From IMG/VR virus record IMGVR_UViG_3300029911_000006: DNA of 64,000 nt. One strand, written 5' to 3'. Both the position numbers and the translations under genes were made by a program. A model generated the notes under the pieces. It worked only from the letters and a program-made list of their open reading frames with translations. It did not search any database and was not told the origin of the DNA. Positions 1 to 64,000 of the stretch are shown one piece after another. This DNA comes from a virus (lineage: Duplodnaviria > Heunggongvirae > Uroviricota > Caudoviricetes). Numbering within the stretch: the stretch's first letter is position 1; every line of letters begins with the position of its first letter.

Positions 1-177
1 GATGATGAAGAGGTTGACGTTGACGATGAGTTCTATCTTGAGTACGAGGCTCTGGTCGAGCCGGGGACGTGGGAGGCCAACTACGCTATCCAACTGACAC
101 AGACGGCGGCGTGCCTTCAGGATATTCCCGCAGCCCGTATCGCCGCCATTGCCGCAGCTTCTCGCTCTGCCAAGTAG
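1..177 (+). CDS. hypothetical protein, 5'-truncated at the window edge; acidic C-terminus (DDEEVDVDDEF...)
   Basis: Frame 1 is open from nt 1 to TAG at 175-177 with GC-rich third positions. The opposite-strand translation is low-complexity. It is tail-to-tail with the next minus gene, 4 nt apart. Confidence 0.35.
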   Translation, partial: DDEEVDVDDEFYLEYEALVEPGTWEANYAIQLTQTAACLQDIPAARIAAIAAASRSAK

Positions 178-181
178 GTAC

Positions 182-466
182 TTAACCAACAACTTTCCGC
201 GTGAGGATTTCCTTGACGATGCGATACCTCATGCCGGGGTCGCGGGTGGACTTGTAGGCACGAGCCTCTTCAACATTCGGGTGACGTGCCTTATCGAGGG
301 ACGGGTGCCAACCTTCCAGCTTGCCGATGAAGCCCCGGAACAGCGGGTGGTCGTTCTCACCCATCTCCAACAGTCGCTGGATGCGGAGCCGTCTATCCCG
401 TGCTCGTTCCAGCTTTCGCTGGCACCCGAACAGGGTCTGCTCCAATCTGTCGATACGCTTCCTCAT
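182..466 (-). CDS. hypothetical protein (94 aa)
   Basis: ORF in the six-frame track. ATGA overlap with the upstream gene at 463-466. Protein-like composition. Confidence 0.5.
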   Translation of the reverse strand: MRKRIDRLEQTLFGCQRKLERARDRRLRIQRLLEMGENDHPLFRGFIGKLEGWHPSLDKARHPNVEEARAYKSTRDPGMRYRIVKEILTRKVVG

Positions 467-843
467 TGGGTAGCCTCACACCTTAGAATTTCCATCTCGA
501 TTTCATCGTACGGATTATCTATCGGGATGTTGTTGAACGTGGCGTAGACGTAACGACCATGCAGTAGCTTGTCCCGGTACTGTTTGAACGTGCGGTTGCG
601 GTGGTGCATCGTGTTCTGGTTCAGGAAGGCGAGGATACGTTGCAACCTGTCAACCTCAACAGACAACGTATCCGCCTTCCTGATACGCAGAACACGTACC
701 TTAGACCGCTGGCACCACAACTCCGACTCGAAGATGCACAGCACATCGAAGTAACGCACGTCCTCGTCTGCGTTGGGGTTATGTTCGCGATGCCATGCGA
801 ACCACCCCTCTACGTCGCCAGACTGAGGGTACTTATCGGCCAT
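463..843 (-). CDS. hypothetical protein (126 aa)
   Basis: ORF coupled on both sides (11-nt overlap with the cca stop, ATGA with the next gene). Confidence 0.55.
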   Translation of the reverse strand: MADKYPQSGDVEGWFAWHREHNPNADEDVRYFDVLCIFESELWCQRSKVRVLRIRKADTLSVEVDRLQRILAFLNQNTMHHRNRTFKQYRDKLLHGRYVYATFNNIPIDNPYDEIEMEILRCEATQ

Positions 844-2131
844 TCGTCAACTCCATGTCCGACATCGCGAACCCTCGTGCGAAGTCCAATGCTTCCTGCC
901 GTGAATCGAAGCGTCTCTCGTCAAAGTTCCCGTTCAACTGCTCCGTCTCCACAGCGAACAAGACCCGAGTGAACATCGGCCCCGGCTTGAAGCCCATGTC
1001 CATCAAATCCTGTCCCATGACCATCGGCACCGGGCGGACAGTTTCCGGCGTCAATGCCCGGAAGCGTTCAACCAGAACCGCACGTGCCATCGTCTCACGC
1101 AAGTCCAAGCCGCCTCTGTCCCTACCCTGAGTCATGTTCACAGTCTGCTCGAACAGGTCAACCCCATGCGACAGGACACCCGGCTTACGAGCGAACCGCT
1201 TGACGGTGGCGTCATCTGCGTTGAGAACTCTATCCAGCTTCTCAGCCACAGCGTTGACGACAACATCCCGCTCTCCTACCGACAGCTTCAGGCTGTTGAC
1301 AGCCATCGCCATTTGCAGGTCACTGGAACAATCGGCAAAGAACATCGCCAGACCCAGCAACGGGTCTTTGGTCGGGAACTTGGTGAACCGCTCCAGCATC
1401 GAAGCGAAGTTCAGAGAGGACGTGAAGCCCAGTCCGAATACCTGAGTCAACAACCCAGTAGAAGCCAAGAGAGTCAGACCCTGAACCGCGAACGGCCCAA
1501 CGACCAGCTTCTTCAGTTCAGCCGCAACTCGCTCCATGCTAACCATCCGTACCCGGCTGTCATTTCGCACTATCGCGTCGAACGTACCTTGCTCCACAGT
1601 GAAGCCCAACCGGGCGACGAAGGAAGCCGCACGCAACATGCGTGCCGGGTCTTCCATGAAACGGTCATCCGGGTTGCCTATGCAGCGAACCAAACCGGCT
1701 CTCAGGTCTGACAAACCGCCAACGTGGTCAACCACGAAGTTGGACGGGTCGCCAGCGGGGCCAAACGGTATCAGGGACATCAGCCCGTTCATGGTGAAAT
1801 CGCGGCGAAGAACATCCTCTTCAGCCGACTCGCTGTAGCGAACTTCGTCCGGGCGGCGTCCATCGGTGTACTCGCCATCTGCACGGTACGTCGCAACCTC
1901 TATCTGGTGACCGTCCACTATGACCACGACGACGCCGAACTTGGCACCGACTGGAGTGGTTTTCTCAAACAGAGGCTGAACCTGCTCCGGGCGTGCGTTG
2001 GTCGAAACGTCGAAGTCCTTGGGGGTTTTTCCCAACACTAAATCTCGTACACAACCCCCCACGAGGTTTCCCTCATACCCTGCTCTACGTAAGGTATTCA
2101 ACACTATACTGGCTGCGGCACTCATATCCAT
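833..2131 (-). CDS. cca: CCA-adding tRNA nucleotidyltransferase / poly(A) polymerase-family head domain
   Basis: Motifs GGCVRD...DFD and RRDFTMN are typical of the class II CCA-adding enzyme head domain. Start ATG (MDMSAAAS) lies 6 nt after a TATACT -10 box, so it is leaderless. Confidence 0.85.
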   Translation of the reverse strand: MDMSAAASIVLNTLRRAGYEGNLVGGCVRDLVLGKTPKDFDVSTNARPEQVQPLFEKTTPVGAKFGVVVVIVDGHQIEVATYRADGEYTDGRRPDEVRYSESAEEDVLRRDFTMNGLMSLIPFGPAGDPSNFVVDHVGGLSDLRAGLVRCIGNPDDRFMEDPARMLRAASFVARLGFTVEQGTFDAIVRNDSRVRMVSMERVAAELKKLVVGPFAVQGLTLLASTGLLTQVFGLGFTSSLNFASMLERFTKFPTKDPLLGLAMFFADCSSDLQMAMAVNSLKLSVGERDVVVNAVAEKLDRVLNADDATVKRFARKPGVLSHGVDLFEQTVNMTQGRDRGGLDLRETMARAVLVERFRALTPETVRPVPMVMGQDLMDMGFKPGPMFTRVLFAVETEQLNGNFDERRFDSRQEALDFARGFAMSDMELTNGR

Positions 2132-2186
2132 ACACACAGTATACCGGAGTCTCAGGTATTCTGGGTACAAATTTGCCAAAATAATT
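2131..2186 (-). promoter_or_regulatory. conserved phage promoter, copy 1 (UP element, -35-like CCCAGA, -10 TATACT); leaderless start of cca
   Basis: Minus strand reads TATTTTGGCAAATTTGTACCCAGAATACCTGAGACTCCGGTATACTGTGTGTATG. Confidence 0.6.
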
Positions 2187-2314
2187 CGACTTTGCTCCTC
2201 TTTAGTAGAGGAGGCAAAAAATGGACTACTTTAACCGAAGGCAGCGTAAATCTCGGACTTGGCCTTCTCCATCCGGGCGAGTTCTTCTGGTATCGGGGGA
2301 ATAATCATGGGGCC

Positions 2315-2530
2315 TCAGCGATTGTTCATGGGGTGAAGGTGGAGGTCGCCATGCTTGTCCACGCGGGTGTAGACCGGCGATACATCGGTGGGGTTGAAGA
2401 ACTTGAGGTAGTGGAGTACATCCACCTTCATGACCTGAACCGTCCACGTATCATCCTGAACGAGGGCGTCCATCATGACCCGGCCCTTGTGGGCCTTGAC
2501 GAGAGCACGAACTTGCTTGACGGTTTCCAT
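2315..2530 (-). CDS. hypothetical protein (71 aa)
   Basis: ORF METVKQVRALVK... Its ATG overlaps the TAA of the upstream small gene (TAATG). Confidence 0.45.
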   Translation of the reverse strand: METVKQVRALVKAHKGRVMMDALVQDDTWTVQVMKVDVLHYLKFFNPTDVSPVYTRVDKHGDLHLHPMNNR

Positions 2531-2700
2531 TACCAGTACATCCTCTTGGCCTGAATTGCGACCAGCTTCTGCCAGTGCCGTTCAAGGGTCTCGCGACGGT
2601 ACTTATCGCGTAGACGCATAAACAGGCAGTAAAAGGGGAAGTCCTTATCGAACCGACGACGCGGTTCACAGTCGTAGTAACCAATCGTAACGGTAGCCAT
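2530..2700 (-). CDS. small hypothetical protein (56 aa, MATVTIGYYDCEPRRRFDKDFPFY...)
   Basis: Hand-translated; below the ORF-track size cutoff. TAATG overlaps at both ends. The track ORF 2451..2684 in another frame looks spurious (R/G/S-rich). Confidence 0.4.
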   Translation of the reverse strand: MATVTIGYYDCEPRRRFDKDFPFYCLFMRLRDKYRRETLERHWQKLVAIQAKRMYW

Positions 2701-2894
2701 TAGCGTGCCCTCCGGCTGCGGAGACCCGCGACGTACATGAGGGTCTTATACCGTTCCTTGGCCTCGTCACGGACGGGCTCAGGCTTCGGCTGGTGGGTGC
2801 CGCACAAGTTAGACCCGTCGAGGGCCTGATTCTTGCACGGACGTGTCCGGTAGAAGTTCATTCCGGGTACCCGTACTTGGTGGGAGCATCGCAT
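2700..2894 (-). CDS. small Cys-rich protein (64 aa, MRCSHQ...CKNQ...CGTHQ)
   Basis: ATG sits 6 nt after the TATACT of promoter copy 2 (leaderless). The track ORF extends upstream through a TTG. Confidence 0.5.
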   Translation of the reverse strand: MRCSHQVRVPGMNFYRTRPCKNQALDGSNLCGTHQPKPEPVRDEAKERYKTLMYVAGLRSRRAR

Positions 2895-2950
2895 ACCCAC
2901 AGTATACCGGAGCAACCGCCGTTCTGAACACTATTTTTGGGTATTTTTTG
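2895..2950 (-). promoter_or_regulatory. conserved phage promoter, copy 2
   Basis: Minus strand reads AAAAATACCCAAAAATAGTGTTCAGAACGGCGGTTGCTCCGGTATACTGTGGGTATG. Confidence 0.65.
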
Positions 2951-3125
2951 TCTCGCCGAGGGCCTTGAATCCCAAGAACACACAGGCGTAGGAGAGGATG
3001 GAGATGAGGGTAAAGTTCAGGTCGTCACCGGGCATCGGGTGCTTCAGCATCTCGTACATGGCGACAGCACCAAAGGATGACCCTGCTATAGCCAGCAGGA
3101 CGGCGTAGAGGGCATAGGGTTTCAT
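2931..3125 (-). CDS. small membrane protein (64 aa, one or two TM helices)
   Basis: Hydrophobic ORF MKPYALYAVLLAIAGSSFGAV.... A GC hairpin immediately precedes its ATG. Confidence 0.5.
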   Translation of the reverse strand: MKPYALYAVLLAIAGSSFGAVAMYEMLKHPMPGDDLNFTLISILSYACVFLGFKALGETKNTQK

Positions 3126-3130
3126 GTGAG

Positions 3131-3157
3131 GGGCGAGGGGCGTCTCCGCCCCTCCCT
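3131..3157 (-). terminator. GC-rich hairpin (GAGGGGCG-tctc-CGCCCCTC) without a U-tract, between a stop codon and the next ATG
   Basis: Perfect 8-bp G/C stem seen directly in the sequence. It could be an attenuator, a U-less terminator or a processing site. Confidence 0.35.
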
Positions 3158-3162
3158 TTCGC

Positions 3163-3510
3163 TTAGAAGCTGTAGTCGTGGTACTCGTTGCGTTGGCCGA
3201 TGTGGAGTGAGGTACCGTTGCCCTTGCTCTCTCCGGTCTTAATCCAGAGACCGTTCTTCCGCTTGGTGTAGACTTCTTTCGCGGCCTTGGGGTTGGGGGT
3301 GAAGGCGTAGTCCTGTGACTCGCTCATGCCGTTGCTGTCGGTGCGTTCTGCTGAGTCCTGCTGGATGACAATCTTGGTGGGCGACTTGACCTCCACGATG
3401 GTTGCGGCGTGCCGGTCGGTGTACATGTTGATGGTGGCTCCCATGCCTACCTCAGGAACCTTGTTCACCGACTCGGACATTCTGCTGTAGATGTTGCCGA
3501 ATACACGCAT
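3163..3510 (-). CDS. hypothetical protein (115 aa)
   Basis: ATG (MRVFGNIY) is preceded by GGAGGAAACAACC and by promoter copy 3. Confidence 0.55.
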   Translation of the reverse strand: MRVFGNIYSRMSESVNKVPEVGMGATINMYTDRHAATIVEVKSPTKIVIQQDSAERTDSNGMSESQDYAFTPNPKAAKEVYTKRKNGLWIKTGESKGNGTSLHIGQRNEYHDYSF

Positions 3511-3524
3511 TGGTTGTTTCCTCC

Positions 3525-3575
3525 ACAGACAGTATACCGAACCCCACACGAAACTGGACAGAAAATAATTACATG
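3525..3575 (-). promoter_or_regulatory. conserved phage promoter, copy 3 (with a Shine-Dalgarno-bearing leader)
   Basis: Minus strand reads AATTATTTTCTGTCCAGTTTCGTGTGGGGTTCGGTATACTGTCTGTGGAGGAAACAACCAATG. Confidence 0.6.
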
Positions 3576-3895
3576 TCGGATGGCTCGTGGGTCACCCGAT
3601 ATGGTATAAGAGGCTCGACCGGAGCATTCTTTGCCTCCGCCCATGCTCTCAGGAGAGCGTTCAGAGCCCGATTGATTTCCCGGTCGCGTTCGGATGAGTC
3701 GAAGATACCGTCGCCGATGGTGTGAGCATTGGAGTACACGGACTCCCGGCTGTTCCCGAAGTAGGCAGCGAAGTATCCATGGCGGAGACGCAGGTAGCCG
3801 ACGTACTCGCCGTCGAAGTACACGTCGTATGCTTCGGGGCACGCACCGCAGGTCTCGTTGAGTTTTATGTCAGGGAGTTCAAGTTCAGGATTCAT
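3569..3895 (-). CDS. hypothetical protein (108 aa)
   Basis: Track ORF. The internal ATG (MNPELE) has an AGGAAGAAG Shine-Dalgarno. The stop lies inside the UP element of promoter copy 3. Confidence 0.5.
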   Translation of the reverse strand: MNPELELPDIKLNETCGACPEAYDVYFDGEYVGYLRLRHGYFAAYFGNSRESVYSNAHTIGDGIFDSSERDREINRALNALLRAWAEAKNAPVEPLIPYRVTHEPSDM

Positions 3896-4184
3896 CTTCT
3901 TCCTCATGCGGCCACAGCTTCAGGGAGTAACGGCCCCTCATGCGTGTCAGGTTGTAGTCGCACTGATTCTCCTGTGCGTACTGGATGGCGTAAGGCAGGA
4001 ACAGATGCCCGGAGCTATGCATCCCCTCGTAGAATCCCTTCCGGGCAATCTCTTCCTTCAGTATCTTCAGGAAGAAGCGGACGCTGGCGACGGTCGGGCC
4101 ACTGATACCCGTCTTGCGAATCAGTGGCGTGGCTGCGGGGGCTTTCTTCCGCCCGTCCATTTGCGTGATGGCTTCGAGTTGCAT
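3885..4184 (-). CDS. hypothetical protein (99 aa)
   Basis: Start MQLEAITQ overlaps the upstream stop (TAATG). Confidence 0.5.
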   Translation of the reverse strand: MQLEAITQMDGRKKAPAATPLIRKTGISGPTVASVRFFLKILKEEIARKGFYEGMHSSGHLFLPYAIQYAQENQCDYNLTRMRGRYSLKLWPHEEEDES

Positions 4185-4393
4185 TACTTTTTCTTCTCCG
4201 GTCTTCCCCGCTTGCGGCGGAATGGTGCAGCTTCCTTCTGAGCACACTCAAGGCAGTAGTCTGATTTCTCTGGCATGTACGCGACGGCCATGTGAGTGGA
4301 CGCCTTGTTCACGAAGACAATCTTCTTCCGCAGAACTTCTTCCTCTGCGAGAGGGCTCTTGCCACAGGTGTCGCATGAGTAGGTGACGGCCAT
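4184..4393 (-). CDS. zinc-ribbon protein (69 aa; CDTC...CLEC)
   Basis: Two CxxC pairs. TAACATG coupling to the upstream gene. Confidence 0.5.
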   Translation of the reverse strand: MAVTYSCDTCGKSPLAEEEVLRKKIVFVNKASTHMAVAYMPEKSDYCLECAQKEAAPFRRKRGRPEKKK

Positions 4394-4394
4394 G

Positions 4395-4658
4395 TTAGTT
4401 GTGGTAGTACGAGTCGTGGTACGGTTGGTGGGTTGCTGTACCGGGGAACCCTTTGTCACCACGAATGAACGCCGAGGCCAGTACGGCCAGAATCATGACA
4501 ATGGACACGACGATGAGAAGTTCGATGAGCGTGAAACCCGACTCTTTCTTCAGAGGGCACACACAGTTCTTCGCACCGGGGCGTTCGAGGCGAAGCGGTA
4601 GTTTGCAGTCGGGACAAACCTGCAATAGAACTTGAGCTACTCCCAGTCCTAGATACAT
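4395..4658 (-). CDS. prepilin-like protein carrying a class III (type IV pilin) signal motif G|FTLIELLIVVSIVMILAVLA
   Basis: The canonical prepilin peptidase cleavage/methylation motif KKESG-FTLIEL lies in mid-ORF. The annotated 41-aa leader holds a CPDC...CVCP zinc ribbon. The predicted mature part is only about 46 aa. Alternative internal GTG or CTG starts would give a typical short MKKxxG leader. Confidence 0.5.
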   Translation of the reverse strand: MYLGLGVAQVLLQVCPDCKLPLRLERPGAKNCVCPLKKESGFTLIELLIVVSIVMILAVLASAFIRGDKGFPGTATHQPYHDSYYHN

Positions 4659-4882
4659 TAGAGACTCCCTCCCCGCATGAAGCGGATAGTACGATAAGCA
4701 TACCAGCCGAATCCGAAGATGCCCAGCAGCAGTCCCCCGAAGAAGGCCGTGTTCATAGGTACCAGCGGGTAGAGCATAATGAGCAGCCAGATGAGCATCA
4801 GCGCGGGTCCTCCGGTGGCCGCTAGGACAATGAAACAGAGAATCTTCACGTGAAGTGGAGCCGTCTTGTATTCAAGGCTCAT
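4658..4882 (-). CDS. small membrane protein (74 aa, 2-3 TM helices)
   Basis: MSLEYKTAPLHVKILCFIVLAATGG... ATGA overlaps at both ends. Confidence 0.5.
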   Translation of the reverse strand: MSLEYKTAPLHVKILCFIVLAATGGPALMLIWLLIMLYPLVPMNTAFFGGLLLGIFGFGWYAYRTIRFMRGGSL

Positions 4883-5097
4883 AGTGTACCTGCATCTTCC
4901 GCTTGAAGCAGGGTGTTGAACATCGCAGCGATGTGCCGTGCGTTGTTGCGGGTCTTGGTGGCCCGGACAACAGCGAGGGGTAAACGGTTCGCGTCTTCGA
5001 GCACGACGCACCAGTGACCAAGTATCCGGTCAGGCTTGAACGACGGAGGCTTCGGCTTGGTTTTTGCGACCCTCTTGACGACCGGCTTACTCTTCAT
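4879..5097 (-). CDS. small basic protein (72 aa, K/P-rich N-terminus)
   Basis: MKSKPVVKRVAKTKPKPP... The start lies inside the tail of the upstream gene (11-nt overlap). Confidence 0.45.
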   Translation of the reverse strand: MKSKPVVKRVAKTKPKPPSFKPDRILGHWCVVLEDANRLPLAVVRATKTRNNARHIAAMFNTLLQAEDAGTL

Positions 5098-5332
5098 TGA
5101 ATTCCTCGCGATTGCCCATGGCGTACTGCACGAAACCTTGTGCCGCACGCATCTGAGCCTGAGCGTGGAGCACGCCTTCATGGAAGCCCTTGTTGTAACC
5201 GTCGCTGTGCCCCATGTTGTACTGGCACTGCTGCAACAGGTCGCTGGTGTGCTTCTGGTCTGCCATCATACTGGTGAGGACAGCAGCGAGTACGGGGCGA
5301 ACCTCGCCGGGGATTACGATGTCTTTAGCCAT
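5087..5332 (-). CDS. hypothetical protein (81 aa)
   Basis: TAATG coupling to the upstream gene. Confidence 0.5.
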   Translation of the reverse strand: MAKDIVIPGEVRPVLAAVLTSMMADQKHTSDLLQQCQYNMGHSDGYNKGFHEGVLHAQAQMRAAQGFVQYAMGNREEFNEE

Positions 5333-5523
5333 TATCTCAACCTCTCTTCAGCCCACAAGGCAAAGTACGTGATGCTGGCAATGTCGGGGATGTTGAAGCC
5401 CTCTTGGAAGCACACGTAGAAGGGAATCTCCAGCTTCGGTGTGCCGACGATGGCACGGACATAGCGGGTCTTCCCGTCTGTGCATTTGTACACACCATCG
5501 ACAACAATGTCTTGGACGTTCAT
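5332..5523 (-). CDS. hypothetical protein (63 aa)
   Basis: GGAGAACTAATG Shine-Dalgarno. TAATG coupling. Confidence 0.5.
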   Translation of the reverse strand: MNVQDIVVDGVYKCTDGKTRYVRAIVGTPKLEIPFYVCFQEGFNIPDIASITYFALWAEERLR

Positions 5524-5900
5524 TAGTTCTCCCGTGACGCCGCGATGACCGCCGTGAACAGCAACTCCATCTCAGGCTTGAGGAGTTGAGCGGAGAGCAA
5601 CCTACGCATCCGGCTCAGAACCTCTTGCTGGTGACGACGGTTCGGTGTGCCCTTCGGTAAGGACGGAAGGGCGTCGATGACCTGCTGCTTTGTTGGAACC
5701 ACAGACTTCTGCGTTAGCAGGGTCACCATGGAGGCGATGCCGGTAGCTGACCCGGAGGTCTTCAGGCCATCCTTGACGTACTCGAAGTCACCAATCGCTG
5801 TGCGGATTACGCGGATGTTGGCAAGGTGACACACTCCGCCGATGCTCGTATCAAGAAGCAGGGCGTGGTATCCAGCGGCGATAGCGTCTAGGTTATCCAT
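5523..5900 (-). CDS. hypothetical protein (125 aa) immediately downstream of PARP
   Basis: AGGAGACCC-ATG lies 8 nt after the PARP stop. The track ORF extends further upstream through low-complexity sequence. Confidence 0.55.
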   Translation of the reverse strand: MDNLDAIAAGYHALLLDTSIGGVCHLANIRVIRTAIGDFEYVKDGLKTSGSATGIASMVTLLTQKSVVPTKQQVIDALPSLPKGTPNRRHQQEVLSRMRRLLSAQLLKPEMELLFTAVIAASREN

Positions 5901-5907
5901 GGGTCTC

Positions 5908-7398
5908 CTACTTGCTGTCGAACTCGATGAGGTACTTGATGTTGGACTGCGAGGTACGGTAGACAATCTGCTCGTCGTTCTGGACGCCAGAGACACCAGC
6001 CTTCGCCCAGCAAGAGTCGAAGCCATTCTGACGGCAGTACGAAGCTGCACGGCTGTCGCCATGACCACGGGGAGTGTACGGCTTGCCCATGGCAACGTCG
6101 GCCCGGAACATGTAGCAGTTGCTGTCCCGGCTGCTGCTCCCACCACCCCAGTAGCCGAAGCTGTAGTTCAGCGACTTCGTGCTCTGGTTGGAGAAGTACA
6201 CACCGTTGTCGTACATCGCACCAGTGGTCTGTGCGGTCGAAAGCTGCGTCGGAAGTACGAAGCCACGCTTCAGGATGGAGAGGATGTTGAACACGCGGGT
6301 ACCGTGCCAGAGTTCGCGGATGTTGCCAACCTTCTTACCATCGGCGTCGAAGGCGGAAATCATGTGAGGAATCGTGACCGCGTACACCCGGACAGGCTTC
6401 AGGTGAGAGCAGGAGTGACCCCGGTTGACGGTGGCATAGAACTCAGACTCGATGCTCTTCCAGATGTCCTTGTCGTCCACCAGAGCAAGCTTGCACTCGA
6501 ACAGTGCCTTGCGTGCGATGACAACCTCATCCTTATCGCCACCCTTGGCAGCATCGGCGAGACGCTGTTCGGCGAGTTGCACCGAAGTCTCAAGCTGGTC
6601 AAGCAGCGAAGTCTGAGCGGCGATGTTGATGAAATCGGTGTGCCATCCCTGACGGCGAGTGCCTACGTCCTGCGGCACGAGGCGGAGGTACGTGGAGAGA
6701 AGACCACCACCCGCAGCGTACTTGGCGTTCTCGGTGTCACGCTTCTGCACGTAGGGGAGCATCTTGTCGAGAATCGACCGGGCTTCCGTGATGGCTTCAA
6801 GCTGAACTACGCCGAGAGAGGTCTTCACGAGACCAGAGTCATCAATGTAGACGCCACCCTTATCCTTACCACCAGTCGCCAGATTCAACTCATGACGGTT
6901 GGTGTCGGCCAGCTTCTTCACGAGAGCGGCAGTGAAGGCACATGCACCAGCAATGTCGGTCACCGCTGCTGCCTTGACGGCGACAGAGGTCATTTTGTTG
7001 TCGTAGGAAGAAGAGGAACCAAATGCTTTGGCGGCTGGCTCAGGGGCACCGACAGTCTTGACTTCGGTGTAGGCTGGCTTGATTTTGCCATCCTTGTCAG
7101 CCTTCTGCGGCTTGAGGTTGCCGTACTTGTCGGTCTGTGTCTTGTCGCGAATCTTCGCGTCGAGGTCGGACTGGCTGTCGAGCAACATGCTCTCGCACTT
7201 CTCGATGGGTGCTCCGACCCGGCCCCAAGTGGTGCGGATGTAACCCGTCTCCACCTTGCCGCCACGGCCCGACTGGGTGATTGGCCCGTCGTAAATCTCT
7301 ACCCGGTAGAACTTGTTGTTGTTCTGAATCGGGTCAACGGCGATAAACATCCTCGTCGCGATTACTTTAGTGGTCGTAGCTGTCAGTAGCGTTGCCAT
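5908..7398 (-). CDS. poly(ADP-ribose) polymerase (PARP) homolog with a WGR domain
   Basis: WGR motif FYRVEIYDG...TTWGRVG. Catalytic motifs LWHGTRVFNILSIL (H-G-T), GVYFSNQSTKSLNYS (Tyr) and NIKYLIEFD (Glu) align with the PARP1 H-Y-E signature. The start is leaderless, after promoter copy 4. Confidence 0.85.
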   Translation of the reverse strand: MATLLTATTTKVIATRMFIAVDPIQNNNKFYRVEIYDGPITQSGRGGKVETGYIRTTWGRVGAPIEKCESMLLDSQSDLDAKIRDKTQTDKYGNLKPQKADKDGKIKPAYTEVKTVGAPEPAAKAFGSSSSYDNKMTSVAVKAAAVTDIAGACAFTAALVKKLADTNRHELNLATGGKDKGGVYIDDSGLVKTSLGVVQLEAITEARSILDKMLPYVQKRDTENAKYAAGGGLLSTYLRLVPQDVGTRRQGWHTDFINIAAQTSLLDQLETSVQLAEQRLADAAKGGDKDEVVIARKALFECKLALVDDKDIWKSIESEFYATVNRGHSCSHLKPVRVYAVTIPHMISAFDADGKKVGNIRELWHGTRVFNILSILKRGFVLPTQLSTAQTTGAMYDNGVYFSNQSTKSLNYSFGYWGGGSSSRDSNCYMFRADVAMGKPYTPRGHGDSRAASYCRQNGFDSCWAKAGVSGVQNDEQIVYRTSQSNIKYLIEFDSK

Positions 7399-7399
7399 G

Positions 7400-7460
7400 C
7401 ATGTAGTATACAGAGCTATGGGGTGTTTTGAACAGCTATTTTTGAGAAATTTTTGTGTTT
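7400..7460 (-). promoter_or_regulatory. conserved phage promoter, copy 4 (drives PARP; leaderless)
   Basis: Minus strand reads AAAAATTTCTCAAAAATAGCTGTTCAAAACACCCCATAGCTCTGTATACTACATGCATG. Confidence 0.65.
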
Positions 7461-7672
7461 TCAGGGTACTGACGGAGTATCTCTCGCTGGCGGATTGCCT
7501 CTGTCTGGTTACCCTGACGTTCCTCCACCAGCCGAATGAGTTCATCGGCATGTGCCGTGCATACTTCGCCATCTACGATGCTCAGCTTCGCGTCGTTATC
7601 AGCGGCGACCTGTTTGATAATGTCCACATCGAGGAAGTTGTGCTCAGCCACGTACTCTAACCTATGCCACAT
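7436..7672 (-). CDS. hypothetical protein (78 aa)
   Basis: Track ORF. GGAGACAACA Shine-Dalgarno. It overlaps promoter copy 4. Confidence 0.5.
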   Translation of the reverse strand: MWHRLEYVAEHNFLDVDIIKQVAADNDAKLSIVDGEVCTAHADELIRLVEERQGNQTEAIRQREILRQYPENTKISQK

Positions 7673-7727
7673 TGTTGTCTCCGTATGCTACTAAGGTGTT
7701 CCTGTATTTTACACCATCCTGAGTATA

Positions 7728-7760
7728 CACGCGAGGTAGCAAAGGGTTCTGAGTGTAGTC
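7728..7760 (-). promoter_or_regulatory. conserved promoter, degenerate copy (CTCAGAACC...GTGTATACTCAGG) with a 50-nt leader
   Basis: Motif similarity. It sits upstream of 7436..7672. Confidence 0.4.
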
Positions 7761-7772
7761 ATGTGTCCCATG

Positions 7773-8093
7773 TCAGTCCCAGTAAGGTGTGCCAGTTACG
7801 GTAGGCGTGATGCCGTTGGCCCGGTCGATGTACTCGCGGTAGTAATCGGACGCTGAGGGGATGCTGATGCTGCTGTGCCCGGTGAGACCCAGCTTATAGT
7901 TCATGAGGCCCAGCCGGGAGTTGATGGCGGAGTCGTCCCCGGCCAGCTTCTTGTAGTCGGAGGGCAGGAGGTCGATGTGGAGCCAGCCCCACGCGGTACC
8001 CCGGCCACCAGTCACGCTGAACTTCAGGCCACGCTTTTTGAGGGCGGCTTTGATTTGGGCGAGGGCTTCATTGCGGTCGATGGATTGGCTCAT
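7773..8093 (-). CDS. hypothetical protein (106 aa)
   Basis: Track ORF. ATGA coupling. Confidence 0.55.
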   Translation of the reverse strand: MSQSIDRNEALAQIKAALKKRGLKFSVTGGRGTAWGWLHIDLLPSDYKKLAGDDSAINSRLGLMNYKLGLTGHSSISIPSASDYYREYIDRANGITPTVTGTPYWD

Positions 8094-8335
8094 ACTCGTG
8101 TCTTCCTTCCTGTGATGACGTTGACCAGCGTGGTGCCGGGGGCGAAGTTCGCACGCATCTCGAACATCTCTTCGGCGGAAGGCTTGACGTTCCGCATCTT
8201 GCGGCGGTAGTCGGCACAGACCTTGTTGGTCTGCTCCGTCCGCTTCGCTTCGGTCGCTTTGAAGTTGAAGCTGGGAACTTGGTCGATGAAGTATTCCTTG
8301 ATGGTGTCAGCCGGGGGAACCGCATCGTTGGTCAA
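8090..8335 (-). CDS. hypothetical protein (81 aa) with an apparent TTG start
   Basis: Protein-like frame with no in-frame ATG. An in-frame TAA lies 17 codons upstream. It follows a variant promoter motif. Confidence 0.35.
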   Translation of the reverse strand: MTNDAVPPADTIKEYFIDQVPSFNFKATEAKRTEQTNKVCADYRRKMRNVKPSAEEMFEMRANFAPGTTLVNVITGRKTRV

Positions 8336-8392
8336 CCAGTGAGGGACACCAGCCTCCAGCCCCGAACAACTATTTTTAGAAAATTTTTACCC
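8336..8392 (-). promoter_or_regulatory. promoter-motif variant (UP element and GTTGTTCGGGG box present, no TATACT)
   Basis: Minus strand reads AAAAATTTTCTAAAAATAGTTGTTCGGGGCTGGAGG... Confidence 0.3.
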
Positions 8393-8401
8393 CTGTGTTT
8401 T

Positions 8402-8731
8402 CTAGTAGGTGTAGTCGGATGCGTCGTATTTGAACGCCATTTTCTTGACGGCGGCAGCAGTGAGTTGGTTGATGAGCGGGTTGTGCCACTTGTCGCCGAT
8501 GGGGACGTGGATGAGTTGGAGAGGGCTGGTGGTCAGGATGACGTAGAGGGCGTGGCCGTCTCCCATGGGGAGGGCGACCTGAAGACCCTTGTGAGTGCCG
8601 GAGCCCTTCGTCTTGGCGTACTCAACAATCTTGCCGACGTACTCGCCTTCCTTCGCCATCCAATCCTTGCTGGTGTAGTCGGACTCGAAGTTCCCGATTT
8701 CATCTGGTACTTTGAACGCACGGTTAGCCAT
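8402..8731 (-). CDS. hypothetical protein (109 aa)
   Basis: MANRAFKVPDE... AGGAG Shine-Dalgarno. AATGGCTAA overlap with the upstream small ORF. Confidence 0.55.
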   Translation of the reverse strand: MANRAFKVPDEIGNFESDYTSKDWMAKEGEYVGKIVEYAKTKGSGTHKGLQVALPMGDGHALYVILTTSPLQLIHVPIGDKWHNPLINQLTAAAVKKMAFKYDASDYTY

Positions 8732-8912
8732 TGGGATACTCCTGTGGGAAAAGGGACGAGGGGTTGATGTAGACGGTGCAGTGAGGGTGTCGGGCCTCGT
8801 TGGCTTTGAGTTCCATCCACTCCAATGCTGCTTCGACGTTGGCATCTTTCCGATTGGGGGACGGTCTGAAGGTCAAGGTGACCGTAAAACGTATGAAATT
8901 GAACCCGGACAC
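8724..8912 (-). CDS. possible small protein (GTG start)
   Basis: Track ORF. It is coupled to the downstream gene. Weak support. Confidence 0.25.
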   Translation of the reverse strand: MSGFNFIRFTVTLTFRPSPNRKDANVEAALEWMELKANEARHPHCTVYINPSSLFPQEYPNG

Positions 8913-8945
8913 GGCTGAAGCAGCCAGCGTTCATTGCGACCGCAA

Positions 8946-9284
8946 TCAAGTCAAAAGGATTCGAGGCTGTCGAGGGTGTATTGAAGGGACTTCACAGTAC
9001 CCCGCTTTCTTGAGCAACGCCGTGAGTTCGCTGGGGTTGACATAGACGTACCCATCAATGGACTGAAGCGTAAGCAGCATCTTCGCCATCTCAGCAGAGG
9101 CAGCGAACAGCTTTGCATTGGCCTCACGGGTGGGACGGTCAACGTCCACCGCGTACCCGATGGTGAACTCGTTCTCGGGGCCGGGGTCGTCGGAGTATAT
9201 GCGGGTGGCGTTCATGGGAGACAGGTCGTGTTGGAACCCGTAAGGGAATGGTTCTGTCTGCCAGTTGCCGGGTGTGTGTGGCAT
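8946..9284 (-). CDS. hypothetical protein (112 aa)
   Basis: CAGGAGAACTC-ATG Shine-Dalgarno. Downstream of promoter copy 5. Confidence 0.55.
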   Translation of the reverse strand: MPHTPGNWQTEPFPYGFQHDLSPMNATRIYSDDPGPENEFTIGYAVDVDRPTREANAKLFAASAEMAKMLLTLQSIDGYVYVNPSELTALLKKAGYCEVPSIHPRQPRILLT

Positions 9285-9339
9285 GAGTTCTCCTGTGTCG
9301 TTTGTCTCTTTGATTGCCGCTTCTCCAGACCAACCTCAC

Positions 9340-9398
9340 ATCGTTAGTATACCGGAGCCCACACGATTCTGAACAACTAATTTGGAATATTTATACCA
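9340..9398 (-). promoter_or_regulatory. conserved phage promoter, copy 5
   Basis: Minus strand reads AAATATTCCAAATTAGTTGTTCAGAATCGTGTGGGCTCCGGTATACTAACG. Confidence 0.65.
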
Positions 9399-9682
9399 GA
9401 TGCACTTCGCACATGAGTGATGGCAGTGGGGAGATTCTTCGCCTTTGCCTTGACATACGCAGTCTGCGGAATCTCATTCCACATGCCGAACTTCCACACG
9501 AAGAACTGGGGGACAGGGAGCATGTGGAATTTCTTGTAGTGGTTCAGAGCGTGGAGAGGGTGCCGCAGCCTCATCCGGCAGTTGAGGCACTGCTGGTGCT
9601 CCTTGAAGAAGGCGTAGTAGGTGTCTGGAAATCTAACATCGTTCCAGCGAGACTCATTCCAAAGTGTTAGCTGGGTTGCCAT
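9377..9682 (-). CDS. small protein with a C2H2-like zinc-finger motif (C-x2-C-x12-H-x4-H)
   Basis: CLNCRMRLRHPLHALNHYKKFH. Leaderless ATG 6 nt after TATACT (MATQLTLW). Confidence 0.5.
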   Translation of the reverse strand: MATQLTLWNESRWNDVRFPDTYYAFFKEHQQCLNCRMRLRHPLHALNHYKKFHMLPVPQFFVWKFGMWNEIPQTAYVKAKAKNLPTAITHVRSASGINIPN

Positions 9683-9750
9683 ACCCCTAGTATACGGACG
9701 GTTACACACTTCTGCACAACAATTTGTGCAACAAATTGTGGAAAACAGGG
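9683..9750 (-). promoter_or_regulatory. conserved phage promoter, copy 6 (leaderless)
   Basis: Minus strand reads ...TTGTTGTGCAGAAGTGTGTAACCGTCCGTATACTAGGGGTATG. Confidence 0.6.
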
Positions 9751-9765
9751 GCCTAGTGGGTACCC

Positions 9766-10080
9766 CTATCTTTTATCGTTTTGTTTGGACTTGGCAGCGG
9801 TCATCATGTTGGCGATGTCCGAGAACGTCGCTGTGCCCTTGTTGATGCCGTAAGGCAACGCGATGAGACCGATGAGAGCGGTGATGAGCATGGGCATGTT
9901 TGCCAGCCATACAGATACCTGCATAGGGTCTGTTAGTGTATAGATGTGACGGAAGCATCCCCAAATCAGGTGCATAGAGAAGGCTGAGAATACAAACATA
10001 AGCACACGTGTGGACGACGGTGTGCCATCGGGCTCAGAGACAAGCGCGTGGAGCCAGCCTAGAATCCTCTGGATAAACAT
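9766..10080 (-). CDS. membrane protein (104 aa)
   Basis: Hydrophobic. GGAGGG Shine-Dalgarno. Confidence 0.55.
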   Translation of the reverse strand: MFIQRILGWLHALVSEPDGTPSSTRVLMFVFSAFSMHLIWGCFRHIYTLTDPMQVSVWLANMPMLITALIGLIALPYGINKGTATFSDIANMMTAAKSKQNDKR

Positions 10081-10173
10081 AGCGAAACCCTCCTACCTAT
10101 GGATTCCGCAGTCCTCTTATTTATCTTACTTTTCGGTTGCAGCCGTACTTACGAGTTTCATCTTCAGTTCTCC

Positions 10174-10767
10174 CTAACGTTGTAGGCTGGTTAGTTCCCG
10201 GCTCAAATTATCGATAGCCTGAAGAGTAAACTCGTTCTCGAACTCAGGTGTAATGTACAGCCGGTCTCGTTTCAGCATCTGGCGAAGGACAGCCGTGCGT
10301 CCCTTCTTCCACAACTCGTCCTCAGCCCAGCGATACTCTTCTCGTACGCTGGTCACGTATGAGTCATACGTGAGGGGCTCTTCGCCCAGCACCGCGAGGT
10401 CGATGTCGTTGATGACGCTTATAGGTTCCGCTGAGGGACTGGTGGCGAGGATATAGCGACCGGCTTCATCCGACTCGTCCATGGTCAAGCCAAGAGCCGA
10501 GGCTACGTGCATAAGGTTGTCGGCACTCATCTGCTCATTGTTGGACTGCTTGGAGTCATAGGTTGAATCGTGCCACCCCCACGCGAACAACTGCACTCGC
10601 GACAGGGGTTTAGAGGGGAATAGTCGGTTGTACACCGACAGCCCATATTCAATGTGACCCCACACGTGATAGAACCTGCTGTCTACAGGCTCCTTGTACC
10701 GGGCTATCAAACGGTCTAGCACCGACTCCCCAGCGGGTGCGTATGTCAAAAACTCTTCAGTAAACAA
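10174..10767 (-). CDS. putative HD-domain phosphohydrolase-like protein (197 aa)
   Basis: YHVWGH...WGWHDSTYD resembles the H..HD metal-binding signature. Tentative. Confidence 0.4.
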   Translation of the reverse strand: MFTEEFLTYAPAGESVLDRLIARYKEPVDSRFYHVWGHIEYGLSVYNRLFPSKPLSRVQLFAWGWHDSTYDSKQSNNEQMSADNLMHVASALGLTMDESDEAGRYILATSPSAEPISVINDIDLAVLGEEPLTYDSYVTSVREEYRWAEDELWKKGRTAVLRQMLKRDRLYITPEFENEFTLQAIDNLSRELTSLQR

Positions 10768-10776
10768 CGTGGCCCC

Positions 10777-11028
10777 TTACCCTTCTGAATCTACAAATGT
10801 GACGAACTGAACCATGGGAGGCATGTCGGCTGCAATGACTCGGCTGTTCTTCGGCGTCTCGGCCCACACATGCATAGGCATACTCAGCATGTAAGCGTCC
10901 TCGTCTCCCTCTTTGAACTTCTCACCGAAGTGGCGAATGAACGTAGCGAACTTACGCTGGTCAATCTTGATGGTGGTGGTACCCTTCCTCTGCTTTTTCT
11001 GTGCCGCAAGAGATAGTTGCTTAGCCAT
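10777..11028 (-). CDS. hypothetical protein (83 aa)
   Basis: Track ORF adjacent to the next gene. Confidence 0.5.
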   Translation of the reverse strand: MAKQLSLAAQKKQRKGTTTIKIDQRKFATFIRHFGEKFKEGDEDAYMLSMPMHVWAETPKNSRVIAADMPPMVQFVTFVDSEG

Positions 11029-11669
11029 TAGTACAAGGTCTCCAATTGGTTGTCGATGTACGACTGAACTTCCTTCAGCTTGGCTTCAGGGTCGAGCGTG
11101 GTGGTGCTGGCGATGACCCGAAGCATGGAAAGCGTTTCGCGGAGATTCTCTTTGTCGGGATTCTGATGCATGATGGCTTCCCGGTCAAACCATTCAGGGG
11201 AGGCTCCCACACGTTTGAGTTCGTTGGTGCCGACACCGGAACGCTTGAACAGTTCATTCACAGCATCGAGGAAAGCGAATTGGCCGAACGGCTCCACTCG
11301 GATGTAGCGGTCAAGCTTCTTGTGGTCACGGAGTGCGTGCATCTCCTCGGGGCACAGCGGGTCTTCCAGCCAGTAGAAATCCTGCGTACGCTTCGGGTCG
11401 AGAACGTAGCCAGCCTTACGCCATGGATGGCGCGGGTGCGTCTCCCAGTCTGCGTAGCCTATGTTGGTGTTGATGTAGGAGCCGTAGAGAGAACGGACGA
11501 GGGCGAAGATGTCTTTCTTCGGCCACATGGTGAGCCATTCACAATCGTACAGCTTAGTGAGCACGCGAAGCTGAGTGAGAGCACCGGGACGGAGGTCGAA
11601 GCCGGAACCCTTATAGCAGTTCGCGATGATCGTGTCATCCACGTCGATGAAAAGTTTATATTTTTTCGC
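11028..11669 (-). CDS. HAD-superfamily hydrolase (DxDxT motif FIDVDDTII)
   Basis: N-terminal HAD motif I. GTGAGG Shine-Dalgarno. Confidence 0.55.
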   Translation of the reverse strand, partial: AKKYKLFIDVDDTIIANCYKGSGFDLRPGALTQLRVLTKLYDCEWLTMWPKKDIFALVRSLYGSYINTNIGYADWETHPRHPWRKAGYVLDPKRTQDFYWLEDPLCPEEMHALRDHKKLDRYIRVEPFGQFAFLDAVNELFKRSGVGTNELKRVGASPEWFDREAIMHQNPDKENLRETLSMLRVIASTTTLDPEAKLKEVQSYIDNQLETLY

Positions 11670-11720
11670 CATTAGTGACCTCACGGTGAGTACGACTCTT
11701 GCTCTCTCTAATACTCCGTT

Positions 11721-11837
11721 TTACATCTTGACGGTGGGGTCAACCAGCATCGGATGATAGACAGCGTTCAGTATCAACACAGCACCAAAAAGTACCAGTA
11801 ACAATGCGAAAATGTATGCAAGTGTTGTCGGTTTCAT
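11721..11837 (-). CDS. small hydrophobic peptide (38 aa, MKPTTLAYIFALLLVLFGAVLILNAVYHPMLVDPTVKM)
   Basis: Hand-translated. ATGA overlap with the upstream gene stop. Confidence 0.35.
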   Translation of the reverse strand: MKPTTLAYIFALLLVLFGAVLILNAVYHPMLVDPTVKM

Positions 11838-12214
11838 GCTTGTGCTTTCTCTCCTACCCGAAGGGCTTCCTGAGCTTCTTTCAGTTGAGCCGTAAGAATT
11901 TTGATGTGTCTTTTCTTACGAAAGATAAAGGACTCCTTGGCCTCAGCCTTGGTCGGACACGCGAACCTCTTCTTCGCATCCCGCAGAATGAACCGCTTCT
12001 CACCGAAGTAAGTCAGGGTCACCCACACCCCTTTCGGGGTGGTCTTCACCACTTCGTATTCACGCCATGAGACCTGAGGCCGGTCGAAGTAGACGTTCTC
12101 CCACTCGTCCAAATGGGAGTAGGTGACTACCTCCAAGCGGTACCAAACTTCCGCTGTGTATGGTTTCTCTCCGCTGAGTATCCCGCCCGTTCTTTGTACC
12201 TCAGCCATTGTCAC
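11834..12214 (-). CDS. hypothetical protein (126 aa)
   Basis: Track ORF. Confidence 0.5.
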   Translation of the reverse strand: MTMAEVQRTGGILSGEKPYTAEVWYRLEVVTYSHLDEWENVYFDRPQVSWREYEVVKTTPKGVWVTLTYFGEKRFILRDAKKRFACPTKAEAKESFIFRKKRHIKILTAQLKEAQEALRVGEKAQA

Positions 12215-12429
12215 CCCAACCTCCGAACACAGTCTATCTCAAGCTCATCCATGGTGACACCCAACGGGGCTAGTTCACTGTCACGGATTATTACGTACTC
12301 TGCATGGACGCGGTTGAGGTCGGCCTGTGTGGGTGGGTCGGGAACAGTGAACCGTCCCGTGAGACTCATGTATTCACTCATGAGGTCGTCAATAGCCGCC
12401 CATGCCGCGTTGTATAGCTCGTCTGTCAT
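12211..12429 (-). CDS. hypothetical protein (72 aa)
   Basis: Track ORF. ATGA coupling. Confidence 0.45.
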   Translation of the reverse strand: MTDELYNAAWAAIDDLMSEYMSLTGRFTVPDPPTQADLNRVHAEYVIIRDSELAPLGVTMDELEIDCVRRLG

Positions 12430-12450
12430 GGCATCTCTAATAGTTTCAGT

Positions 12451-12693
12451 TTACAACGCCTTTCGAATCTTCTTGAGACGTTCAACGGCCCGGAGGAATA
12501 CCAGCCGGTCGTGTTCGATGTTGTTCCTCTCCTCCTCATCCCTCTCGTCCGTCTTGGCAAGAAGGAGACCAGCAGCAAGACCCTCAATGAAGCTAATTTC
12601 CTCATCAAGGTCTCTCTGCTCTGGTGTATCCTTTGATTCCATTTTTGTATCGCCAAAGTAGTCGTTCTCAAATGCAAAATCACCGCGTCCCAT
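12451..12693 (-). CDS. hypothetical acidic helical protein (80 aa)
   Basis: Track ORF; preferred over the overlapping frame 12426..12683. Confidence 0.45.
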   Translation of the reverse strand: MGRGDFAFENDYFGDTKMESKDTPEQRDLDEEISFIEGLAAGLLLAKTDERDEEERNNIEHDRLVFLRAVERLKKIRKAL

Positions 12694-12695
12694 GT

Positions 12696-13028
12696 TTACT
12701 CCTCTTCTTCAGTCTCTCTGGTACACCAGCTACAGGGTGGGTGCCCCATATGGCAGTAGCAACTCGTCGGAGCCTCGTATTCCGGCTCCGGTTCAGATGC
12801 GGCTTTAGGCTTACGATTTGGTATGCCCAGTTTCTTGTTGAGTGCGTAGCGTGCTCTAGCACGTTCCTTGCGTCTCTCATGTTTAATGTGTCTAACTTGA
12901 CGCGCTTGCTCCCCCATTATTCGCGATAGAGCCATAAACCCATCGAAGATGTCGTGTACGACATGAGGGCCGGAATCATGCGATGCCTGTACGATTTTGT
13001 TTATTTCCTTTTGAGCCTCATCGCTCAT
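12696..13028 (-). CDS. hypothetical protein with a C-terminal Cys/His cluster (CYCHMGHPPCSWC)
   Basis: AGGATGCGTG-ATG Shine-Dalgarno. It overlaps the upstream HNH gene tail. Confidence 0.5.
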   Translation of the reverse strand: MSDEAQKEINKIVQASHDSGPHVVHDIFDGFMALSRIMGEQARQVRHIKHERRKERARARYALNKKLGIPNRKPKAASEPEPEYEAPTSCYCHMGHPPCSWCTRETEEEE

Positions 13029-13581
13029 CACGCATCCTTAGTGGGTGGTCTTCGGGGGTGCAACCCCCATACCGTTTAGCATTGTGACAATTAGCACAGA
13101 GAAGGTGTAAATCGTCTCGTTTAGGTTGACTCAGCACCATCTTGAAGTACCGAGAGCCTCTGATTGAAGGTGGTAGAGCTTTTCTCTCTACGTTACCATC
13201 GTCGTTCTTGTGGTCGAGTTGGAGGTACTTGTAGTTTGAAGTTCCACAGCAAGTACACCGACCGCCATACCTTGTTATTACTCGAATTCGTACGTCTCGG
13301 TGTTGAGCCTTTGACTTCTTTCTTCCTCGCTCCCTACACACCGAACAACTGGTGATACCCTGAACTGCCTTACGGGTGAGGCACTGCCTACAGTTACCTT
13401 CGGGTCTATTATACTTCTGTTTTTGCGATGTAGCCTTTCTTACTTTTCTACAACCAGCACATCGTAAGACTCCTTCAACGGGAGGGTTCTGCCCACAGGC
13501 AACGCATACCCCCGACTCCCGTCTACTGTGATACTTCATCAGGGCGTTCTCAGCCCGTTTCCTTCTCTCTTCTAAAGTCAT
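13018..13581 (-). CDS. HNH endonuclease with an N-terminal Cys-rich zinc-finger region
   Basis: HNH motif LQLDHKNDDG...LLCANCHNAK. GGAGG Shine-Dalgarno sits inside the hairpin AGCCTC-ttatatg-GAGGCT. Confidence 0.7.
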   Translation of the reverse strand: MTLEERRKRAENALMKYHSRRESGVCVACGQNPPVEGVLRCAGCRKVRKATSQKQKYNRPEGNCRQCLTRKAVQGITSCSVCRERGRKKSKAQHRDVRIRVITRYGGRCTCCGTSNYKYLQLDHKNDDGNVERKALPPSIRGSRYFKMVLSQPKRDDLHLLCANCHNAKRYGGCTPEDHPLRMRDER

Positions 13582-13588
13582 ATCCCAG

Positions 13589-13607
13589 CCTCCATATAAG
13601 AGGCTGA
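13589..13607 (-). promoter_or_regulatory. hairpin sequestering the Shine-Dalgarno of the HNH gene (AGCCTC/GAGGCT, 6-bp stem)
   Basis: Seen directly; the GGAGGCT sequence forms the 3' arm. Confidence 0.3.
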
Positions 13608-13619
13608 AAGTATCCAAAC

Positions 13620-14645
13620 TCAACTACACGCGGGTATTTTCAATCCATTGAACCTTACGGGTTGGCTCATCCAGTGTTCGTCGGTTTGTACATGACCCTT
13701 CCGAACCCACTTAGCCATGAGGGTGGGGAACTCCTTCAAGGTGAAGCTCCTCGTGGGTCGAAACACGAGACCCTCCTGCCGTTCGAAGTTTAGAGTAGAA
13801 GCAAGGTCGTCCACCAATCCATCCTTCCACAATCCTCGATACAGAACGGGGACGGTAGGTAGGTTCAACAGCCCAGCGTACTCAGCCGTATCATCCCATG
13901 ATAGACACTTATGCCCCTCCCAAATATTGAAGATGAAGAAGTAAGAAGATAAGTCAAAGTATTCGATGGAGTGTATGGCTGTGACGTTCTCCCCGATAAC
14001 ACGAAACCCAAGGGGGATGTCGTTGGCAACCTGAGCCCAAATTGCTTTTATGAACGTCCGAGAAGGATGGGGACTGAATTCCAGTGACCTAGCATGGATG
14101 AAGTCCCTCGCCATGGTCGTACCCTCTCCATCCATCTTCTCGGTTACTACCACTTCTAACCCGTCCCATTGGTCAGTGGACGTGTGCATCCGGTCGTCAT
14201 TGCTAAGTCCGGGGGAGGAGGGCCAGTGGAAGGTTTTTGGGTACTTGTACTTATCCGTGAAGAGGTACAGGTGGTTCTTTAGGGCTCGTTGGACTCCTTC
14301 TTCGAAGAAGAGTTCCCCCATGAAACGCTGTCCGTTTGGAAGGACAGGGTTGCCCCACTTGTCGTAGGCTCCCTCTTCTTCGAGATGCGGAGGGTACACT
14401 GGTCGAGTGATTCCGGCGTCGAGGCGTAGAGTATCACAGTCGAGTCCAGTGGACTCGGCGTCAAGGTGACATCCTCCACACAAGGTGACCCCGTTAGAAA
14501 GGTAATATCCGCCATCAGGAAATAGTCTCCGTTCGAGAATGTGATGAGCGTCCACACCCGGCTGGCCGCAGTGGACACACGTATGCTTGTCTCTGGCGAA
14601 GACCTCTTCGCGGAAGTCGTCTCGGGTTAGAAGTACAGGTGTCAT
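13620..14645 (-). CDS. HNH nuclease domain fused to an ATP-dependent RNA ligase-like nucleotidyltransferase
   Basis: N-terminus: HTCVHCGQ...DAHHILERR...NGVTLCGGCH (HNH). C-terminus: TEKMDGEGT (motif I KxDG), FRVIGEN (III), EGLVFR (IV), AKWVRK (V). Size fits the Rnl family. Confidence 0.55.
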   Translation of the reverse strand: MTPVLLTRDDFREEVFARDKHTCVHCGQPGVDAHHILERRLFPDGGYYLSNGVTLCGGCHLDAESTGLDCDTLRLDAGITRPVYPPHLEEEGAYDKWGNPVLPNGQRFMGELFFEEGVQRALKNHLYLFTDKYKYPKTFHWPSSPGLSNDDRMHTSTDQWDGLEVVVTEKMDGEGTTMARDFIHARSLEFSPHPSRTFIKAIWAQVANDIPLGFRVIGENVTAIHSIEYFDLSSYFFIFNIWEGHKCLSWDDTAEYAGLLNLPTVPVLYRGLWKDGLVDDLASTLNFERQEGLVFRPTRSFTLKEFPTLMAKWVRKGHVQTDEHWMSQPVRFNGLKIPACS

Positions 14646-14660
14646 GTCTCATCTATTGTA

Positions 14661-15164
14661 TCAGCATTGCGAGATAAGCTTACCTGTGAATGGGACTATG
14701 TTCTCATACCCGCACTTGCAAACGACATAGGTGCTTAGGGTTGGCAGGAACACGCAGTGTTCGCCCTTGATGCGTACCTTACACTCCTTGCAACGAATGT
14801 CAAAGGTGTGCCCCTTCGGTTTGGTTTCACCGGGATTCCTCTTCAGGTGGTTCATCGAACTGCAACTCCGGGCACGTACTTCACCCAAGTACACAGGCTT
14901 GCGGAACTTGAACTTACCCTCGTACTTCTTCACATCGTAGGCATAGTCATACCCGATTTTGATGTGGCACTTCTCGATAGTCTTGGGGAGTCTGCCGTAC
15001 TTACCCAAGAACTCAATGTCATCCACCACCGTAGGCAGCGGGAACTTCTTCGGGACTTTGATGGTCACGTTGTCGGTGTACTGGTCGCCGTCGCACAGAA
15101 CCACGTCGATTGTCCGGGCCTTGGCGTCCACCCACGCGAGTGTGCCGATGCATGTGTAGCTCAT
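14661..15164 (-). CDS. Cys-rich hypothetical protein (167 aa)
   Basis: AAGGATGTGGGC-ATG Shine-Dalgarno. ATGA overlap. Confidence 0.5.
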   Translation of the reverse strand: MSYTCIGTLAWVDAKARTIDVVLCDGDQYTDNVTIKVPKKFPLPTVVDDIEFLGKYGRLPKTIEKCHIKIGYDYAYDVKKYEGKFKFRKPVYLGEVRARSCSSMNHLKRNPGETKPKGHTFDIRCKECKVRIKGEHCVFLPTLSTYVVCKCGYENIVPFTGKLISQC

Positions 15165-15799
15165 GCCCACATCCTTTTCCGGTTCGCTGCTTCGATGATG
15201 GCTTCATAGTCCATCCCGGCTCCATGCAGCGGGTCAATCTCAACCTCTTCGTATTCCTTCTCCCAGCTTGTGAAGGTCATGTGTTCGCCATCGGGACTGC
15301 CGAACATGCGAGTGACCTCAACCATCGAGGGCACCAGCGTAGATTGAAACAGCGGTTCACCGGTGATGAGGTCGATGACAGGAACACCTTGTACCCACTC
15401 AGAGCCCGGATGACCCTGCTCAACAAACTTCTGAACCCTGACCTTACGGGGTTTCATATCCTCGCTCACTTCACCGACCGAGTGAGGGACTTCAATCTCA
15501 AGCAGCGTGGAGTAGGAGGTAGAGTGTTGCAAGCCGTGCTCGAACTCTGCATGGTCATAGCCGTAGGCCGGGTTGGAGTAAGCGTACATCATCTTCGTGT
15601 TGGTATCGACCACCAAGTCCCAAGCACCGTTCACAACCTTGGCCCGGATGACGCCATTCTCCGTCTTGACGTTGCTGACCACATGAGCGGCCCCGTCAAT
15701 GAACAGCACCTTCTGTCCCTCAGGCAGAGAGATAGGAAGCTGCGTTGCCACAGCGGCCATCACGGCGGATTTGAGAAACCATCTGCGGCTGAAGTCCAT
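15161..15799 (-). CDS. secreted/periplasmic protein with a twin-arginine (Tat) signal peptide (MDFSRRWFLKSAVMAAVATQLP)
   Basis: SRRxFLK consensus followed by a hydrophobic h-region. TAATG coupling. Confidence 0.55.
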   Translation of the reverse strand: MDFSRRWFLKSAVMAAVATQLPISLPEGQKVLFIDGAAHVVSNVKTENGVIRAKVVNGAWDLVVDTNTKMMYAYSNPAYGYDHAEFEHGLQHSTSYSTLLEIEVPHSVGEVSEDMKPRKVRVQKFVEQGHPGSEWVQGVPVIDLITGEPLFQSTLVPSMVEVTRMFGSPDGEHMTFTSWEKEYEEVEIDPLHGAGMDYEAIIEAANRKRMWA

Positions 15800-15987
15800 T
15801 AGTCGTACGCATCACTTTCATATGAGGGGAAGCACCACATGCCGATTGCGGCGGATATTGTCGCTGCCCCAAGTACACCCGGTAGACCCCAGTTGTGCTT
15901 GACTACGACATCAGCCAGAGCGAACAGAGAGCCTAACTGAGCGGCCATCTGCCCGATGAAGAGACGAGCTTTAGTTGAGCCCTTCAT
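15799..15987 (-). CDS. small membrane protein (62 aa)
   Basis: Hydrophobic track ORF. Confidence 0.45.
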   Translation of the reverse strand: MKGSTKARLFIGQMAAQLGSLFALADVVVKHNWGLPGVLGAATISAAIGMWCFPSYESDAYD

Positions 15988-16289
15988 AGCGTCCTCAAAA
16001 TCTCCTCAAGAGCAAAGACGTTCGGACACTTCCGAACCTTCTCACGGGTTTCGAGCAGAGAGCTAAGCTGCTTGGTAACCTCGATAATCTTCTTGTCAAT
16101 GACCTTCTCAGTGCGGGTCATCGCCTTACGCATGGCGGAGGCAGTCTGAATCGCACACGGGTAGGTGTAGCGGTCGTAGTCGTACCCGTTGCTCTCTTTG
16201 ACGGTGTGATAGAAGAGACCGTCGCCACCCTCTACTCTCGCACTCTTCCGCTTGCAGTGAGCACACTCTGGCTTTGCTTGTGCTTTCAT
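15984..16289 (-). CDS. hypothetical protein (101 aa)
   Basis: Track ORF. ATGA coupling. Confidence 0.5.
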   Translation of the reverse strand: MKAQAKPECAHCKRKSARVEGGDGLFYHTVKESNGYDYDRYTYPCAIQTASAMRKAMTRTEKVIDKKIIEVTKQLSSLLETREKVRKCPNVFALEEILRTL

Positions 16290-16669
16290 CGGTCTTCCTC
16301 GATTGGTGTGAGACTTAGGATGCGGTCGGGCGACAGGTGGACTACCTGCTCATGGAGAAGATGAGCCACACCCTCACGGACATCGGCCTCGCTGATGCGA
16401 CCGGGGATGGCGACAAGGGCAACCAGTTGGAACGGGTTGAAACTCGTCTTGTGGAGGAACTGAATGATACGCTTCTCGGCTTCTGTCATCTTGAGCCCGG
16501 AAGGTGGTAAGTCTTCAACGCAAGGACGGGTCAGGAACGCCGATGCAGTCTTCCAATCAGGCCCCATGCAGATAACCCTGCCGTTCTTCTGTGGGAGGTA
16601 CACACCGTCGAAGCGTTCAAACGCTCCCGGAAACCTGTTCAGAGTAAGTTGCTCGTAGTCTAAGCTCAT
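16286..16669 (-). CDS. hypothetical protein (127 aa)
   Basis: Track ORF. Confidence 0.5.
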   Translation of the reverse strand: MSLDYEQLTLNRFPGAFERFDGVYLPQKNGRVICMGPDWKTASAFLTRPCVEDLPPSGLKMTEAEKRIIQFLHKTSFNPFQLVALVAIPGRISEADVREGVAHLLHEQVVHLSPDRILSLTPIEEDR

Positions 16670-17010
16670 ACCTTCTTCTCTTCAATCTTCCCCAGCATCC
16701 TCTTGGTCTCTGCCGTCGCCGTCTTCAAATAGGCGGTCATGTACTTGAGAGAAGCCAGATGATACTTCAACAGACGTTCATCCATGTGGCGAGTCGGGTA
16801 CGCTTCGAAGAACGAGTTCTGGCCGGAGTAATAGACCTTCACATCGTCGGCATGGTGCGATGGAGGCACGGTGGTCTGGCCGATGATGTACCGATGCCCG
16901 TCGTAGCCCATGGAGGCGTCGTAAATCTCCTCCACGAACTTAGCCGGTTCCCTGCGAATCTCATCCCAACGGTCGTTCAGGATGCCTACTTCAGTCATGA
17001 ATCCCATCAA
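16666..17010 (-). CDS. hypothetical protein (114 aa)
   Basis: Track ORF. Confidence 0.5.
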   Translation of the reverse strand: MMGFMTEVGILNDRWDEIRREPAKFVEEIYDASMGYDGHRYIIGQTTVPPSHHADDVKVYYSGQNSFFEAYPTRHMDERLLKYHLASLKYMTAYLKTATAETKRMLGKIEEKKV

Positions 17011-17510
17011 ATCTCCTTCGAAGCGTGTTGGAGCACAGCCCTAACACAGTCAAACATCCGGTCTTTTCCTTCGCGTGGGTAGTTATCCCAAACGTCACAG
17101 ACAGAGGTACCCCGCATCCCGATACCGATGCATCGCTTGTCCACCTTCAGGTTCTTGAACGTTTCGCTGATGAGCCCCCAGTGATTCACACACCCGGCCC
17201 ATTTCGGCCACGCTTCAAGGATGACGTTCATACGAGCAGCGGAGTCACTCATAAGAGCGAAGTGCTCAGGGGAAACATAAGCGTAGTCGAACGTGAACGC
17301 ATGGCACAGGCGGACGTGCAGGTTCACCTTCTTATCGTAGGCCAAGTTCCACAGCAGCGACATAGGGTTTATGTCGTTGTAATACCGAAGACCGAACTGG
17401 GTCTCAGCAAGGTACTCCCACACCGGGGGTGCGGAGCCATGGCTGTTGCGGAACTCCTCGATTTCGATTCGCTTGGTCTTGTAGACCTTGTACAGGGATG
17501 TATAGCTCAT
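17007..17510 (-). CDS. hypothetical protein (167 aa)
   Basis: Track ORF. Confidence 0.5.
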   Translation of the reverse strand: MSYTSLYKVYKTKRIEIEEFRNSHGSAPPVWEYLAETQFGLRYYNDINPMSLLWNLAYDKKVNLHVRLCHAFTFDYAYVSPEHFALMSDSAARMNVILEAWPKWAGCVNHWGLISETFKNLKVDKRCIGIGMRGTSVCDVWDNYPREGKDRMFDCVRAVLQHASKEI

Positions 17511-17713
17511 CGTCTATCTTTCAGGAGTTGAAAGTACCGTTCCCGCAGGTCGATGTACTCGCGTTGAATCATGCGGACAGCACCTGTCGCTCCCCGCTCT
17601 TCGGAAATCTGCTCACAGTTCTGCAAGCCGCAAGCCGTCGCCATATCCTTGACGGCGGCTATCAAGTTGTCCCGATTGCTCGGGGAGTTCGCCATTACGT
17701 CCTTGACATTCAT
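17507..17713 (-). CDS. hypothetical protein (68 aa)
   Basis: Track ORF. Confidence 0.45.
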   Translation of the reverse strand: MNVKDVMANSPSNRDNLIAAVKDMATACGLQNCEQISEERGATGAVRMIQREYIDLRERYFQLLKDRR

Positions 17714-18132
17714 GCGTAGGGGTTCTCCACAACGTCGGGGTCTTCGTACGCGAAGTCCTCGTCGTAGCGTTTCATGTGCTTACCCTGTTCATGCACAAGT
17801 ATCTGTGACCAGTTGTAGGAGTTCCCCCCGTGCTGAGCCACCGACACGAAGAGGGTGTTGGGGTCGCCACCGCTCATACTCGGCTTGACCTTGGTGACCT
17901 GAGCCAAACCGCCGACGACATCATCCTCGCCATGGTCGATGTACAGGTGAGTCTGCACATAGATGTAGTCGCCCACCTTTGGCGTCCACTTCTTGCCAGA
18001 CTTGATGCGTTCCTTCAGCACCTTCAGCTTCGCACGGTCAAGCTTGTTCTCATCCTTGGCCGCATCCTTGGCGTTGTCGAATACCTTGCCGCTACGCTGA
18101 CTCTGCCATGCGTTCACTTTGGTTGGCATCAC
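17710..18132 (-). CDS. hypothetical protein (140 aa)
   Basis: Track ORF. Confidence 0.5.
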   Translation of the reverse strand: MMPTKVNAWQSQRSGKVFDNAKDAAKDENKLDRAKLKVLKERIKSGKKWTPKVGDYIYVQTHLYIDHGEDDVVGGLAQVTKVKPSMSGGDPNTLFVSVAQHGGNSYNWSQILVHEQGKHMKRYDEDFAYEDPDVVENPYA

Positions 18133-18563
18133 TCCCCCATGTTGAGAACAATTACCGGCTTCTTGTCACCTGTCATCGCCTTCAACTCTTCGAGAGGGTC
18201 GATGTGGGTGTGCATGTCCGCACCCATCTCATAGACGGGAAGCATCTCAGGAAGGCCGAAGGCTTCGCGAACGGACTCCACCCATGCGGCTACCAGTCCC
18301 GGCGCGGTTTCCTTCGTCATGCCTTCGAGGGTTACCGTCAACCTCTCCAGATGCGACTGCATCTCCGGGGCGTCATCCATCAGGGTGGGGAACTGGGTTG
18401 CAAGCCACGGCCTACACTCGGTCATCGCACGGGGCAACTGGTGCGTGAACAGGTCGTCGCCGGTGAGGAAGTTCAGGATGTCGTAAACCGCTTCTATGTG
18501 CCTAGAGGCAACAAGGCGTCCGGTGGTGACGCTCAGCACGTCACCGATGTGATAACTCTTCAT
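18129..18563 (-). CDS. hypothetical protein (145 aa)
   Basis: Start MKSYHIG is preceded by a GGAGGATTG Shine-Dalgarno. TGATGA overlap. Confidence 0.5.
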   Translation of the reverse strand: MKSYHIGDVLSVTTGRLVASRHIEAVYDILNFLTGDDLFTHQLPRAMTECRPWLATQFPTLMDDAPEMQSHLERLTVTLEGMTKETAPGLVAAWVESVREAFGLPEMLPVYEMGADMHTHIDPLEELKAMTGDKKPVIVLNMGE

Positions 18564-19048
18564 CAATCCTCCGTGTAGAAGATGCGGTTGATTTCTTTTA
18601 ATGCTTGGTCGGGGGTTTGGTAGTGAACAAATACCCCCCCCGCTGCTTCCCACAAATGTCGGTACTTCAAGCGGTCATCGACCAGAACATCACCGGGCGA
18701 CATAAATAGATGTTTTTCTTCAGAGAGGCAGACAATGGTGGGCACGGAGGGGAAGTGGTGGGCCGTCCACTCAACCTTGTCGGTCTTGTCGTTTTCGTAG
18801 CCGTCACCCTCGTGGGCTCCAGTGAGAATCGTGGGCTTCAGGTGTTTGACAGCTTCGTAGAACTGGATAGCTCCGGGCATCAGAGGGAGGTCGCGGTAGA
18901 ACCTATTCTTAGAAGTACGTAGGAATACCCACGCCTCATCATACCCGACTTTCTCCTTCAATTGTGCGAAGGACATGCCGAAGTGGGTGAGCATGGCGGT
19001 GTTGAAATCAGCGAGTACGCCGTCGCAGTCAAGGAATAGTCTCTTCAT
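18563..19048 (-). CDS. HAD-family 5'(3')-deoxyribonucleotidase-like (LFLDCDGVLADF)
   Basis: The DxDGVLADF N-terminal motif is characteristic of the NT5C/5'-nucleotidase HAD subfamily. Confidence 0.6.
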   Translation of the reverse strand: MKRLFLDCDGVLADFNTAMLTHFGMSFAQLKEKVGYDEAWVFLRTSKNRFYRDLPLMPGAIQFYEAVKHLKPTILTGAHEGDGYENDKTDKVEWTAHHFPSVPTIVCLSEEKHLFMSPGDVLVDDRLKYRHLWEAAGGVFVHYQTPDQALKEINRIFYTED

Positions 19049-19158
19049 GTCGTGGTCTCTTTCTTCTTACAAAGCCAACGAGATGTTTGATTCTGTCTTC
19101 GATACTCGAAGATACCGTCGAAGTCTTTACCGAAAAGGGGTTTCATGGCAATAGAGTA

Positions 19159-19344
19159 TCACAACTCTCTCTTCGCGGTACAGTAAGTTTCAAGTAATTC
19201 TCGGTAGTTGATGAGAGCACGGGCTGAGCCGAACTTTCTCCCCGTGAACTTGGAGCCACACGCGAAGACGTACCGGCGCGGACAGCGGACACTACATGCA
19301 ACCGAACCCGTGGTCGTGATGTGTTGGACAATGTTCTCGAACAT
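19159..19344 (-). CDS. possible small protein (61 aa)
   Basis: Track ORF. Weak support. Confidence 0.3.
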   Translation of the reverse strand: MFENIVQHITTTGSVACSVRCPRRYVFACGSKFTGRKFGSARALINYRELLETYCTAKREL

Positions 19345-19346
19345 GT

Positions 19347-19547
19347 CTAGTCCACGCTGCCTTTCGTGTTGAGTTCAACTAGGAAGTCCCGGAGGTAGGG
19401 GGCATCAAGTTTATTGGTGAAGCAGTGCAGTGCTGCCAGCTTGACCAACTCCGGTAGATGGTTCCCGGCGAGTTCCAGTGCCTTCACGGTTTGCCGACCG
19501 AGTACACATTGGACAGCGAGGTATGCCTTATCGCGTAGCACTGACAT
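19347..19547 (-). CDS. hypothetical protein (66 aa)
   Basis: Track ORF. Confidence 0.4.
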   Translation of the reverse strand: MSVLRDKAYLAVQCVLGRQTVKALELAGNHLPELVKLAALHCFTNKLDAPYLRDFLVELNTKGSVD

Positions 19548-19677
19548 TAGTGTGCATCTCCTATGATGACAAACTCAGGTTGCTTACCATCGTACACCAA
19601 GATGTCCCATACAGCGATGGCCGATACCTTGGTTTTATCGAGTCTGTGCATTTTTTGGTCTCCGCCCTTCAAGCTCT

Positions 19678-20037
19678 TCAAGTTGAATGATTCCGATGGA
19701 CTTGCCTATGTCCATGGGAATGTGTTCGACTGTGACTTCCACTTGGTCGCCCCACCAGAGCCGGTCGCTCCGGGTCTTCAGCTTCAGGCCGTGGGACTTC
19801 AACAGCCGGTTCAATTTCGGGAGCATAGTGTGGTCGAATAAACCGAAGGCTGCTTTTGGGTTCCGTTGTTTCACTTTGGCACCGCTCTTTCATGTAGTCG
19901 TGTGCGAAACTCCAGACTGCCTCTGGTAAGTGTTCCGCCGTGATGTGTTCGTCCACTTCAATCGCGTTGATGAACAGGCCTTCCTCGCAACAGGAACAGT
20001 ACACAGGGAACTCCAACTCTTCTAGTGGGCCGCTCAT
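19678..20037 (-). CDS. hypothetical protein; its 3' third may shift into the overlapping frame (19635..19826)
   Basis: The N-terminal two-thirds are protein-like. The C-terminus in this frame is low-complexity, whereas the overlapping frame is protein-like. Confidence 0.4.
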   Translation of the reverse strand: MSGPLEELEFPVYCSCCEEGLFINAIEVDEHITAEHLPEAVWSFAHDYMKERCQSETTEPKSSLRFIRPHYAPEIEPAVEVPRPEAEDPERPALVGRPSGSHSRTHSHGHRQVHRNHST

Positions 20038-20843
20038 TTGGTAGCCCAGTTCTTGTTGATGTAAGGTTCGAGTTGCGACAGATGGCAGTCAGCCGCACGC
20101 TTGTCATTGCGAAGGTGCAGGAGTGTAGGCTGAACGATGTGGCGTTCCTGAGTCGCATAGAGGAAGCGGACTTCGATGACCTGACCCGGAGCCGGGTTGA
20201 ACTTGTTCCGCAGAGAGCAACCAGAGATGCGGTGGACTTGACCCTTCGAGTTCACCATGCCAATCTCAACGCTATCCTTGCCCTCAGGGCTGGGGCCGAT
20301 GACGAACGCATCCGCCATCTTCCAGAACTTCAATTTAAAATGTTGCTCAGCCCTACCAGTACGATAGGACTTCCGTAGATTCTTCGAGACGATGCCCTCG
20401 CCCTTCGCGGCCAGTACCTGCTCCCACAGGGCTTTCTTCTCCGCAGCGGTACGGGCAGTCTTGACCGTGATGAGGTTCTTGGAGTGGTTGTCGAACTCCT
20501 GATGGTACCGGGCTTCACGGTACTCGTAAACGTCGTTGGTGATAACCTCATCGCCAAGGATGAGAGCATCGAAGACGAAGAACGTGGTCTTGACCAGTTC
20601 GCCGTCGATTACGAATGTGTCGAGGGGGTGGGACAGAAGGGCGTGGCGAACCTGAATGGGGAGGGCCTTGCTTGACTTCTCGCCCTCACGGTTGAACCAG
20701 AAAAGCTGACCGTCCTGCTTGGCAATCATCAGCCGATGACCGTTGTGCTTCTCCTGATACCCGTAGTCCGGGTTGGTCAGCATCCGCTGGAAATGAAGCT
20801 CGGTCGTCTCGGTGAGAAGTTCGGCTTGGATACCCTGCATCAT
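20034..20843 (-). CDS. ATP-dependent DNA ligase-like nucleotidyltransferase (269 aa)
   Basis: Motif I EKHNGHR (KxNGxR variant), FVIDGELV (III), EGIVSK (IV), LKFWK (V). Leaderless start after promoter copy 7. Confidence 0.6.
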   Translation of the reverse strand: MMQGIQAELLTETTELHFQRMLTNPDYGYQEKHNGHRLMIAKQDGQLFWFNREGEKSSKALPIQVRHALLSHPLDTFVIDGELVKTTFFVFDALILGDEVITNDVYEYREARYHQEFDNHSKNLITVKTARTAAEKKALWEQVLAAKGEGIVSKNLRKSYRTGRAEQHFKLKFWKMADAFVIGPSPEGKDSVEIGMVNSKGQVHRISGCSLRNKFNPAPGQVIEVRFLYATQERHIVQPTLLHLRNDKRAADCHLSQLEPYINKNWATK

Positions 20844-20912
20844 GTCTGTAGTATACCGGGCAGACCTTGGTTCTGAACACCTATTTTAGGAAATAATTTT
20901 GGGGTTTTTCCA
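20844..20912 (-). promoter_or_regulatory. conserved phage promoter, copy 7 (leaderless; drives the ligase)
   Basis: Minus strand reads CCCAAAATTATTTCCTAAAATAGGTGTTCAGAACCAAGGTCTGCCCGGTATACTACAGACATG. Confidence 0.65.
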
Positions 20913-21299
20913 TACCAGTTCTAACTCCCCGGCACCGAGTCGCTTGAGCACTACACGGGCGTGCTTGCTCCACTCATCCGGGGGTAAACCCGCCCTCAGG
21001 AAGCCCTTGAGAGTGTCTACAGCGTCTTCCTTGCGCCCGATGGAGGCGTAGTAGACCCCAAGCTGGTACTGGGCGTCTGTGGAGCCCTTATTGATGGCGG
21101 CGAGGTAGAAATCCTCCGCCTTCATGTCCCCAAGTTCCTCCATCGCACGACCTACGTTGAAGAGGACGACGGGGGACTCCGGGCAGATGCGGAACGCATC
21201 CAAGAAGAAGGTCATGGCACAGGCGTAGTCTCCACGTTGGAAATATCGGTTCCCCTCTTCAACGATATCGTTGTAGTCGATTTCGATTCGTGGGTTCAT
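20886..21299 (-). CDS. TPR-repeat protein (137 aa)
   Basis: Repeated A/Y/L helical hairpin pattern typical of tetratricopeptide repeats. Confidence 0.55.
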   Translation of the reverse strand: MNPRIEIDYNDIVEEGNRYFQRGDYACAMTFFLDAFRICPESPVVLFNVGRAMEELGDMKAEDFYLAAINKGSTDAQYQLGVYYASIGRKEDAVDTLKGFLRAGLPPDEWSKHARVVLKRLGAGELELVWKNPKIIS

Positions 21300-21664
21300 A
21301 GGGTTCCTGTCTCCCCTAACTTGTCCCGGTGACGAGCGTGGTTAGGTACCTCTACCTTGAGGGTACGTTCAGCCTCTTCCTCAATCTCGGTGACAAGCTT
21401 GTTGACGGCCTGAGGCCCCATGATGTTCCTGCCGATGAGGAAGAAGAGGTCGTAGTTGTGAACGACGGGCTTATTGACCTCCCGGTAGGCTCCACGCAGC
21501 CGGACGCCAGTGCAGAGGTTCCCGGCCATCCTCCACACGAGGTCGAGGAAGTCATACTCCGACCATGTGCCGGGTTCGAGTAAACGCAGGTTCACCGACC
21601 GCAAAGTCTCGGTCGGTGCGGCCCTGTACTTGATTCGGTTTCCGTTGAGACTTGTGTAAATCAT
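21296..21664 (-). CDS. hypothetical protein (122 aa)
   Basis: Start MIYTSLNG with an ATGA overlap. Confidence 0.5.
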   Translation of the reverse strand: MIYTSLNGNRIKYRAAPTETLRSVNLRLLEPGTWSEYDFLDLVWRMAGNLCTGVRLRGAYREVNKPVVHNYDLFFLIGRNIMGPQAVNKLVTEIEEEAERTLKVEVPNHARHRDKLGETGTL

Positions 21665-21918
21665 TGAGGGTTCCTTGAGTGCCCGAAGTGCCATGCGAGA
21701 CAGTGTTCACACTTGTAAGGCAGTAGCGGCTTCGCCGGGTTGGTGTCCCTGTTGTTCGATAGGAGTTGGTTGATAGCCTTCTGTGCCAACTCCTGCGTCT
21801 TGAAAGCCACCTTTCGGGTACAGCCACGGAACTGCTGATAGGCTGGAGGTCGTATCGGCGTGGGGATGGTGTCGCACACCATCTTTTTGAATTCCGGCTT
21901 TTTGAATCCCGGCTTCAT
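21661..21918 (-). CDS. small zinc-finger protein (YKCEHCLAWHFGH)
   Basis: TAATG coupling. Confidence 0.45.
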   Translation of the reverse strand: MKPGFKKPEFKKMVCDTIPTPIRPPAYQQFRGCTRKVAFKTQELAQKAINQLLSNNRDTNPAKPLLPYKCEHCLAWHFGHSRNPQ

Positions 21919-22268
21919 TACGGGGCAATCCCTTCGTCGTAGTCGTACTCATACTCGCCGTCTTCATCCTTCGGCCCTAACGTGGACACAACCCAATCCT
22001 TGTACTTCTGTGAAGGCGGCTCCACTGTGGAGAAGCGGTCTTCGGTGAACCCATCTTCCCACTTGGCTTGAACTACGACGATAGGTGTGCCGTTGAGGAT
22101 ACGGGCCACTTGGTCGAGTACCCACAGCTTGTGGTGTCCGCCATCAATCTGGCCGTAAGCTTCGATGTAGCGGAGAGCCCAGTCGGTCGGCGTCATGCTC
22201 CGGTAGTCTGGATGGATGTCGATGTCAAGGGGTGTCTCGCCGAGATACTTGCCGTGTGAGGATGCCAT
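21918..22268 (-). CDS. hypothetical protein (116 aa)
   Basis: GGAGCTAAC-ATG Shine-Dalgarno. Confidence 0.5.
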   Translation of the reverse strand: MASSHGKYLGETPLDIDIHPDYRSMTPTDWALRYIEAYGQIDGGHHKLWVLDQVARILNGTPIVVVQAKWEDGFTEDRFSTVEPPSQKYKDWVVSTLGPKDEDGEYEYDYDEGIAP

Positions 22269-22269
22269 G

Positions 22270-22461
22270 TTAGCTCCAGTTGAAGAGGTTGCCACCGATG
22301 ATGATAGCACCGATGAGTACAGCGAGGACAGGACTCACCACGAAGATGCCGATGATGAACGCTGCGAAGACGAGGTAAGTCAGGGCGAAGACCACATGCT
22401 TGAGGGCTGGTGGTGTTGCCCTGACTCTTGTATGCTCGGTCTGTTCTGGAATCCAACGCAT
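22270..22461 (-). CDS. small membrane protein (63 aa)
   Basis: AGGAG Shine-Dalgarno. Hydrophobic. Confidence 0.45.
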   Translation of the reverse strand: MRWIPEQTEHTRVRATPPALKHVVFALTYLVFAAFIIGIFVVSPVLAVLIGAIIIGGNLFNWS

Positions 22462-22619
22462 TTGGAACTCCTAATTGGTTGCGTCCGGTTACATGTTCAC
22501 CGTCGCTGCCTAGTATTGTGACCCCACGCGCAGGGTATCTAGGGCACGCTCAACTCGCTCACCAGTATTTTCCTGTGGCCTACAGGTTTTTCGGTGAGTC
22601 TGTATCGCGGTAGTCAAAC

Positions 22620-23150
22620 TTAGTTGCCGTCGCCCAAGGAGAGAGTCTGGTCGAGGGTGATTGTCGGAGTCGTGGTTGCGACACCAGCCGCTCCGGCGAC
22701 AGCCATTGCGCTGTAGGTGCCCCAATACTTGCGGTCGAGGCCAGCAGCAGTGGTCGGGGTGAGGAAGTCCGCCCATGCGGTGTCGAAGAAGCAGTTGTCC
22801 GGGGCCTCTTGGAACATGGGGGCGACCTGTGCATCCTGCCAGCCAGCGAGGCCAGTGCCGATGCGGGAGACCTTGAATTCGAGGGTGGGGTTCATCTTGG
22901 CGAAGAGAATGAAGCAGTAGATGTAGAAGCGGAGGGCCTCAGGCGTAATCTGGAACCCCGGCTGACCTGTGGATTTCGAGCAGGTTGGGATGGCGAAGCT
23001 GTTGCCCTGATGGCCGAAGCCAACGTGCCAACGTGCTCCAAAGTTCTTGTGGGCATCACGGGCGGCTCCGCCACCGTGCTCACCCATCTCGTTGCTGCCA
23101 AATGCGAGGATAACTTCAGCCAGATTGCGGAACGCTGTGAGCGTAATCAT
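22620..23150 (-). CDS. macro-domain / PARG-like (GGG-motif) ADP-ribose-processing protein
   Basis: VILAFGSNEMGEHGGGAARDA parallels the macro-domain NAAN-x4-GGGV-A signature and the LNFAS..PGGG signature of microbial PARG; the QEE of PARG is not evident. About 176 aa, which is macro-domain size. Confidence 0.4.
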   Translation of the reverse strand: MITLTAFRNLAEVILAFGSNEMGEHGGGAARDAHKNFGARWHVGFGHQGNSFAIPTCSKSTGQPGFQITPEALRFYIYCFILFAKMNPTLEFKVSRIGTGLAGWQDAQVAPMFQEAPDNCFFDTAWADFLTPTTAAGLDRKYWGTYSAMAVAGAAGVATTTPTITLDQTLSLGDGN

Positions 23151-23344
23151 ATGATTCCCCTTAGACCTTTAGCCAACCAGATAGGTAGGCGGATTTGGTA
23201 CCGTGATTCGAGAGTAGCAGCGTAGTTCTCGTCCGGCTTGTGGTAAGTGTCATTGCCGTTATAGCCTTCAGGTCGGCTGTACTGGGACTTGTAGTAAGCC
23301 CTCTGCTTGGCCTTCCGCTGCTCGGGTGTGAGTGGTTCTTTCAT
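23147..23344 (-). CDS. small basic protein (65 aa)
   Basis: Leaderless ATG after promoter copy 8. ATGA overlap with the macro gene. Confidence 0.5.
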   Translation of the reverse strand: MKEPLTPEQRKAKQRAYYKSQYSRPEGYNGNDTYHKPDENYAATLESRYQIRLPIWLAKGLRGII

Positions 23345-23405
23345 CTGTCAGCAGTATACCGGAGTCACCATCGTTCTGAACACTTATTTTGGAATTTTTT
23401 ACTGA
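23345..23405 (-). promoter_or_regulatory. conserved phage promoter, copy 8
   Basis: Minus strand reads AAAAAATTCCAAAATAAGTGTTCAGAACGATGGTGACTCCGGTATACTGCTGACAGATG. Confidence 0.65.
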
Positions 23406-23760
23406 GGAGGTCACCCGGTCGCAGGGGCGTGTAATGAGCCGCACCGTTAGTGGTGCCAGCGATGAGACGACCAACCTCAGCTGGGATGGGGTTACCGGCT
23501 TCGGTTCCTTTCGCAATTGAGTACATCGCCTTCAGACGGTCTGGAAACCGCTTACGGAACTCGTCATTTGGGTCGTCCATCGGACGCATCACGATCAGAC
23601 CTCGGTTCGTCAACGCCCTCAGCGATTCGCGGACACCTTCAGGATGCCTGCGTTTGTTTAGCCAAGTCGCCACAGTCCATCCGCTCATCTCGCCATTCTT
23701 GGCATCCGCAATCGTGGCGAGGCAGTCCTTCATCTTCTGACTCATTGGGTGGTCAGTCAT
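23365..23760 (-). CDS. hypothetical protein (about 132 aa from MTDHP)
   Basis: Track ORF. The start is uncertain (an upstream GTG is an alternative). Confidence 0.45.
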   Translation of the reverse strand: MTDHPMSQKMKDCLATIADAKNGEMSGWTVATWLNKRRHPEGVRESLRALTNRGLIVMRPMDDPNDEFRKRFPDRLKAMYSIAKGTEAGNPIPAEVGRLIAGTTNGAAHYTPLRPGDLLSKKFQNKCSERW

Positions 23761-23923
23761 GGGGTCTTCTCGCGCCTCATAAATACCTGAAAGTATGCGG
23801 TCGGACTTTCGTAAGATGTGCGGCAAATGGACACGACCCGCCACCCATTGGACTCTTCCATTGCCATTCGCGTACACATCGGCACTTCATCGGAATCCGA
23901 CAGAATCATCCACGTCCACTCGC

Positions 23924-24649
23924 TCACGATGCCACCTCTGGTTTCAGCTCAATTCCGGCGGCTGTCAACTCGCCAATCAGACTCTCGCGAGTGATCGCTT
24001 GCGGATTGTGGAATTGTCCGTCGTAGGTCCCATCGTCCTCTTCGAATTTCCGTACGCCAAATCCTTGCGCCTCCAGTTGCTGGCGGATGCTTTTCAGTGT
24101 CGTCTTGGGCGTGTAGGCGACTCGCAGAGTGTACGGTTTCGAGTGCTTCGAGAGTCCACCAAAAATCTCACCAAAGGTAACGTCAGCCTGACCATCTTCT
24201 GGGAAACTGAGACCGCGAAACCGATGAACGTAGGTGTCCATCTTCCTTAGGGTCTTGTAAAGTTTGTTGGCGAATTGCTGCTTTTCCCCCTCCCACAACA
24301 TGCGTTCTGGGATGCCGGTGATCCGGGCAAACCGCTCGTTTCCGTAGTCACACAAATCGTTTGTTCCGATGGCGCGGAGAAGTAGTCCGCTAGGATCATT
24401 CTTGCACCCATTCGCTTCGACAAAGGCTAGGACGAACGGATTTTCGTTGCGACCGACACTGGACTGACAGAGAACGAGGTCGCCCTTGTTGTACTTGGGC
24501 CGCTCAAAACCGGGTTCTTCAATCGCAATATGGCTCAGAGAATACTGGCTTGCCATGTATTGCTGAACCGCCGGTAACCGCTGGAGGGTAGCGACTTCTT
24601 GAGCGAGCATGGAAGCAATATTGAGAAGGATACGTTCACGGTCTGTCAT
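23924..24649 (-). CDS. hypothetical protein (241 aa)
   Basis: Start MTDRER is preceded by a GGGAGGAAACCGA Shine-Dalgarno. Confidence 0.5.
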   Translation of the reverse strand: MTDRERILLNIASMLAQEVATLQRLPAVQQYMASQYSLSHIAIEEPGFERPKYNKGDLVLCQSSVGRNENPFVLAFVEANGCKNDPSGLLLRAIGTNDLCDYGNERFARITGIPERMLWEGEKQQFANKLYKTLRKMDTYVHRFRGLSFPEDGQADVTFGEIFGGLSKHSKPYTLRVAYTPKTTLKSIRQQLEAQGFGVRKFEEDDGTYDGQFHNPQAITRESLIGELTAAGIELKPEVAS

Positions 24650-24833
24650 TCGGTTTCCTCCCCACCACGGTTCCACTGACACCGGCAGGGTCAGGCGGTT
24701 CGTTGTTGAAGAAATCATCGACCTCTTCCGGGACGGGGACGCCAGCGGCCTCACAGGCGTCGTAGGCTTGCTTCATCTTCTTCCACTTCGCGTCCGGGGG
24801 ACGGAAGGCTTGCACATACGTTGACAGTCCCAT
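24636..24833 (-). CDS. small protein (65 aa)
   Basis: Track ORF. Confidence 0.4.
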   Translation of the reverse strand: MGLSTYVQAFRPPDAKWKKMKQAYDACEAAGVPVPEEVDDFFNNEPPDPAGVSGTVVGRKPNDRP

Positions 24834-24848
24834 GGCTTTACCTTTCAG

Positions 24849-25154
24849 TTATGGCAGGAATCCTGCGACGATGACGGCAACAGAACCGAACAGGCCGTCG
24901 TCAATTACATCCAACGGGAACTCCGTCGTGTACGGGAGGAGGATGTCCCCGCCGTCCCCGTAGATGAGCTTCTCCAACTCTTCCTGCAACTTGTCGTGAG
25001 CCTTCTGAGCCTTCTTGGTAGCACCATCAGGCAGCACCGAGTTCATGTACACCTTGTTCAGGTGGGTGTAGTTCCCCTCAAGTACGAAGAACTTCAGTTC
25101 AGCGTCAAGCTGGTCGTAAATCAGAATGGTCTTCAGTTCACTGTTTCCGCTCAT
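24849..25154 (-). CDS. hypothetical protein (101 aa)
   Basis: Track ORF. The start is uncertain. Confidence 0.45.
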   Translation of the reverse strand: MSGNSELKTILIYDQLDAELKFFVLEGNYTHLNKVYMNSVLPDGATKKAQKAHDKLQEELEKLIYGDGGDILLPYTTEFPLDVIDDGLFGSVAVIVAGFLP

Positions 25155-25426
25155 AGTGGCTTGTCCCTCTTGATGCGGTTGTAGCCCACGAAGTGGGCAC
25201 GGGTGTAAGGTGGGAAGCACGGCATCACAGCGTATCGACTACCGCATGGGTCGCACTCGATTGTAGTCTGGCTGAACACGCAAGTTTCGGTCTTCCACGT
25301 TGATTCAATACCGCAGTCCGGGCACTGTCCTCGATTAAGAACAGCCGAGTCTAGTTCCGGCCCCCATTTGATAGGAGCCGGTGGTGCTGGTTTGCGACCA
25401 ACTAGCTTGCGGAGAAAGGTTATCAC
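25151..25426 (-). CDS. zinc-ribbon protein (CPDC...CDPC); GTG start 7 nt after TATACT
   Basis: Leaderless GTG start downstream of promoter copy 9. Confidence 0.5.
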   Translation of the reverse strand: MITFLRKLVGRKPAPPAPIKWGPELDSAVLNRGQCPDCGIESTWKTETCVFSQTTIECDPCGSRYAVMPCFPPYTRAHFVGYNRIKRDKPL

Positions 25427-25480
25427 TTAGGCCAGTATACCCCAAAGGACTTTGCACGCATAGTGGAAAAATTGGTCTTC
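25427..25480 (-). promoter_or_regulatory. conserved phage promoter, copy 9 (TATACT -10; divergent -35)
   Basis: Minus strand reads ...TGCAAAGTCCTTTGGGGTATACTGGCCTAAGTG. Confidence 0.45.
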
Positions 25481-25522
25481 ACCGAATGAAGTCCCACCAT
25501 CACACTTGACCACATCGGCAGG

Positions 25523-25569
25523 AATATACATATTTCTTTAAACGGCTTTATGGAATATGTATATTCCAT
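25523..25569. repeat. perfect 14-bp inverted repeat GGAATATACATATT-N19-AATATGTATATTCC in an AT-rich 228-nt intergenic region
   Basis: Seen directly in the sequence. A candidate operator, origin or structured RNA element. Confidence 0.6.
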
Positions 25570-34287: not shown

Positions 34288-34562
34288 TTGTTCTCTTCCT
34301 CCGGTTCAGGCTCACCGTCATCTACTTCAAGGATGACCATGTGTACTGTCTTCATCTTCTTCCCGCCGAAGCGGAGAGTAAGACGATTACCAGTCAATGT
34401 TATACCCATCGGTGTGTCCGTGGCAATAATCTTCCGCATCTCTTCAAGAGTTGCTTTGGAGTCGCCGGGGAGAGTAGGGAACTGGTAGATGTCGTGGTGC
34501 ATTATGACTCCCTCCGCCTTCCTTGACCCAACGATAAAAGATTCGGCGGGTATCTTGCTCAT
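34284..34562 (-). CDS. hypothetical protein (92 aa from MSKIP)
   Basis: Track ORF. Confidence 0.45.
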   Translation of the reverse strand: MSKIPAESFIVGSRKAEGVIMHHDIYQFPTLPGDSKATLEEMRKIIATDTPMGITLTGNRLTLRFGGKKMKTVHMVILEVDDGEPEPEEENK

Positions 34563-34649
34563 TTTATACCCCTGCTCCCAGATAAAAACCGAGTGTGTAC
34601 TGCGTGTCCACACCCGGTGGCATAGTCATAGTTTACTTGGAGGAAAACG

Positions 34650-35438
34650 CTACGCCAAAAGTTTCTTGAACATGTTGCCAAACGTCTTTGCCGACCAACC
34701 CTTCAGGTCGGACACCTGTCCGTCCCCAATCTCCACGATGCGAGTACGACCGGCTGCGTCGTAGGCTACATCCACGGAGAAGAAGGGACTGTCAATCCGA
34801 TGTGCGGCTGCTTTCAAGACTTCCTCATCCGCAGAGCGGAACCCGGAACCTACCTTACCATTCAGAATGAAGTATCGGCGTTCATCATTCAACTCTTCAT
34901 AGCGACGGATGCAGAGACCGCCTTCTAGTCCCCCACGAAACTTCTTCATCAACTCGATGCACTCCATTGCCTCGGAGGCGTCGTCGCATACAGAGCCCTT
35001 CCCCCGCGTCGTGCTGAGAGACTTGACGTAATCCTTCAGGAAGAACCGCTCCCAACCGCGAGACTTCAACAGTTCGAAAGAGTCACGCAGGTTCGCTGTC
35101 TCCAGCCACTTGTTGGTGAACACGATGGTGTCCGCCGTGTACTCGACCAGTTGCTGATACCAGTTGGGGATGTGATGGGTGTTCAGGTACTGGTCAACGC
35201 TGGTGTACAGCATCGCACCGACCGCATCAACCTTCTCCGACATCTTCAGGTACTGGTCAGCGGTAAGCATCCAGCCCCGGTACATGACAGTCTCCCCAGC
35301 CACGACCCGATGAACCCGCCCCTCTTCGAGAGAGAAGAGTGCTGAGGCATACCCATTGGAGAGTTCCACAGCCTGAGGCTTGAAGAACTCGTCCATATGG
35401 GTAGGGGTCAAAGGGTCTGCTGGGTAGATGAACTGCAT
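34650..35438 (-). CDS. hypothetical protein, tentatively ATP-grasp-like (262 aa)
   Basis: The C-terminal block VDVAYDAAGRTRIVEIGDGQVS resembles an ATP-grasp C-domain. Weak support. Confidence 0.35.
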   Translation of the reverse strand: MQFIYPADPLTPTHMDEFFKPQAVELSNGYASALFSLEEGRVHRVVAGETVMYRGWMLTADQYLKMSEKVDAVGAMLYTSVDQYLNTHHIPNWYQQLVEYTADTIVFTNKWLETANLRDSFELLKSRGWERFFLKDYVKSLSTTRGKGSVCDDASEAMECIELMKKFRGGLEGGLCIRRYEELNDERRYFILNGKVGSGFRSADEEVLKAAAHRIDSPFFSVDVAYDAAGRTRIVEIGDGQVSDLKGWSAKTFGNMFKKLLA

Positions 35439-35450
35439 GTTGTTCTCCGG

Positions 35451-36524
35451 TTAGTTGTTCAGTACGCTCTCGTCCGCTTCGCCAGCGGCAACGCGGTCTT
35501 CGAGGATACTGTTGATGACGAGACGCTCATCATCCGTCACCTTCTGGCTGTTGGTCTTGATGGCAATAAGGTGCTCAGTGGTAAGGTCAACCAGACGCTG
35601 GAAGGTCGTGGGCTGGTCGGCGAACTTCCCCTTGGTGCCCCACATCGCGACCGTCTTGGCGTAGGCCAGCCCCGCAGTGCGAACCGTGATGCCCTTGAAC
35701 TGCTTGCCGGGGATGGTGACACCTTCGAGACCGTCAATGAGGGTGCTGCTATCGCTCTTGTCCGGCGTGGTGTCATCGAAATCCTCTTCCTCGGCGATGA
35801 CTGGGAGGACTTCGGGGGCAACAGGCTGGGCTTCCTCGCTTATGAACTGAGGCTTGGCTGGTACAGCGGTGGGTGGCGGGGTGAGTGTCTCTTCCTTGGA
35901 TGAGAGCAAGCGGGAGGCCAGTGCTCCGAGACCGAGACCGGCGACGAATACGCGAAGTGAGCGGGACATAGATTTCTTCTCCTGTGGTTGTGTGCGGGTG
36001 AGTTCTAAAAACTGTACTTCCTTCTCGTGTAGCTCCGCCATGGCGATGGTGTACTCCCGCTTCATGTCGGCAAAGTTGCGGCTCAGTTCATCTCTCAGCG
36101 ATAACATCTTGCCGTCGATGAAACCGTTCAGGTGATAAGGGAAGTTGCGTTTCGCTGTCCACTTCCAATACTGGTTCTCACCCTTCTTGTAAGCAAGGTA
36201 CTGGCTCTCGAAGTCGGAGTGGTACTCGATGAACTCTCTGACCGGGCCGTCTACGACCTGCTCCACAGCCAGAATCTTGTTGATGATGTTCATGGTCTCG
36301 CGGTTGTTGGGGAGGGCATTGGTCTCCACGAAGTCCTGCCAGCCGGGGAGTTCACAGGCACCGTACGCCTTGACCTCAGGATACTTCGCTACAGCCGTGG
36401 TCACGAACGACTGGAACTCGTCGCGGCCCTTGTGCAGCTTGGCTTGCAACTCACCATACAGCCTGTAGCGGGAGCATGTGGCCTTGAGGGCCAAGATGCT
36501 GGCGGAGAAAGCTTCAGTGCTCAT
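35451..36524 (-). CDS. hypothetical protein with a central TM segment (357 aa)
   Basis: Track ORF. AGAGGGG Shine-Dalgarno. Confidence 0.5.
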   Translation of the reverse strand: MSTEAFSASILALKATCSRYRLYGELQAKLHKGRDEFQSFVTTAVAKYPEVKAYGACELPGWQDFVETNALPNNRETMNIINKILAVEQVVDGPVREFIEYHSDFESQYLAYKKGENQYWKWTAKRNFPYHLNGFIDGKMLSLRDELSRNFADMKREYTIAMAELHEKEVQFLELTRTQPQEKKSMSRSLRVFVAGLGLGALASRLLSSKEETLTPPPTAVPAKPQFISEEAQPVAPEVLPVIAEEEDFDDTTPDKSDSSTLIDGLEGVTIPGKQFKGITVRTAGLAYAKTVAMWGTKGKFADQPTTFQRLVDLTTEHLIAIKTNSQKVTDDERLVINSILEDRVAAGEADESVLNN

Positions 36525-36633
36525 TAGAAACCCCTCTTGAGACTGCCATCCGCATTATCCCGTGGGCACTCTTGTCGATGACCACCTTGGCTCCGCCCTC
36601 GTATTCGATGGTGATTTTATTTACTTGCAGCAT
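36514..36633 (-). CDS. micro-ORF (39 aa, MLQVNKITIEYEGGAKVVIDK...)
   Basis: GGAGG Shine-Dalgarno. It overlaps the next start. Confidence 0.3.
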   Translation of the reverse strand: MLQVNKITIEYEGGAKVVIDKSAHGIMRMAVSRGVSNEH

Positions 36634-36745
36634 TGACAACCTCCGGGCACAGAGACCCCTGTTGCTTGCGAGGGGCGAGAGCCGCAGCGATGATGCGTAG
36701 TGCGATTTTGGTGTTGGTGTTCATGGGTATCCTTGACAGGGCAGA

Positions 36746-36763
36746 CCGGGGCTCTCGCCCCGG
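36746..36763 (-). terminator. GC hairpin CCGGGGC-gaga-GCCCCGG directly after the Ku stop; no U-tract
   Basis: Same architecture (GAGA loop on the transcribed strand) as the hairpin at 3131..3157. Confidence 0.35.
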
Positions 36764-36778
36764 CCTTCTTGGTTGGGG

Positions 36779-37735
36779 TTACGCCGCTACAGCCTTGGCC
36801 TTCTTCGCCTTGACGGCGACGGGCTGGTTGAGCGAAGCCTGAAGCATCGCCATGACATCGACCGGGGAGGTAACAGCCGGGGCCGGAAGTGCGACCGGAG
36901 CCGGGGTGCGTCCCATAATCTTGTCGTTGATGAGGCCCTTGAAGGAGCGAGTGAAGGAATCCTCGTAGTCGGTTGCGTCGAAGTCACCCGAGAGCATGTC
37001 GATGAGCATTGCGGCCAGTTCGACCTTCTTGTCATCCACAGCGACCGTCTGCCACTTGTCGCAGGAGCGGACTTCGTTGTCGAAGTACATGTAGTGAACG
37101 ACCATGCCGTTCGTGCCGTAGGGACGGATGACGACGGTCTGCTCACGACCACGCTGTGCGGTCTGAGCGATGGCTACGACGCCACGGCCAACCATGGCTG
37201 CACGGAGGGTGCTGAACGTCTCTTCGAAGCCTTTGTCGGGAACGAGGTACTCAGCATCCGCGAAGTAGATGGGGTCGATGGAAGTCATCTTGACGAACTT
37301 CTCCACGGTCATGCGCTTGTCTGAGATAACAGAGCAGCCCTTCTTCTCGTCATCGCTGATGATGGCGAACTCGCCCTTGGCGTACTGGTAGCCCTTGAGG
37401 ATGTTGGTGCCTTCAACGGTCTCGTTGCAGGTCGGGCAGGACATACCTGCACGCTTCAACTGAGTGTAGATGGGCGTCATACCCGTCTTGTCCGAGTTGC
37501 AGTGATGTACCTGATTGAGTTCCACCTTCTCTTCCTCGGTGGCCTTCAGGGTCTTGACGGTGAGATTGACCAGCCCGAAGCCAAGGACGCCAGTCCACGT
37601 TGCACGGTTGGCGATACCCTTCTCGGCGGGGGCGGTGCTAATCTGCGGCTTGGCTGAGGCAGCGGGTGCCACCAGAGCAGCAGAGAGGGAGGCGATGGAG
37701 GCGGGGGCGGTAGGAGTGGTAATCTTCTTTGCCAT
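36779..37735 (-). CDS. ku: Ku protein (bacterial NHEJ DNA-end-binding protein) homolog
   Basis: N-terminal RATWTGVLGFGLVNLTVKTLKA matches the bacterial Ku motif. QVHH...C...CPTC aligns with the Cys-containing segment of some bacterial Ku proteins. Leaderless start after promoter copy 12. Confidence 0.8.
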   Translation of the reverse strand: MAKKITTPTAPASIASLSAALVAPAASAKPQISTAPAEKGIANRATWTGVLGFGLVNLTVKTLKATEEEKVELNQVHHCNSDKTGMTPIYTQLKRAGMSCPTCNETVEGTNILKGYQYAKGEFAIISDDEKKGCSVISDKRMTVEKFVKMTSIDPIYFADAEYLVPDKGFEETFSTLRAAMVGRGVVAIAQTAQRGREQTVVIRPYGTNGMVVHYMYFDNEVRSCDKWQTVAVDDKKVELAAMLIDMLSGDFDATDYEDSFTRSFKGLINDKIMGRTPAPVALPAPAVTSPVDVMAMLQASLNQPVAVKAKKAKAVAA

Positions 37736-37800
37736 ACACACAGTATACCGGAGTGAACACGTTTTCGAACAACTAATTTTGAAGTTTTTCGCCTATTTTC
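37735..37800 (-). promoter_or_regulatory. conserved phage promoter, copy 12 (drives ku)
   Basis: Minus strand reads GAAAAACTTCAAAATTAGTTGTTCGAAAACGTGTTCACTCCGGTATACTGTGTGTATG. Confidence 0.65.
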
Positions 37801-37930
37801 AGCTTGAAAAGGGGAAGGGGAACCTTGGCAGGTTCCCCGTGTTGCCTCAACCCTTTGAGCCACCTAAGACCCGCCAGTGACTCTTCCTAAGGCACGACCC
37901 GGAGAGAAGGTTCAGGCCGTGCCTAGCTTG

Positions 37931-39208
37931 TTAGTAATCGTCGTCTTCGTCGTCATCATCCAACTCCGAGTCATCTTCATCCTCGTAGTCGTCGTCCGAG
38001 TCATCGAACTCGTCATCGTACTCGTCGTCATCTTCCACGTCCGAGTCGTCAACAGCGTAGTAGCCGTTATCCAGCGGGAAGTTGTATCCCCGGAGGGTAG
38101 CGATAGCCATGAGAATCTTGTCGATGGTCTCCTGCTCAGGGTGCAGGGCACGCTCAGCGTTGTAGACCTCAGAGAGCTTCATGTCAGCAGCCTTGGCAAC
38201 TTCCCCCAAGGTCTTGCCAGCAGCCTCACGGTGGAAGCGGAGAGGGTTCGCGAACAACTTGGACTGTGCCGGGGCAATGTCCATCCGCGAGAAGCGACGG
38301 AGCCAGTTCTTGAGACGAGCGACCGATGCCTTCTTGAAGCTGGCGGAAGTCATCTTGCCACGCTTCAGGAGACGCTTGACGCTCGGCAGGGCCTTGACCT
38401 GCTTGATGAGTTCCTGACGGTCACCCGAGAGTTCCACGACAGGCTGCATCATGACCGGAGTGTCGGTGCGACCTTCAATCATCTCGTTGTACTCGACCTC
38501 ACGCAGAACCTCGTAACGCCACGTGCGACCCTTGGAGTAGCCGTAGTCCACCGGGATGGCAACAACGTCAGCCGGGTTGACCTTGACTTCCACAATGCGG
38601 CTCCCACCTTCACGCCACGCACTGCCGAAGTTGGGCAGGTACGCCTTAGAGCAGAAGTGGAGACCACGGGAGCACTCGCGACGACGGTCAGGGTCAACAG
38701 CCTTGCGTGGCATAACCACTGGGGGACGGCCCGGACGGTTGTCGAAGCGACCCGTGCGGATGTCCATGAAGTTGTTCCGAACCTTCTTGTAGGCGAGGAA
38801 GCAGCCGTCGTCGGTCAGGGCGAAGCGACCATTGCTCAGCCACTCGTAGACCTCGTTGACGGTATCCGCATCCGGGTTCAGGTACAGATTGTCCATGAAG
38901 CGGAGTAGGTGGGCGACAGGCTTGCCGTGCTCGATGAGTTCGAGAACCTTGGTCGTCAGCACGTTCTCAACCTTCTGACCCTTGTAGGTCACGCCGTCAG
39001 CAGTGACGTTGACCTTACCGTGCGAACGCTCGGCAATCTGAGTCGCCAGCGAGAGCAGCTTCGGTACTCGCGAGAAGTTCTCACGCGACAGTGCCTTGTG
39101 CAGAGCCTTGAATGTTGGTTGACCCTTGCTCACAGGGTAGCTACGGCCACCGACTACCACGGATAGGTAATCGTTCTGGAGCACGTATGGAATCGCTTGG
39201 CTAGGCAT
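37931..39208 (-). CDS. rIIB-like protein (putative) with a long acidic C-terminal tail
   Basis: It lies immediately downstream of the rIIA-like gene and is coupled to it (T4 rIIA-rIIB order). GAGGAG Shine-Dalgarno. Confidence 0.4.
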   Translation of the reverse strand: MPSQAIPYVLQNDYLSVVVGGRSYPVSKGQPTFKALHKALSRENFSRVPKLLSLATQIAERSHGKVNVTADGVTYKGQKVENVLTTKVLELIEHGKPVAHLLRFMDNLYLNPDADTVNEVYEWLSNGRFALTDDGCFLAYKKVRNNFMDIRTGRFDNRPGRPPVVMPRKAVDPDRRRECSRGLHFCSKAYLPNFGSAWREGGSRIVEVKVNPADVVAIPVDYGYSKGRTWRYEVLREVEYNEMIEGRTDTPVMMQPVVELSGDRQELIKQVKALPSVKRLLKRGKMTSASFKKASVARLKNWLRRFSRMDIAPAQSKLFANPLRFHREAAGKTLGEVAKAADMKLSEVYNAERALHPEQETIDKILMAIATLRGYNFPLDNGYYAVDDSDVEDDDEYDDEFDDSDDDYEDEDDSELDDDDEDDDY

Positions 39209-41705
39209 TGACAGTCTCCTCTTCCTCTTCAGTTTCCGCTACCAATTGTACATCATCCGAAGATACCGCCAACTTTTTATTTTGCTCGTCAGCGTACCGG
39301 ATGTAGTCCACGAGAACATTGTTCTCTTGGATGTTGCTATCGTGGTACCGATTCCTGTTGCATACCCTCAGAATCGGATAGTGCCTGATAACCTTCGCCC
39401 AAAGCTTGTTGAAGTCGGTGTCGTTGTGTACTTCAACTCCAAGTGCAGTGGCTACCTTCAGCAACTCGTAGTGACCGTCCCGGTTCGCCTTCTGTGCGTT
39501 GTTCAGGATAGTAGCGAAGAGACGGATGGGGCTGTCAATTGCCAGTACCTGATGAGTAGCGATGTACTCAAGCAGGGTCGCCCACTCAGAGCTAAACGGG
39601 TTGACCGTAAGGCTCATCTCCCGTTCCTTCTCCGGCGTGACGAGAGTCTTTATCTCCGCCTGAAGGTAGGGCATAAGGGCGACGAACGAGGAGTCATTCA
39701 GCAGGGGAGAGTCGGAGCGGAGGCCGAACACCGGGGTATCCTCCGTGAACTCTGCAAATACCTTGGACTTCCTCATGCTGTTGGCGAACTCCACGAAGTC
39801 ACGAGCGGAGGAATGCTCTCCATGGTTGCGTGTGGCCTCACCGAACTTGTCCACCAGAATGTAGAACTTCTTCGTGGATGCGTCGATGAAATCCAGAGTG
39901 TCTTCGCCTCTGTCCCAAGCCTTCCGCCAGCCCGACGACCGGTTGCCCCAGCGACGGTACCGCAAATAGCCGACGTAGGTCTTCAGGACACGAGCCTGAA
40001 TCTTCTTCCGGCGTGCCTGTGCAACCTTAGCTTCCTTCGCTTCCTTCATGAGAGGGTCGTACTTCACCTTCAGGTCAGAGACCTTCAGGAAGGGAGGATT
40101 GCCAAGGGACTCAAGCAGGTCAGCCGCCTCATCGCCAGCCCGTTGCATCTGCACCAGCTTGTGAGCCTTGCTGATGACGATGGCACGCTCGTACTCGTTG
40201 GTCTCGTCCTGCTGAAGCAAGTAGTTGATGTACTTCTCGCCGTAGTTGTTGATGTCGTTGATGACGAAGATGCTGTTCTTCGAAACCGAAATCTTGACAT
40301 CGAACTCAGACTTCTTCGACAGGCCCGATGCCACGTCACGAAGAGCCTGAGCACGCTTGGCAGTGTCCACAGCCTCGAACATGTTTATCTTGCTGGACTT
40401 GCCCCGCTTGCGTTCCGTACGAGCGTACTCCGCCATGTTGATGAAGTTGTAGTCGAGTTCGTTGACAGTAGGCTTGGCCCCGGTCAGAGTGAAGTTGGTG
40501 TACTTGCCGAACAGGAGACCCTTGCTGTAGGCGTCGTGAACGAGTGAGCCCACGCCGCTCTGCAACTGAAGCTCCATCAGCTTGAGCCGTGCTTCCCAAC
40601 CTGAGAAGCACAAATCCAGATTCTTCTTGACCTCTTCCATCAGGTGCTCTTCCACGATGTCGAGCCGCTTCAGAATGTTGCCGATGGTGGTGTCATCAAG
40701 TTGCAGGGCCTCACGCGAGACAGCCGGACGCAGGTCGCCGATGTTGAAGAACAGGTCGATGGGCATTGCGACCATCTTCTTCTGTGCTTCCGTCAGACGG
40801 CTGATGTCGATGTTGCCGACAGTGTACTGCACGTTGCCCATGATGGCCCGGAGACCGTTGGAGTCGTTTCGCATTCCCCATGTATCCGTACGCACGGAGT
40901 AGTTGGACTTGAGAATCACGACGGACTTGTTCATCTTCGGCTGAGGGTCGAAGAACTCGAACACGATGCCAGCCTTGTTCTCGAACTCCCAAATGTCGTT
41001 AGGGTCAACGGGAAACTGAACCTCTACGCCATTGGACTCTTTGGGTGTGTCCGTGACCGTCATCAGAACCACAGCCGGGATGCCATTCTTCACGTGAGCA
41101 TCGTAGATGTAGGTCTTGCCTTCGTAGACATTGGTAACCGTGAAGCCGCCAGACTTGTAGGAGCCGTCAGCGAGACGCTTGTTGGTGTAGGCGAAGGGGG
41201 ACTTGGAGCCGAGACCGAAGCCACCAATCATGTCGTCGGAGTTGTTTTTGTCCGAAGAGAAGTAGGTGCAGTAGAGACGCTTGCACGCATCATAGTCGCC
41301 AGTACCATCGCAGGTACCGCACTTGATGTCGCCACGTGTGGGCTCATAGGACTCTAAGGTTGTGTCGTCATCGGTGGGTGTGATGGCGTTCAGCTTGCCA
41401 GTGCCATTGCACTCCAAGCACCCACCCTTGACGTACTTGAGGCCGGTGCCAAAGTCTTTGACTGAGAAGTAGGGTTCCCACTGGGTGGGGAGATGAATCT
41501 CAAAGGGGACATTCGCTTTACCCGCCGCAATGTGCGAGTCAAGAGCGTTGCAGGAAAGCTCCCGGATAGGGGCACGGTAGATGTCGTTGTAGATGCTGCT
41601 GGACATGATGTTGAAGCTGACAGAGTTTGCGACCATCTTGAAATCGGTGGCAACTCCCGCTGTTCCAGAGACCTTAGCGTCAATTCCTTTATGTCCAAGT
41701 TGCAT
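39201..41705 (-). CDS. rIIA-like protein (GHKL/Bergerat-fold ATPase)
   Basis: N-box IRELSCNALDSHIAAG, G1 DFGTGL and G2 GGFGLGSKS, plus the size and the rIIA-rIIB arrangement. It also has a Cys cluster CLECNGTGK...KCGTCDGTG. Confidence 0.7.
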   Translation of the reverse strand: MQLGHKGIDAKVSGTAGVATDFKMVANSVSFNIMSSSIYNDIYRAPIRELSCNALDSHIAAGKANVPFEIHLPTQWEPYFSVKDFGTGLKYVKGGCLECNGTGKLNAITPTDDDTTLESYEPTRGDIKCGTCDGTGDYDACKRLYCTYFSSDKNNSDDMIGGFGLGSKSPFAYTNKRLADGSYKSGGFTVTNVYEGKTYIYDAHVKNGIPAVVLMTVTDTPKESNGVEVQFPVDPNDIWEFENKAGIVFEFFDPQPKMNKSVVILKSNYSVRTDTWGMRNDSNGLRAIMGNVQYTVGNIDISRLTEAQKKMVAMPIDLFFNIGDLRPAVSREALQLDDTTIGNILKRLDIVEEHLMEEVKKNLDLCFSGWEARLKLMELQLQSGVGSLVHDAYSKGLLFGKYTNFTLTGAKPTVNELDYNFINMAEYARTERKRGKSSKINMFEAVDTAKRAQALRDVASGLSKKSEFDVKISVSKNSIFVINDINNYGEKYINYLLQQDETNEYERAIVISKAHKLVQMQRAGDEAADLLESLGNPPFLKVSDLKVKYDPLMKEAKEAKVAQARRKKIQARVLKTYVGYLRYRRWGNRSSGWRKAWDRGEDTLDFIDASTKKFYILVDKFGEATRNHGEHSSARDFVEFANSMRKSKVFAEFTEDTPVFGLRSDSPLLNDSSFVALMPYLQAEIKTLVTPEKEREMSLTVNPFSSEWATLLEYIATHQVLAIDSPIRLFATILNNAQKANRDGHYELLKVATALGVEVHNDTDFNKLWAKVIRHYPILRVCNRNRYHDSNIQENNVLVDYIRYADEQNKKLAVSSDDVQLVAETEEEEETVNA

Positions 41706-41719
41706 TGGGTGTCTTCTCT

Positions 41720-41785
41720 CCTGCACACAGTATACGGGATACTCCCACATTCTGAACATATATTTTGGAAAAATTTGCCTACAGT
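41720..41785 (-). promoter_or_regulatory. conserved phage promoter, copy 13 (drives rIIA)
   Basis: Minus strand reads AAATTTTTCCAAAATATATGTTCAGAATGTGGGAGTATCCCGTATACTGTGTGCAGGAGAG. Confidence 0.65.
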
Positions 41786-42030
41786 GTATAGAACAACTTA
41801 CGTCGGTTTTCCACATGCCGCTTGATGACGTGGGCCAGCAACAAATTGTACCCAGTACGAGCTATGAGAGCACTCATACCGCAGTAAATGGGCATCATCC
41901 ATGGGATGTTGTGGTTGAGCAGACGGGCCGCTATCAACACTAAGGTGCCGGGTACACTGGCGAGGAACCAGCCGTAGTAGAACCCGAGTTGCAATGCTTC
42001 AAACCGGCTTACTCTAATTTTCCCTTGCAT
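41779..42030 (-). CDS. small membrane protein (83 aa)
   Basis: Hydrophobic track ORF. Confidence 0.5.
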   Translation of the reverse strand: MQGKIRVSRFEALQLGFYYGWFLASVPGTLVLIAARLLNHNIPWMMPIYCGMSALIARTGYNLLLAHVIKRHVENRRKLFYTL

Positions 42031-42433
42031 TTTTCGCCCCCGTCATCAGGTCGCGGATGTCCCGGCATACTTCAACCCAACGGTCATTGTCGCCGCGATA
42101 GCCCAGCGTCTGAGCAATGGGGAAGGTTGCGTTGCAAGCTTCTGTCCACCGCATCTTGTCCGGGGAGCGGATAAGCTGTGTCCCGGCCCAGCGGAACTTG
42201 GGAGTGGTGCCAAGGTAACCTTCGGCTGTCGCCCTAGCCAGCTTGACGATGCCCATAATGTCGCCCAGATTCGCCGTGCCGCCCGGAACCTCAGGCAGTG
42301 ATTCGACAAACTCTTCCGTCGTGATGTCGGTGCCGCACAGCTTGCACACACCCTCGTCGGTGAGGTCGAGATGCAGACACGAAGCAAAGTCTTCCATGGA
42401 ACAATCCCCTATGTAAGAGAGACCTGTATTCAT
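42014..42433 (-). CDS. hypothetical Cys-containing protein (139 aa)
   Basis: GGAGTGTGAA-ATG Shine-Dalgarno. Confidence 0.5.
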   Translation of the reverse strand: MNTGLSYIGDCSMEDFASCLHLDLTDEGVCKLCGTDITTEEFVESLPEVPGGTANLGDIMGIVKLARATAEGYLGTTPKFRWAGTQLIRSPDKMRWTEACNATFPIAQTLGYRGDNDRWVEVCRDIRDLMTGAKNAREN

Positions 42434-42434
42434 T

Positions 42435-42761
42435 TCACACTCCAAAGGTTGGCATCGTGCAGGGAGCCCAGTGCGTTGCTTTCACAGGGTATCCGTGAAG
42501 GTTGGTGAAGTAGGGGTCGCCCTGTGACCATACCATCCTACACACAGGGTTCTCTATGCCTCTAGCTGCATCAGGGTGAGTCGGAGTACCAAACTTAATC
42601 CACTCGCACTTGCCAAGAATGTATGCATACTCGGCAGGGGTCTTCTTGTGTACATCGGCGGGTAAGGACTCGTATCGAAGCCAGATGATGTCGCTACGCC
42701 AACTCCCGTCGTGGGAGTTGGCAGTAGGTAGACCATCTTCAATTGAAACCCAGTTATTCAT
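42435..42761 (-). CDS. DUF551-like phage protein (NNWVSIEDGLP N-terminus)
   Basis: The N-terminal W.S..D.LP motif is characteristic of the DUF551 phage family. Confidence 0.5.
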   Translation of the reverse strand: MNNWVSIEDGLPTANSHDGSWRSDIIWLRYESLPADVHKKTPAEYAYILGKCEWIKFGTPTHPDAARGIENPVCRMVWSQGDPYFTNLHGYPVKATHWAPCTMPTFGV

Positions 42762-42762
42762 C

Positions 42763-44265
42763 TTAGTTTTCTTGCGCTACTTCGGCGTCCACATCATCTT
42801 CGTAGACGGTGTTCTCGATGTGTGCCAAGTCTTCAGTGGTCAACCCCTCTTCCACCTGAGTGGTAGCATGGTCGAACATGCCAAGATTCGCTGCCTCGTC
42901 CATGTAGTTGTTGTACTGTTCTTCCTCAACCACGAAGTCAGGGTCAGTGAACACCGGGGTGAGGATCGAGTAGAGCTTATTCATCTTCATCCGCAGTTCG
43001 TTGTCCTGATTCTCGTGACCGCTGAGACGCTCGGCTTCGGCCCACAGCATGAACAGTTCCTGCTTGAGCGGGTTCTTCAGCACGGCTTCCATGATGGTGG
43101 CGTGTGGGTCAAGCTGCACGTCAACCTCAGGTTCGGTGTACTGATTGATGGGCTGAAGCTCACCGGAGATAAGCTTGTCGAACGTGTTGTGAGCCTTGGT
43201 TGATGCCGTCGAAAGCTGCTCGGCTTGACGCTCTTCCACTGAACGACCGTCAGCCTTGATGCTTTTCACGTAATTGAGCACGAGACCTGAGACCACATGC
43301 AGGAACCCAAACCAATTGGTGCTGGGGTCAATAACGAGGGCACCATATTGCGGAGGATTGTACACGAGACGGAGGATGTGGTCACGCTCTGCGTCGGTGA
43401 GCGTAGGGCCGTCACCCAACTCTTCCTTGAGCACCTTGTGGAAGCCGGTCTGCCGGAGAATCTTTGCAGCGGTCGCACGCAACACGGCACGCTGAGTGAG
43501 GGCCTTCTCCAAGATGTCTACTTCGAGAAACACGTGAGGCACAACACCACGAGTCTGAAGTTCCTCTGTGTCAAGCACGTCGCCCGTGTCGAGTTCAATG
43601 TAGACGTTCGAGAGAGGAGTGACCGCGTAGTCAGCGATGAGACCCAGCAGGTCAGAACGGAACAGGTCGAACAGACGCTGTGCAACCCCGTTCGGCTTGC
43701 CTTCCCGGTTGAAGTAGTTGGGGCACTCTTGCCGGATGATGTCCCACACCATATCATCAGGAGCATCTTTGACGTTACGCGGCTGTAGTTCGTTGATGTA
43801 TTTGTTGAGGTCACATCCGCAAGTGTCGCCGGTCGGGTACTTCACCATGTCCGGGAAGAGACGGCTGATGTACCAGTTGCGTAGGGGACAGGATTCGTCG
43901 GGGTGAGAGATGACGTAGTAGAAGTACCGTCCCTCACCTAGTGTCTCAGAGTATTGTTCAAGGTCAGCGATGGTGGACGTGAAGGTGCCGTCCGATGAGA
44001 TGTACTGCTTGCCCACCATGGCATCGCCTCCGAACACAGCACGACGGTTGATGATAAAAGCGTCTTCAATGATGGCAAAACGCGGGTCGTGAATCATCTC
44101 CCATGTGGGGCCAAGGGTCTCGATGTAGCCGTCTTTGCCGAACAACAGAGCATCGAGTGACTGACAATACTGAAATTCATCACGTGTGACTTCGCCTGAA
44201 ACGAAGCGGTATGTTCGCTTACCTTCATCTGTAAGACCCAACATACGCTTGAGGGAATTATCCAT
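42763..44265 (-). CDS. hypothetical protein (500 aa)
   Basis: Long ORF with no recognisable motif. Confidence 0.55.
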   Translation of the reverse strand: MDNSLKRMLGLTDEGKRTYRFVSGEVTRDEFQYCQSLDALLFGKDGYIETLGPTWEMIHDPRFAIIEDAFIINRRAVFGGDAMVGKQYISSDGTFTSTIADLEQYSETLGEGRYFYYVISHPDESCPLRNWYISRLFPDMVKYPTGDTCGCDLNKYINELQPRNVKDAPDDMVWDIIRQECPNYFNREGKPNGVAQRLFDLFRSDLLGLIADYAVTPLSNVYIELDTGDVLDTEELQTRGVVPHVFLEVDILEKALTQRAVLRATAAKILRQTGFHKVLKEELGDGPTLTDAERDHILRLVYNPPQYGALVIDPSTNWFGFLHVVSGLVLNYVKSIKADGRSVEERQAEQLSTASTKAHNTFDKLISGELQPINQYTEPEVDVQLDPHATIMEAVLKNPLKQELFMLWAEAERLSGHENQDNELRMKMNKLYSILTPVFTDPDFVVEEEQYNNYMDEAANLGMFDHATTQVEEGLTTEDLAHIENTVYEDDVDAEVAQEN

Positions 44266-44521
44266 TTACAGCTATCTCCAATTTGCCAATATGGCACTCT
44301 CTTGTAAGAGAGTCCGCGAGGACTCCACTACATATAAATACTGAGTCAACCGCCTTCAGGAGGATGCCTATGAAGTTTTTGCTACCATTCGCCCCCACCG
44401 CTGTTCTAACCAAGGGATTCGAGAGGGATACGCCTAAACTTGCAACCTGCTAGGAAGGGGTGATTCAAAATCTACCGGGTGCCCTTGGCGGTGATGTTGA
44501 CCTTACCAAGGGCATTCGTGT

Positions 44522-45067
44522 CTATGCACCCTGTGGAGCCGGTACCCACGAGGTACCGAACATTTCCTTCAGCTTAGCCAATGACATCTTCGCGGCCCTG
44601 CCCTTCTCCCCTTCGACATCCAGAATCGTAATGTAAGCCATCGAAATACGACACAGACCCCACACTCCTCCGTTCACACCAAAGATAAACGCATAGCGCG
44701 AGACCCCCTGTCCCGGAAGCAGAGCCAGTGTCGTGATGACTGCTGTAAGAGCAATCCACACGATGCGGAAGCCAAACTCTATAGGTCCGATACGACGTAC
44801 GGTACGAGCGGCCTTGGGCTCCCTATGTTCTCTCCACATAAACCAGCCGACGAGCACGTCACCGGGGATTTCCCACCCTATCGAACCGATAGGGTGGGAC
44901 GTGTGCATGGTGACCGCGATAATGTAGATGTCGAGGGCACAGCAGAGAATGTAGAGAGCAAACACAACCTGTTCCACTCGCTTCTGTGAGAGGAAACACC
45001 AGTCTTGCAGGAAAACTACTATCCTGTCGTAGACGGAAATCACGATGTCATCAAATTCTTTGAGCAT
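44522..45067 (-). CDS. polytopic membrane protein (181 aa)
   Basis: Multiple hydrophobic segments. Confidence 0.55.
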   Translation of the reverse strand: MLKEFDDIVISVYDRIVVFLQDWCFLSQKRVEQVVFALYILCCALDIYIIAVTMHTSHPIGSIGWEIPGDVLVGWFMWREHREPKAARTVRRIGPIEFGFRIVWIALTAVITTLALLPGQGVSRYAFIFGVNGGVWGLCRISMAYITILDVEGEKGRAAKMSLAKLKEMFGTSWVPAPQGA

Positions 45068-45070
45068 GGC

Positions 45071-45847
45071 TTATACCGTAATCGTCTTTTCAAAGTGTGC
45101 TGCAAGTCCACCACCGGCCAACCGGATAAGCCATCCGTCGGAGCCAATCTTAGTATCCCCACGCTTGGTGGCGAACATGGGTTCGATGGCGATACGCATA
45201 CCCTTCTCCAGCTTCACCGGAGCGATGTCAGGTACTATGGCATGGTAATCACTACGATTACTCGGGCGGTCAGGATGACCCATCGGCTTCCAGTCTTCCC
45301 GCTTCTCCATGTGGTAGGTAACCTCATTCGGGATGAAGGGCTCCATATGAAGCTCGGTGCCGATACCGTGTCCACCATAGCCGTGGATGACCGCAAGCTC
45401 TTCACGCTTGGCTACCGCTTCAATGGCCTTGCCGATGTCGTGCGTGGTGTTTCCCGGCTTCGCCATGTGGATGCCAGCCTGAAGGGCCTCTTGCGTGGCC
45501 TTGAGGAGCCTACGGGCGATGCCTGAGCCCTTACCGATGAGAATGGTCGTAGCTCCGTCATCATATTGCCCCTCGGTATCCTTGGTGCCGATATCCAACT
45601 TGATAACGTCGCCGTCTTCAAACGGACGCTCATCCGGGATGCCATGGATGACTTCCTCATTGATGCTTACGCACATCACGCTCGGATAGGCGTTGCCCTT
45701 GAAGCCGTTCGGCTTATAGCCAAGGAACGCCGGTTCAACCTTGAACACCTTCATGAGGTTGGCAGCTTGAGCTTCAAGCTGCTTGCCGGTTGCTCCCTCC
45801 ACTGTCATTGCCGCGAGGATATCAAGGATGCTTTCGAGGACTGTCAT
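45071..45847 (-). CDS. map: methionine aminopeptidase (type I MetAP)
   Basis: SVMCVSINEEVIHGIPDERPFEDGDVIKLDIG and the downstream HGIGTELH and E-rich metal ligand pattern. AGGAG Shine-Dalgarno. Confidence 0.85.
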   Translation of the reverse strand: MTVLESILDILAAMTVEGATGKQLEAQAANLMKVFKVEPAFLGYKPNGFKGNAYPSVMCVSINEEVIHGIPDERPFEDGDVIKLDIGTKDTEGQYDDGATTILIGKGSGIARRLLKATQEALQAGIHMAKPGNTTHDIGKAIEAVAKREELAVIHGYGGHGIGTELHMEPFIPNEVTYHMEKREDWKPMGHPDRPSNRSDYHAIVPDIAPVKLEKGMRIAIEPMFATKRGDTKIGSDGWLIRLAGGGLAAHFEKTITV

Positions 45848-46077
45848 TTTTCTCCTGAGACGTACTGTGGTGCTAAAGGTTTGTGGTCAGCGGTTTCGGT
45901 GAACCATTGAGCGTGACATTCAACACACTCCCACGCCAAATAGTCCTCCCAGCGAAAGGTGTGCGGCCCTATCTTGAGTAGAACACGAGGGCGGTGAGCA
46001 CTGAGACACTTCACGCAGTTTGAACGGAAGGGCTCTATTTTTATTTCTCTGACCGGGGTTTTCATCATGATGTTCAT
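45844..46077 (-). CDS. small zinc-binding protein (77 aa)
   Basis: CVKC...CVEC. ATGA overlap with map. Confidence 0.45.
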   Translation of the reverse strand: MNIMMKTPVREIKIEPFRSNCVKCLSAHRPRVLLKIGPHTFRWEDYLAWECVECHAQWFTETADHKPLAPQYVSGEK

Positions 46078-46110
46078 TTGAACTTACTGAGGACTTTGAG
46101 CATGAATCCT

Positions 46111-46302
46111 TTAGTCTCCCTTCTGAACTATCTTGTAACAGTCTTCGCACTGGTAGTAATCGTCTTCGTCAACCATACTCATGAACCACTTGGTGTTCAC
46201 GTGAGGGCAGAGAAGTTGCGCCAACCACATAGGCCAGACCGTGATACGAGCCTGCTTGCTCCGCCGCCACCAGCGGGTGGGTGGTGTATATGGTTGTATC
46301 AT
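46111..46302 (-). CDS. small protein (63 aa)
   Basis: ATGA-coupled to an upstream 35-aa zinc-finger micro-ORF (about 46303..46410). Confidence 0.35.
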   Translation of the reverse strand: MIQPYTPPTRWWRRSKQARITVWPMWLAQLLCPHVNTKWFMSMVDEDDYYQCEDCYKIVQKGD

Positions 46303-46437
46303 TCTTCACCCCTTGGAACTCCGCCGATGCGACCACATCCGTCACATGGGTGTGTGATGTGGTGCAGACAACCCGGATGGTCACAGGGCTGACCCGGCTT
46401 CGGCATCTTTTTCGGACGTATGACCCACTCCACGGGC

Positions 46438-46764
46438 TCAGACATAGAGCCTCGCGAGTTTGATGAGAGCCGCCTCTACCACAGAGGGAGGCTGAACAGT
46501 GTCTATGTTGGACTGGAGCCAAGCGAGGATGGAGTTGACCGGGAACTTTTGAGGGATGAATTCGAACATGAAGGACATCCCCAACACAGCGGCTCCGTCC
46601 ACACCGTCACCCCATGATGGAGGGACGCTATCAATACCACGTACCAACAAACTCAGTTGGTGCAGCCGGTCACCACACACCTTGAACTCAGTGGGAGCCT
46701 TGGTGTCCCCATTGACGATAGTGACCGGAGTGTAGTCGAGCTTGGAAGCTTGTTCGATGTTCAT
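46438..46764 (-). CDS. hypothetical protein (108 aa)
   Basis: GAGGTGAAACC-ATG Shine-Dalgarno. Confidence 0.5.
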   Translation of the reverse strand: MNIEQASKLDYTPVTIVNGDTKAPTEFKVCGDRLHQLSLLVRGIDSVPPSWGDGVDGAAVLGMSFMFEFIPQKFPVNSILAWLQSNIDTVQPPSVVEAALIKLARLYV

Positions 46765-46768
46765 GGTT

Positions 46769-47371
46769 TCACCTCATTTCCCATGCGGCAAAGGTGGGAT
46801 TGTCGTGCAGGAACATAGCCATGAACTCGCCTAGCCGGTAAACCCCCTGATGATCGCTATTATTAGCGGGGTGGGCAGGGCTATTCCAGTAGTCATCCCC
46901 CTGTAAAGTGTCACAGCGCCCAGCGTGGAACACTTCATGCATCAGGTTCACCCTCAGCGTTTGGGGGTTTTCAGTTGGGATATAAGTAATAACATGGTGT
47001 TCACAATAAGTCTGCGCGTTGATGGAGGTCACCATAACACCCGGTGGGGTACCTTCAATGTCGGTATAATGGTTGACCTTTACCACCAACCATTTGCGCC
47101 CGTTGATGTACAGTAGGTTTGGTACTCCGTTCTCATCAACAGCACTGGTGTATGCATAACTCCCTCCGATACCGGTACCGTCCATGCGGAAGTCCTGCCA
47201 TGTGGCAGCTTTCATAGCTGATAGCATACGGTTTTTGTGAAGGGTGAAGTATACATCAAACATTGCGTTGACTAGAACTATGAAAGCGAGTGTAACCAAC
47301 ACTATACGCCGCAATCGCGCTGTCCGCTTTTCTTGTAGTATCCGTGCATTAAAACTAATAGGCTTCTTCAT
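46769..47371 (-). CDS. membrane-anchored putative zinc metallopeptidase (HEVFH)
   Basis: Signal-anchor TM helix plus an HExxH motif. Confidence 0.45.
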   Translation of the reverse strand: MKKPISFNARILQEKRTARLRRIVLVTLAFIVLVNAMFDVYFTLHKNRMLSAMKAATWQDFRMDGTGIGGSYAYTSAVDENGVPNLLYINGRKWLVVKVNHYTDIEGTPPGVMVTSINAQTYCEHHVITYIPTENPQTLRVNLMHEVFHAGRCDTLQGDDYWNSPAHPANNSDHQGVYRLGEFMAMFLHDNPTFAAWEMR

Positions 47372-47379
47372 ACTCATCC

Positions 47380-47862
47380 TTAGTGTTCGGACAAAGAATG
47401 TCCACGAATCATGAGATTTCTCGACTTGAGCAAAGCAGCCCACTGATTGCGGTTGCCGATGTCCGACCGAGACAGGAGACCATACCCCTCTTCCGCCTTG
47501 GTGAGCTTGCGAAACTTGCGATAGAACGGATAGTTTGAACCTACCAAAGCTTCCTTGCGATGTAAAATGGGCGGATTGGTGCGAGTTGAATAATCGGTGA
47601 TGCAAAGCTGTTTCTGTTCCAGCATGACTTTAATACTGTACTTGAGTGCAGGATGCGCGTCGGTGTTGAAGGTGGGATAGCGAAGAAGGCAGACGTGGGT
47701 TCCATCATGTGCAATCTTCGCTATGTCATAATCAAATTCTCCTGCGATAATTAGAGCCATCGCCAGCATCATTCTCTTATCGTCGGGGAGATTCCGTGTG
47801 TTGCTCTTGTGGATGTAGGTGTGAGAGGTTAGGCTCTTACCCACCGCGTGCGGCTTTCTCAT
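47380..47862 (-). CDS. hypothetical protein (160 aa)
   Basis: GAGG Shine-Dalgarno after a triple stop. Confidence 0.5.
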   Translation of the reverse strand: MRKPHAVGKSLTSHTYIHKSNTRNLPDDKRMMLAMALIIAGEFDYDIAKIAHDGTHVCLLRYPTFNTDAHPALKYSIKVMLEQKQLCITDYSTRTNPPILHRKEALVGSNYPFYRKFRKLTKAEEGYGLLSRSDIGNRNQWAALLKSRNLMIRGHSLSEH

Positions 47863-47875
47863 CAGGGCCTCATTA

Positions 47876-48433
47876 TTACCAAATCAGGTTATGCAGATTG
47901 AGGTACTTGGCGGGAACCGTGTCAGTCAGCCACACGCCATTAGGGGCAAGATAGAAGGATAAACCCTCTTCATGCATTGCGGCTGCATCGACAGGTACCA
48001 CTATAGGGTTACCATGTCGCGACCCTACTGTCCGTGCGGTGTCACACAGAGCGGAAAGATGGACGTGCTGCCGCTTGCCCTTGAGCAAGCCCTGCTTTTT
48101 GATTGAGTCGAGAAACCGGGTGGCGGTTCCGTGGTAGAGAATGCCGGGAGGGATAACGACCTCGTACTTCAGGTCTACCTCAATACTGTGACCTTGCACG
48201 GCCCGGATAGATTTTCCGTCGTCCGAGAACTGGAACCGCTTCTTGTCGTTGTCTTCCACGACTTCATCGAGTTCCTCGCGATTGATTTTATATCCCTTAC
48301 TCGCCAGACCAGTCAACAGGTTGGATACGGTACACCAACCATCTGAAGTAAGAGTGAGGGAAGCCTCTTCAGGTTTATGCCGGAGTACAAGACTCATGAA
48401 CCTGCTCGTTCGGACTAGGGCTTTGTTATCCAT
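47876..48433 (-). CDS. kptA: RNA 2'-phosphotransferase Tpt1/KptA
   Basis: Near-colinear match to E. coli KptA: SRFMSLVLRHKPE, DKKRFQFSDDGKSIRAVQGHS, LYHGTATRFLDSIKKQGL, HVHLS, NGVWLT. Confidence 0.9.
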   Translation of the reverse strand: MDNKALVRTSRFMSLVLRHKPEEASLTLTSDGWCTVSNLLTGLASKGYKINREELDEVVEDNDKKRFQFSDDGKSIRAVQGHSIEVDLKYEVVIPPGILYHGTATRFLDSIKKQGLLKGKRQHVHLSALCDTARTVGSRHGNPIVVPVDAAAMHEEGLSFYLAPNGVWLTDTVPAKYLNLHNLIW

Positions 48434-48440
48434 GTCAAGG

Positions 48441-48476
48441 TGATTGTACCACAGTCTTACAAAAGTTCAACCTCAA
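48441..48476 (-). promoter_or_regulatory. sigma70-type promoter TTGAAC-N16-TACAAT upstream of kptA
   Basis: Minus strand reads TTGAACTTTTGTAAGACTGTGGTACAATCACCTTGACATG. Confidence 0.45.
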
Positions 48477-48645
48477 GTATCGCCCTCTCGTACTCCTCGA
48501 CTTCGGAGTGCCAACTCTCAGCGTAGGTCTCCATGATACCACTCTTGGAGTCCGGCCAGTCGCCGTACACTGTGGTCTCCATCTCATGAGTTGAGATGTC
48601 GTCGCCATGACGCTTCAGGTACGTGAGTCGGAGTCGGAACATCAC
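48457..48645 (-). CDS. small protein (62 aa)
   Basis: Track ORF. Confidence 0.4.
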   Translation of the reverse strand: MMFRLRLTYLKRHGDDISTHEMETTVYGDWPDSKSGIMETYAESWHSEVEEYERAILEVELL

Positions 48646-48970
48646 ACCTCGATGAGGGCCGATGACTGGTAGGGTTTGAACTCATCGAAGAATTCGCCTA
48701 GTTTCCCTTTGAACTTCTTCGACCGCACCGTGTGATTCCGCCAGTTCACACCGGCCTTCGTCAGACGGATAGCCGCACATTGAGACCACCACACCATGGG
48801 GGAGGGTCGTTTCCCTTAGAGAGAATGTTGCGACAAGCCAACAGGTCGAGGACTAGGCTTCGCTTTGCTTCACCAATCTCGGCTGCTGTGTACTTAGGAT
48901 TTGAGAACACTTGCTTGACCTGACCACGTGGGTACATCTTTCGTGCCATTTTATCTGCCCAGTCTTCCAT

Positions 48971-49306
48971 TTATCGCCTACCAGCCTTGGCGTCCCGCTC
49001 GGCTCTAAACTCTTGGATGGTCGGGCCGATGTAGCGGACAAGCTTGCGGGTACCATCCTCTTCCCTGACGTAGAACGCATCGGGAGGGAGTTCCATCAGG
49101 GCGTCTTCCAAAGATTTTTGGGTGGACTTCATAGCTTCAAGAGCGTGGACGGCGACGAACACGGTAGCTTCATCTTCACTGAAACCGTTGACTGTCGCCA
49201 TGTCAAAGCACCGTTGTGCGACGTGCTCGGTAGTGCATAGCAACCTGAGTCGTTCACGGTAGCCTTCAAGTATACCGGCCTTCAGAGCGGTGTCCATGGG
49301 TTCCAT
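48971..49306 (-). CDS. hypothetical protein (about 111 aa from MEPMD)
   Basis: Track ORF. The start was chosen to avoid the tRNA. Confidence 0.45.
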   Translation of the reverse strand: MEPMDTALKAGILEGYRERLRLLCTTEHVAQRCFDMATVNGFSEDEATVFVAVHALEAMKSTQKSLEDALMELPPDAFYVREEDGTRKLVRYIGPTIQEFRAERDAKAGRR

Positions 49307-49322
49307 TTGCTCTCCTGAAATA

Positions 49323-49409
49323 TGGTGACCCCGGCAGGATTCGAACCTGCGATGTGCTTTCACACGCGAGTTTAGGAAACTCGTGCCTTGTCCGCTAGAC
49401 TACGGGGTC
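49323..49409 (-). tRNA. tRNA with anticodon CCU (Arg) but a 16-nt class-II-type variable arm; A73
   Basis: Hand-folded: acceptor GACCCCG/CGGGGTC, D GTCT/AGGC, anticodon stem CGAGT/ACTCG with loop TTCCTAA, variable CGTGTGAAAGCACATC, T-arm GCAGG-TTCGAAT-CCTGC, CCA encoded. Confidence 0.65.
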
Positions 49410-49425
49410 AAACTTGTATTCTACT

Positions 49426-49680
49426 CTACAACCAATGCTTCAGGTAGTTGTCTGGGAACTTATTCTTGGAGCGAACCTCGGTGATGTCCGCTTCCGGGTC
49501 GCCCAACTTATCCAGAGCTACCAAGTCTTCAGCCAGACCGGCACGGTGACGGCTGTGAATGAACTTCTTCAGCCCTGCGGTGTTGCGGCGTTCGCCCTTC
49601 TTGCCGCAGCAAAAGTCGGCTCCCATCGCTGGGGGAAACTTCTCAGCCTTGAACCCGCGTTGGTGATTCGTCTTGCTCAT
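49426..49680 (-). CDS. hypothetical protein (84 aa)
   Basis: GGAGAGG Shine-Dalgarno. Confidence 0.5.
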   Translation of the reverse strand: MSKTNHQRGFKAEKFPPAMGADFCCGKKGERRNTAGLKKFIHSRHRAGLAEDLVALDKLGDPEADITEVRSKNKFPDNYLKHWL

Positions 49681-50020
49681 CGTCCTCTCCAGCTACTTCC
49701 TTGAGCGTATCCATGAAGTCCACCGGCTTCCAGCCAGCCGCTTCCATAATCTCCGGGAACGTACCGTTCGCCTTCTCCGTGGGAACAACCACCCACTCAC
49801 ATGCACAACCCGGCCACAGGCTGGGGAATATGCCTTGGTTCTCCATCTCCTCGGTCATCTCCACGCCGTCGAGAGCCGCCTGTCGGTCTTGCTTACACGA
49901 TCCACACATCCCAGCGAAGATGTACTCTTCTGCTGCTTCTTGAGACTCAAAGCCGGAGCGGGATGGGTTGGGCTCGTCAGATTCTCGTGCCGGGAGGTAC
50001 AGTGCGGAAAAATCAGGCAT
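49643..50020 (-). CDS. hypothetical acidic protein
   Basis: Track ORF. The start is uncertain. Confidence 0.35.
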   Translation of the reverse strand: MPDFSALYLPARESDEPNPSRSGFESQEAAEEYIFAGMCGSCKQDRQAALDGVEMTEEMENQGIFPSLWPGCACEWVVVPTEKANGTFPEIMEAAGWKPVDFMDTLKEVAGEDDEQDESPTRVQG

Positions 50021-50240
50021 TCGTATCACCAATCAGGTACAGGTTATTGTCGCTCGACCCACAAACTGCGATGCCGTCCAGATACCACTTACACTCTTGA
50101 GACCCGATGGTGCCGACCAGCCGGGGGCACTCTTCAAAATCCACCATGTGAAGGCTCGTTACCCTGCGCCCGTCCATTGTCTCCGCCTCGGTGATCCCTC
50201 GTGTCGGCACTACCACCGTACTTACATCTAGGTTATTCAT
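50013..50240 (-). CDS. hypothetical protein (75 aa from MNNLD)
   Basis: The track ORF was trimmed to avoid the tRNA-like gene. Confidence 0.4.
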   Translation of the reverse strand: MNNLDVSTVVVPTRGITEAETMDGRRVTSLHMVDFEECPRLVGTIGSQECKWYLDGIAVCGSSDNNLYLIGDTNA

Positions 50241-50252
50241 ACTAGCTAATAC

Positions 50253-50335
50253 TGGAGGGCGCGACAGGATTCGAACCTGCATTTTCAATTCCACTTACGT
50301 TTAACGACTTAGAAGGTCGCCTCGATTACACACCC
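50253..50335 (-). tRNA. tRNA-like gene with an Arg(UCU)-type anticodon arm; atypical or degenerate D region
   Basis: Clear T-arm GCAGG-TTCGAAT-CCTGT and CCA. Acceptor GGGTGTG/CGCGCCC with two G-U pairs. Anticodon arm GCGAC-CTTCTAA-GTCGT is identical to the tRNA at 56750..56825. The D arm is too short. Confidence 0.4.
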
Positions 50336-50341
50336 CAAAGG

Positions 50342-50539
50342 TTACGCTGCGATGTCTGTGGTTCTCTCGTTCTTGGATGACCTTACACACATCTTGGGTG
50401 CGTGAGACACGTTGACGAACGTGTCCCACTTCCCTTTGCACGCACACGTGTTGGGGTCTACCTTGTGCTCATCATCGCCCAGCAAGTCCTGCAACTTGGT
50501 CTGGCCGAAGAGCATACGTACGATAGGTGTGATAAACAT
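50342..50539 (-). CDS. small protein (65 aa)
   Basis: AGGAGAA Shine-Dalgarno. Confidence 0.5.
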   Translation of the reverse strand: MFITPIVRMLFGQTKLQDLLGDDEHKVDPNTCACKGKWDTFVNVSHAPKMCVRSSKNERTTDIAA

Positions 50540-50587
50540 ATGTGTTCTCCTGTCAGTTGAATTCGTTTATAATGCGTGGATGAAACA

Positions 50588-50809
50588 TCAGGATGCCTTG
50601 ACGAAGGTCCCGCCATCCAGAGCCTTGCGAATGTACCGCATGAGAGTAATGGCCTTCTCGGTTGAGTTCAAGGTGGCTCCGCCAATGTCTTCGAGCGAGA
50701 CGGGAAAGGCATATTCGACGCCATCCACCGTTACGTTGTAAAAGGCGTTACCCGTCCTATAGAACGAAAACCTTGCGGTGTTGTCCTTCACAATCTTCTT
50801 GATGTCCAT
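50588..50809 (-). CDS. hypothetical protein (73 aa from MDIKK)
   Basis: AGGAAGGATG Shine-Dalgarno. Confidence 0.45.
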   Translation of the reverse strand: MDIKKIVKDNTARFSFYRTGNAFYNVTVDGVEYAFPVSLEDIGGATLNSTEKAITLMRYIRKALDGGTFVKAS

Positions 50810-50885
50810 ATGCTCATCCTTCCTTTCAGTTTGACTACTCAGCCATGCAGCTTTGTCTAGACCTATGCCTCGGTCTGAGTGGCTT

Positions 50886-51104
50886 CTAACGATGTCCCTT
50901 ATCTCCGACACTCATGACTCCTTCAACGTACTGCTCTTGCAGATACCTGTCTACTTCTTGGTCAATCTCAGCCATGGACTTCATGATGAACGCTTCGGTT
51001 TCGAGGTCACCACGGTTATGGGCTTCAGCCGCCTTGTCCATCATGCTCGACTTTACGTAGGCCCGGATTTCTTCGAAGAGAGAGATTTTGTTTGCGTCTG
51101 CCAT
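50886..51104 (-). CDS. hypothetical protein (72 aa)
   Basis: Track ORF. Confidence 0.45.
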   Translation of the reverse strand: MADANKISLFEEIRAYVKSSMMDKAAEAHNRGDLETEAFIMKSMAEIDQEVDRYLQEQYVEGVMSVGDKGHR

Positions 51105-51157
51105 ACTCTCTAATACGGAGACTCAGGGGAGTCTTACGACTCCCCCTCGTGATTGCC

Positions 51158-51727
51158 CTAGTGGTCGAGTTCTACGTTCCAGTAAGCCCAAGATGCCTTT
51201 TCAGCGTACAACCACTGCTGCCACTCAGTCCACTCAGGCCGAATCTGCTTGATGTGGAGTTTGAAATTGAACTTCGGGTCGTCAACCTTCGGTACGAACG
51301 GCTGACGGAGCAGCGGCATACGAGCCTGTTCAGGCGTCATGCCAGCCTTCGCCTTGTTGCAGCGAGAGCAAGCGGCTACGACGTTAGTCCAGACAGTGAT
51401 ACCACCCTGACACCGGGGCTTGACGTGCTCCACCTGAAACTCCTGAGTGGAGACGTGCTTACCGCAGTATTGGCAAGTACCCTCGTCACGCATGTAGATG
51501 TTGCGACGAGAACACGGAACAGCAAGGCGACGACGCTTGTGCCAAGCGTTCTTTACCTGAATGACACGGGGCATACCCATCTCGAAAGAAGGGCTGCGAA
51601 GCATCCGCCCACCCTCATCTTCCTTGACGATGTTAGCGCGGTCTTCCCAGTACAGCTTGACCGCATTCTTCCAACTCATGAAGCCAACCGGCTTCCAGTT
51701 TATGTCCAAAACGAGAGTGTCATTCAT
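51158..51727 (-). CDS. HNH endonuclease (McrA-like)
   Basis: CQYCGK...EHVKPRCQGG...NVVAACSRCNKAK. Confidence 0.7.
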   Translation of the reverse strand: MNDTLVLDINWKPVGFMSWKNAVKLYWEDRANIVKEDEGGRMLRSPSFEMGMPRVIQVKNAWHKRRRLAVPCSRRNIYMRDEGTCQYCGKHVSTQEFQVEHVKPRCQGGITVWTNVVAACSRCNKAKAGMTPEQARMPLLRQPFVPKVDDPKFNFKLHIKQIRPEWTEWQQWLYAEKASWAYWNVELDH

Positions 51728-51820
51728 AGAACGCTCCTATCACCTAATGCTGTTTCATGTTGTCCCCCTTGCACGGGTGGGTTCTCGCGAACCCTTCTTC
51801 GGATGGTGTTGCAACTACAG

Positions 51821-52252
51821 TCAAACTCTTTCGACGGAAATCAGGTTCCCGCCCTCGAAGACGGCATTGTACTCAAACCACTCCGCCTCCGGTACTTCAA
51901 TCTCATTGCCCTCGTCATCCCTCGTGGTGGTCTTGCCTTCCGCGAAGTTGACGAAGAATAGCATCCCGCTATTTGCATCGCCGTAAAAGTTCAAGGTGCC
52001 GGTAAAGTCTACGAGGCCCCAGCAGATGTGAATCCGGGTCATGCATCCGACCAGCTTCATCAAGCCTTCGGCGTTCGGGTCGGAACGGTCTTCAACGTCG
52101 TAGTCCGATAGCACCAACTGGCCTTGCTCAGTAATCTGGTAGTCGTCAAAGAACCCAAGGTCAACCAAGCTCTTCGTCTGGAACTCTATACCAGAGGGGT
52201 CGGGCAATCCCGGTAGTGGGTACTCGCAACGTATTTTATCATACATACCCAT
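51821..52252 (-). CDS. hypothetical protein (143 aa)
   Basis: Track ORF. Confidence 0.5.
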   Translation of the reverse strand: MGMYDKIRCEYPLPGLPDPSGIEFQTKSLVDLGFFDDYQITEQGQLVLSDYDVEDRSDPNAEGLMKLVGCMTRIHICWGLVDFTGTLNFYGDANSGMLFFVNFAEGKTTTRDDEGNEIEVPEAEWFEYNAVFEGGNLISVERV

Positions 52253-52258
52253 AAGTTT

Positions 52259-52334
52259 TTGGTGCAGACGGTGGGAGTTGAACCCACAACCATTCGATTA
52301 AGAGTCGAGTGCTCTGCCAGTTGAGCTACGTCTG
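52259..52334 (-). tRNA. tRNA-Lys (anticodon CUU)
   Basis: Acceptor GCAGACG/CGTCTGC, D GCTC/GAGC, anticodon loop CTCTTAA, T-arm GTGGG-TTCAACT-CCCAC, CCA. Confidence 0.85.
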
Positions 52335-52352
52335 CGTCTCCTACTATAGGGT

Positions 52353-52730
52353 CTAAAAGCTTTCAATTCGTTCAACCACGTCGCTGTCCCAAATGCATCC
52401 ACTAGCACAGTCCCACGTGTAATACCACATCATAGACAGCCGGTGCCGCCGCTGGTACGGGGCGATGATGATGCCCTGATACTTGGCTGCTACCTTCTTC
52501 CATTCAATACCCGTTGCACTGGGAAACTGTAAGGAAGTAAATCGGTAATTCTCAGCAAAATCTTCTAGCTGGGACTCGGTGGAGATGTGGAGGATGTTGG
52601 CGTCAGGCTTGAGTACGACCCTATGCACCAGCTTACCGATACCAAAATCCTCCGCAGCACACCAACTGGCCCAGTCATGTTCGCCCTGCACCGAAACCCA
52701 AAGCGGGTTTATACTGCCAGCCTTCCCCAT
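52353..52730 (-). CDS. hypothetical protein (125 aa)
   Basis: Track ORF. Confidence 0.5.
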   Translation of the reverse strand: MGKAGSINPLWVSVQGEHDWASWCAAEDFGIGKLVHRVVLKPDANILHISTESQLEDFAENYRFTSLQFPSATGIEWKKVAAKYQGIIIAPYQRRHRLSMMWYYTWDCASGCIWDSDVVERIESF

Positions 52731-52798
52731 CTAGTTGCTTCCGCGACCATACATTCAGGAGAGGTTGATTGCTGTGGTGCAGAAGAATCATGACATCC

Positions 52799-53647
52799 TC
52801 AGAAATCGTTGTCGAGTGGAGGAAGAACTTCCGCTCTCGCCAACCTCTCTTGTCTCCAAGAGTTTATCATGCCCTCAAGTGCTCTTACAACAGAATTCAT
52901 GTCGCACTTGTAGAACCCCGCACTCGCCGTCGAGTTCACTTCGAGTACACTACACTCATCGCCGGTTATACTTACATCAAGTACATACGTGGCCGAGATG
53001 GGTGTCTCTCCAAGCTCCGCCATCCTCTGTGCGAACTGCATCATCGGATAGAAGAATGCGTTGGTGGAGTCTATCCTCGCGTACATTACCTCGCCGAAAC
53101 TACGGTACACACTTCCCGTTACAACCCTGCCGTCCACGACGAAGAATCTTGCCTCGTGGTCAATCGGCTTCGGTGGTGCGAACATAACCGGGGTGTCTCC
53201 TGTGATGGAGCAGTACCCTGTCTTTGCCAGTTCAACGATACGGTCACGCCAAGGCACCATGTCCTCCGGCGTCATCAGACCACCGTTGAATACCTTGGTG
53301 TCATGCACCGGGCGGACGAACATCGGCTCCGTGAAGTCCATCTCACTGAACTTGCAGTACGTCGCGTCGTGGTTGAAGAAGTTGCGACCGAACCGTACTC
53401 CGTGCTGCTGCATGTCGAACTCAGGGCCTTGAAACGCACCGGGCTTCCAGCCACGCTCAGTAGCGATACGGGCCAACCCCATCGAGCCCCAGACCATCAC
53501 ATCCTCATCCGGGTCGAAGTCTACCTCTGGCTGCAAATGCTCCCGGACGCTGACGATGGTGTACTTGCTGTCGTTCGCATCCAATGCGTCGAGCAGCCCT
53601 TTGAAACCGAACTCGTTGAACAACCCTGCCTGTACTACGTGCTGCAT
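52799..53647 (-). CDS. hypothetical protein, tentatively ATP-grasp-like (282 aa)
   Basis: RFFVVDGRVVTGSVYR...VLDVSITGDECSVLEVN blocks resemble an ATP-grasp C-terminal domain, like 34650..35438. Confidence 0.35.
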   Translation of the reverse strand: MQHVVQAGLFNEFGFKGLLDALDANDSKYTIVSVREHLQPEVDFDPDEDVMVWGSMGLARIATERGWKPGAFQGPEFDMQQHGVRFGRNFFNHDATYCKFSEMDFTEPMFVRPVHDTKVFNGGLMTPEDMVPWRDRIVELAKTGYCSITGDTPVMFAPPKPIDHEARFFVVDGRVVTGSVYRSFGEVMYARIDSTNAFFYPMMQFAQRMAELGETPISATYVLDVSITGDECSVLEVNSTASAGFYKCDMNSVVRALEGMINSWRQERLARAEVLPPLDNDF

Positions 53648-53814
53648 ATCTTCCCTTCCAACTCTTGAAACCTTTCCCACTTCGGGCCGTTGTAAATGAG
53701 ATGGTAGCCACCCCACATGCCCAGAACTTGAAGTCCGTAATACTCTAAGGTCTCTTCCTTGCTGAGACCCGGCAGCGGATACGTTGGGGTCTCCCGTACG
53801 TATTCTTCACTCAT
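53635..53814 (-). CDS. small protein
   Basis: Track ORF. GAGG Shine-Dalgarno. Confidence 0.4.
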   Translation of the reverse strand: MSEEYVRETPTYPLPGLSKEETLEYYGLQVLGMWGGYHLIYNGPKWERFQELEGKICST

Positions 53815-54046
53815 CAGTCTTATCCTCGGAAGCGTCTTCCGTCCATTGCACTGAAGCTCGTTCCACATTCAACGATAGCCCGTCGAGAAACAACATTACC
53901 TCGCTCCTTAGTTCCGCAGAGTCGAAGCGGTCGTACTTGTCCGAGACATCCAGCGTTAGGGTAAACTTTCTCATAGTGATAGATACGTCACTTTCTTCCT
54001 TCAAACATGCAAAAAGTGAGATTGCTCTCACTCCTTGGTCGAACAA
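53807..54046 (-). CDS. hypothetical acidic protein (79 aa)
   Basis: Track ORF. Confidence 0.45.
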   Translation of the reverse strand: MFDQGVRAISLFACLKEESDVSITMRKFTLTLDVSDKYDRFDSAELRSEVMLFLDGLSLNVERASVQWTEDASEDKTDE

Positions 54047-54050
54047 AACT

Positions 54051-54125
54051 TGGCTCCCAGTGAGGGACTCGAACCCCCAACCATACGGTTAACAGCCGTA
54101 AGCTCTGCCATTGAGCTAACTGGGA
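54051..54125 (-). tRNA. tRNA-Asn (anticodon GUU)
   Basis: Acceptor TCCCAGT/ACTGGGA, D GCTC/GAGC, anticodon stem TACGG/CCGTA with loop CTGTTAA, T-arm GGGGG-TTCGAGT-CCCTC, CCA. Confidence 0.85.
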
Positions 54126-54134
54126 ACATCTCTT

Positions 54135-54198
54135 TGCGGGGCAGACATTGAACCTGCGACCTCTCGGTTAGCCTCCGACATCTAGGCACCCGCAATCC
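54135..54198 (-). other. tRNA-like fragment (T-arm-like GCAGG-TTCAATG-TCTGC plus acceptor-like TTGCGGG/CCCGCAA); about 62 nt, too short for a tRNA
   Basis: Hand-folded. Probably a degenerate tRNA remnant. Confidence 0.3.
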
Positions 54199-54379
54199 TT
54201 TTGACCCACTTCTTTTCCTTGTCGTTCCATACTCTACGCTTAGAGTACCAACCGGAACGGAAGTGCATCACTATTACTGTCATCCCCCAGTGGCGTGTAC
54301 CCAGCCATCCGATGAGGGTAAGAAACAGTCCGTCGATGAAGTCTACTACATCCTCGGGTTGACGTAACTGTCTCAACAT
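54182..54379 (-). CDS. small protein (65 aa)
   Basis: Track ORF. Confidence 0.4.
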   Translation of the reverse strand: MLRQLRQPEDVVDFIDGLFLTLIGWLGTRHWGMTVIVMHFRSGWYSKRRVWNDKEKKWVKRIAGA

Positions 54380-54421
54380 ATCTTGGTTGCGGAGGTTGGG
54401 TTGGATGTCTTACCACATTTT

Positions 54422-54498
54422 TGGTTGGGAGAGCAGGGATCGAACCTGCAAACCTCTCGGGTCAGAACCGAGTGTTCTACCAATTGAACTATCTCCCA
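54422..54498 (-). tRNA. tRNA-Gln (anticodon CUG)
   Basis: U1-A72 acceptor TGGGAGA/TCTCCCA, anticodon stem CTCGG/CCGAG with loop TTCTGAC, T-arm TGCAG-GTTCGATCC, CCA. Confidence 0.8.
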
Positions 54499-54505
54499 AT
54501 AACTT

Positions 54506-54582
54506 TGGTACCTCGGGTCGGATTTGAACCGACGATTTCCTCCTTATGAGAGAGGCGTCTTAGACCGCTGGACGACCGAGGC
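54506..54582 (-). tRNA. tRNA-Met (anticodon CAU; elongator or Ile2-type)
   Basis: Anticodon stem CCTCT/GGAGG with loop CTCATAA, T-arm GTCGG-TTCAAAT-CCGAC, CCA. Confidence 0.8.
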
Positions 54583-54583
54583 A

Positions 54584-55258
54584 CTACATTACTTGGGCTA
54601 AGTCGGTTCCACCTTTAGAGTTCAGACGGACATTGCGTTCCTTAGCCCATGCACTTACAACCTTGGATAACTTCCTACCCCTGCCCTTACCCATGTTCAT
54701 CCCCCTATACGTGGGGGTCAGTGAGTGACAATTAGGACAAAGCAACCTACAATTACTATAGCTGTTATTGTAGCAATCCCCATCTACATGTTCGAGTTCA
54801 ATTGGAACTGTGAGGGATTTGGGGTTCACTTTACTCCACCCACAGTCCTCGCATTTCCTTCCCCGCTCAATTATCAGATAACCTTTGGCTGATCGTTCCG
54901 ATGGAACTATTACTCCTGACTTCCATTTTACTAGTAGTACAGCCCGTCTTCTATCCCACGACTGCTTCGACTGTTTCCCTCCCTCCCTCGAAGCACATTT
55001 CCTAGAGCAGTGCCTCTGAGACAGCTTACCGTGGGTAAACGAACCGCCACATGTAATACACGTTTTATCATGACAACAGGAAGGCTTATTGAGGAGCCCC
55101 GATGTATTGCGTCTATCAACAAGTTCTTCCTTACTTAGGGGGTAATCACGTAACCATAAACTGGCAGAACCCTTGGCTACTCCCAGTCGAAGCGCAATTT
55201 CTTTCAATGAAAGCCGATTCTGTACCCTCAGTGTAATTGCTTCATTCTGTTTTTCCAT
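54584..55258 (-). CDS. HNH homing endonuclease with an N-terminal HTH domain
   Basis: IELEHVDGDCYNNSYSNCRLLCPNCHS. It is embedded between tRNA genes. Confidence 0.7.
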   Translation of the reverse strand: MEKQNEAITLRVQNRLSLKEIALRLGVAKGSASLWLRDYPLSKEELVDRRNTSGLLNKPSCCHDKTCITCGGSFTHGKLSQRHCSRKCASREGGKQSKQSWDRRRAVLLVKWKSGVIVPSERSAKGYLIIERGRKCEDCGWSKVNPKSLTVPIELEHVDGDCYNNSYSNCRLLCPNCHSLTPTYRGMNMGKGRGRKLSKVVSAWAKERNVRLNSKGGTDLAQVM

Positions 55259-55340
55259 TAATCTTCGCATTTGAACCCCCTATAAGAGGTATGCGATAGT
55301 CGAAAAACCAGCATGACTAACCTACTGTAGGTACAAATTA

Positions 55341-55416
55341 TGGTGGGGCCGTTCGGCATCGAACCGAAATCTCACCGCTTAAAAGGCGGGACTCTAGCCA
55401 TTTGAGTTACAACCCC
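55341..55416 (-). tRNA. tRNA-Lys (anticodon UUU)
   Basis: Acceptor GGGGTTG/CGGCCCC (two G-U pairs), D ACTC/GAGT, anticodon CCGC-CTTTTAA-GCGG, T-arm TTCGG-TTCGATG-CCGAA, CCA. Confidence 0.75.
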
Positions 55417-55457
55417 GAATTTGGGCAAACGTTTCATATAGTTCCTTTGCAAAACTT

Positions 55458-55534
55458 TGGTGCGCCGGGGTGGATTCGAACCACCGTCATCTCGGGTAAG
55501 GGCCGAGTATAATAATCCGCTATACGACCGACGC
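55458..55534 (-). tRNA. tRNA with a non-canonical anticodon loop CCCUUAC (C at position 33; anticodon possibly CUU)
   Basis: Good acceptor GCGTCGG/CCGGCGC, D GTAT/ATAC and T-arm GGTGG-TTCGAAT-CCACC with CCA. Anticodon stem CTCGG/CCGAG. Confidence 0.55.
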
Positions 55535-55554
55535 AAAACTGGTACATCTAAACT

Positions 55555-55641
55555 TGGTGCGTCCGGAGGGATTCGAACCCCCGTTGGGAATCTCTCCCGC
55601 TGATTAAGAGTCAGGTGCATAAGCCACTCTGCCACGAACGC
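55555..55641 (-). tRNA. tRNA with anticodon CUU (Lys) on a class-II body (long variable arm GGGAGAGATTCCC; A73)
   Basis: Acceptor GCGTTCG/CGGACGC, 3-bp D stem (Leu-like), anticodon CTGA-CTCTTAA-TCAG, T-arm GGGGG-TTCGAAT-CCCTC, CCA. Confidence 0.55.
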
Positions 55642-55728
55642 ATATCCCTGTAAGCGGTACAATTGTGCCGGATACAGCTAAAACTAGGCTTTATCGGTAA
55701 CATACTACCGGTATTGCCGACATCAAAC

Positions 55729-55802
55729 TTGGCTCGGTCTCAGGGGGTCGAACCCCGGTTTCTAGGGTCAGAACCTAGCGTCCTACCACTGAACGAAGAC
55801 CG
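55729..55802 (-). tRNA. tRNA-Gln (anticodon CUG), second copy
   Basis: U1-A72 acceptor TCGGTCT/AGACCGA, anticodon stem CTAGG/CCTAG with loop TTCTGAC, T-arm CGGGG-TTCGACC-CCCTG, CCA. Confidence 0.75.
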
Positions 55803-55818
55803 AACATGTGGAACTAAA

Positions 55819-55918
55819 CTGGTGCGGGTGGGGAGATTCTCACGTCCCCGTGGCACCTTACCCTCTGAGCGTCAAGACGTGAGTGTGTCGCGACTCAGAT
55901 AGAGGGCACCTACCCCGC
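55819..55918 (-). ncRNA. about 100-nt tRNA-like or structured RNA ending in ACCA, with non-canonical arms
   Basis: 3' ...CACCCGCACCA pairs with 5' GCGGGGT over 5 bp. Internal hairpins CTGAG..CTCAG and GGGGA..TCCCC. No canonical TpsiC loop. Confidence 0.3.
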
Positions 55919-55935
55919 ATACTGTGCTACTAAAC

Positions 55936-56026
55936 TGGCTCAGGGGGAGGGACTCGAACCCTCAGAGGGAATGGCTACCCGCTTGGTTAACAGCCAAGTA
56001 CGCTGCCAGTTACGTTTTACCCCTGA
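55936..56026 (-). tRNA. tRNA with anticodon GUU (Asn) on a class-II body (18-nt variable arm; G73)
   Basis: Acceptor TCAGGGG/CCCCTGA, 3-bp D stem, anticodon stem CTTGG/CCAAG with loop CTGTTAA, variable CGGGTAGCCATTCCCTCT, T-arm GAGGG-TTCGAGT-CCCTC, CCA. Confidence 0.55.
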
Positions 56027-56263
56027 ACATCTCTGCTACTAAACTTAGGCCGACTCTCTCTTCGGCGTCACACCACTTCAACTAAGACACATGCCTTCTA
56101 CGCTTCTAACGTAGGCTTTCATGTACGTTCATCGCCGAAGCGAAACGCCGGGTAGGTGTCACCCTTCTTGTGCTACTAAACCGGGAGGGCTTGGGATTTC
56201 ACGAACGTTCCACAGACGGGAGCTACCCGCCAGATGTCTATCCGTCCCTCTTAGTCCCTTTCG

Positions 56264-56331
56264 TTCACTTGGCGGGAGTCGAACCCGCATCAGCCGCCAA
56301 CGCGGCTGCTCTACCATTGAGCTACAAGCAA
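56264..56331 (-). pseudogene. defective tRNA-like gene (good D and T arms and acceptor, but anticodon hairpin CAGCCGC-gttg-GCGGCTG with a 4-nt loop; no CCA)
   Basis: Hand-folded. Only about 19 nt separate the D and T arms. Confidence 0.35.
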
Positions 56332-56354
56332 CTAAGGAACCTCAACTCAAACTA

Positions 56355-56429
56355 TGGCTGGCAAGGCCGGATTCGAACCGACACCTTCTCCGGTAACAGC
56401 GGAGCATCATACCATTAGACCACTTGCCA
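56355..56429 (-). tRNA. tRNA with anticodon GUU (Asn-type), imperfect D stem
   Basis: Acceptor TGGCAAG/CTTGCCA, anticodon stem CTCCG/CGGAG with loop CTGTTAC, T-arm GTCGG-TTCGAAT-CCGGC, CCA. Confidence 0.55.
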
Positions 56430-56749
56430 ACAACTCTCACCCGGTGCTCCCGGACAGCGGACTTACTCAGTTCCGGTCGAATGGGTACGATGCCGGAACA
56501 CTGCCTCTGCTGGAGGATTTACACGCATGACCTCCATTGAACTTATCGGGCACTGACTTCTAAAGCTACATCCGGCCAACGCCGCATGGTGACCAACCCT
56601 CTCGTCACATCCCCGGATTACGAGTCCGGTGCTTTGTTCAGACTCATCACGTAGGTTCCAGCCCTCGTGAATCTGTCTAGGTCTAGTCGTGACCAACGGC
56701 TGGAACCACTGGTGCCCGAAACCGAGACGGATGTTCTCGCCTCAAAACT

Positions 56750-56825
56750 TGGTGCCCCCGGTAAGAATCGAACTCACATCCACGACTTAGAAGGTCGGTG
56801 TCCTTGTCCGTTGAACGACGGGGGC
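56750..56825 (-). tRNA. tRNA-Arg (anticodon UCU)
   Basis: Acceptor GCCCCCG/CGGGGGC, D GTTC/GGAC, anticodon stem CGAC/GTCG with loop CTTCTAA, T-arm GTGAG-TTCGATT-CTTAC, CCA. Confidence 0.8.
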
Positions 56826-56888
56826 TGTTATCAGGGATTGAACTCAGATCATAAATGAAAATACTATCTGACTTTAAACCCCTTGAGT

Positions 56889-57533
56889 ATGCAAACTAAA
56901 ACAAAAGTCACTTGCCTAACTTGCCAAGTAGAATTTGAAAAGGCTGAAGCTGAAATCCGTAGATCATCTCCCGGTCGTAACTTCTGCTCACGTTCCTGCT
57001 CAGCCAAACTCCGTCGTGGTCTTCAAAGAAACCCACCAAAACCTCGTACTTGTAAATCCTGCGGGGCTGAGTTTACATGCTCAACATCCCACCGGTCTTA
57101 CACCTTCTGCTCCCCATGTTCTGGAAACAAGGAACATCTACTTACTCCCCACCTTCGGCTACGCAAACGCCACGGGTCTAATGAGTATATCCGAGTAGAC
57201 TTCCGCCTTATGACTCTTGAAGAGGCGATGAATTCACCTTATGTAAAAGGCAAGCACCGTAGCCACATCTATGATTTCGTCAGGCGGTTCAACCGTTCAT
57301 GGAACAAACACCTTCTCAAACTACCTTGCTTGTACTGTGGTTATAGTAAGCACAGTGAACTTGCTCACATCAAAGGCATAAAAACCTTCTCACTTGATTC
57401 TACTCTCGGCGAAATCAACAATGTCAGCAACGTCTTACCTCTGTGTCGTAACTGCCACTGGGAGTTTGATAACGACCTCCTATCGCTTGAAACCATAAAG
57501 TTGGTGCGCCCGAGAGGATTCGAACCTCTGTAG
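56889..57533 (+). CDS. HNH homing endonuclease (plus strand) in an AT-richer island
   Basis: CLYCGYSKHSELAHIKG...NVLPLCRNCHWEFD. Its last about 10 codons read into the 3' end of the tRNA at 57502..57590. Confidence 0.6.
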   Translation: MQTKTKVTCLTCQVEFEKAEAEIRRSSPGRNFCSRSCSAKLRRGLQRNPPKPRTCKSCGAEFTCSTSHRSYTFCSPCSGNKEHLLTPHLRLRKRHGSNEYIRVDFRLMTLEEAMNSPYVKGKHRSHIYDFVRRFNRSWNKHLLKLPCLYCGYSKHSELAHIKGIKTFSLDSTLGEINNVSNVLPLCRNCHWEFDNDLLSLETIKLVRPRGFEPL

Positions 57534-57590
57534 AGAACTCTCGTTCAACAGATTCGTAGTCTGGTGCCTCATCCGCTAGGCTACGGGCGC
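57502..57590 (-). tRNA. tRNA with anticodon ACG (Arg) and an 18-nt variable arm
   Basis: Acceptor GCGCCCG/CGGGCGC, D GCCT/AGGC, anticodon stem CCAGA/TCTGT with loop CTACGAA, variable TGAACGAGAGTTCTCTAC (GAAC/GTTC stem), T-arm AGAGG-TTCGAAT-CCTCT, CCA. Confidence 0.6.
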
Positions 57591-57876
57591 ATATATTTTG
57601 CACATCCTGTTCGTAGCAGGTAAAGGCAAGTACTGTGCCTTGTTCTTAGGATGTGGGCGAGAATGCTGAACTCCCTGTCCACCCCTCCCGGCCTTTCAAC
57701 CGAGAGCATCCTGATTGCTCGGAACCTTTTCCAGTGTCGTCGCGACGACCCACTTGCAAGTGGTGAAGGTATCGAACCTCCTCGGAACCGTCTTGGCTTG
57801 TGCGGCCAGCATTTACTGACATATCCGGGCTATCACGCCCGATGAGGCACATCGCCTCCCCTTTCACACAAAGACT

Positions 57877-57966
57877 TGGTGTACCCGGCAGGACTCGAAC
57901 CTGCATGAGACTTTCGTCAGCCCACCTTCGGAGGGTGGCGGCTAATCCAATTCACACCACGGGTAC
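57877..57966 (-). tRNA. tRNA with anticodon CCG (Arg) and a 17-nt variable arm
   Basis: Acceptor GTACCCG/CGGGTAC, anticodon stem CCACC/GGTGG with loop CTCCGAA, variable GCTGACGAAAGTCTCAT, T-arm GCAGG-TTCGAGT-CCTGC, CCA. Confidence 0.6.
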
Positions 57967-58233
57967 AAAACGACGGTGCTTTGCGAAGCTCCTCACCATT
58001 CCGTGAGGCAGGGTTGGTTACCCGCGTCTTCCGTCTAACTCAAAAGTAAGGTGGGGGTCTTCACTTCCCGAACGTCGTCCGCTACCAGTGTCACAGCCGC
58101 CCTAATACTTCCGGCTACGCCTTTGCCTTACTGATGCTTCTAGCATAGGTTCTGGCGGTTGATTCCCTGTACCAGTTTCCCGGTACCGGTCTTTTATCCC
58201 TTGCGGGTACCGCTACGCCCATGCCAAAACTTT

Positions 58234-58308
58234 TGGGGGGCAATCCGGGAATCGAACCCGAGTAACCGATGCCACAGATCGGCGTTCTGCCACTGAACTA
58301 ATCGCCCC
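58234..58308 (-). tRNA. tRNA-His (anticodon GUG) with a genomically encoded G-1
   Basis: Extra 5' G opposite discriminator C73. Acceptor GGGCGAT/ATTGCCC, anticodon stem CCGAT/ATCGG with loop CTGTGGC, T-arm TCGGG-TTCGATT-CCCGG, CCA. Confidence 0.85.
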
Positions 58309-58332
58309 ACATCTTTTCAAAACTTTGCCTTT

Positions 58333-58408
58333 TGGCGGGGGAGCCGGGATTTGAACCCGGAAAAATGGTTTTGGAGACCATCGGTTTGCCAGTTGAGCCT
58401 ACTCCCCC
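58333..58408 (-). tRNA. tRNA-Trp (anticodon CCA)
   Basis: Acceptor GGGGGAG/CTCCCCC, anticodon stem ATGGT/ACCAT with loop CTCCAAA, T-arm CCGGG-TTCAAAT-CCCGG, CCA. Confidence 0.8.
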
Positions 58409-58417
58409 CAATTAGTT

Positions 58418-58455
58418 GTTTCAAATCAATTGTCAAAGATCGCTTTTGAGCCTGA
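58418..58455 (-). promoter_or_regulatory. sigma70-type promoter (TTGACA-N17-TAATTG) immediately upstream of tRNA-Trp
   Basis: Minus strand reads CTTTGACAATTGATTTGAAACAACTAATTGGGGGGAG. Confidence 0.4.
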
Positions 58456-58460
58456 GCCCT

Positions 58461-58492
58461 ACAACGAAAAACCCTAGCCGCTTTGGCTAGGG
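58461..58492 (-). terminator. intrinsic terminator (CCCTAGCC-aaagc-GGCTAGGG followed by TTTTTCG)
   Basis: 8-bp perfect stem followed by a U-tract on the minus strand. It isolates upstream transcription from the tRNA array. Confidence 0.65.
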
Positions 58493-58526
58493 TCTGTAAT
58501 TCTAATCTCGGTTGGTGCTTAGGTGA

Positions 58527-58628
58527 TTTTCACCCGACCATGAGATAGACACAGACCCGTGCTGCGGCGATTATGCTGCTGCCACATGCCCCGCTTCGAA
58601 TTGGTCTGTTTTAACGTCATGGTAGTTT
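58527..58628 (-). CDS. possible micro-ORF (33 aa) downstream of promoter copy 14
   Basis: AAGGAAACTACC-ATG Shine-Dalgarno. It ends just before the terminator. It could instead be a leader. Confidence 0.25.
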
Positions 58629-58654
58629 CCTTGTGCTGCTGTTTTCTGCTTCTC

Positions 58655-58715
58655 TTACATAATACCTGATAGTTCGGAAATTGAAACAACTATTTTTGAT
58701 TTATTTGAAAAATCT
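58655..58715 (-). promoter_or_regulatory. conserved promoter, copy 14 (variant: -10 TATTAT)
   Basis: Minus strand reads CAAAAATAGTTGTTTCAATTTCCGAACTATCAGGTATTATGTAAGAG. Confidence 0.5.
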
Positions 58716-58886
58716 TTCGTCTGTTCCTCGCCGCTGGGGCCAGCGGTCTTCCGGGTCTTTCGCCACGTCGCTGATAACCCGGCCACAGTAGGGACAAGTT
58801 TTGGTGATAAACACCCTTGACTCCTGCACATTCGGTAGTACAATGCGGTCGCAGTAGTGGCAGGTCTCGTGGTCGCATTGCTTCAT
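58701..58886 (-). CDS. zinc-ribbon protein (61 aa; CDHETCHYC...CPYC)
   Basis: AAGG Shine-Dalgarno. ATGA coupling. Confidence 0.5.
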   Translation of the reverse strand: MKQCDHETCHYCDRIVLPNVQESRVFITKTCPYCGRVISDVAKDPEDRWPQRRGTDERFFK

Positions 58887-59089
58887 AGTGTACCTTCGAG
58901 GAAGTTGAAGTGTAGGTCTCTGGTATAGTCGTTGTGAGTAATGTACAACGCCCTACCGGAAGACAGGCGGAGAACGTACTCCGGCCCATGGCTTCCGTGA
59001 AAATCCACACTGGTGATGGTCTCACCCACGAGAGTCTTCAGGGTTTCCTTGCTCATCTGGTTGCGGTCTTCCGTTTGCAGTAGACTCAT
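58883..59089 (-). CDS. hypothetical protein (68 aa from MSLLQ)
   Basis: Track ORF. Confidence 0.45.
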   Translation of the reverse strand: MSLLQTEDRNQMSKETLKTLVGETITSVDFHGSHGPEYVLRLSSGRALYITHNDYTRDLHFNFLEGTL

Positions 59090-59096
59090 AGTAGTT

Positions 59097-59219
59097 ACCT
59101 GTTCTTGTAGAGGAAAATACCAAAGGCGATAGCTAGGGGGACGATAATCCACCCACCAAAGTGAGTGAAGGCGTACCAGTCAAGGTTCCATCGAGCGACG
59201 ATGTAGTCCCAAGGTGACA
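59097..59219 (-). CDS. small membrane peptide (40 aa)
   Basis: Hand-translated. TAATG coupling to the upstream 58-aa gene. Confidence 0.35.
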
Positions 59220-59221
59220 TT

Positions 59222-59397
59222 ACTTCTTCTCCGCTTCCTTGTCAGCCTTACGTTGAAGAAGCTGAGCCAGCCCAGCAACGCCAATGTCCAACTTGCCGTT
59301 GCTGAGCAGCCCATGCTTCTTGATGAGTTCGTCGGAGTATTCCTCCGTGATGCCGAACCCCTTCACAGCGTATTTCGACGCCTTCATCTTCGGAGCC
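59222..59397 (-). CDS. small protein (58 aa, MAPKMKASKYAVKGFGITEEY...)
   Basis: Hand-translated. TAATG overlaps at both ends. Confidence 0.4.
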
Positions 59398-59398
59398 A

Positions 59399-60121
59399 TT
59401 AGTAGCGGCCCTTGACACTCGTGACACCGCCACGGTTGACCACGTAACCCTTGTCATCAATTCCAACCGGAACATCCTTCGGCGGCTCAGGCGGGAGCGG
59501 CTGGTTCATCTCAGCCACAGCCGTCTTGAACAGGCGGTCGGACATCGACTGAAGCGACGTGGACAGGCTGCGGTAGATGGCGCGGAAGGCACGGCGCACC
59601 GGGTCATTGAGGAGAGTCCACACGCTGGAGAACGGCCAGTAGGTCATCCACATCAGAATGTCGCTCTTGTGGTCATGCACCTGAGGGGCTTCCCCCTCAA
59701 TGTAATTGGTGCCCAAGAATTGCTTGAAGCTGGAGACCAACGCAGGAGTTATTTCGGTCGCGTTTTTGCTCCGCAGGAACCGGTTGCTCCGCAGGAACCG
59801 GGCCTTCTTCTCCTTGTACTCTTCCAGCTTCTTGGTCACGTGCAGGAACCACTTGACCACGCCCCATACCGTACCGGCGACGAAGTAGAGTGCGACCCCA
59901 ATCACCACGTTCCACGGATGGTTGAGAACGTACATGGCTGCTGACTTCAGGTGAAGCGAGAAGAGCAAGGTGAAGCCGATGAGGAGGGTGAAGAAGGCGG
60001 CGAAGCCTGAGTCATGTTCAACATAGGCAATGGTGATGATGACGGCGGCTGCGAGGATAATCCATCCCCATGTGGAGCCGAAGGCTACGGCGGCGAGAAG
60101 TGCGATGAAGAATGCTTCCAT
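59399..60121 (-). CDS. membrane protein (4 TM helices plus a soluble C-terminal domain, 240 aa)
   Basis: Hydrophobicity pattern. AGGA Shine-Dalgarno. Confidence 0.55.
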   Translation of the reverse strand: MEAFFIALLAAVAFGSTWGWIILAAAVIITIAYVEHDSGFAAFFTLLIGFTLLFSLHLKSAAMYVLNHPWNVVIGVALYFVAGTVWGVVKWFLHVTKKLEEYKEKKARFLRSNRFLRSKNATEITPALVSSFKQFLGTNYIEGEAPQVHDHKSDILMWMTYWPFSSVWTLLNDPVRRAFRAIYRSLSTSLQSMSDRLFKTAVAEMNQPLPPEPPKDVPVGIDDKGYVVNRGGVTSVKGRY

Positions 60122-60133
60122 GATGAATTCCTT

Positions 60134-60364
60134 TCAGTTACCAGAAAATGGTGATGGAGTAGTACCAGCCACCGGCAGTGCCGGGTGCGTCGGGGGTAGC
60201 TCCTTCCAGCAATTCAGGGGGCTGTCGTTGTACTGCTTCTCGTTTTCAGTGAGAGCCTCACCTACCTTGTCTACTATCGAGCAGACGGCCAGACCACACA
60301 TCTCACAGCAGCGGCGGACTGAGCCGAAGGGCTGACCGTTCTGCGTTACCAAGTGGAGGCTCAT
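60134..60364 (-). CDS. small Cys-containing protein (76 aa)
   Basis: ATGA overlap with the upstream gene. Confidence 0.4.
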   Translation of the reverse strand: MSLHLVTQNGQPFGSVRRCCEMCGLAVCSIVDKVGEALTENEKQYNDSPLNCWKELPPTHPALPVAGTTPSPFSGN

Positions 60365-61347
60365 TTTGCCAATGACTCCCGCAAATCCTTCAGGAACTGG
60401 TTCTGCTGAGCAAGCTGCTTCGCGGACTGAGCCAACTTCTCAGTGTGATACTTCACGTCTTCGTTGGCACTCTTCAGGGCCGCACGGTAGATGGAGAGAG
60501 GAGTGCAACGCTGTGACTCCTTCATCCACTTCTTATTGTCGGTGTCCCAGTGTTCCATCATGGCGTCAGCGACCAGCTTGGTTACAGCCTTGCGGTCGCA
60601 CTCAGGTTGCAGCGGTGAAGCTTCCTCAGCCGCTACGACATCTGCACGTAGTTGGAAGTAAGCTTCGTTCAGTTTGTCCAGAGACCAGTTTCCCGCACGG
60701 ATGTCAAGCAGCACATCCACGTTCGGACGCGGGAAGGTCATGCTCCCAGTCTTCAGGAACTCAAGGCACTCGTCCAGAGAGCGGACAAGGTGCATCCCGG
60801 CCTTGGAGTCATAGCCGTGCTCGTTGATGAGTTCGTCACGCTGCCCGTGCTTGCCCGAACCCGACAGGCCGTTGATGCGTTCGTACTGGGACTTCGCCAG
60901 ACCAAGGAAGGCCGACGCATGACCGGACGCGAGGAACAGATGCTTGTTGGGCAGGATGTACTTGTCCCATACACTGGGATGGGTCACGAAGCTGTCCTTG
61001 ATGGCGTCAGGCACGAAGAGGTAGCTGAGGATGGTTGGGTTGCCCTTGAGGGCGAGACCTGCCCAACGCCGAAGGCTGTACACCTTCAGGTCAACATCGC
61101 CTACCTTGTTCTTCTGGCTGTCAGGAGACGTGGTGATGGTAACGTGCCCGTCCTTCTTTGGGTCTTCGTTGCCGATGGTGAGTTCCTGTGCTGGGGTTCC
61201 GATGAAGACACCGGCCACGTCAAGGTCAGACTTACCCTCGATACGTGCCCCATGCTGGTACGAGCCTGACGCGAACGCCATGATGATGCGGTTCAGCCTC
61301 AGCTTTTCGCTGTTCAGTACATGACCGACTAGCTCACCGTTAAACAT
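60361..61347 (-). CDS. Pol-beta-superfamily nucleotidyltransferase-fold protein (GS-x9-G-x-SDLD)
   Basis: AFASGSYQHGARIEGKSDLDVAGVF is a minimal-NTase signature (OAS, CD-NTase and MNT families share it). GAAAGG Shine-Dalgarno. Confidence 0.45.
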   Translation of the reverse strand: MFNGELVGHVLNSEKLRLNRIIMAFASGSYQHGARIEGKSDLDVAGVFIGTPAQELTIGNEDPKKDGHVTITTSPDSQKNKVGDVDLKVYSLRRWAGLALKGNPTILSYLFVPDAIKDSFVTHPSVWDKYILPNKHLFLASGHASAFLGLAKSQYERINGLSGSGKHGQRDELINEHGYDSKAGMHLVRSLDECLEFLKTGSMTFPRPNVDVLLDIRAGNWSLDKLNEAYFQLRADVVAAEEASPLQPECDRKAVTKLVADAMMEHWDTDNKKWMKESQRCTPLSIYRAALKSANEDVKYHTEKLAQSAKQLAQQNQFLKDLRESLAK

Positions 61348-61537
61348 GTCGAACCTTTCTATCCATTGCCGCGTCGATGGCAGCTTGTGGTGACCCCAGC
61401 GGGTGACCCGAGATAGACTTCCTCCGCTTTACTACGTTCCACCAGATTGTGTACCCATCGGAAGTACGCTCCCGGTGTGTAATCAAGTGAGCTTCACGAG
61501 TCTCCAGCCATTCAAAACGGTCAGCGTCAGTTCTCAT
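61340..61537 (-). CDS. small protein (65 aa)
   Basis: AGGTGA Shine-Dalgarno. Confidence 0.45.
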   Translation of the reverse strand: MRTDADRFEWLETREAHLITHRERTSDGYTIWWNVVKRRKSISGHPLGSPQAAIDAAMDRKVRHV

Positions 61538-61553
61538 AAGTTCACCTAGTGTA

Positions 61554-61865
61554 TCACGATATCCGTCTTACAGTCATCTCATTTTTGATAGCTTCGACAA
61601 CTCTCCATAAGTACGGGCGGCTGTTCTTCTTCATGTAGATGGAGTTACCCAACTTGTTGACAAGGTAGTCTATCCCCGCCTTGGCGAAGAACGTCTGAAT
61701 GGTGTCTTCCGGCATCGCCCAAAACGAGTATGACCACGCTGCATCTCCCGCAACAATGGTGACCTTACCTTGCCCCTGCTTATAGTTCTGCCAGAACACC
61801 GTGATGGGGTCAAGGCTCGAAGTGGGAGTAGAACTCGCAGGTACTTCCAACATACTCAAGTCCAT
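61554..61865 (-). CDS. hypothetical protein (104 aa from MDLSM)
   Basis: Track ORF trimmed to the coupled start. Confidence 0.45.
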   Translation of the reverse strand: MDLSMLEVPASSTPTSSLDPITVFWQNYKQGQGKVTIVAGDAAWSYSFWAMPEDTIQTFFAKAGIDYLVNKLGNSIYMKKNSRPYLWRVVEAIKNEMTVRRIS

Positions 61866-61867
61866 GT

Positions 61868-62899
61868 TCACAGGAAGATGTTGTTCCCTTCTTGGTGGCA
61901 AACGAAGTCGGCGTCAAGCATCGACATCCACTTCTCCTTGGTGGCCTTGAAGTTGGCGAACGTAGTTGCATTGTCCGCACACCACTCGCACAGAGCGTCG
62001 AGAGTCTCGAACACTGGGCTAACCGGGCATCCTTCTCCCGTGTTGCTCCAAAGCTGGAAGCCGGGGCCAGTCGGAGGTTCCTGTTCCTTCCAGCGGTCGG
62101 CCTTCTTCTTGTGCTCCGGGGTGAGCCATACAGAACCATGCCCCTTGCAATGAGCACACTTGGTGGTGCCCAGCTTGAGCCGCTTCACCTTCGCCTTGAC
62201 GCACACCCACATGTTGATGCCGTCGTGCCCGAAGCTTCCGATAGACCAGTCATTCACTTCCTGTGCGGTGGGCTTGTGACCGTTGTTGAAGTGTTTCCAC
62301 TGGGCCTTGTACTTACCGTCCTGCTGCATCTTTTCCCGCTCGGTATTGTTCCAAGCTTCGATGGCCTCGTACTCAGCCTTCTGCTCTTCATTGAGAGGAC
62401 GGCGAGTGAAGTCCGACAGACGGTCTCCCTTGATGAGAGCATCCACGTCAGCCTGATTCAGGTGGTGGCTCCACTGCTCGTTCCACATGTTGCTGAGACG
62501 ACGGGCCTCCCGCTGTATACCTAGCTCCAAATAGGGATGGTCTGCAAGATATGCTTCCGTCTCACCCCGCTTGTACATCTCCCAGTACAGGTTGATGCCT
62601 TGGTCGAAACCATGGTCTCCGATGAAGTCTCCCTGAATCTCGTTCTTGACGGCGAATGCACGCACAGCCGGGTGGTCGATGGTGAGCGGAGTCGAACCGT
62701 TGTCTTCCGGGCGGAAGGGGTTCTTCTCATCCTTCCCATACCATTGGTCGGAGAACCTCTTGGATGCAGCGGACTCGCCGGAGCCCTCACAGAAAGGACA
62801 ATTCTTGCAGAACTGGTAGAAGGGATTCAGGAACCCCTCGTACGTCTTGTTCATCGGCCAGTCAAAGTCCATCGCTACTCGCTTCAGTTCACGCCCCAT
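61868..62899 (-). CDS. hypothetical Cys/His-rich protein (343 aa)
   Basis: Track ORF. Confidence 0.5.
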   Translation of the reverse strand: MGRELKRVAMDFDWPMNKTYEGFLNPFYQFCKNCPFCEGSGESAASKRFSDQWYGKDEKNPFRPEDNGSTPLTIDHPAVRAFAVKNEIQGDFIGDHGFDQGINLYWEMYKRGETEAYLADHPYLELGIQREARRLSNMWNEQWSHHLNQADVDALIKGDRLSDFTRRPLNEEQKAEYEAIEAWNNTEREKMQQDGKYKAQWKHFNNGHKPTAQEVNDWSIGSFGHDGINMWVCVKAKVKRLKLGTTKCAHCKGHGSVWLTPEHKKKADRWKEQEPPTGPGFQLWSNTGEGCPVSPVFETLDALCEWCADNATTFANFKATKEKWMSMLDADFVCHQEGNNIFL

Positions 62900-63542
62900 G
62901 GGGAATCTCCAGTGATGTCTCTTCAGTTGTGGTGGTCTCGGTCAACAGACGCACGCCTTCAAGTGCGATGCCCCTGCTGGTGAGATAATTCTTGGCACGA
63001 GTGAGTACGAACTTCAGGGTCTCTTCACTGAAGGGCTCACTCAGGTGGATACCGACAGAGTAGCAAGCTCCAAACCAGCTAGGCGTGTTCGTGGCGATGT
63101 CGCGGTACTTCTGTTCCTCACGCTCAAGGCCCTCAGGTGTCCAGCTATAAAGACCTTTGGCGGTGTACTCACGAGCCTTCTCCAGATGTGGTAGCTGATA
63201 GTCACGCTGGCACTGGCGGTACTCTTCAATCTGCTCAGGAGTGGGAGGAACATCCATCGACTGCCGATACGCCCGACCCATGCCGTTGTTCACCCAACCC
63301 GGCGTGTACTGAATGGAGCACGGGCGGAAGCATCCGTGTTCGTCCTCCGTCTGCGTAACTTTGTTATCAATTTCATCAAGGATACTGTCAGAAACACCAT
63401 CGGTCTCCGCGAAGAACTTGGTTGCCTCTTCCTGACCAACCTCACACTCCCCCACCACTCCCGTGGCGTACGCGGTCACGTCACGCTCGAAGTTTCCGGC
63501 GTAGTGGTCGGTGTCCAGACAGAGAATGTAAGACTTATCCAT
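62889..63542 (-). CDS. hypothetical protein (217 aa)
   Basis: Track ORF. Confidence 0.5.
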   Translation of the reverse strand: MDKSYILCLDTDHYAGNFERDVTAYATGVVGECEVGQEEATKFFAETDGVSDSILDEIDNKVTQTEDEHGCFRPCSIQYTPGWVNNGMGRAYRQSMDVPPTPEQIEEYRQCQRDYQLPHLEKAREYTAKGLYSWTPEGLEREEQKYRDIATNTPSWFGACYSVGIHLSEPFSEETLKFVLTRAKNYLTSRGIALEGVRLLTETTTTEETSLEIPHGA

Positions 63543-63544
63543 CG

Positions 63545-63847
63545 CTACCCCACAGATACAGTGACTTTGGTGTTGACAGTGAGCGGCGTGACATGCACGA
63601 CGCGGAATTCCTTGCTGTAGAACGACTGGTCACGAACCTCGTGCTCAACCGCCTCATCGAACTCGGCCTTGTCGGTGTATGCTTCGTACGAAACGAAGTC
63701 CTCGGTGTGAGCCGGATAGCCATGACCCGGAGCCCACTCACCTTCAGCGGGGACACTGACACCCGAACTACGAAGGATGACCCAGTGCTCCACCTTGGGG
63801 ACTTGTGAAGCCTTGCTGACGTACACAACACTCTTATGCCTTAACAT
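63545..63847 (-). CDS. hypothetical protein (100 aa)
   Basis: GGAGAG Shine-Dalgarno. Confidence 0.5.
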   Translation of the reverse strand: MLRHKSVVYVSKASQVPKVEHWVILRSSGVSVPAEGEWAPGHGYPAHTEDFVSYEAYTDKAEFDEAVEHEVRDQSFYSKEFRVVHVTPLTVNTKVTVSVG

Positions 63848-64000
63848 AGCTCTCCTCTGGAATGATTCTCTTGCATCCGCATGGGTGGCTCCAAGCTGGC
63901 GATGAACTCATCCACACGCTTGCACCAATCACAGCGGAAACGGTTCTCAGGGTCGGGAACTTCCGATGGGTGGGTGCAGACGACCGGGTGGTTCTTGTTC
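63841..64000 (-). CDS. hypothetical protein, 5'-truncated at the window edge (Cys-containing)
   Basis: Open frame to the window end. ATGTTAA overlap with the next gene. Confidence 0.4.
   Translation of the reverse strand, partial: NKNHPVVCTHPSEVPDPENRFRCDWCKRVDEFIASLEPPMRMQENHSRGELC

Follow-up and report, generated by a model that had tools for sequence, protein, structure and literature searches.

A giant phage of soil or peat encodes a bacterial-type Ku protein and a small ATP-dependent ligase, and on balance the two probably constitute a two-gene phage DNA end-joining module. The original prediction had spoken of a self-contained NHEJ-like pair. That both genes are phage-encoded held up, and their linkage was found to recur in diverged phages; end joining as such is a function that we only infer. 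Ku-based NHEJ itself is known, and as far as the sequences compared go, the novelty probably lies in a phage module of Ku with a ligase of its own. To our knowledge, phage Ku has so far been described in actinobacteriophages only, and these are understood to borrow the LigD of their host. A literature search returned no description of a phage encoding Ku and a ligase together, and the main comparative survey of jumbo phages names Ku in its reference list only.

The stretch of DNA analysed here (64 kb, referred to as the window) comes from an uncultured phage of ~432 kb. Positions 36000..40000 gave no megablast match against 50,697 phage records, and the source phage is therefore without a close sequenced relative. 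Its closest cultured relative is the Acidobacteriota jumbo phage Tunturi_5, and among those 50,697 records none of a cultured phage was found to have both the Ku and the ligase gene.

The Ku gene and the promoter it shares with the ligase

The product of 36779..37735 (minus strand) is, as judged from profiles and alignments, a bacterial-type Ku. It passes the curated cutoffs of NCBIfam TIGR02772 Ku_bact (193.5 bits, cutoff 150, spanning profile positions 1–259 of 259) and Pfam PF02735 (119 bits, E 3e-34, cutoff 25), and matches the PHROG family 'Ku-like DNA end binding' with an E-value of 5e-37. Among solved bacterial Ku chains it matches 9vnq (E 9e-31) and 8v53 (E 5e-23), the latter named simply 'Ku' in the database output and presumably the Ku of M. 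tuberculosis. A canonical bacterial N-terminus and a Cys-containing loop had been predicted, and both could be aligned to solved chains: the core motif W-x-G-x-I/L-x-F-G-L-V-x-I/L-P/T-V-K is present as WTGVLGFGLVNLTVK and aligns to 9vnq and 8v53, and a CxxC pair aligns to the solved bacterial Ku sequences. The core follows a conserved N-terminal extension of ~45 aa, which includes the peptide ...KPxLSTAPAEK..., and is itself followed by a basic C-terminal tail (KAKKAKAVAA).

The open reading frame of Ku is listed as 36779..37741 on the minus strand with a GTG start. The ATG at 37735 (MAKK...), which gives a protein of 318 aa, lies exactly 6 nt past the -10 element and agrees with the N-termini of the homologues, and the start proposed originally was thus retained. 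A GC-rich hairpin (36746..36763, minus strand) is found 15 nt past the Ku stop codon. It forms a perfect 7-bp stem (CCGGGGC-GAGA-GCCCCGG) with no U-tract, and is possibly a terminator or a stabiliser of the RNA 3'-end.

Ku and the ligase each have their own copy of a bipartite promoter, TGTTCAGAA-N11-CCGGTATACT-N6-ATG, which is sigma70-like and of early type according to our sequence-based prediction. In the 64-kb window the full bipartite motif was matched at 10 sites, where 0.00 were expected, and GGTATACT occurs nine times, where the expectation was 0.83; all of these are minus-strand sites. Eight of the promoter sites lead to an ATG (after 6 nt in seven cases and 8 nt in one) that opens a long reading frame, Ku and the ligase being among these. 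The Ku promoter (37742..37771, minus strand) consists of a -35-like TGTTCG at 37766..37771, an 18-nt spacer and the -10 element TATACT at 37742..37747, with an A/T-rich UP-like stretch just upstream, reaching to about 37796. As only 6 nt separate the -10 element from the ATG, a leaderless mRNA is implied. The ligase promoter (20850..20879, minus strand; TGTTCA at 20874..20879, TATACT at 20850..20855) has no mismatches to the consensus, and its ATG, at 20843, likewise follows after 6 nt. Both sites of the predicted leaderless-type promoter were thereby located, and in a distant relative (L015) both genes also have the element, as cccgTATACT-N6/8-ATG. The same promoter class is found ahead of rIIA, a PARP-like gene, a macrodomain operon and unrelated genes, e.g., that of a CCA-adding enzyme. 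The copy ahead of rIIA (41729..41758) differs by having a leader and a Shine-Dalgarno sequence.

Directly upstream of Ku is the rII block (37931..41816, minus strand) with rIIB at 37931..39208 and rIIA at 39201..~41705, and the gene order rIIA-rIIB-Ku is kept in relatives. On the downstream side, a 184-aa protein (33733..34287, minus strand) is conserved in at least six related lineages and sits between Ku and the ligase wherever a ligase was found. An R2K-clade ATP-grasp protein is encoded at 34650..35438 (minus strand); its homologue neighbours the ligase in relatives, lying immediately upstream of it in L016/L024, while the ligase comes ~1.4 kb further on in L018/L019.

A minimal ATP-dependent DNA ligase

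The gene at 20034..20843 (minus strand) encodes a minimal protein of 269 aa which, according to sequence profiles and a structural model, is a two-domain (NTase and OB) ATP-dependent DNA ligase whose predicted set of catalytic motifs is complete. It scores 58 bits with Pfam DNA_ligase_A_M PF01068 (cutoff 26.2), and among the NCBIfam models it matches best that of the NHEJ ligase domain, TIGR02779. The motifs I, III, IV and V reported originally were all seen, and motif VI and the OB domain were found in addition. In the family alignment the motifs read K32-H-N-G-H-R (I), FVIDGEL (III), EGIVSK (IV), KLKFWK (V) and R245-x-D-K (VI), with motif IIIa also present. Across 25 sequences D80/E82, D92, E149/G150 and K170/K172 hardly vary or do not vary at all, and R245-x-D247-K of motif VI, in the OB domain, is invariant. 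K32, G35 and R37 of motif I are conserved as well, but Asn replaces Asp (KHNGHR) in 24 of the 25 family members. As the catalytic residues other than the motif I Asp are kept throughout, selection for activity is indicated.

With the ligase as its single query, phmmer gave no match in the PDB. A family profile was needed for PDB matches, and it recovers only DNA ligases: archaeal ligases, the ligase domain of M. tuberculosis LigD (1vs0) and LIG1/3/4. The AF2 model (pLDDT 94.4) can be superposed on LIG1 and LIG3 in their DNA-bound form with a TMq of ~0.75, and the top 50 matches of the fold search are all DNA ligases, the Lig E structure 6gdr being among the fold matches.

LigD membership was considered and rejected, since the scores are far below the cutoffs of the LigD models (78 vs. 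227.75 bits for TIGR02779; 71.5 vs. 373.2 for TIGR02776) and the protein has no POL or PE domain. Primase-polymerase or phosphoesterase domains were likewise absent from the scanned window ORFs and from the operon neighbours in L026, L040 and L041, and no polymerase/nuclease end-processing module was found. No second DNA ligase turned up in the 64 kb of the window.

The closest cellular relatives of the ligase come from 59 bacterial loci (27–34% identity) in Planctomycetota, Verrucomicrobiota, Mycolicibacterium and others. An N-terminal WGR domain was detected in all four relatives scanned with Pfam (26–35 bits, cutoff 22). These are ~370–390 aa long, with one ORF reading 462 aa, and ORF extents suggest an N-terminal extension of comparable size in most of the others. 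Such a cluster of NT-OB_2-WGR ligases was noted by Williamson and Leiros (2020; PMC7470946). The window protein begins only ~30 aa ahead of motif I and has no WGR domain in a Pfam scan, and the domain is also missing from the Ku-linked phage ligases examined. Ku lies within 10 kb at just one of the 59 bacterial loci, so the ligase family is not Ku-associated overall.

Linkage of Ku and ligase, and how it may be read

Ku and a ligase of this family are found on the same strand, 0–16 kb apart, in about eight diverged phage lineages, among which identity to the window Ku goes down to 25%. In a group of ~149-kb phages, which are unrelated and have no rII block, the ligase gene directly follows Ku after a 10-bp gap (L025-L027, L029, L033, L034, L040-L042), and a macrodomain-like gene comes next in the operon. 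The distance is 3 kb in L010/L028, 5.6 kb in L007/L008, 8 kb in L015 (contig IMGVR_UViG_3300033405_000001, 463 kb), 8.6 kb in L016 and 11.4 kb in L018/L019 (contig IMGVR_UViG_3300032770_000001, 456 kb). Two further loci have other ligases, a different, BRCT-bearing one adjoining Ku in L020 and a longer, divergent one 8.6 kb from Ku in L017. In the window the genes lie 16 kb apart, have separate promoters and share no operon, an arrangement that speaks against a module there.

The linkage is not universal. In L009 and L014 Ku has the extension, yet no ligase lies within 10 kb of it, and for L032 it is the other way round, the short ligase being present with no Ku at that distance. When the surroundings of Ku in L009, L011-L014, WXIN and MT838252 were searched with an unfiltered hmmsearch (E ≤ 1), no ATP-dependent ligase was detected. 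Presence of the short ligase follows the N-terminal extension of Ku: this ligase lies at most 16 kb away in seven of the nine lineages with the extension and in none of the six without it. This co-variation and the basic tail are indirect hints that Ku recruits or stimulates the ligase. Genetic linkage of Ku to a dedicated ATP-dependent ligase, which serves to recognise a two-component prokaryotic NHEJ system, was thus observed, and its recurrence among these genomes is the main evidence that the two work together, although much of it is among syntenic relatives and shared ancestry could explain part.

It is possible, if somewhat unlikely, that the two proteins have independent functions, Ku as a Gam-like end protector against RecBCD-type nucleases and the ligase as a replicative or general enzyme, and that their proximity merely reflects a conserved early-gene region. 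The wide spacing and separate promoters in the window would fit this, as would the other contents of the conserved block (rIIA, rIIB, the ATP-grasp protein and unknown genes). In Tunturi_5 no Ku was found, and its related ligase gene lies among genes of nucleotide metabolism (for a helicase, a dUTPase and thymidylate synthase), so that the ligase family can evidently do without Ku. In jumbo phages an ATP-dependent ligase is a common part of the replication apparatus, usually one in each (PMC7824862), and only one DNA ligase was seen in the window. A shared early region would not readily account for the adjacent genes in the unrelated ~149-kb group, which has no rII block, nor for the placement of another ligase type beside Ku in L020. 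The domain pattern also argues for a functional pairing, as the Ku-linked ligases examined are without WGR, while the bacterial relatives, with WGR where scanned, have no Ku nearby at 58 of the 59 loci.

That the enzyme is instead an RNA ligase, a capping enzyme or an inactive relative is highly improbable. This reading draws on the KHNG in place of KxDG in nearly the whole family, on weak matches of some homologues to Pfam RNA_ligase or mRNA_cap_enzyme, and on the abundance of RNA-repair genes in the window. The Arg of KxxGxR, which DNA ligases and capping enzymes typically have, is nevertheless present together with motif VI and the OB domain, the remaining catalytic residues are kept, both profile and fold searches recover DNA ligases only, and a bona fide RNA ligase is already encoded at 13620..14645 (PF09414, 90 bits). 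The effect of replacing the motif I Asp depends on the enzyme: the D29A mutant of Chlorella virus ligase is inactive on adenylated substrate while the equivalent LigIV mutant is proficient (PMC6035275). An ADP-ribosylation circuit, in which a WGR PARP would mark breaks or targets, a DarG/TARG1-like macrodomain protein would remove ADP-ribose from DNA or protein, and Ku and ligase would reseal, also seems quite improbable. The window does contain a PARP-like ADP-ribosyltransferase of 496 aa (5908..7398, minus strand; PARP catalytic domain 69 bits, WGR motif, H-Y-E triad), whose start at 7398 is placed by a promoter of the same class (7405..7434). The macrodomain-fold protein of the A1S_2505 family (22620..23150, minus strand; NF049995, phrog_2072) follows a 65-aa ORF (23147..23344) with this promoter at 23353..23382, so that one promoter class is found on PARP, macrodomain operon, Ku and ligase. 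Several relatives have kept the macrodomain gene as a neighbour of the ligase, and in the ~149-kb group it is part of the operon of Ku and ligase, where in L040-L042 the NAD salvage genes NAMPT and NUDIX lie ~8 kb upstream. Against this, the promoter class drives unrelated genes too, and the A1S_2505 family appears independent of Ku, occurring in 397 phage records but in none of the 87 that match the window Ku. The co-occurrence of PARP with Ku and ligase stated in the original prediction is real in the window, yet a BLASTP comparison of every window ORF with all related loci placed no PARP homologue near Ku or ligase, and the analogy to Ku and PARP therefore stays speculative. A broader version is likewise doubtful, that of a eukaryote-like break-response circuit with a PARP writer, a macrodomain eraser, a Ku end binder and a sealer derived from the WGR-ligases, all under one early leaderless promoter class. 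The phage would then sense, mark, unmark and reseal breaks or ADP-ribosyl lesions inflicted by host defences, and the N-terminal peptide of Ku would be a docking site replacing the lost WGR domain of the ligase.

In the two-gene module that we favour, leaderless Ku and ligase mRNAs would be made early by the host RNA polymerase. A Ku homodimer would thread onto double-stranded ends of phage DNA, either the termini of the injected genome or breaks made by host nucleases, and would shield these from exonucleases and bridge them. The ligase, which has no break-sensing domain of its own, would be brought to the Ku-held ends, possibly via Ku's N-terminal extension or its basic C-terminal tail, and would seal them using ATP. 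As the phage brings its own ligase, host LigD would not be required. The same enzyme may also seal nicks in phage replication or act as a general ligase.

If this is correct, a lack of NHEJ in the host need not keep large phages from joining or circularising their DNA, or from surviving nuclease defences. It would also give a plausible role to the catalytic core of the bacterial WGR-ligases, a lineage that has been noted but not characterised, and would suggest that breaks may be found interchangeably by Ku in trans or by WGR in cis. With 587 codons in total, Ku and ligase would make a compact candidate end-joining tool for CRISPR-assisted editing in bacteria without NHEJ.

Comparison with known end-joining systems

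The bacterial NHEJ systems of Ku and LigD (M. tuberculosis, B. subtilis) share with the phage pair a single-domain Ku, for the phage protein of predicted homodimer type, that has a basic C-terminal tail, as well as a genetically linked ATP-dependent ligase, and the LigD ligase domain model is the best curated match of the phage enzyme. Unlike LigD, this enzyme is a 269-aa NTase and OB core with no primase-polymerase or phosphoesterase domain, and it scores far below the LigD cutoff (78 vs. 228 bits). The genes moreover belong to a phage, and the phage Ku has the extra conserved N-terminal extension.

The Ku proteins of mycobacteriophages Corndog and Omega are likewise phage-encoded and of bacterial type, and are 26–30% identical to the window Ku. 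Circularisation assisted by Ku in this manner goes with very short cohesive genome ends, which need NHEJ to be joined; the termini of the phage genome lie outside the window. The Corndog/Omega Ku phages are said, in work by Pitcher et al. from 2006, to depend on host LigD. In Omegavirus WXIN no ligase is annotated within about 9–12 kb of Ku, and no local match to the ligase-family profile was obtained there. Corndog Ku is thought to help the genome recircularise by NHEJ after infection (PMC4351075). In contrast to these phages, the window phage and about eight related lineages carry a ligase of their own.

The bacterial WGR-ligases have the same catalytic core, whereas the phage ligase is without WGR and linked to Ku, which is missing from the vicinity of 58 of the 59 bacterial loci. 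Lig C, Lig E and Chlorella virus ligase resemble the phage enzyme in consisting of NTase and OB domains with no separate DNA-binding domain. Lig E and the T7 ligase are distant in sequence (28.6 and 18.6 bits, respectively, in the profile search), motif I is KxNG in the window ligase, and this protein has no N-terminal extension able to hold a periplasmic signal, in which it differs from Lig E. Finally, the Gam protein of phage Mu is also phage-encoded, Ku-related and binds DNA ends. The window protein has no Gam-family match; it is instead a true Ku by PF02735 and TIGR02772, and it is paired with a ligase.

Ku, DNA ligase and their promoter

Profiles and solved structures assign the 318-aa ORF at 36779..37735 (-), for which the mechanical ORF list gives a GTG start at 37741, to bacterial-type Ku. 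It scores 119 bits against Pfam PF02735 and 193.5 bits against NCBIfam TIGR02772 (curated cutoff 150), covering the entire profile, and matches the PHROG family "Ku-like DNA end binding" (E 5e-37) as well as solved bacterial Ku structures (E 9e-31 and 5e-23), to which its WxGxxxFGLVN N-terminal motif and CxxC pair could be aligned. A perfect GC hairpin (36746..36763) is found 3' of the stop codon and explains why the interval of the original prediction began at 36746.

Phage Ku proteins linked to the ligase family have an N-terminal extension of 25–70 aa that ends in a T-P-E/D-K-K-like motif. The extension of the window Ku comprises ~45 codons of 36779..37735 (-), with the conserved pattern …LSAxL…KPxLSTAPAEK…, and it was also seen for Ku in the related phage loci L007, L009, L010, L014, L015, L016, L018 and L041. 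Neither the solved bacterial Ku sequences nor mycobacteriophage Ku have it, and it is absent where Ku has no linked ligase of the window type (L012, L013, the mycobacteriophage WXIN and MT838252). Since the extension tracks the presence of a short ligase nearby (7 of 9 Ku lineages with the extension vs 0 of 6 without it), we hypothesize that it might be a docking peptide.

The 269-aa ligase (20034..20843 (-)) scores 58 bits against Pfam PF01068 (gathering score 26.2). A profile of 25 homologs matched nothing but DNA ligases in the PDB, including archaeal ligases, the LigD ligase domain of M. tuberculosis (1vs0) and LIG1/3/4. The AlphaFold2 model (pLDDT 94.4) superposes on DNA-bound LIG1 and LIG3 (TMq about 0.75), and its best 50 Foldseek matches are DNA ligases without exception. 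Motifs I, III, IIIa, IV and V are all present in the family alignment, together with motif VI (RxDK) within the OB domain. As profile, fold and motifs point to a DNA ligase, an RNA ligase or capping enzyme, named in the original prediction as its refuter, is ruled out, and the predicted phage-encoded Ku with a separate small ATP-dependent ligase is confirmed by profiles, structures and motifs. LigD was also rejected as an identity, the ligase falling short of the curated cut-offs and having neither a POL nor a PE domain. Motif I reads KHNGHR, with the canonical Asp changed to Asn in 24 of the 25 family members. The consequences of changing this position depend on the enzyme: in the Chlorella virus ligase, D29A abolishes activity on adenylated substrate, whereas LigIV stays proficient with the equivalent change (PMC6035275). 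The exact ligase protein sequence is found on a 431,749-bp contig as well as on metagenome contigs from JGI and ENA, which appear to stem from peat or bog samples, judged by sample and MAG names.

Ku and ligase are both preceded by ...TGTTC(A/G)-N16-GGTATACT-N6-ATG. The octamer GGTATACT occurs nine times in the window (expected 0.83) and the strongly conserved bipartite pattern TGTTCAGAA-N11-CCGGTATACT, searched with <=3 mismatches, ten times (expected 0.00; sites at 2138, 2901, 7405, 9346, 9689, 20850, 23353, 27048, 37742 and 41729, spanning 2138..41758), all on the minus strand. At eight of the ten sites the -10 element is followed after 6 nt (seven sites) or 8 nt (one site) by an ATG opening a long ORF: Ku, the ligase, the CCA-adding enzyme, PARP, a small ORF ahead of the macrodomain-like gene, and three others. 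This re-sets the start of PARP to 7398, that of the CCA-adding enzyme to 2131 and probably that of rIIA to ~41705; the rIIA copy of the promoter is followed by a leader and a Shine-Dalgarno sequence. The promoter is sigma70-like and has an A/T-rich element upstream, and the short distance from its -10 element to the ATG places the transcription start at or beside the start codon, implying leaderless mRNAs. That rIIA has this promoter as well suggests an early class. In L015, Ku and ligase each have their own cccgTATACT-N6/8-ATG arrangement. The predicted conserved leaderless promoter, with its own copy for each of the two genes, is borne out at the sequence level.

Linkage of Ku and ligase, and its alternatives

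IMG/VR was scanned with profiles of both families, and every fetched locus was then searched locally with hmmsearch. Many diverged phage contigs carry Ku and ligase on the same strand, with Ku identities to the window protein down to 25% among the ligase-linked lineages. The genes are adjacent with a 10-bp gap in L025–L027, L029, L033, L034 and the gene-called contigs L040–L042 (up to 149 kb), where the operon consists, in order, of Ku (335 aa), ligase (256 aa), ORFs of 68 and 61 aa, A1S_2505 (127 aa) and a 78-aa ORF. The distance between Ku and ligase is 3 kb in L010, 5.6 kb in L007/L008, 8 kb in L015 (463-kb contig), 8.6 kb in L016 and 11.4 kb in L018/L019 (456-kb contig), for which the ligase, just past the edge of the initial locus, was recovered by extending it. 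In L020 (9767..12498), from a viral contig of 69% G+C, Ku directly adjoins a 468-aa ligase of another type, which combines DNA_ligase_A_M and A_C domains with a BRCT domain at its N-terminus.

The order rIIA-rIIB-Ku ... 184-aa protein ... A1S_2505 ... R2K ATP-grasp-ligase is conserved in huge-phage relatives, and the linkage is therefore partly inherited synteny. The Ku-ligase operon of the phage group that lacks the rII block and the non-orthologous ligase beside Ku in L020 argue for functional coupling. Against the pairing, the window ligase lies 16 kb from Ku on a separate promoter, Ku is present with no ligase within 10 kb in L009 and L014, and L032 has a short ligase and no Ku within this distance. 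The related 380-aa ligase of Tunturi_5 is found amid helicase, dUTPase and thymidylate synthase genes, likewise with no Ku, and many jumbo phages have an ATP-dependent ligase as an ordinary part of their replication machinery (PMC7824862). As no second DNA ligase is visible within the 64-kb window, the ligase may double as the phage's general ligase; nor was a polymerase or nuclease end-processing module found. On balance we infer, with moderate confidence, that Ku and ligase are functionally coupled, and the linkage supports their interpretation as an NHEJ-like pair.

The PARP that was predicted to accompany this pair is real (catalytic domain 69 bits, WGR motif TTWGRVG, H-Y-E triad) and carries the promoter class common to Ku and ligase, but no related locus has a PARP homolog near either gene. 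A more conserved neighbor is the A1S_2505-family protein at 22620..23150 (-) (NF049995, 118.5 bits; phrog_2072), with a homolog at 11155..11538 in L041. Its AF2 model (pLDDT 86) has a macrodomain fold with YmdB, TARG1 and Poa1p as best Foldseek matches, and the predicted fold seems nearest to DarG, TARG1 and Poa1p. Some GenBank annotators independently label homologs "macro domain protein" or "ADP-ribosylglycohydrolase", and the protein may be an ADP-ribose hydrolase acting against ADP-ribosylating defences. Such a neighbor leaves room for a broader ADP-ribosylation-linked repair circuit that includes Ku-ligase. However, the family, annotated as "phage non-structural protein", is widespread in phages lacking the window-type Ku (397 phage records, 0 among the 87 Ku-matching records), which makes this circuit improbable.

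Other genes of the window and related phages

The window (G+C 54%) has almost all genes on the minus strand and no nucleotide match to known phages; the sole cultured relative detectable via several proteins is Tunturi_5, a 308-kb Tunturiibacter (Acidobacteriota) phage. Besides rIIA/rIIB and PARP, it encodes an RNA-repair set, all (-), of CCA-adding enzyme (833..2131), HNH endonuclease fused to an Rnl2-type RNA ligase (13620..14645), Tpt1/KptA 2'-phosphotransferase (47876..48433) and RlaP nucleotidyltransferase (60361..61347), which probably counters host tRNA-cleaving defences. There is also a methionine aminopeptidase-type M24 peptidase and a cluster of 17 tRNAs (49323..58408 (-)), in which Lys, Asn, Arg and Gln tRNAs occur in multiple copies. 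Several of the 17 are unusually long (87–91 nt) and one has an undetermined anticodon; HNH-type endonuclease genes lie among them at 54584..55270 (-) and 56883..57533 (+).

Of two R2K-clade ATP-grasp proteins (34650..35438 and 52799..53716, both (-)), the former has a homolog that directly precedes the ligase in L016/L024 and lies about 1.4 kb ahead of it in L018/L019. Between Ku and ligase lies an 861-aa major-vault-protein-like protein (30698..33283 (-); shoulder domain 87.5 bits, plus vault repeat domains), which is unusual in a phage and keeps 55% identity in L021. In at least six related lineages a 500-aa protein with no family match (42763..44265 (-)) is conserved ahead of the rIIA-rIIB-Ku block; it also has a Tunturi_5 homolog, with 29% identity across 92% of the 500-aa protein. 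The ~149-kb phage group has NAMPT and NUDIX genes (NAD+ salvage; 1..2157 in L040/L042, 1..139 in L041) about 8 kb before the start of the Ku-ligase-macrodomain operon, with a phage integrase in this region of L041.

Bacterial relatives and known end-joining systems

Relatives of the ligase were sought in one genome per GTDB species, and 59 were identified (27–34% identity) in Planctomycetota, Verrucomicrobiota, Lentisphaerota, Mycolicibacterium, Armatimonadota and others. All four scanned with Pfam have an N-terminal WGR domain (26–35 bits, gathering score 22); three are about 370–390 aa long and the fourth ORF reads 462 aa. ORF extents suggest a comparable N-terminal extension for most of the remaining relatives. 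Fusions of WGR with a minimal ATP-dependent ligase are widespread in bacteria (loci L044–L102, e.g. L079 9635..10792, L044, L054 and L097) and are the nearest cellular relatives of the phage ligase, which is a WGR-less form of their catalytic core. These bacterial relatives are the "NT-OB_2-WGR" group noted as uncharacterised by Williamson and Leiros (PMC7470946). Ku was found within 10 kb of the bacterial ligase in 1 of the 59 loci, with none nearby in the other 58. The pattern is thus complementary, WGR in cis without Ku vs no WGR with Ku nearby, and suggests that Ku in trans might stand in for the cis WGR as the break-recognition element of the ligase. This would also suggest a role for the WGR-ligase lineage.

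Phage Ku is on record from mycobacteriophages of clusters O and J and from a single Streptomyces phage (PMC11936186), and in the main jumbo-phage comparative survey Ku appears solely in the reference list. In about 9–12 kb around Ku, the Omegavirus WXIN has no annotated ligase and no local profile match to the ligase family. Ku-based recircularisation of Corndog reportedly depends on host LigD (Pitcher et al. 2006). The Corndog genome, with its 4-base overhangs, appears to be recircularised by NHEJ aided by the phage's own Ku (PMC4351075). In the phage collection, no single record has matches to both the window Ku and the window ligase, and no description of phages encoding both was found in the literature searched. 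Ku and ligase together would form a candidate end-joining system of 587 codons that extends phage Ku biology beyond actinobacteriophages and can be likened in function to bacterial Ku and LigD, although its ligase is not a LigD.

What the first reader, a model, noticed from the sequence alone, without database searches (positions are those of the whole stretch)
49323..58408. tRNA array in which several tRNAs combine class-II long variable arms with Arg, Lys or Asn anticodons
Hand folding gives canonical tRNAs (Lys-CUU, Lys-UUU, Asn-GUU, Gln-CUG x2, Met-CAU, Arg-UCU, His-GUG with encoded G-1, Trp-CCA). At least five further genes with good acceptor, D and T arms and CCA carry 16-18-nt stem-loop variable arms: anticodons CCU (49323..49409), CUU (55555..55641), GUU (55936..56026), ACG (57502..57590) and CCG (57877..57966). 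In bacteria long variable arms define Leu, Ser and Tyr identity largely independently of the anticodon. These tRNAs could therefore be mischarged (deliberate mistranslation of AGG, AAG, AAC or CGN codons), could be decoys for host anticodon nucleases or synthetases, or could represent a novel viral tRNA architecture. Degenerate copies also occur: 50253..50335, 54135..54198, 55458..55534 with a C33 loop, 56264..56331 with a 4-nt anticodon loop, and a 100-nt ACCA-ending RNA at 55819..55918.
Basis: seen in the sequence. Interest (0 to 1): 0.7.

Follow-up and report, generated by a model that had tools for sequence, protein, structure and literature searches.

The report
Extra-armed Arg, Lys, Asn phage tRNAs
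A peat-soil phage carries real, conserved tRNA genes for arginine, lysine and asparagine that have the extra stem-loop normally found only in leucine, serine and tyrosine tRNAs. They keep the recognition marks of their own amino acid, and similar genes turn out to be widespread in phages and in mobile tRNA gene arrays, apparently without having been described.

Summary
ARAGORN and Rfam both call five tRNAs with 16-18-nt variable stem-loops: Arg-CCU, Lys-CUU, Asn-GUU, Arg-ACG and Arg-CCG. They sit in a 17-gene minus-strand array with encoded CCA ends.

They are not degenerate copies. Orthologues occur in related phage-like contigs whose proteins are only 54-68% identical, often next to a canonical copy of the same anticodon. 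They also occur in Acidobacteriaceae tRNA arrays. The variable-arm helix is kept by compensatory changes.

The mischarging reading is mostly not supported.
- The acceptor stem and discriminator follow the anticodon's amino acid: A20 in all three Arg tRNAs, U1:A72 with G73 in Asn, and G-1 with C73 in the long His of relatives.
- The arm has tyrosine-type geometry (3-4 bp, about 3 unpaired 3' bases), not serine-type.
- The codons read (AAG, AAC, CGN) are the phage's most used.
- Only Lys-CUU has a Tyr-like core that leaves dual charging possible.

Best reading: these are cognately charged isoacceptors built on a class-II core, part of a mobile tRNA pool. What the arm does is unknown. Evasion of host tRNA-targeting defence is my inference, prompted by the RNA-repair genes nearby. 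I found no published description of this tRNA type.

The parts
49323..58408 (-). tRNA gene array: 17 ARAGORN tRNAs plus tRNA-like RNAs, interspersed with homing-endonuclease ORFs and small ORFs
57877..57966 (-). tRNA-Arg(CCG), long arm. It has a Leu-type D loop (GAAUUGGAUUAG) with A after the G18G19 pair. The variable arm is GAC-GAAA-GUC followed by CAU. Discriminator A73, encoded CCA.
   Evidence: ARAGORN; Rfam 37.6 bits; relatives L013 17994-18081 and L238 5118-5210 share the D arm
57502..57590 (-). tRNA-Arg(ACG), long arm. It has a 4-bp D stem and A20. The variable arm is GAAC-GAGA-GUUC followed by UCUAC. A73, CCA.
   Evidence: (56.5 bits); homologue L258 4914-5002 has the stem GAGC/GCUC, a compensatory change
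55936..56026 (-). tRNA-Asn(GUU), long arm. U1:A72, G73. The variable arm is GGG, an 8-nt loop, CCC, then UCU.
   Evidence: (37.1 bits); orthologues L013 18473-18560 and L218 1479-1569
55555..55641 (-). tRNA-Lys(CUU), long arm. It has a 3-bp D stem, U8 G9 and a Tyr-like core. The variable arm is GGGA-GAGAU-UCCC followed by AAC. A73, CCA.
   Evidence: (51.6 bits); 92% and 87% identical to L016 and L013; isotype scoring
49323..49409 (-). tRNA-Arg(CCU), long arm. It has a 4-bp D stem and A20. The variable arm is GUGU-GAAA-GCAC followed by AUC. A73, CCA.
   Evidence: (56.6 bits)
58333..58408 (-). tRNA-Trp(CCA), canonical, first gene of the array
58234..58308 (-). tRNA-His(GUG), canonical, with encoded G-1 (58308) and C73
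56750..56825 (-). tRNA-Arg(UCU), canonical
56355..56429 (-). tRNA-Asn(GUU), canonical
56263..56331 (-). tRNA-like gene with a shortened anticodon loop and no CCA
   Evidence: ARAGORN 'tRNA-???'; Rfam 52.6 bits; fold
55819..55918 (-). 100-nt ACCA-ending structured RNA with an acceptor-like stem, a T-like hairpin and a long hairpin. It is not a tRNA by Rfam or ARAGORN.
55730..55803 (-). tRNA-Gln(CUG), canonical
55458..55534 (-). tRNA-Lys(CUU), standard length, with C33 and C38 in the anticodon loop
   Evidence: orthologues with CUCUUAA
55341..55416 (-). tRNA-Lys(UUU), canonical
54506..54582 (-). tRNA-Met(CAU)
54422..54498 (-). tRNA-Gln(CUG), canonical
54051..54125 (-). tRNA-Asn(GUU), canonical
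52260..52335 (-). tRNA-Lys(CUU), canonical
   Evidence: 70.5 bits
50253..50335 (-). weak tRNA-like gene with an Arg-UCU-type loop, no D arm, a 23-nt variable region and CCA
   Evidence: Rfam 32.8 bits; fold
56883..57533 (+). HNH endonuclease ORF inside the array, antisense to the 3' end of Arg-ACG(L)
   Evidence: Pfam HNH_2; gene call in L002
54584..55270 (-). 228-aa ORF inside the array. It has a weak N-terminal Sigma70_r4-type helix-turn-helix match. I read it by eye as a homing-endonuclease-like ORF, and no endonuclease family was matched.
51158..51727 (-). HNH endonuclease ORF
   Evidence: Pfam HNH/HNH_5
52799..53647 (-). R2K-family ATP-grasp ORF inside the array, also present in the array of L011
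56525..56725 (-). conserved structured non-tRNA RNA of about 190 nt between Arg-UCU and Asn
58469..58495 (-). terminator-like hairpin with a U tract just upstream of the array
60361..61347 (-). RlaP nucleotidyltransferase (RNA repair), 2 kb upstream of the array
47876..48433 (-). Tpt1/KptA RNA 2'-phosphotransferase
13620..14645 (-). RNA ligase
   Evidence: PHROG 24030
833..2179 (-). tRNA nucleotidyltransferase (CCA-adding enzyme)
   Evidence: PHROG 2244

Best explanation
The five long genes are functional phage tRNAs of a conserved type. Each has a class-II core, meaning a variable stem-loop of tyrosine-tRNA geometry and often a class-II D arm. Onto that core are grafted the acceptor stem, discriminator and anticodon of a normally class-I amino acid.

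They are transcribed with the rest of the array and cut out of the transcript. They need no CCA addition because CCA is encoded. They are charged by the host's ArgRS, LysRS and AsnRS (or by the Asp-then-amidation route for Asn). They then read the phage's own abundant codons: CGN, AGG, AAG and AAC.

They belong to a horizontally moving pool of tRNA genes shared by phages and the long tRNA arrays of Acidobacteriaceae, the probable hosts. In that pool, long and canonical versions of one anticodon replace or accompany each other.

**Shown:** the genes, the fold, conservation, covariation, and the distribution of identity elements.

**Inferred:** cognate charging and use in translation.

**Least certain:** why the arm is kept. 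My preferred reading is that it makes these copies structurally unlike ordinary class-I tRNAs of the same isotype. They would then be poor substrates for host tRNA-targeting nucleases or toxins.
For: **The genes and the position of the arm.**

**Orthologues.** Relatives were found through RlaP homologues at 54-68% protein identity.
- L013 and L016 carry canonical-plus-long pairs for Trp, His, Asn, Lys-CUU and Lys-UUU; L013 also has an Arg-ACG pair.
- Each also carries a long Gln, and L013 a long Arg-CCG.
- Lys-CUU(L) is 87-92% identical across these relatives.

**Covariation in the variable-arm helix.**
- In 21 long Lys tRNAs the two main arm pairs show four or five pair types each and are 97.6% paired. 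For the whole cloverleaf, 0 of 500 shuffles reached the observed values, and slid controls fell to 33-45% paired.
- The Arg arms differ in sequence but all pair: GAAC/GUUC versus GAGC/GCUC, GACUG/CGGUC versus GACUC/GGGUC, and GAC/GUC versus CCC/GGG versus GAGGC/GCCUC.

**Identity elements.**
- An A follows G18G19 in all Arg(L) tRNAs but not in Lys(L) or Asn(L) (sequence).
- The long His of relatives has an encoded G-1 and C73.
- N73 equals the modal N73 of short tRNAs of the same isotype in 101 of 116 unique long tRNAs. Among those where it is not A: Asn 14/14 G, His 3/3 C, Trp 3/3 G, Thr 7/8 U, Gly 2/2 U.
- Isotype scoring with the anticodon and arm hidden (78% cross-validated accuracy) ranks Arg first for all three Arg(L) and Asn first for Asn(L).
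- Acceptor stem plus N73 scores as cognate rather than Tyr in 48/50 Lys, 14/14 Asn, 6/7 Arg, 3/3 His, 5/5 Gln, 3/3 Trp and 8/8 Thr.

**Arm geometry.** The stem is 3-4 bp in 114 of 129, with 3-4 unpaired 3' bases in 100 of 129. Only 5 of 129 are Ser-like, against 93 of 161 true Ser tRNAs.

**Interchangeability.** The slot between Pro and Trp in acidobacterial arrays holds a 77-nt Arg-ACG in most genomes and an 89- or 93-nt one in L258 and L238. In those arrays an 87-89-nt tRNA is the only Lys-UUU gene.

**Codon use.** In the window's genes AAG is 84% of Lys codons, AAC is 75% of Asn codons, and CGU plus CGC are 53% of Arg codons.

**Context.** The phage encodes an RNA ligase, Tpt1, RlaP and a CCA-adding enzyme. 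These are described as an RNA-repair set that counters tRNA nucleases in jumbo phages (PMC7824862).
Against: - No aminoacylation or expression data exist.
- Lys-CUU(L) scores slightly better as Tyr than as Lys overall (-41.4 against -44.0). It shares A73 and U35 with tRNA-Tyr, so TyrRS could compete for it.
- Arg-CCG(L) has a Leu-like D loop with A15:U48 and A73.
- The known anticodon nucleases I can recall act mainly on the anticodon stem-loop, so an extra arm is not an obvious shield against them.
- The extra arm could simply be tolerated rather than useful.
- Long forms occur in many isotypes (Ile, Thr, Pro, Val, Cys, Met, Gly). The link to known nuclease targets is therefore loose.
- The isotype models are home-made from phage tRNAs and are not tRNAscan-SE.
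Confidence: 0.6

Rival explanations
1. Neutral relic of tRNA remoulding. Duplicated tRNA-Tyr or tRNA-Leu genes in fast-evolving arrays changed anticodon and acceptor identity, and the arm stayed only because the synthetases, EF-Tu and the ribosome tolerate it. The arm has no function of its own, and pairing is conserved only to keep the tRNA folded.
For: - The Lys(L), His(L) and some Gln(L) cores score as Tyr or Leu, while their acceptor ends are cognate.
- The phage tRNA-Tyr in L130 has almost the same D arm and anticodon stem as Lys-CUU(L).
- Long and short versions are gained and lost among close relatives.
- Long forms are scattered over many isotypes at 1-14%.
Against: - Arg(L), Asn(L) and Trp(L) have cognate-like bodies, so their arm looks added rather than inherited.
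- Canonical-plus-long pairs for five or six anticodons are kept in both L013 and L016.
- The arm geometry is uniformly Tyr-type whatever the origin of the body.
Confidence: 0.2
2. Handle for phage-encoded enzymes. The arm marks a separate tRNA pool served by viral synthetase-like proteins, or used for a non-ribosomal aminoacyl transfer.
For: - A 191-aa minimal HisRS-like ORF lies next to the His pair, and an ArgRS-like ORF follows the array, in L013 and L016.
- The mini-HisRS co-occurs with the long His in L013, L016 and L218. The long His is missing from the window and from L011; the mini-HisRS has no tblastn match in the window, and no synthetase-domain ORF was called in L011's array.
- An R2K ATP-grasp ORF sits inside the array.
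Against: - No homologue of either synthetase-like ORF is present in the window, although it holds three long Arg tRNAs.
- Acidobacterial arrays carry long Lys and Arg tRNAs with no such genes seen in the loci examined.
- The co-occurrence rests on three related contigs.
Confidence: 0.1
3. Decoys. The long tRNAs soak up host anticodon nucleases, toxins or synthetases and are not themselves used in translation.
For: - The array also holds tRNA-like genes that cannot decode: 56263-56331 and 50253-50335.
- Some defence nucleases recognise the variable region of tRNA-Tyr (PMC13096335 and PMC12673091, seen).
Against: - In the window the long genes are the only decoders of CGN and AGG.
- In acidobacterial arrays the long gene is the only Lys-UUU.
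- Full identity sets, canonical 7-nt anticodon loops with U33, and encoded CCA are all kept.
Confidence: 0.06
4. Deliberate mistranslation. SerRS, LeuRS or TyrRS charge these tRNAs, so that AAG, AAC, CGN or AGG codons are read as Ser, Leu or Tyr.
For: - Serine identity relies mainly on the arm and not on the anticodon. Leucine identity needs A73, not the anticodon (PMC9976931).
- Lys-CUU(L) has a Tyr-like core.
- Arg-CCG(L) has a Leu-like D loop with A15:U48.
- Precedent: nematode nev-tRNAs are charged with Leu (PMC3333845).
Against: - Discriminator and acceptor stems are cognate across the family.
- A20 is present in every Arg(L).
- The arm geometry is not Ser-like.
- The Levitt pair is G15:C48 rather than the Leu-type A15:U48 in four of the five (read from the sequence).
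- The affected codons are the phage's most used, for example 734 AAG among about 13,400 codons.
Confidence: 0.04

Closest known systems
Bacterial tRNA-Tyr (class II)
   Same: The variable arm has a 3-4 bp stem and about 3 unpaired bases on its 3' side. Lys-CUU(L) also shares the 3-bp D stem, U8 G9, A73, U35 and anticodon-stem sequence with phage tRNA-Tyr genes.
   Different: The anticodons are Arg, Lys and Asn. The acceptor stems score as the anticodon's isotype, not as Tyr. The Arg tRNAs carry A20.
nev-tRNAs: nematode (and other eukaryotic) V-arm-containing tRNAs with Gly or Ile anticodons (PMC3333845, PMC4300185)
   Same: Class-II-shaped tRNAs whose anticodon is not Leu, Ser or Tyr.
   Different: nev-tRNAs are reported to be misacylated with Leu. 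Here the acceptor end and discriminator follow the anticodon, the hosts are bacteria and phages, and the arm is Tyr-type.
allo-tRNAs of Acidobacteria, Clostridia and Proteobacteria (PMC5389517)
   Same: A long variable arm, diverse non-Ser anticodons, occurrence in soil and peat Acidobacteria and in tRNA polycistrons, and association with toxin-antitoxin genes.
   Different: allo-tRNAs have 8/4 or 9/3 acceptor/T stems and a G73 or U73 serine identity. The tRNAs here have the standard 7/5 arrangement and cognate discriminators.
Phage tRNAs that evade tRNA-targeting defences (T5 tRNAs against retron effectors and other systems, PMC11555353; Septu cleaving tRNA-Tyr, PMC13096335)
   Same: Phage-encoded extra copies of particular isoacceptors, RNA-repair genes nearby, and homing endonucleases in the array.
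   Different: As far as I know, the described evasion works through anticodon-loop or stem differences. No case with an added variable arm turned up in my searches.
[quoted passage not shown]
   Same: Same-strand arrays of up to about 30 tRNA genes with homing endonucleases, found here on Acidobacteriaceae MAG contigs up to 1.46 Mb. These arrays hold homologues of the window's long Lys and Arg tRNAs.
   Different: In the passages I searched, that paper does not mention long-armed Lys, Arg or Asn tRNAs. The window itself is a phage, with RIIA/RIIB and RNA-repair genes.

Membership tests
tRNA (Rfam RF00005) | Covariance-model score at or above the gathering score of 29 bits over the full model | tested here: met
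   56.6, 51.6, 37.1, 56.5 and 37.6 bits for the five long genes, model positions 1-71
tRNA (Rfam RF00005) | 7-bp acceptor stem, 5-bp anticodon stem with a 7-nt loop and U33, 5-bp T stem with a UUCRANY loop | tested here: met
   ARAGORN structures
Class II (type II) tRNA | Variable region longer than 10 nt that forms a stem-loop | tested here: met
   16-18 nt with 3-5 bp stems; helix supported by covariation
Class II (type II) tRNA | Class-II-type D arm: 3-bp stem and an enlarged D loop | tested here: inconclusive
   Present in Lys-CUU(L), Arg-CCG(L) and Asn(L). Arg-CCU(L) and Arg-ACG(L) keep a 4-bp stem with an 8-nt loop.
Class II (type II) tRNA | Leu, Ser, Tyr (or Sec) anticodon | tested here: not met
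   The anticodons are CCU, CUU, GUU, ACG and CCG
tRNA-Ser identity | Long arm of Ser geometry (stem of 5 bp or more, at most 1 unpaired 3' base) with G73 | tested here: not met
   Four of the five have A73. Asn(L) has G73 but a 3-bp stem and 3 unpaired bases. Family-wide, 5 of 129 are Ser-like against 93 of 161 Ser tRNAs.
tRNA-Leu identity (E. coli rules, PMC9976931) | A73 with an A15:U48 Levitt pair and A20a | tested here: not met
   A73 is present in four. A15:U48 can be read only in Arg-CCG(L). The base after position 20 is U or C, not A (sequence). Numbering is inferred by eye.
tRNA-Tyr identity | A73 with a GUA anticodon (G34, U35) | tested here: not met
   No GUA anticodon. Lys-CUU(L) keeps only A73 and U35.
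tRNA-Arg identity (PMC9976931) | A20, C35, U or G at 36, A or G at 73 | tested here: met
   All three Arg(L) have an A after G18G19, C35 and A73. They score best as Arg with the anticodon hidden.
tRNA-Asn identity (general knowledge: GUU anticodon, G73; U1:A72 for the GatCAB route) | G73 and U1:A72 | tested here: met
   all 11 long Asn in that listing have G73 and 10 of 11 have U1:A72; 14 of 14 have G73 over all sets.
tRNA-Lys identity (general knowledge: U35, U36, A73) | U35, U36, A73 and a Lys-like acceptor stem | tested here: met
   The acceptor region scores as Lys over Tyr in 48 of 50 long Lys tRNAs. The whole body still scores as Tyr over Lys.
allo-tRNA | 8/4 or 9/3 acceptor/T-stem arrangement | tested here: not met
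   All five are 7/5
Actual aminoacylation with the cognate amino acid | Charged by ArgRS, LysRS or AsnRS in vivo | not testable with these tools
   Needs biochemistry

The most novel reading that the evidence does not exclude
Phages and mobile tRNA arrays maintain a second, parallel tRNA set built on a tyrosine-type class-II core. The extra arm acts as a discriminating tag. It either insulates these tRNAs from host tRNA-targeting immunity, or couples them to virus-encoded minimal synthetases such as the mini-HisRS and ArgRS-like ORFs seen beside the arrays of relatives. Either way the result would be a partly orthogonal viral decoding system.
Probability: 0.25. Interest if true: 0.9.

Novelty: new variant of a known kind. 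Interest (0 to 1): 0.75.

Why it matters
Textbook bacterial tRNA biology reserves the long variable arm for Leu, Ser, Tyr and Sec. Here a whole series of other isotypes carries it while keeping cognate identity marks: Arg, Lys and Asn in this window, and His, Trp, Gln, Thr, Ile and others elsewhere. These genes are conserved and recurrent in phages and in horizontally spread tRNA arrays.

This would matter in three ways if confirmed.
- Many synthetases, of both classes, tolerate a class-II core in nature. That bears on tRNA evolution and on the design of orthogonal tRNAs.
- It gives a concrete structural feature to test in the phage-host conflict over tRNAs.
- Annotation pipelines may be mislabelling or discarding such genes. 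A cultured Caulobacter phage already carries an 87-nt 'tRNA-Lys'.

Tried and rejected
**Searches that found nothing useful.**
- Megablast of the array against cultured phages gave no match.
- Back-translated patterns from the ATP-grasp ORF gave no match in IMG/VR.
- An exact 24-mer of Lys-CUU(L) gave no match in IMG/VR.
- blastn of Arg-ACG(L) against cultured phages matched only T-arm and acceptor fragments.

**No population diversity.** The ten contigs that carry the identical ATP-grasp protein are 99.95-100% identical to the window, so they offer no variation to analyse.

**Ideas dropped.**
- The extra bases as an intron or a D-loop expansion. Rfam and ARAGORN place them between positions 44 and 48.
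- Long forms restricted to amino acids with nitrogen in the side chain (Trp, His, Arg, Asn, Lys, Gln in this clade). The same phage has a long Ile-UAU just outside the window, and other phages have long Thr, Pro, Val, Cys, Met and Gly.
- Synthetase genes in the window. tblastn with the HisRS-like and ArgRS-like ORFs of relatives found nothing.

**A correction to my own reading.** I first took the metagenome contigs to be jumbo phages. The genome scan shows the same arrays on megabase Acidobacteriaceae MAG contigs, so their origin is left open.

**Other limits.**
- Rfam at E<=1 names none of the conserved intergenic RNAs.
- The promoter scan gave no more sites than shuffled sequence.
- Ten literature searches found no description of long-armed Arg, Lys, Asn, His, Trp or Gln tRNAs in phages. 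The library lacks most subscription journals.

Full report

Yes. ARAGORN tRNA genes on the minus strand between 49323 and 58408. Five of them are 87-91 nt long and carry anticodons that are not Leu, Ser or Tyr:
- Arg-CCU, 49323-49409
- Lys-CUU, 55555-55641
- Asn-GUU, 55936-56026
- Arg-ACG, 57502-57590
- Arg-CCG, 57877-57966

Rfam's tRNA model scores them at 56.6, 51.6, 37.1, 56.5 and 37.6 bits against a gathering score of 29. Its printed alignments (Arg-CCU and Arg-ACG among the long genes) put the extra bases as one insertion between the anticodon stem and the T stem. ARAGORN's structures show standard 7-bp acceptor, 5-bp anticodon and 5-bp T stems, a 7-nt anticodon loop with U33, and an encoded CCA. 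Each has a 16-18-nt variable region that forms a 3-5 bp hairpin. Plain free-energy folding finds the fifth hairpin unaided in three of the five.

The 'degenerate copies' fare unevenly.
- 55458-55534 is a good tRNA body with a C33/C38 anticodon loop.
- 56263-56331 is a good tRNA body with a shortened loop and no CCA.
- 50253-50335 is a weak tRNA-like hit (32.8 bits).
- 54135-54198 and the 100-nt RNA at 55819-55918 are not tRNAs by either tool.

**2. What is the element?**

The window is phage DNA. It encodes RIIA and RIIB, a DNA polymerase family protein, an RNA ligase, a CCA-adding enzyme, an RlaP nucleotidyltransferase and a Tpt1/KptA 2'-phosphotransferase. HNH endonuclease ORFs and an R2K ATP-grasp ORF sit inside the array.

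Over the 20.8 kb compared, the window is identical to a 74.5-kb JGI metagenome contig, and near-identical contigs occur in at least nine other samples. These give no sequence diversity. That contig runs past the window's end. There the same phage carries four Ser tRNAs, a Met, a Leu-UAA and a 95-nt Ile-UAU.

**3. Are the long tRNAs conserved?**

Yes. Homologues of the RlaP protein at 54-68% identity led to three related contigs: L011 (75.6-kb contig), L013 (405 kb) and L016 (55.9 kb).

Their syntenic arrays contain the same kind of genes.
- L013 carries adjacent canonical-plus-long pairs for Trp, His, Arg-ACG, Asn, Lys-CUU and Lys-UUU, and also a long Arg-CCG and a long Gln.
- L016 has nearly the same set.
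- L011 has only a long Gln.

Lys-CUU(L) is 92% and 87% identical to its L016 and L013 orthologues, although the flanking proteins are about 55-60% identical.

The arm's helix is maintained by compensatory change. In an alignment of 21 diverse long Lys tRNAs, RNAalifold predicts the arm. Its two main pairs show four or five different pair types each and are 97.6% paired. The cloverleaf as a whole beats all 500 column shuffles and all slid controls.

The Arg arms differ in sequence but always pair, and most are capped by GNRA tetraloops:
- GAAC/GUUC in the window against GAGC/GCUC in L258
- GACUG/CGGUC in L013 against GACUC/GGGUC in L218
- GAC/GUC, CCC/GGG and GAGGC/GCCUC in the second body type

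**4. How widespread is it?**

*Viral contigs.* A pattern scan of IMG/VR returned 120 loci. ARAGORN found 66 long tRNAs with non-Leu/Ser/Tyr anticodons in them: Lys, Asn, Ile, Thr, Pro, Gln, Val, Cys, Met, His, Trp, Gly, Arg and Glu. Among neighbouring tRNAs that my pattern did not select, long forms make up 1-14% of an isotype. Asn, Cys, Ile and Lys are highest, and Ala, Asp and Phe have none.

*Cultured phages.* Caulobacter phage CcrBL9 and its relatives have an annotated 87-nt tRNA-Lys(CUU).

*Metagenomes and bacterial genomes.* A metagenome scan and a scan of GTDB species genomes found arrays of about 30 tRNA genes in which an 87-89-nt tRNA is the only Lys-UUU gene. Many lie on Acidobacteriaceae or Terracidiphilus MAG contigs of up to 1.46 Mb, several of them from peat. 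These look like the horizontally spread 'L-arrays' described in PMC8421152. One has a HipA toxin gene beside it.

These arrays contain close homologues of the window's genes:
- a Lys-CUU(L) with the same acceptor stem and D arm (L220)
- an Arg-ACG(L) homologous to 57502-57590 (L258)
- an Arg-ACG(L) with the D arm of the window's Arg-CCG(L) (L238)
- a long Asn (L249)

The slot between Pro and Trp holds a canonical 77-nt Arg-ACG in most genomes and the long gene in L238 and L258. This indicates that the two forms are interchangeable. It also makes Acidobacteriaceae the likely host, which is an inference.

**5. Which amino acid do they carry?**

This cannot be measured here, but the identity elements can be read.

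For Arg, the main determinants are A20, C35 and A or G at 73 (PMC9976931). In all three Arg(L) genes the base after G18G19 is A, as it is in the canonical Arg-UCU. In Lys(L) and Asn(L) that base is C. Asn(L) has U1:A72 and G73. The long His of relatives has an encoded G-1 and C73.

Across all unique long non-Leu/Ser/Tyr tRNAs collected up to that point, the discriminator equals the usual discriminator of short tRNAs of that isotype in 101 of 116. Where that base is not A, the counts are Asn 14/14, His 3/3, Trp 3/3, Thr 7/8 and Gly 2/2.

I built simple position-specific isotype models from about 1,380 phage and array tRNAs, hiding the anticodon and the arm. Five-fold cross-validated accuracy was 78%.
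- The window's three Arg(L) and its Asn(L) score best as Arg and Asn.
- Lys-CUU(L) scores best as Tyr, with Lys second.
- The long His of relatives scores best as Leu.

Splitting the score by region resolves this. Acceptor stem plus discriminator is cognate in nearly every case, for example Lys over Tyr in 48 of 50. The D arm, and for Lys, His, Gln and Thr the anticodon stem, is Tyr- or Ser-like. A phage tRNA-Tyr (L130) has almost the same D arm and anticodon stem as Lys-CUU(L) but a different acceptor stem.

The arm itself has tyrosine-tRNA geometry:
- The stem is 3-4 bp in 114 of 129.
- There are 3-4 unpaired 3' bases in 100 of 129.
- Only 5 of 129 have serine geometry, against 93 of 161 real Ser tRNAs.

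Serine identity rests mainly on the arm and ignores the anticodon, so this geometry is what one would expect if Ser mischarging were being avoided. That last step is my inference.

Finally, the codons these tRNAs read are the phage's favourites. AAG makes up 84% of Lys codons, AAC 75% of Asn codons, and CGU, CGC and CGG together 74% of Arg codons. Systematic mistranslation would therefore damage the phage itself.

**6. Mechanism**

*Shown.*
- The genes, their fold, their conservation and covariation.
- The chimeric make-up: cognate ends on a class-II core.
- Co-occurrence with canonical copies, and interchangeability with them.

*Inferred.*
- They are co-transcribed with the array. A terminator-like hairpin at 58495-58469 closes the upstream unit. 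A recurring AGUUU trailer follows CCA in about ten of the 17 genes by eye.
- They are processed, charged by the cognate synthetases and used in translation.

*Open.* What the arm is for is not known.

I favour a role as a structural mark that makes these copies poor substrates for host tRNA-targeting nucleases or toxins. My reasons are these:
- The phage invests in RNA ligase, Tpt1, RlaP and a CCA-adding enzyme (PMC7824862).
- Parallel canonical and long sets are kept.
- Defence nucleases that read the variable region of tRNAs exist (PMC13096335 and PMC12673091, seen).

This step is weak. The classical anticodon nucleases I know of act on the anticodon stem-loop, and long forms occur in many isotypes.

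The main rival is that the arm is a tolerated relic of tRNA remoulding from Tyr or Leu duplicates. A third possibility is a handle for virus-encoded synthetase-like proteins. A minimal HisRS-like ORF co-occurs with the long His in L013, L016 and L218, and an ArgRS-like ORF follows the array in L013 and L016. Neither is present in the window.

**7. Comparison with what is known**

These genes are tRNAs. They have class-II shape, but they fail the class-II anticodon criterion.
- They are not allo-tRNAs. They have 7/5 stems rather than 8/4 or 9/3, and cognate discriminators rather than the G73 or U73 of serine identity (PMC5389517).
- They are not like nev-tRNAs, which are reported to be charged with Leu (PMC3333845).
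- They resemble bacterial tRNA-Tyr in core architecture only.

Ten full-text searches found no description of such tRNAs in phages or bacterial arrays. The library misses most subscription journals, so prior description cannot be excluded.

**8. Verdict**

Mischarging and decoy roles are unlikely for the Arg and Asn genes and remain an open minority possibility for Lys-CUU(L) and Arg-CCG(L).

I rate this as a new variant of a known kind, with high interest. It is conserved and widespread, it contradicts a textbook regularity, and it can be tested directly in a cultured Caulobacter phage.

Noticed in passing
window 56525-56725 (-): A structured RNA of about 190 nt lies between tRNA-Arg(UCU) and tRNA-Asn. 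It is closed by an 8-bp stem (UCGGGCAC...GUGCCCGA) and has several hairpins. One looks like an anticodon arm, with loop CUCGUAA here and CUCAUAA in L013. It is 82-88% identical in L013, L218 and L011, where proteins are only about 60% identical. Single-base indels argue against coding. Rfam gives no hit at E<=1.
   Followed up: partly
window 57967-58233, 57591-57876, 56027-56262 (-): The other long gaps in the array are also conserved in relatives. One has 72 nt at 98.6% identity to L016, one has 224 nt at 94% to L218, and one has 95-116 nt at 83% to L016 and L218. They fold into stable structures. They match no Rfam family and are not paralogues of each other.
   Followed up: partly
window 55819-56181 and after most tRNA 3' ends (-): There are recurrent spacer motifs. 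(A)AGUUU follows the CCA of about ten of the 17 tRNAs by eye. GUUUAGUAGCA occurs three times, at 56181, 56044 and 55935, and also in L013 and L016. Many 5' leaders end in AUGU or AUAU. These are probably processing signals of the polycistronic transcript.
   Followed up: partly
window 55819-55918 (-); L013 18561-18666; L016 17469-17691: The slot after the long Asn holds a 100-nt ACCA-ending tRNA-like RNA in the window. In L013 and L016 the same slot holds a different tRNA-like RNA, with a 7-bp acceptor stem, G73, CCA, a 9-nt 'anticodon' loop (UUUUCGCGA) and a 10-nt T loop.
   Followed up: partly
L138 4545-4639 (about window coordinate 68,300, outside the window); also L058, L075, L080, L093, L124, L219: The same phage has a 95-nt tRNA-Ile(UAU). 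Its variable-arm loop reads CAGAUUA, which contains GAU, the anticodon of the major tRNA-Ile. The motif CCAGAUUAG or CCAGAUAAG recurs in the arm of long Ile-UAU tRNAs from several unrelated viral contigs. It might mimic an anticodon loop for IleRS.
   Followed up: no
L013 17019-17594 and 20013-20846; L016 15422-15925 and 19204-19610; L218 1-147: Relatives encode a 191-aa minimal class-II HisRS-like core inside the array and an ArgRS-like ORF with an HVGH motif right after it. The HisRS-like ORF covers positions 18-134 of the 308-position Pfam HisRS profile. The mini-HisRS co-occurs with the long, Leu-bodied tRNA-His in three of three contigs.
   Followed up: partly
L220-L289, for example L256, L267, L281, L243: Acidobacteriaceae and Terracidiphilus MAG contigs up to 1.46 Mb carry arrays of about 30 tRNA genes in conserved order. 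Their only Lys-UUU gene is 87-89 nt long. One array has a HipA toxin gene next to it. Whether these bacteria also have a canonical housekeeping tRNA-Lys(UUU) was not checked.
   Followed up: partly
L137 5995-6081 (Caulobacter phage CcrBL9, MH588546 81826-81912): A cultured phage has an annotated 87-nt tRNA-Lys(CUU) with a class-II-type D arm, next to three Leu tRNAs. Its discriminator is U rather than A, and its arm pairs poorly. It is a possible experimental entry point.
   Followed up: partly
window 55458-55534 (-): This standard-length tRNA-Lys(CUU) has C33 and C38 (loop CCCUUAC). Its orthologues in L013 and L016 have the usual CUCUUAA. The change is fixed in all sampled contigs. It could be a dying gene or an anticodon-loop variant of the kind reported to evade nucleases.
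   Followed up: no
window 56883-57533 (+): An HNH endonuclease ORF runs antisense into the 3' end of tRNA-Arg(ACG)(L), overlapping it by roughly 26-32 nt depending on the stop/gene call used. This fits homing-endonuclease-driven turnover of array genes.
   Followed up: no
window 13620-14645 (-): The RNA ligase ORF also matches HNH endonuclease families at its N-terminus (residues 9-60).
   Followed up: no
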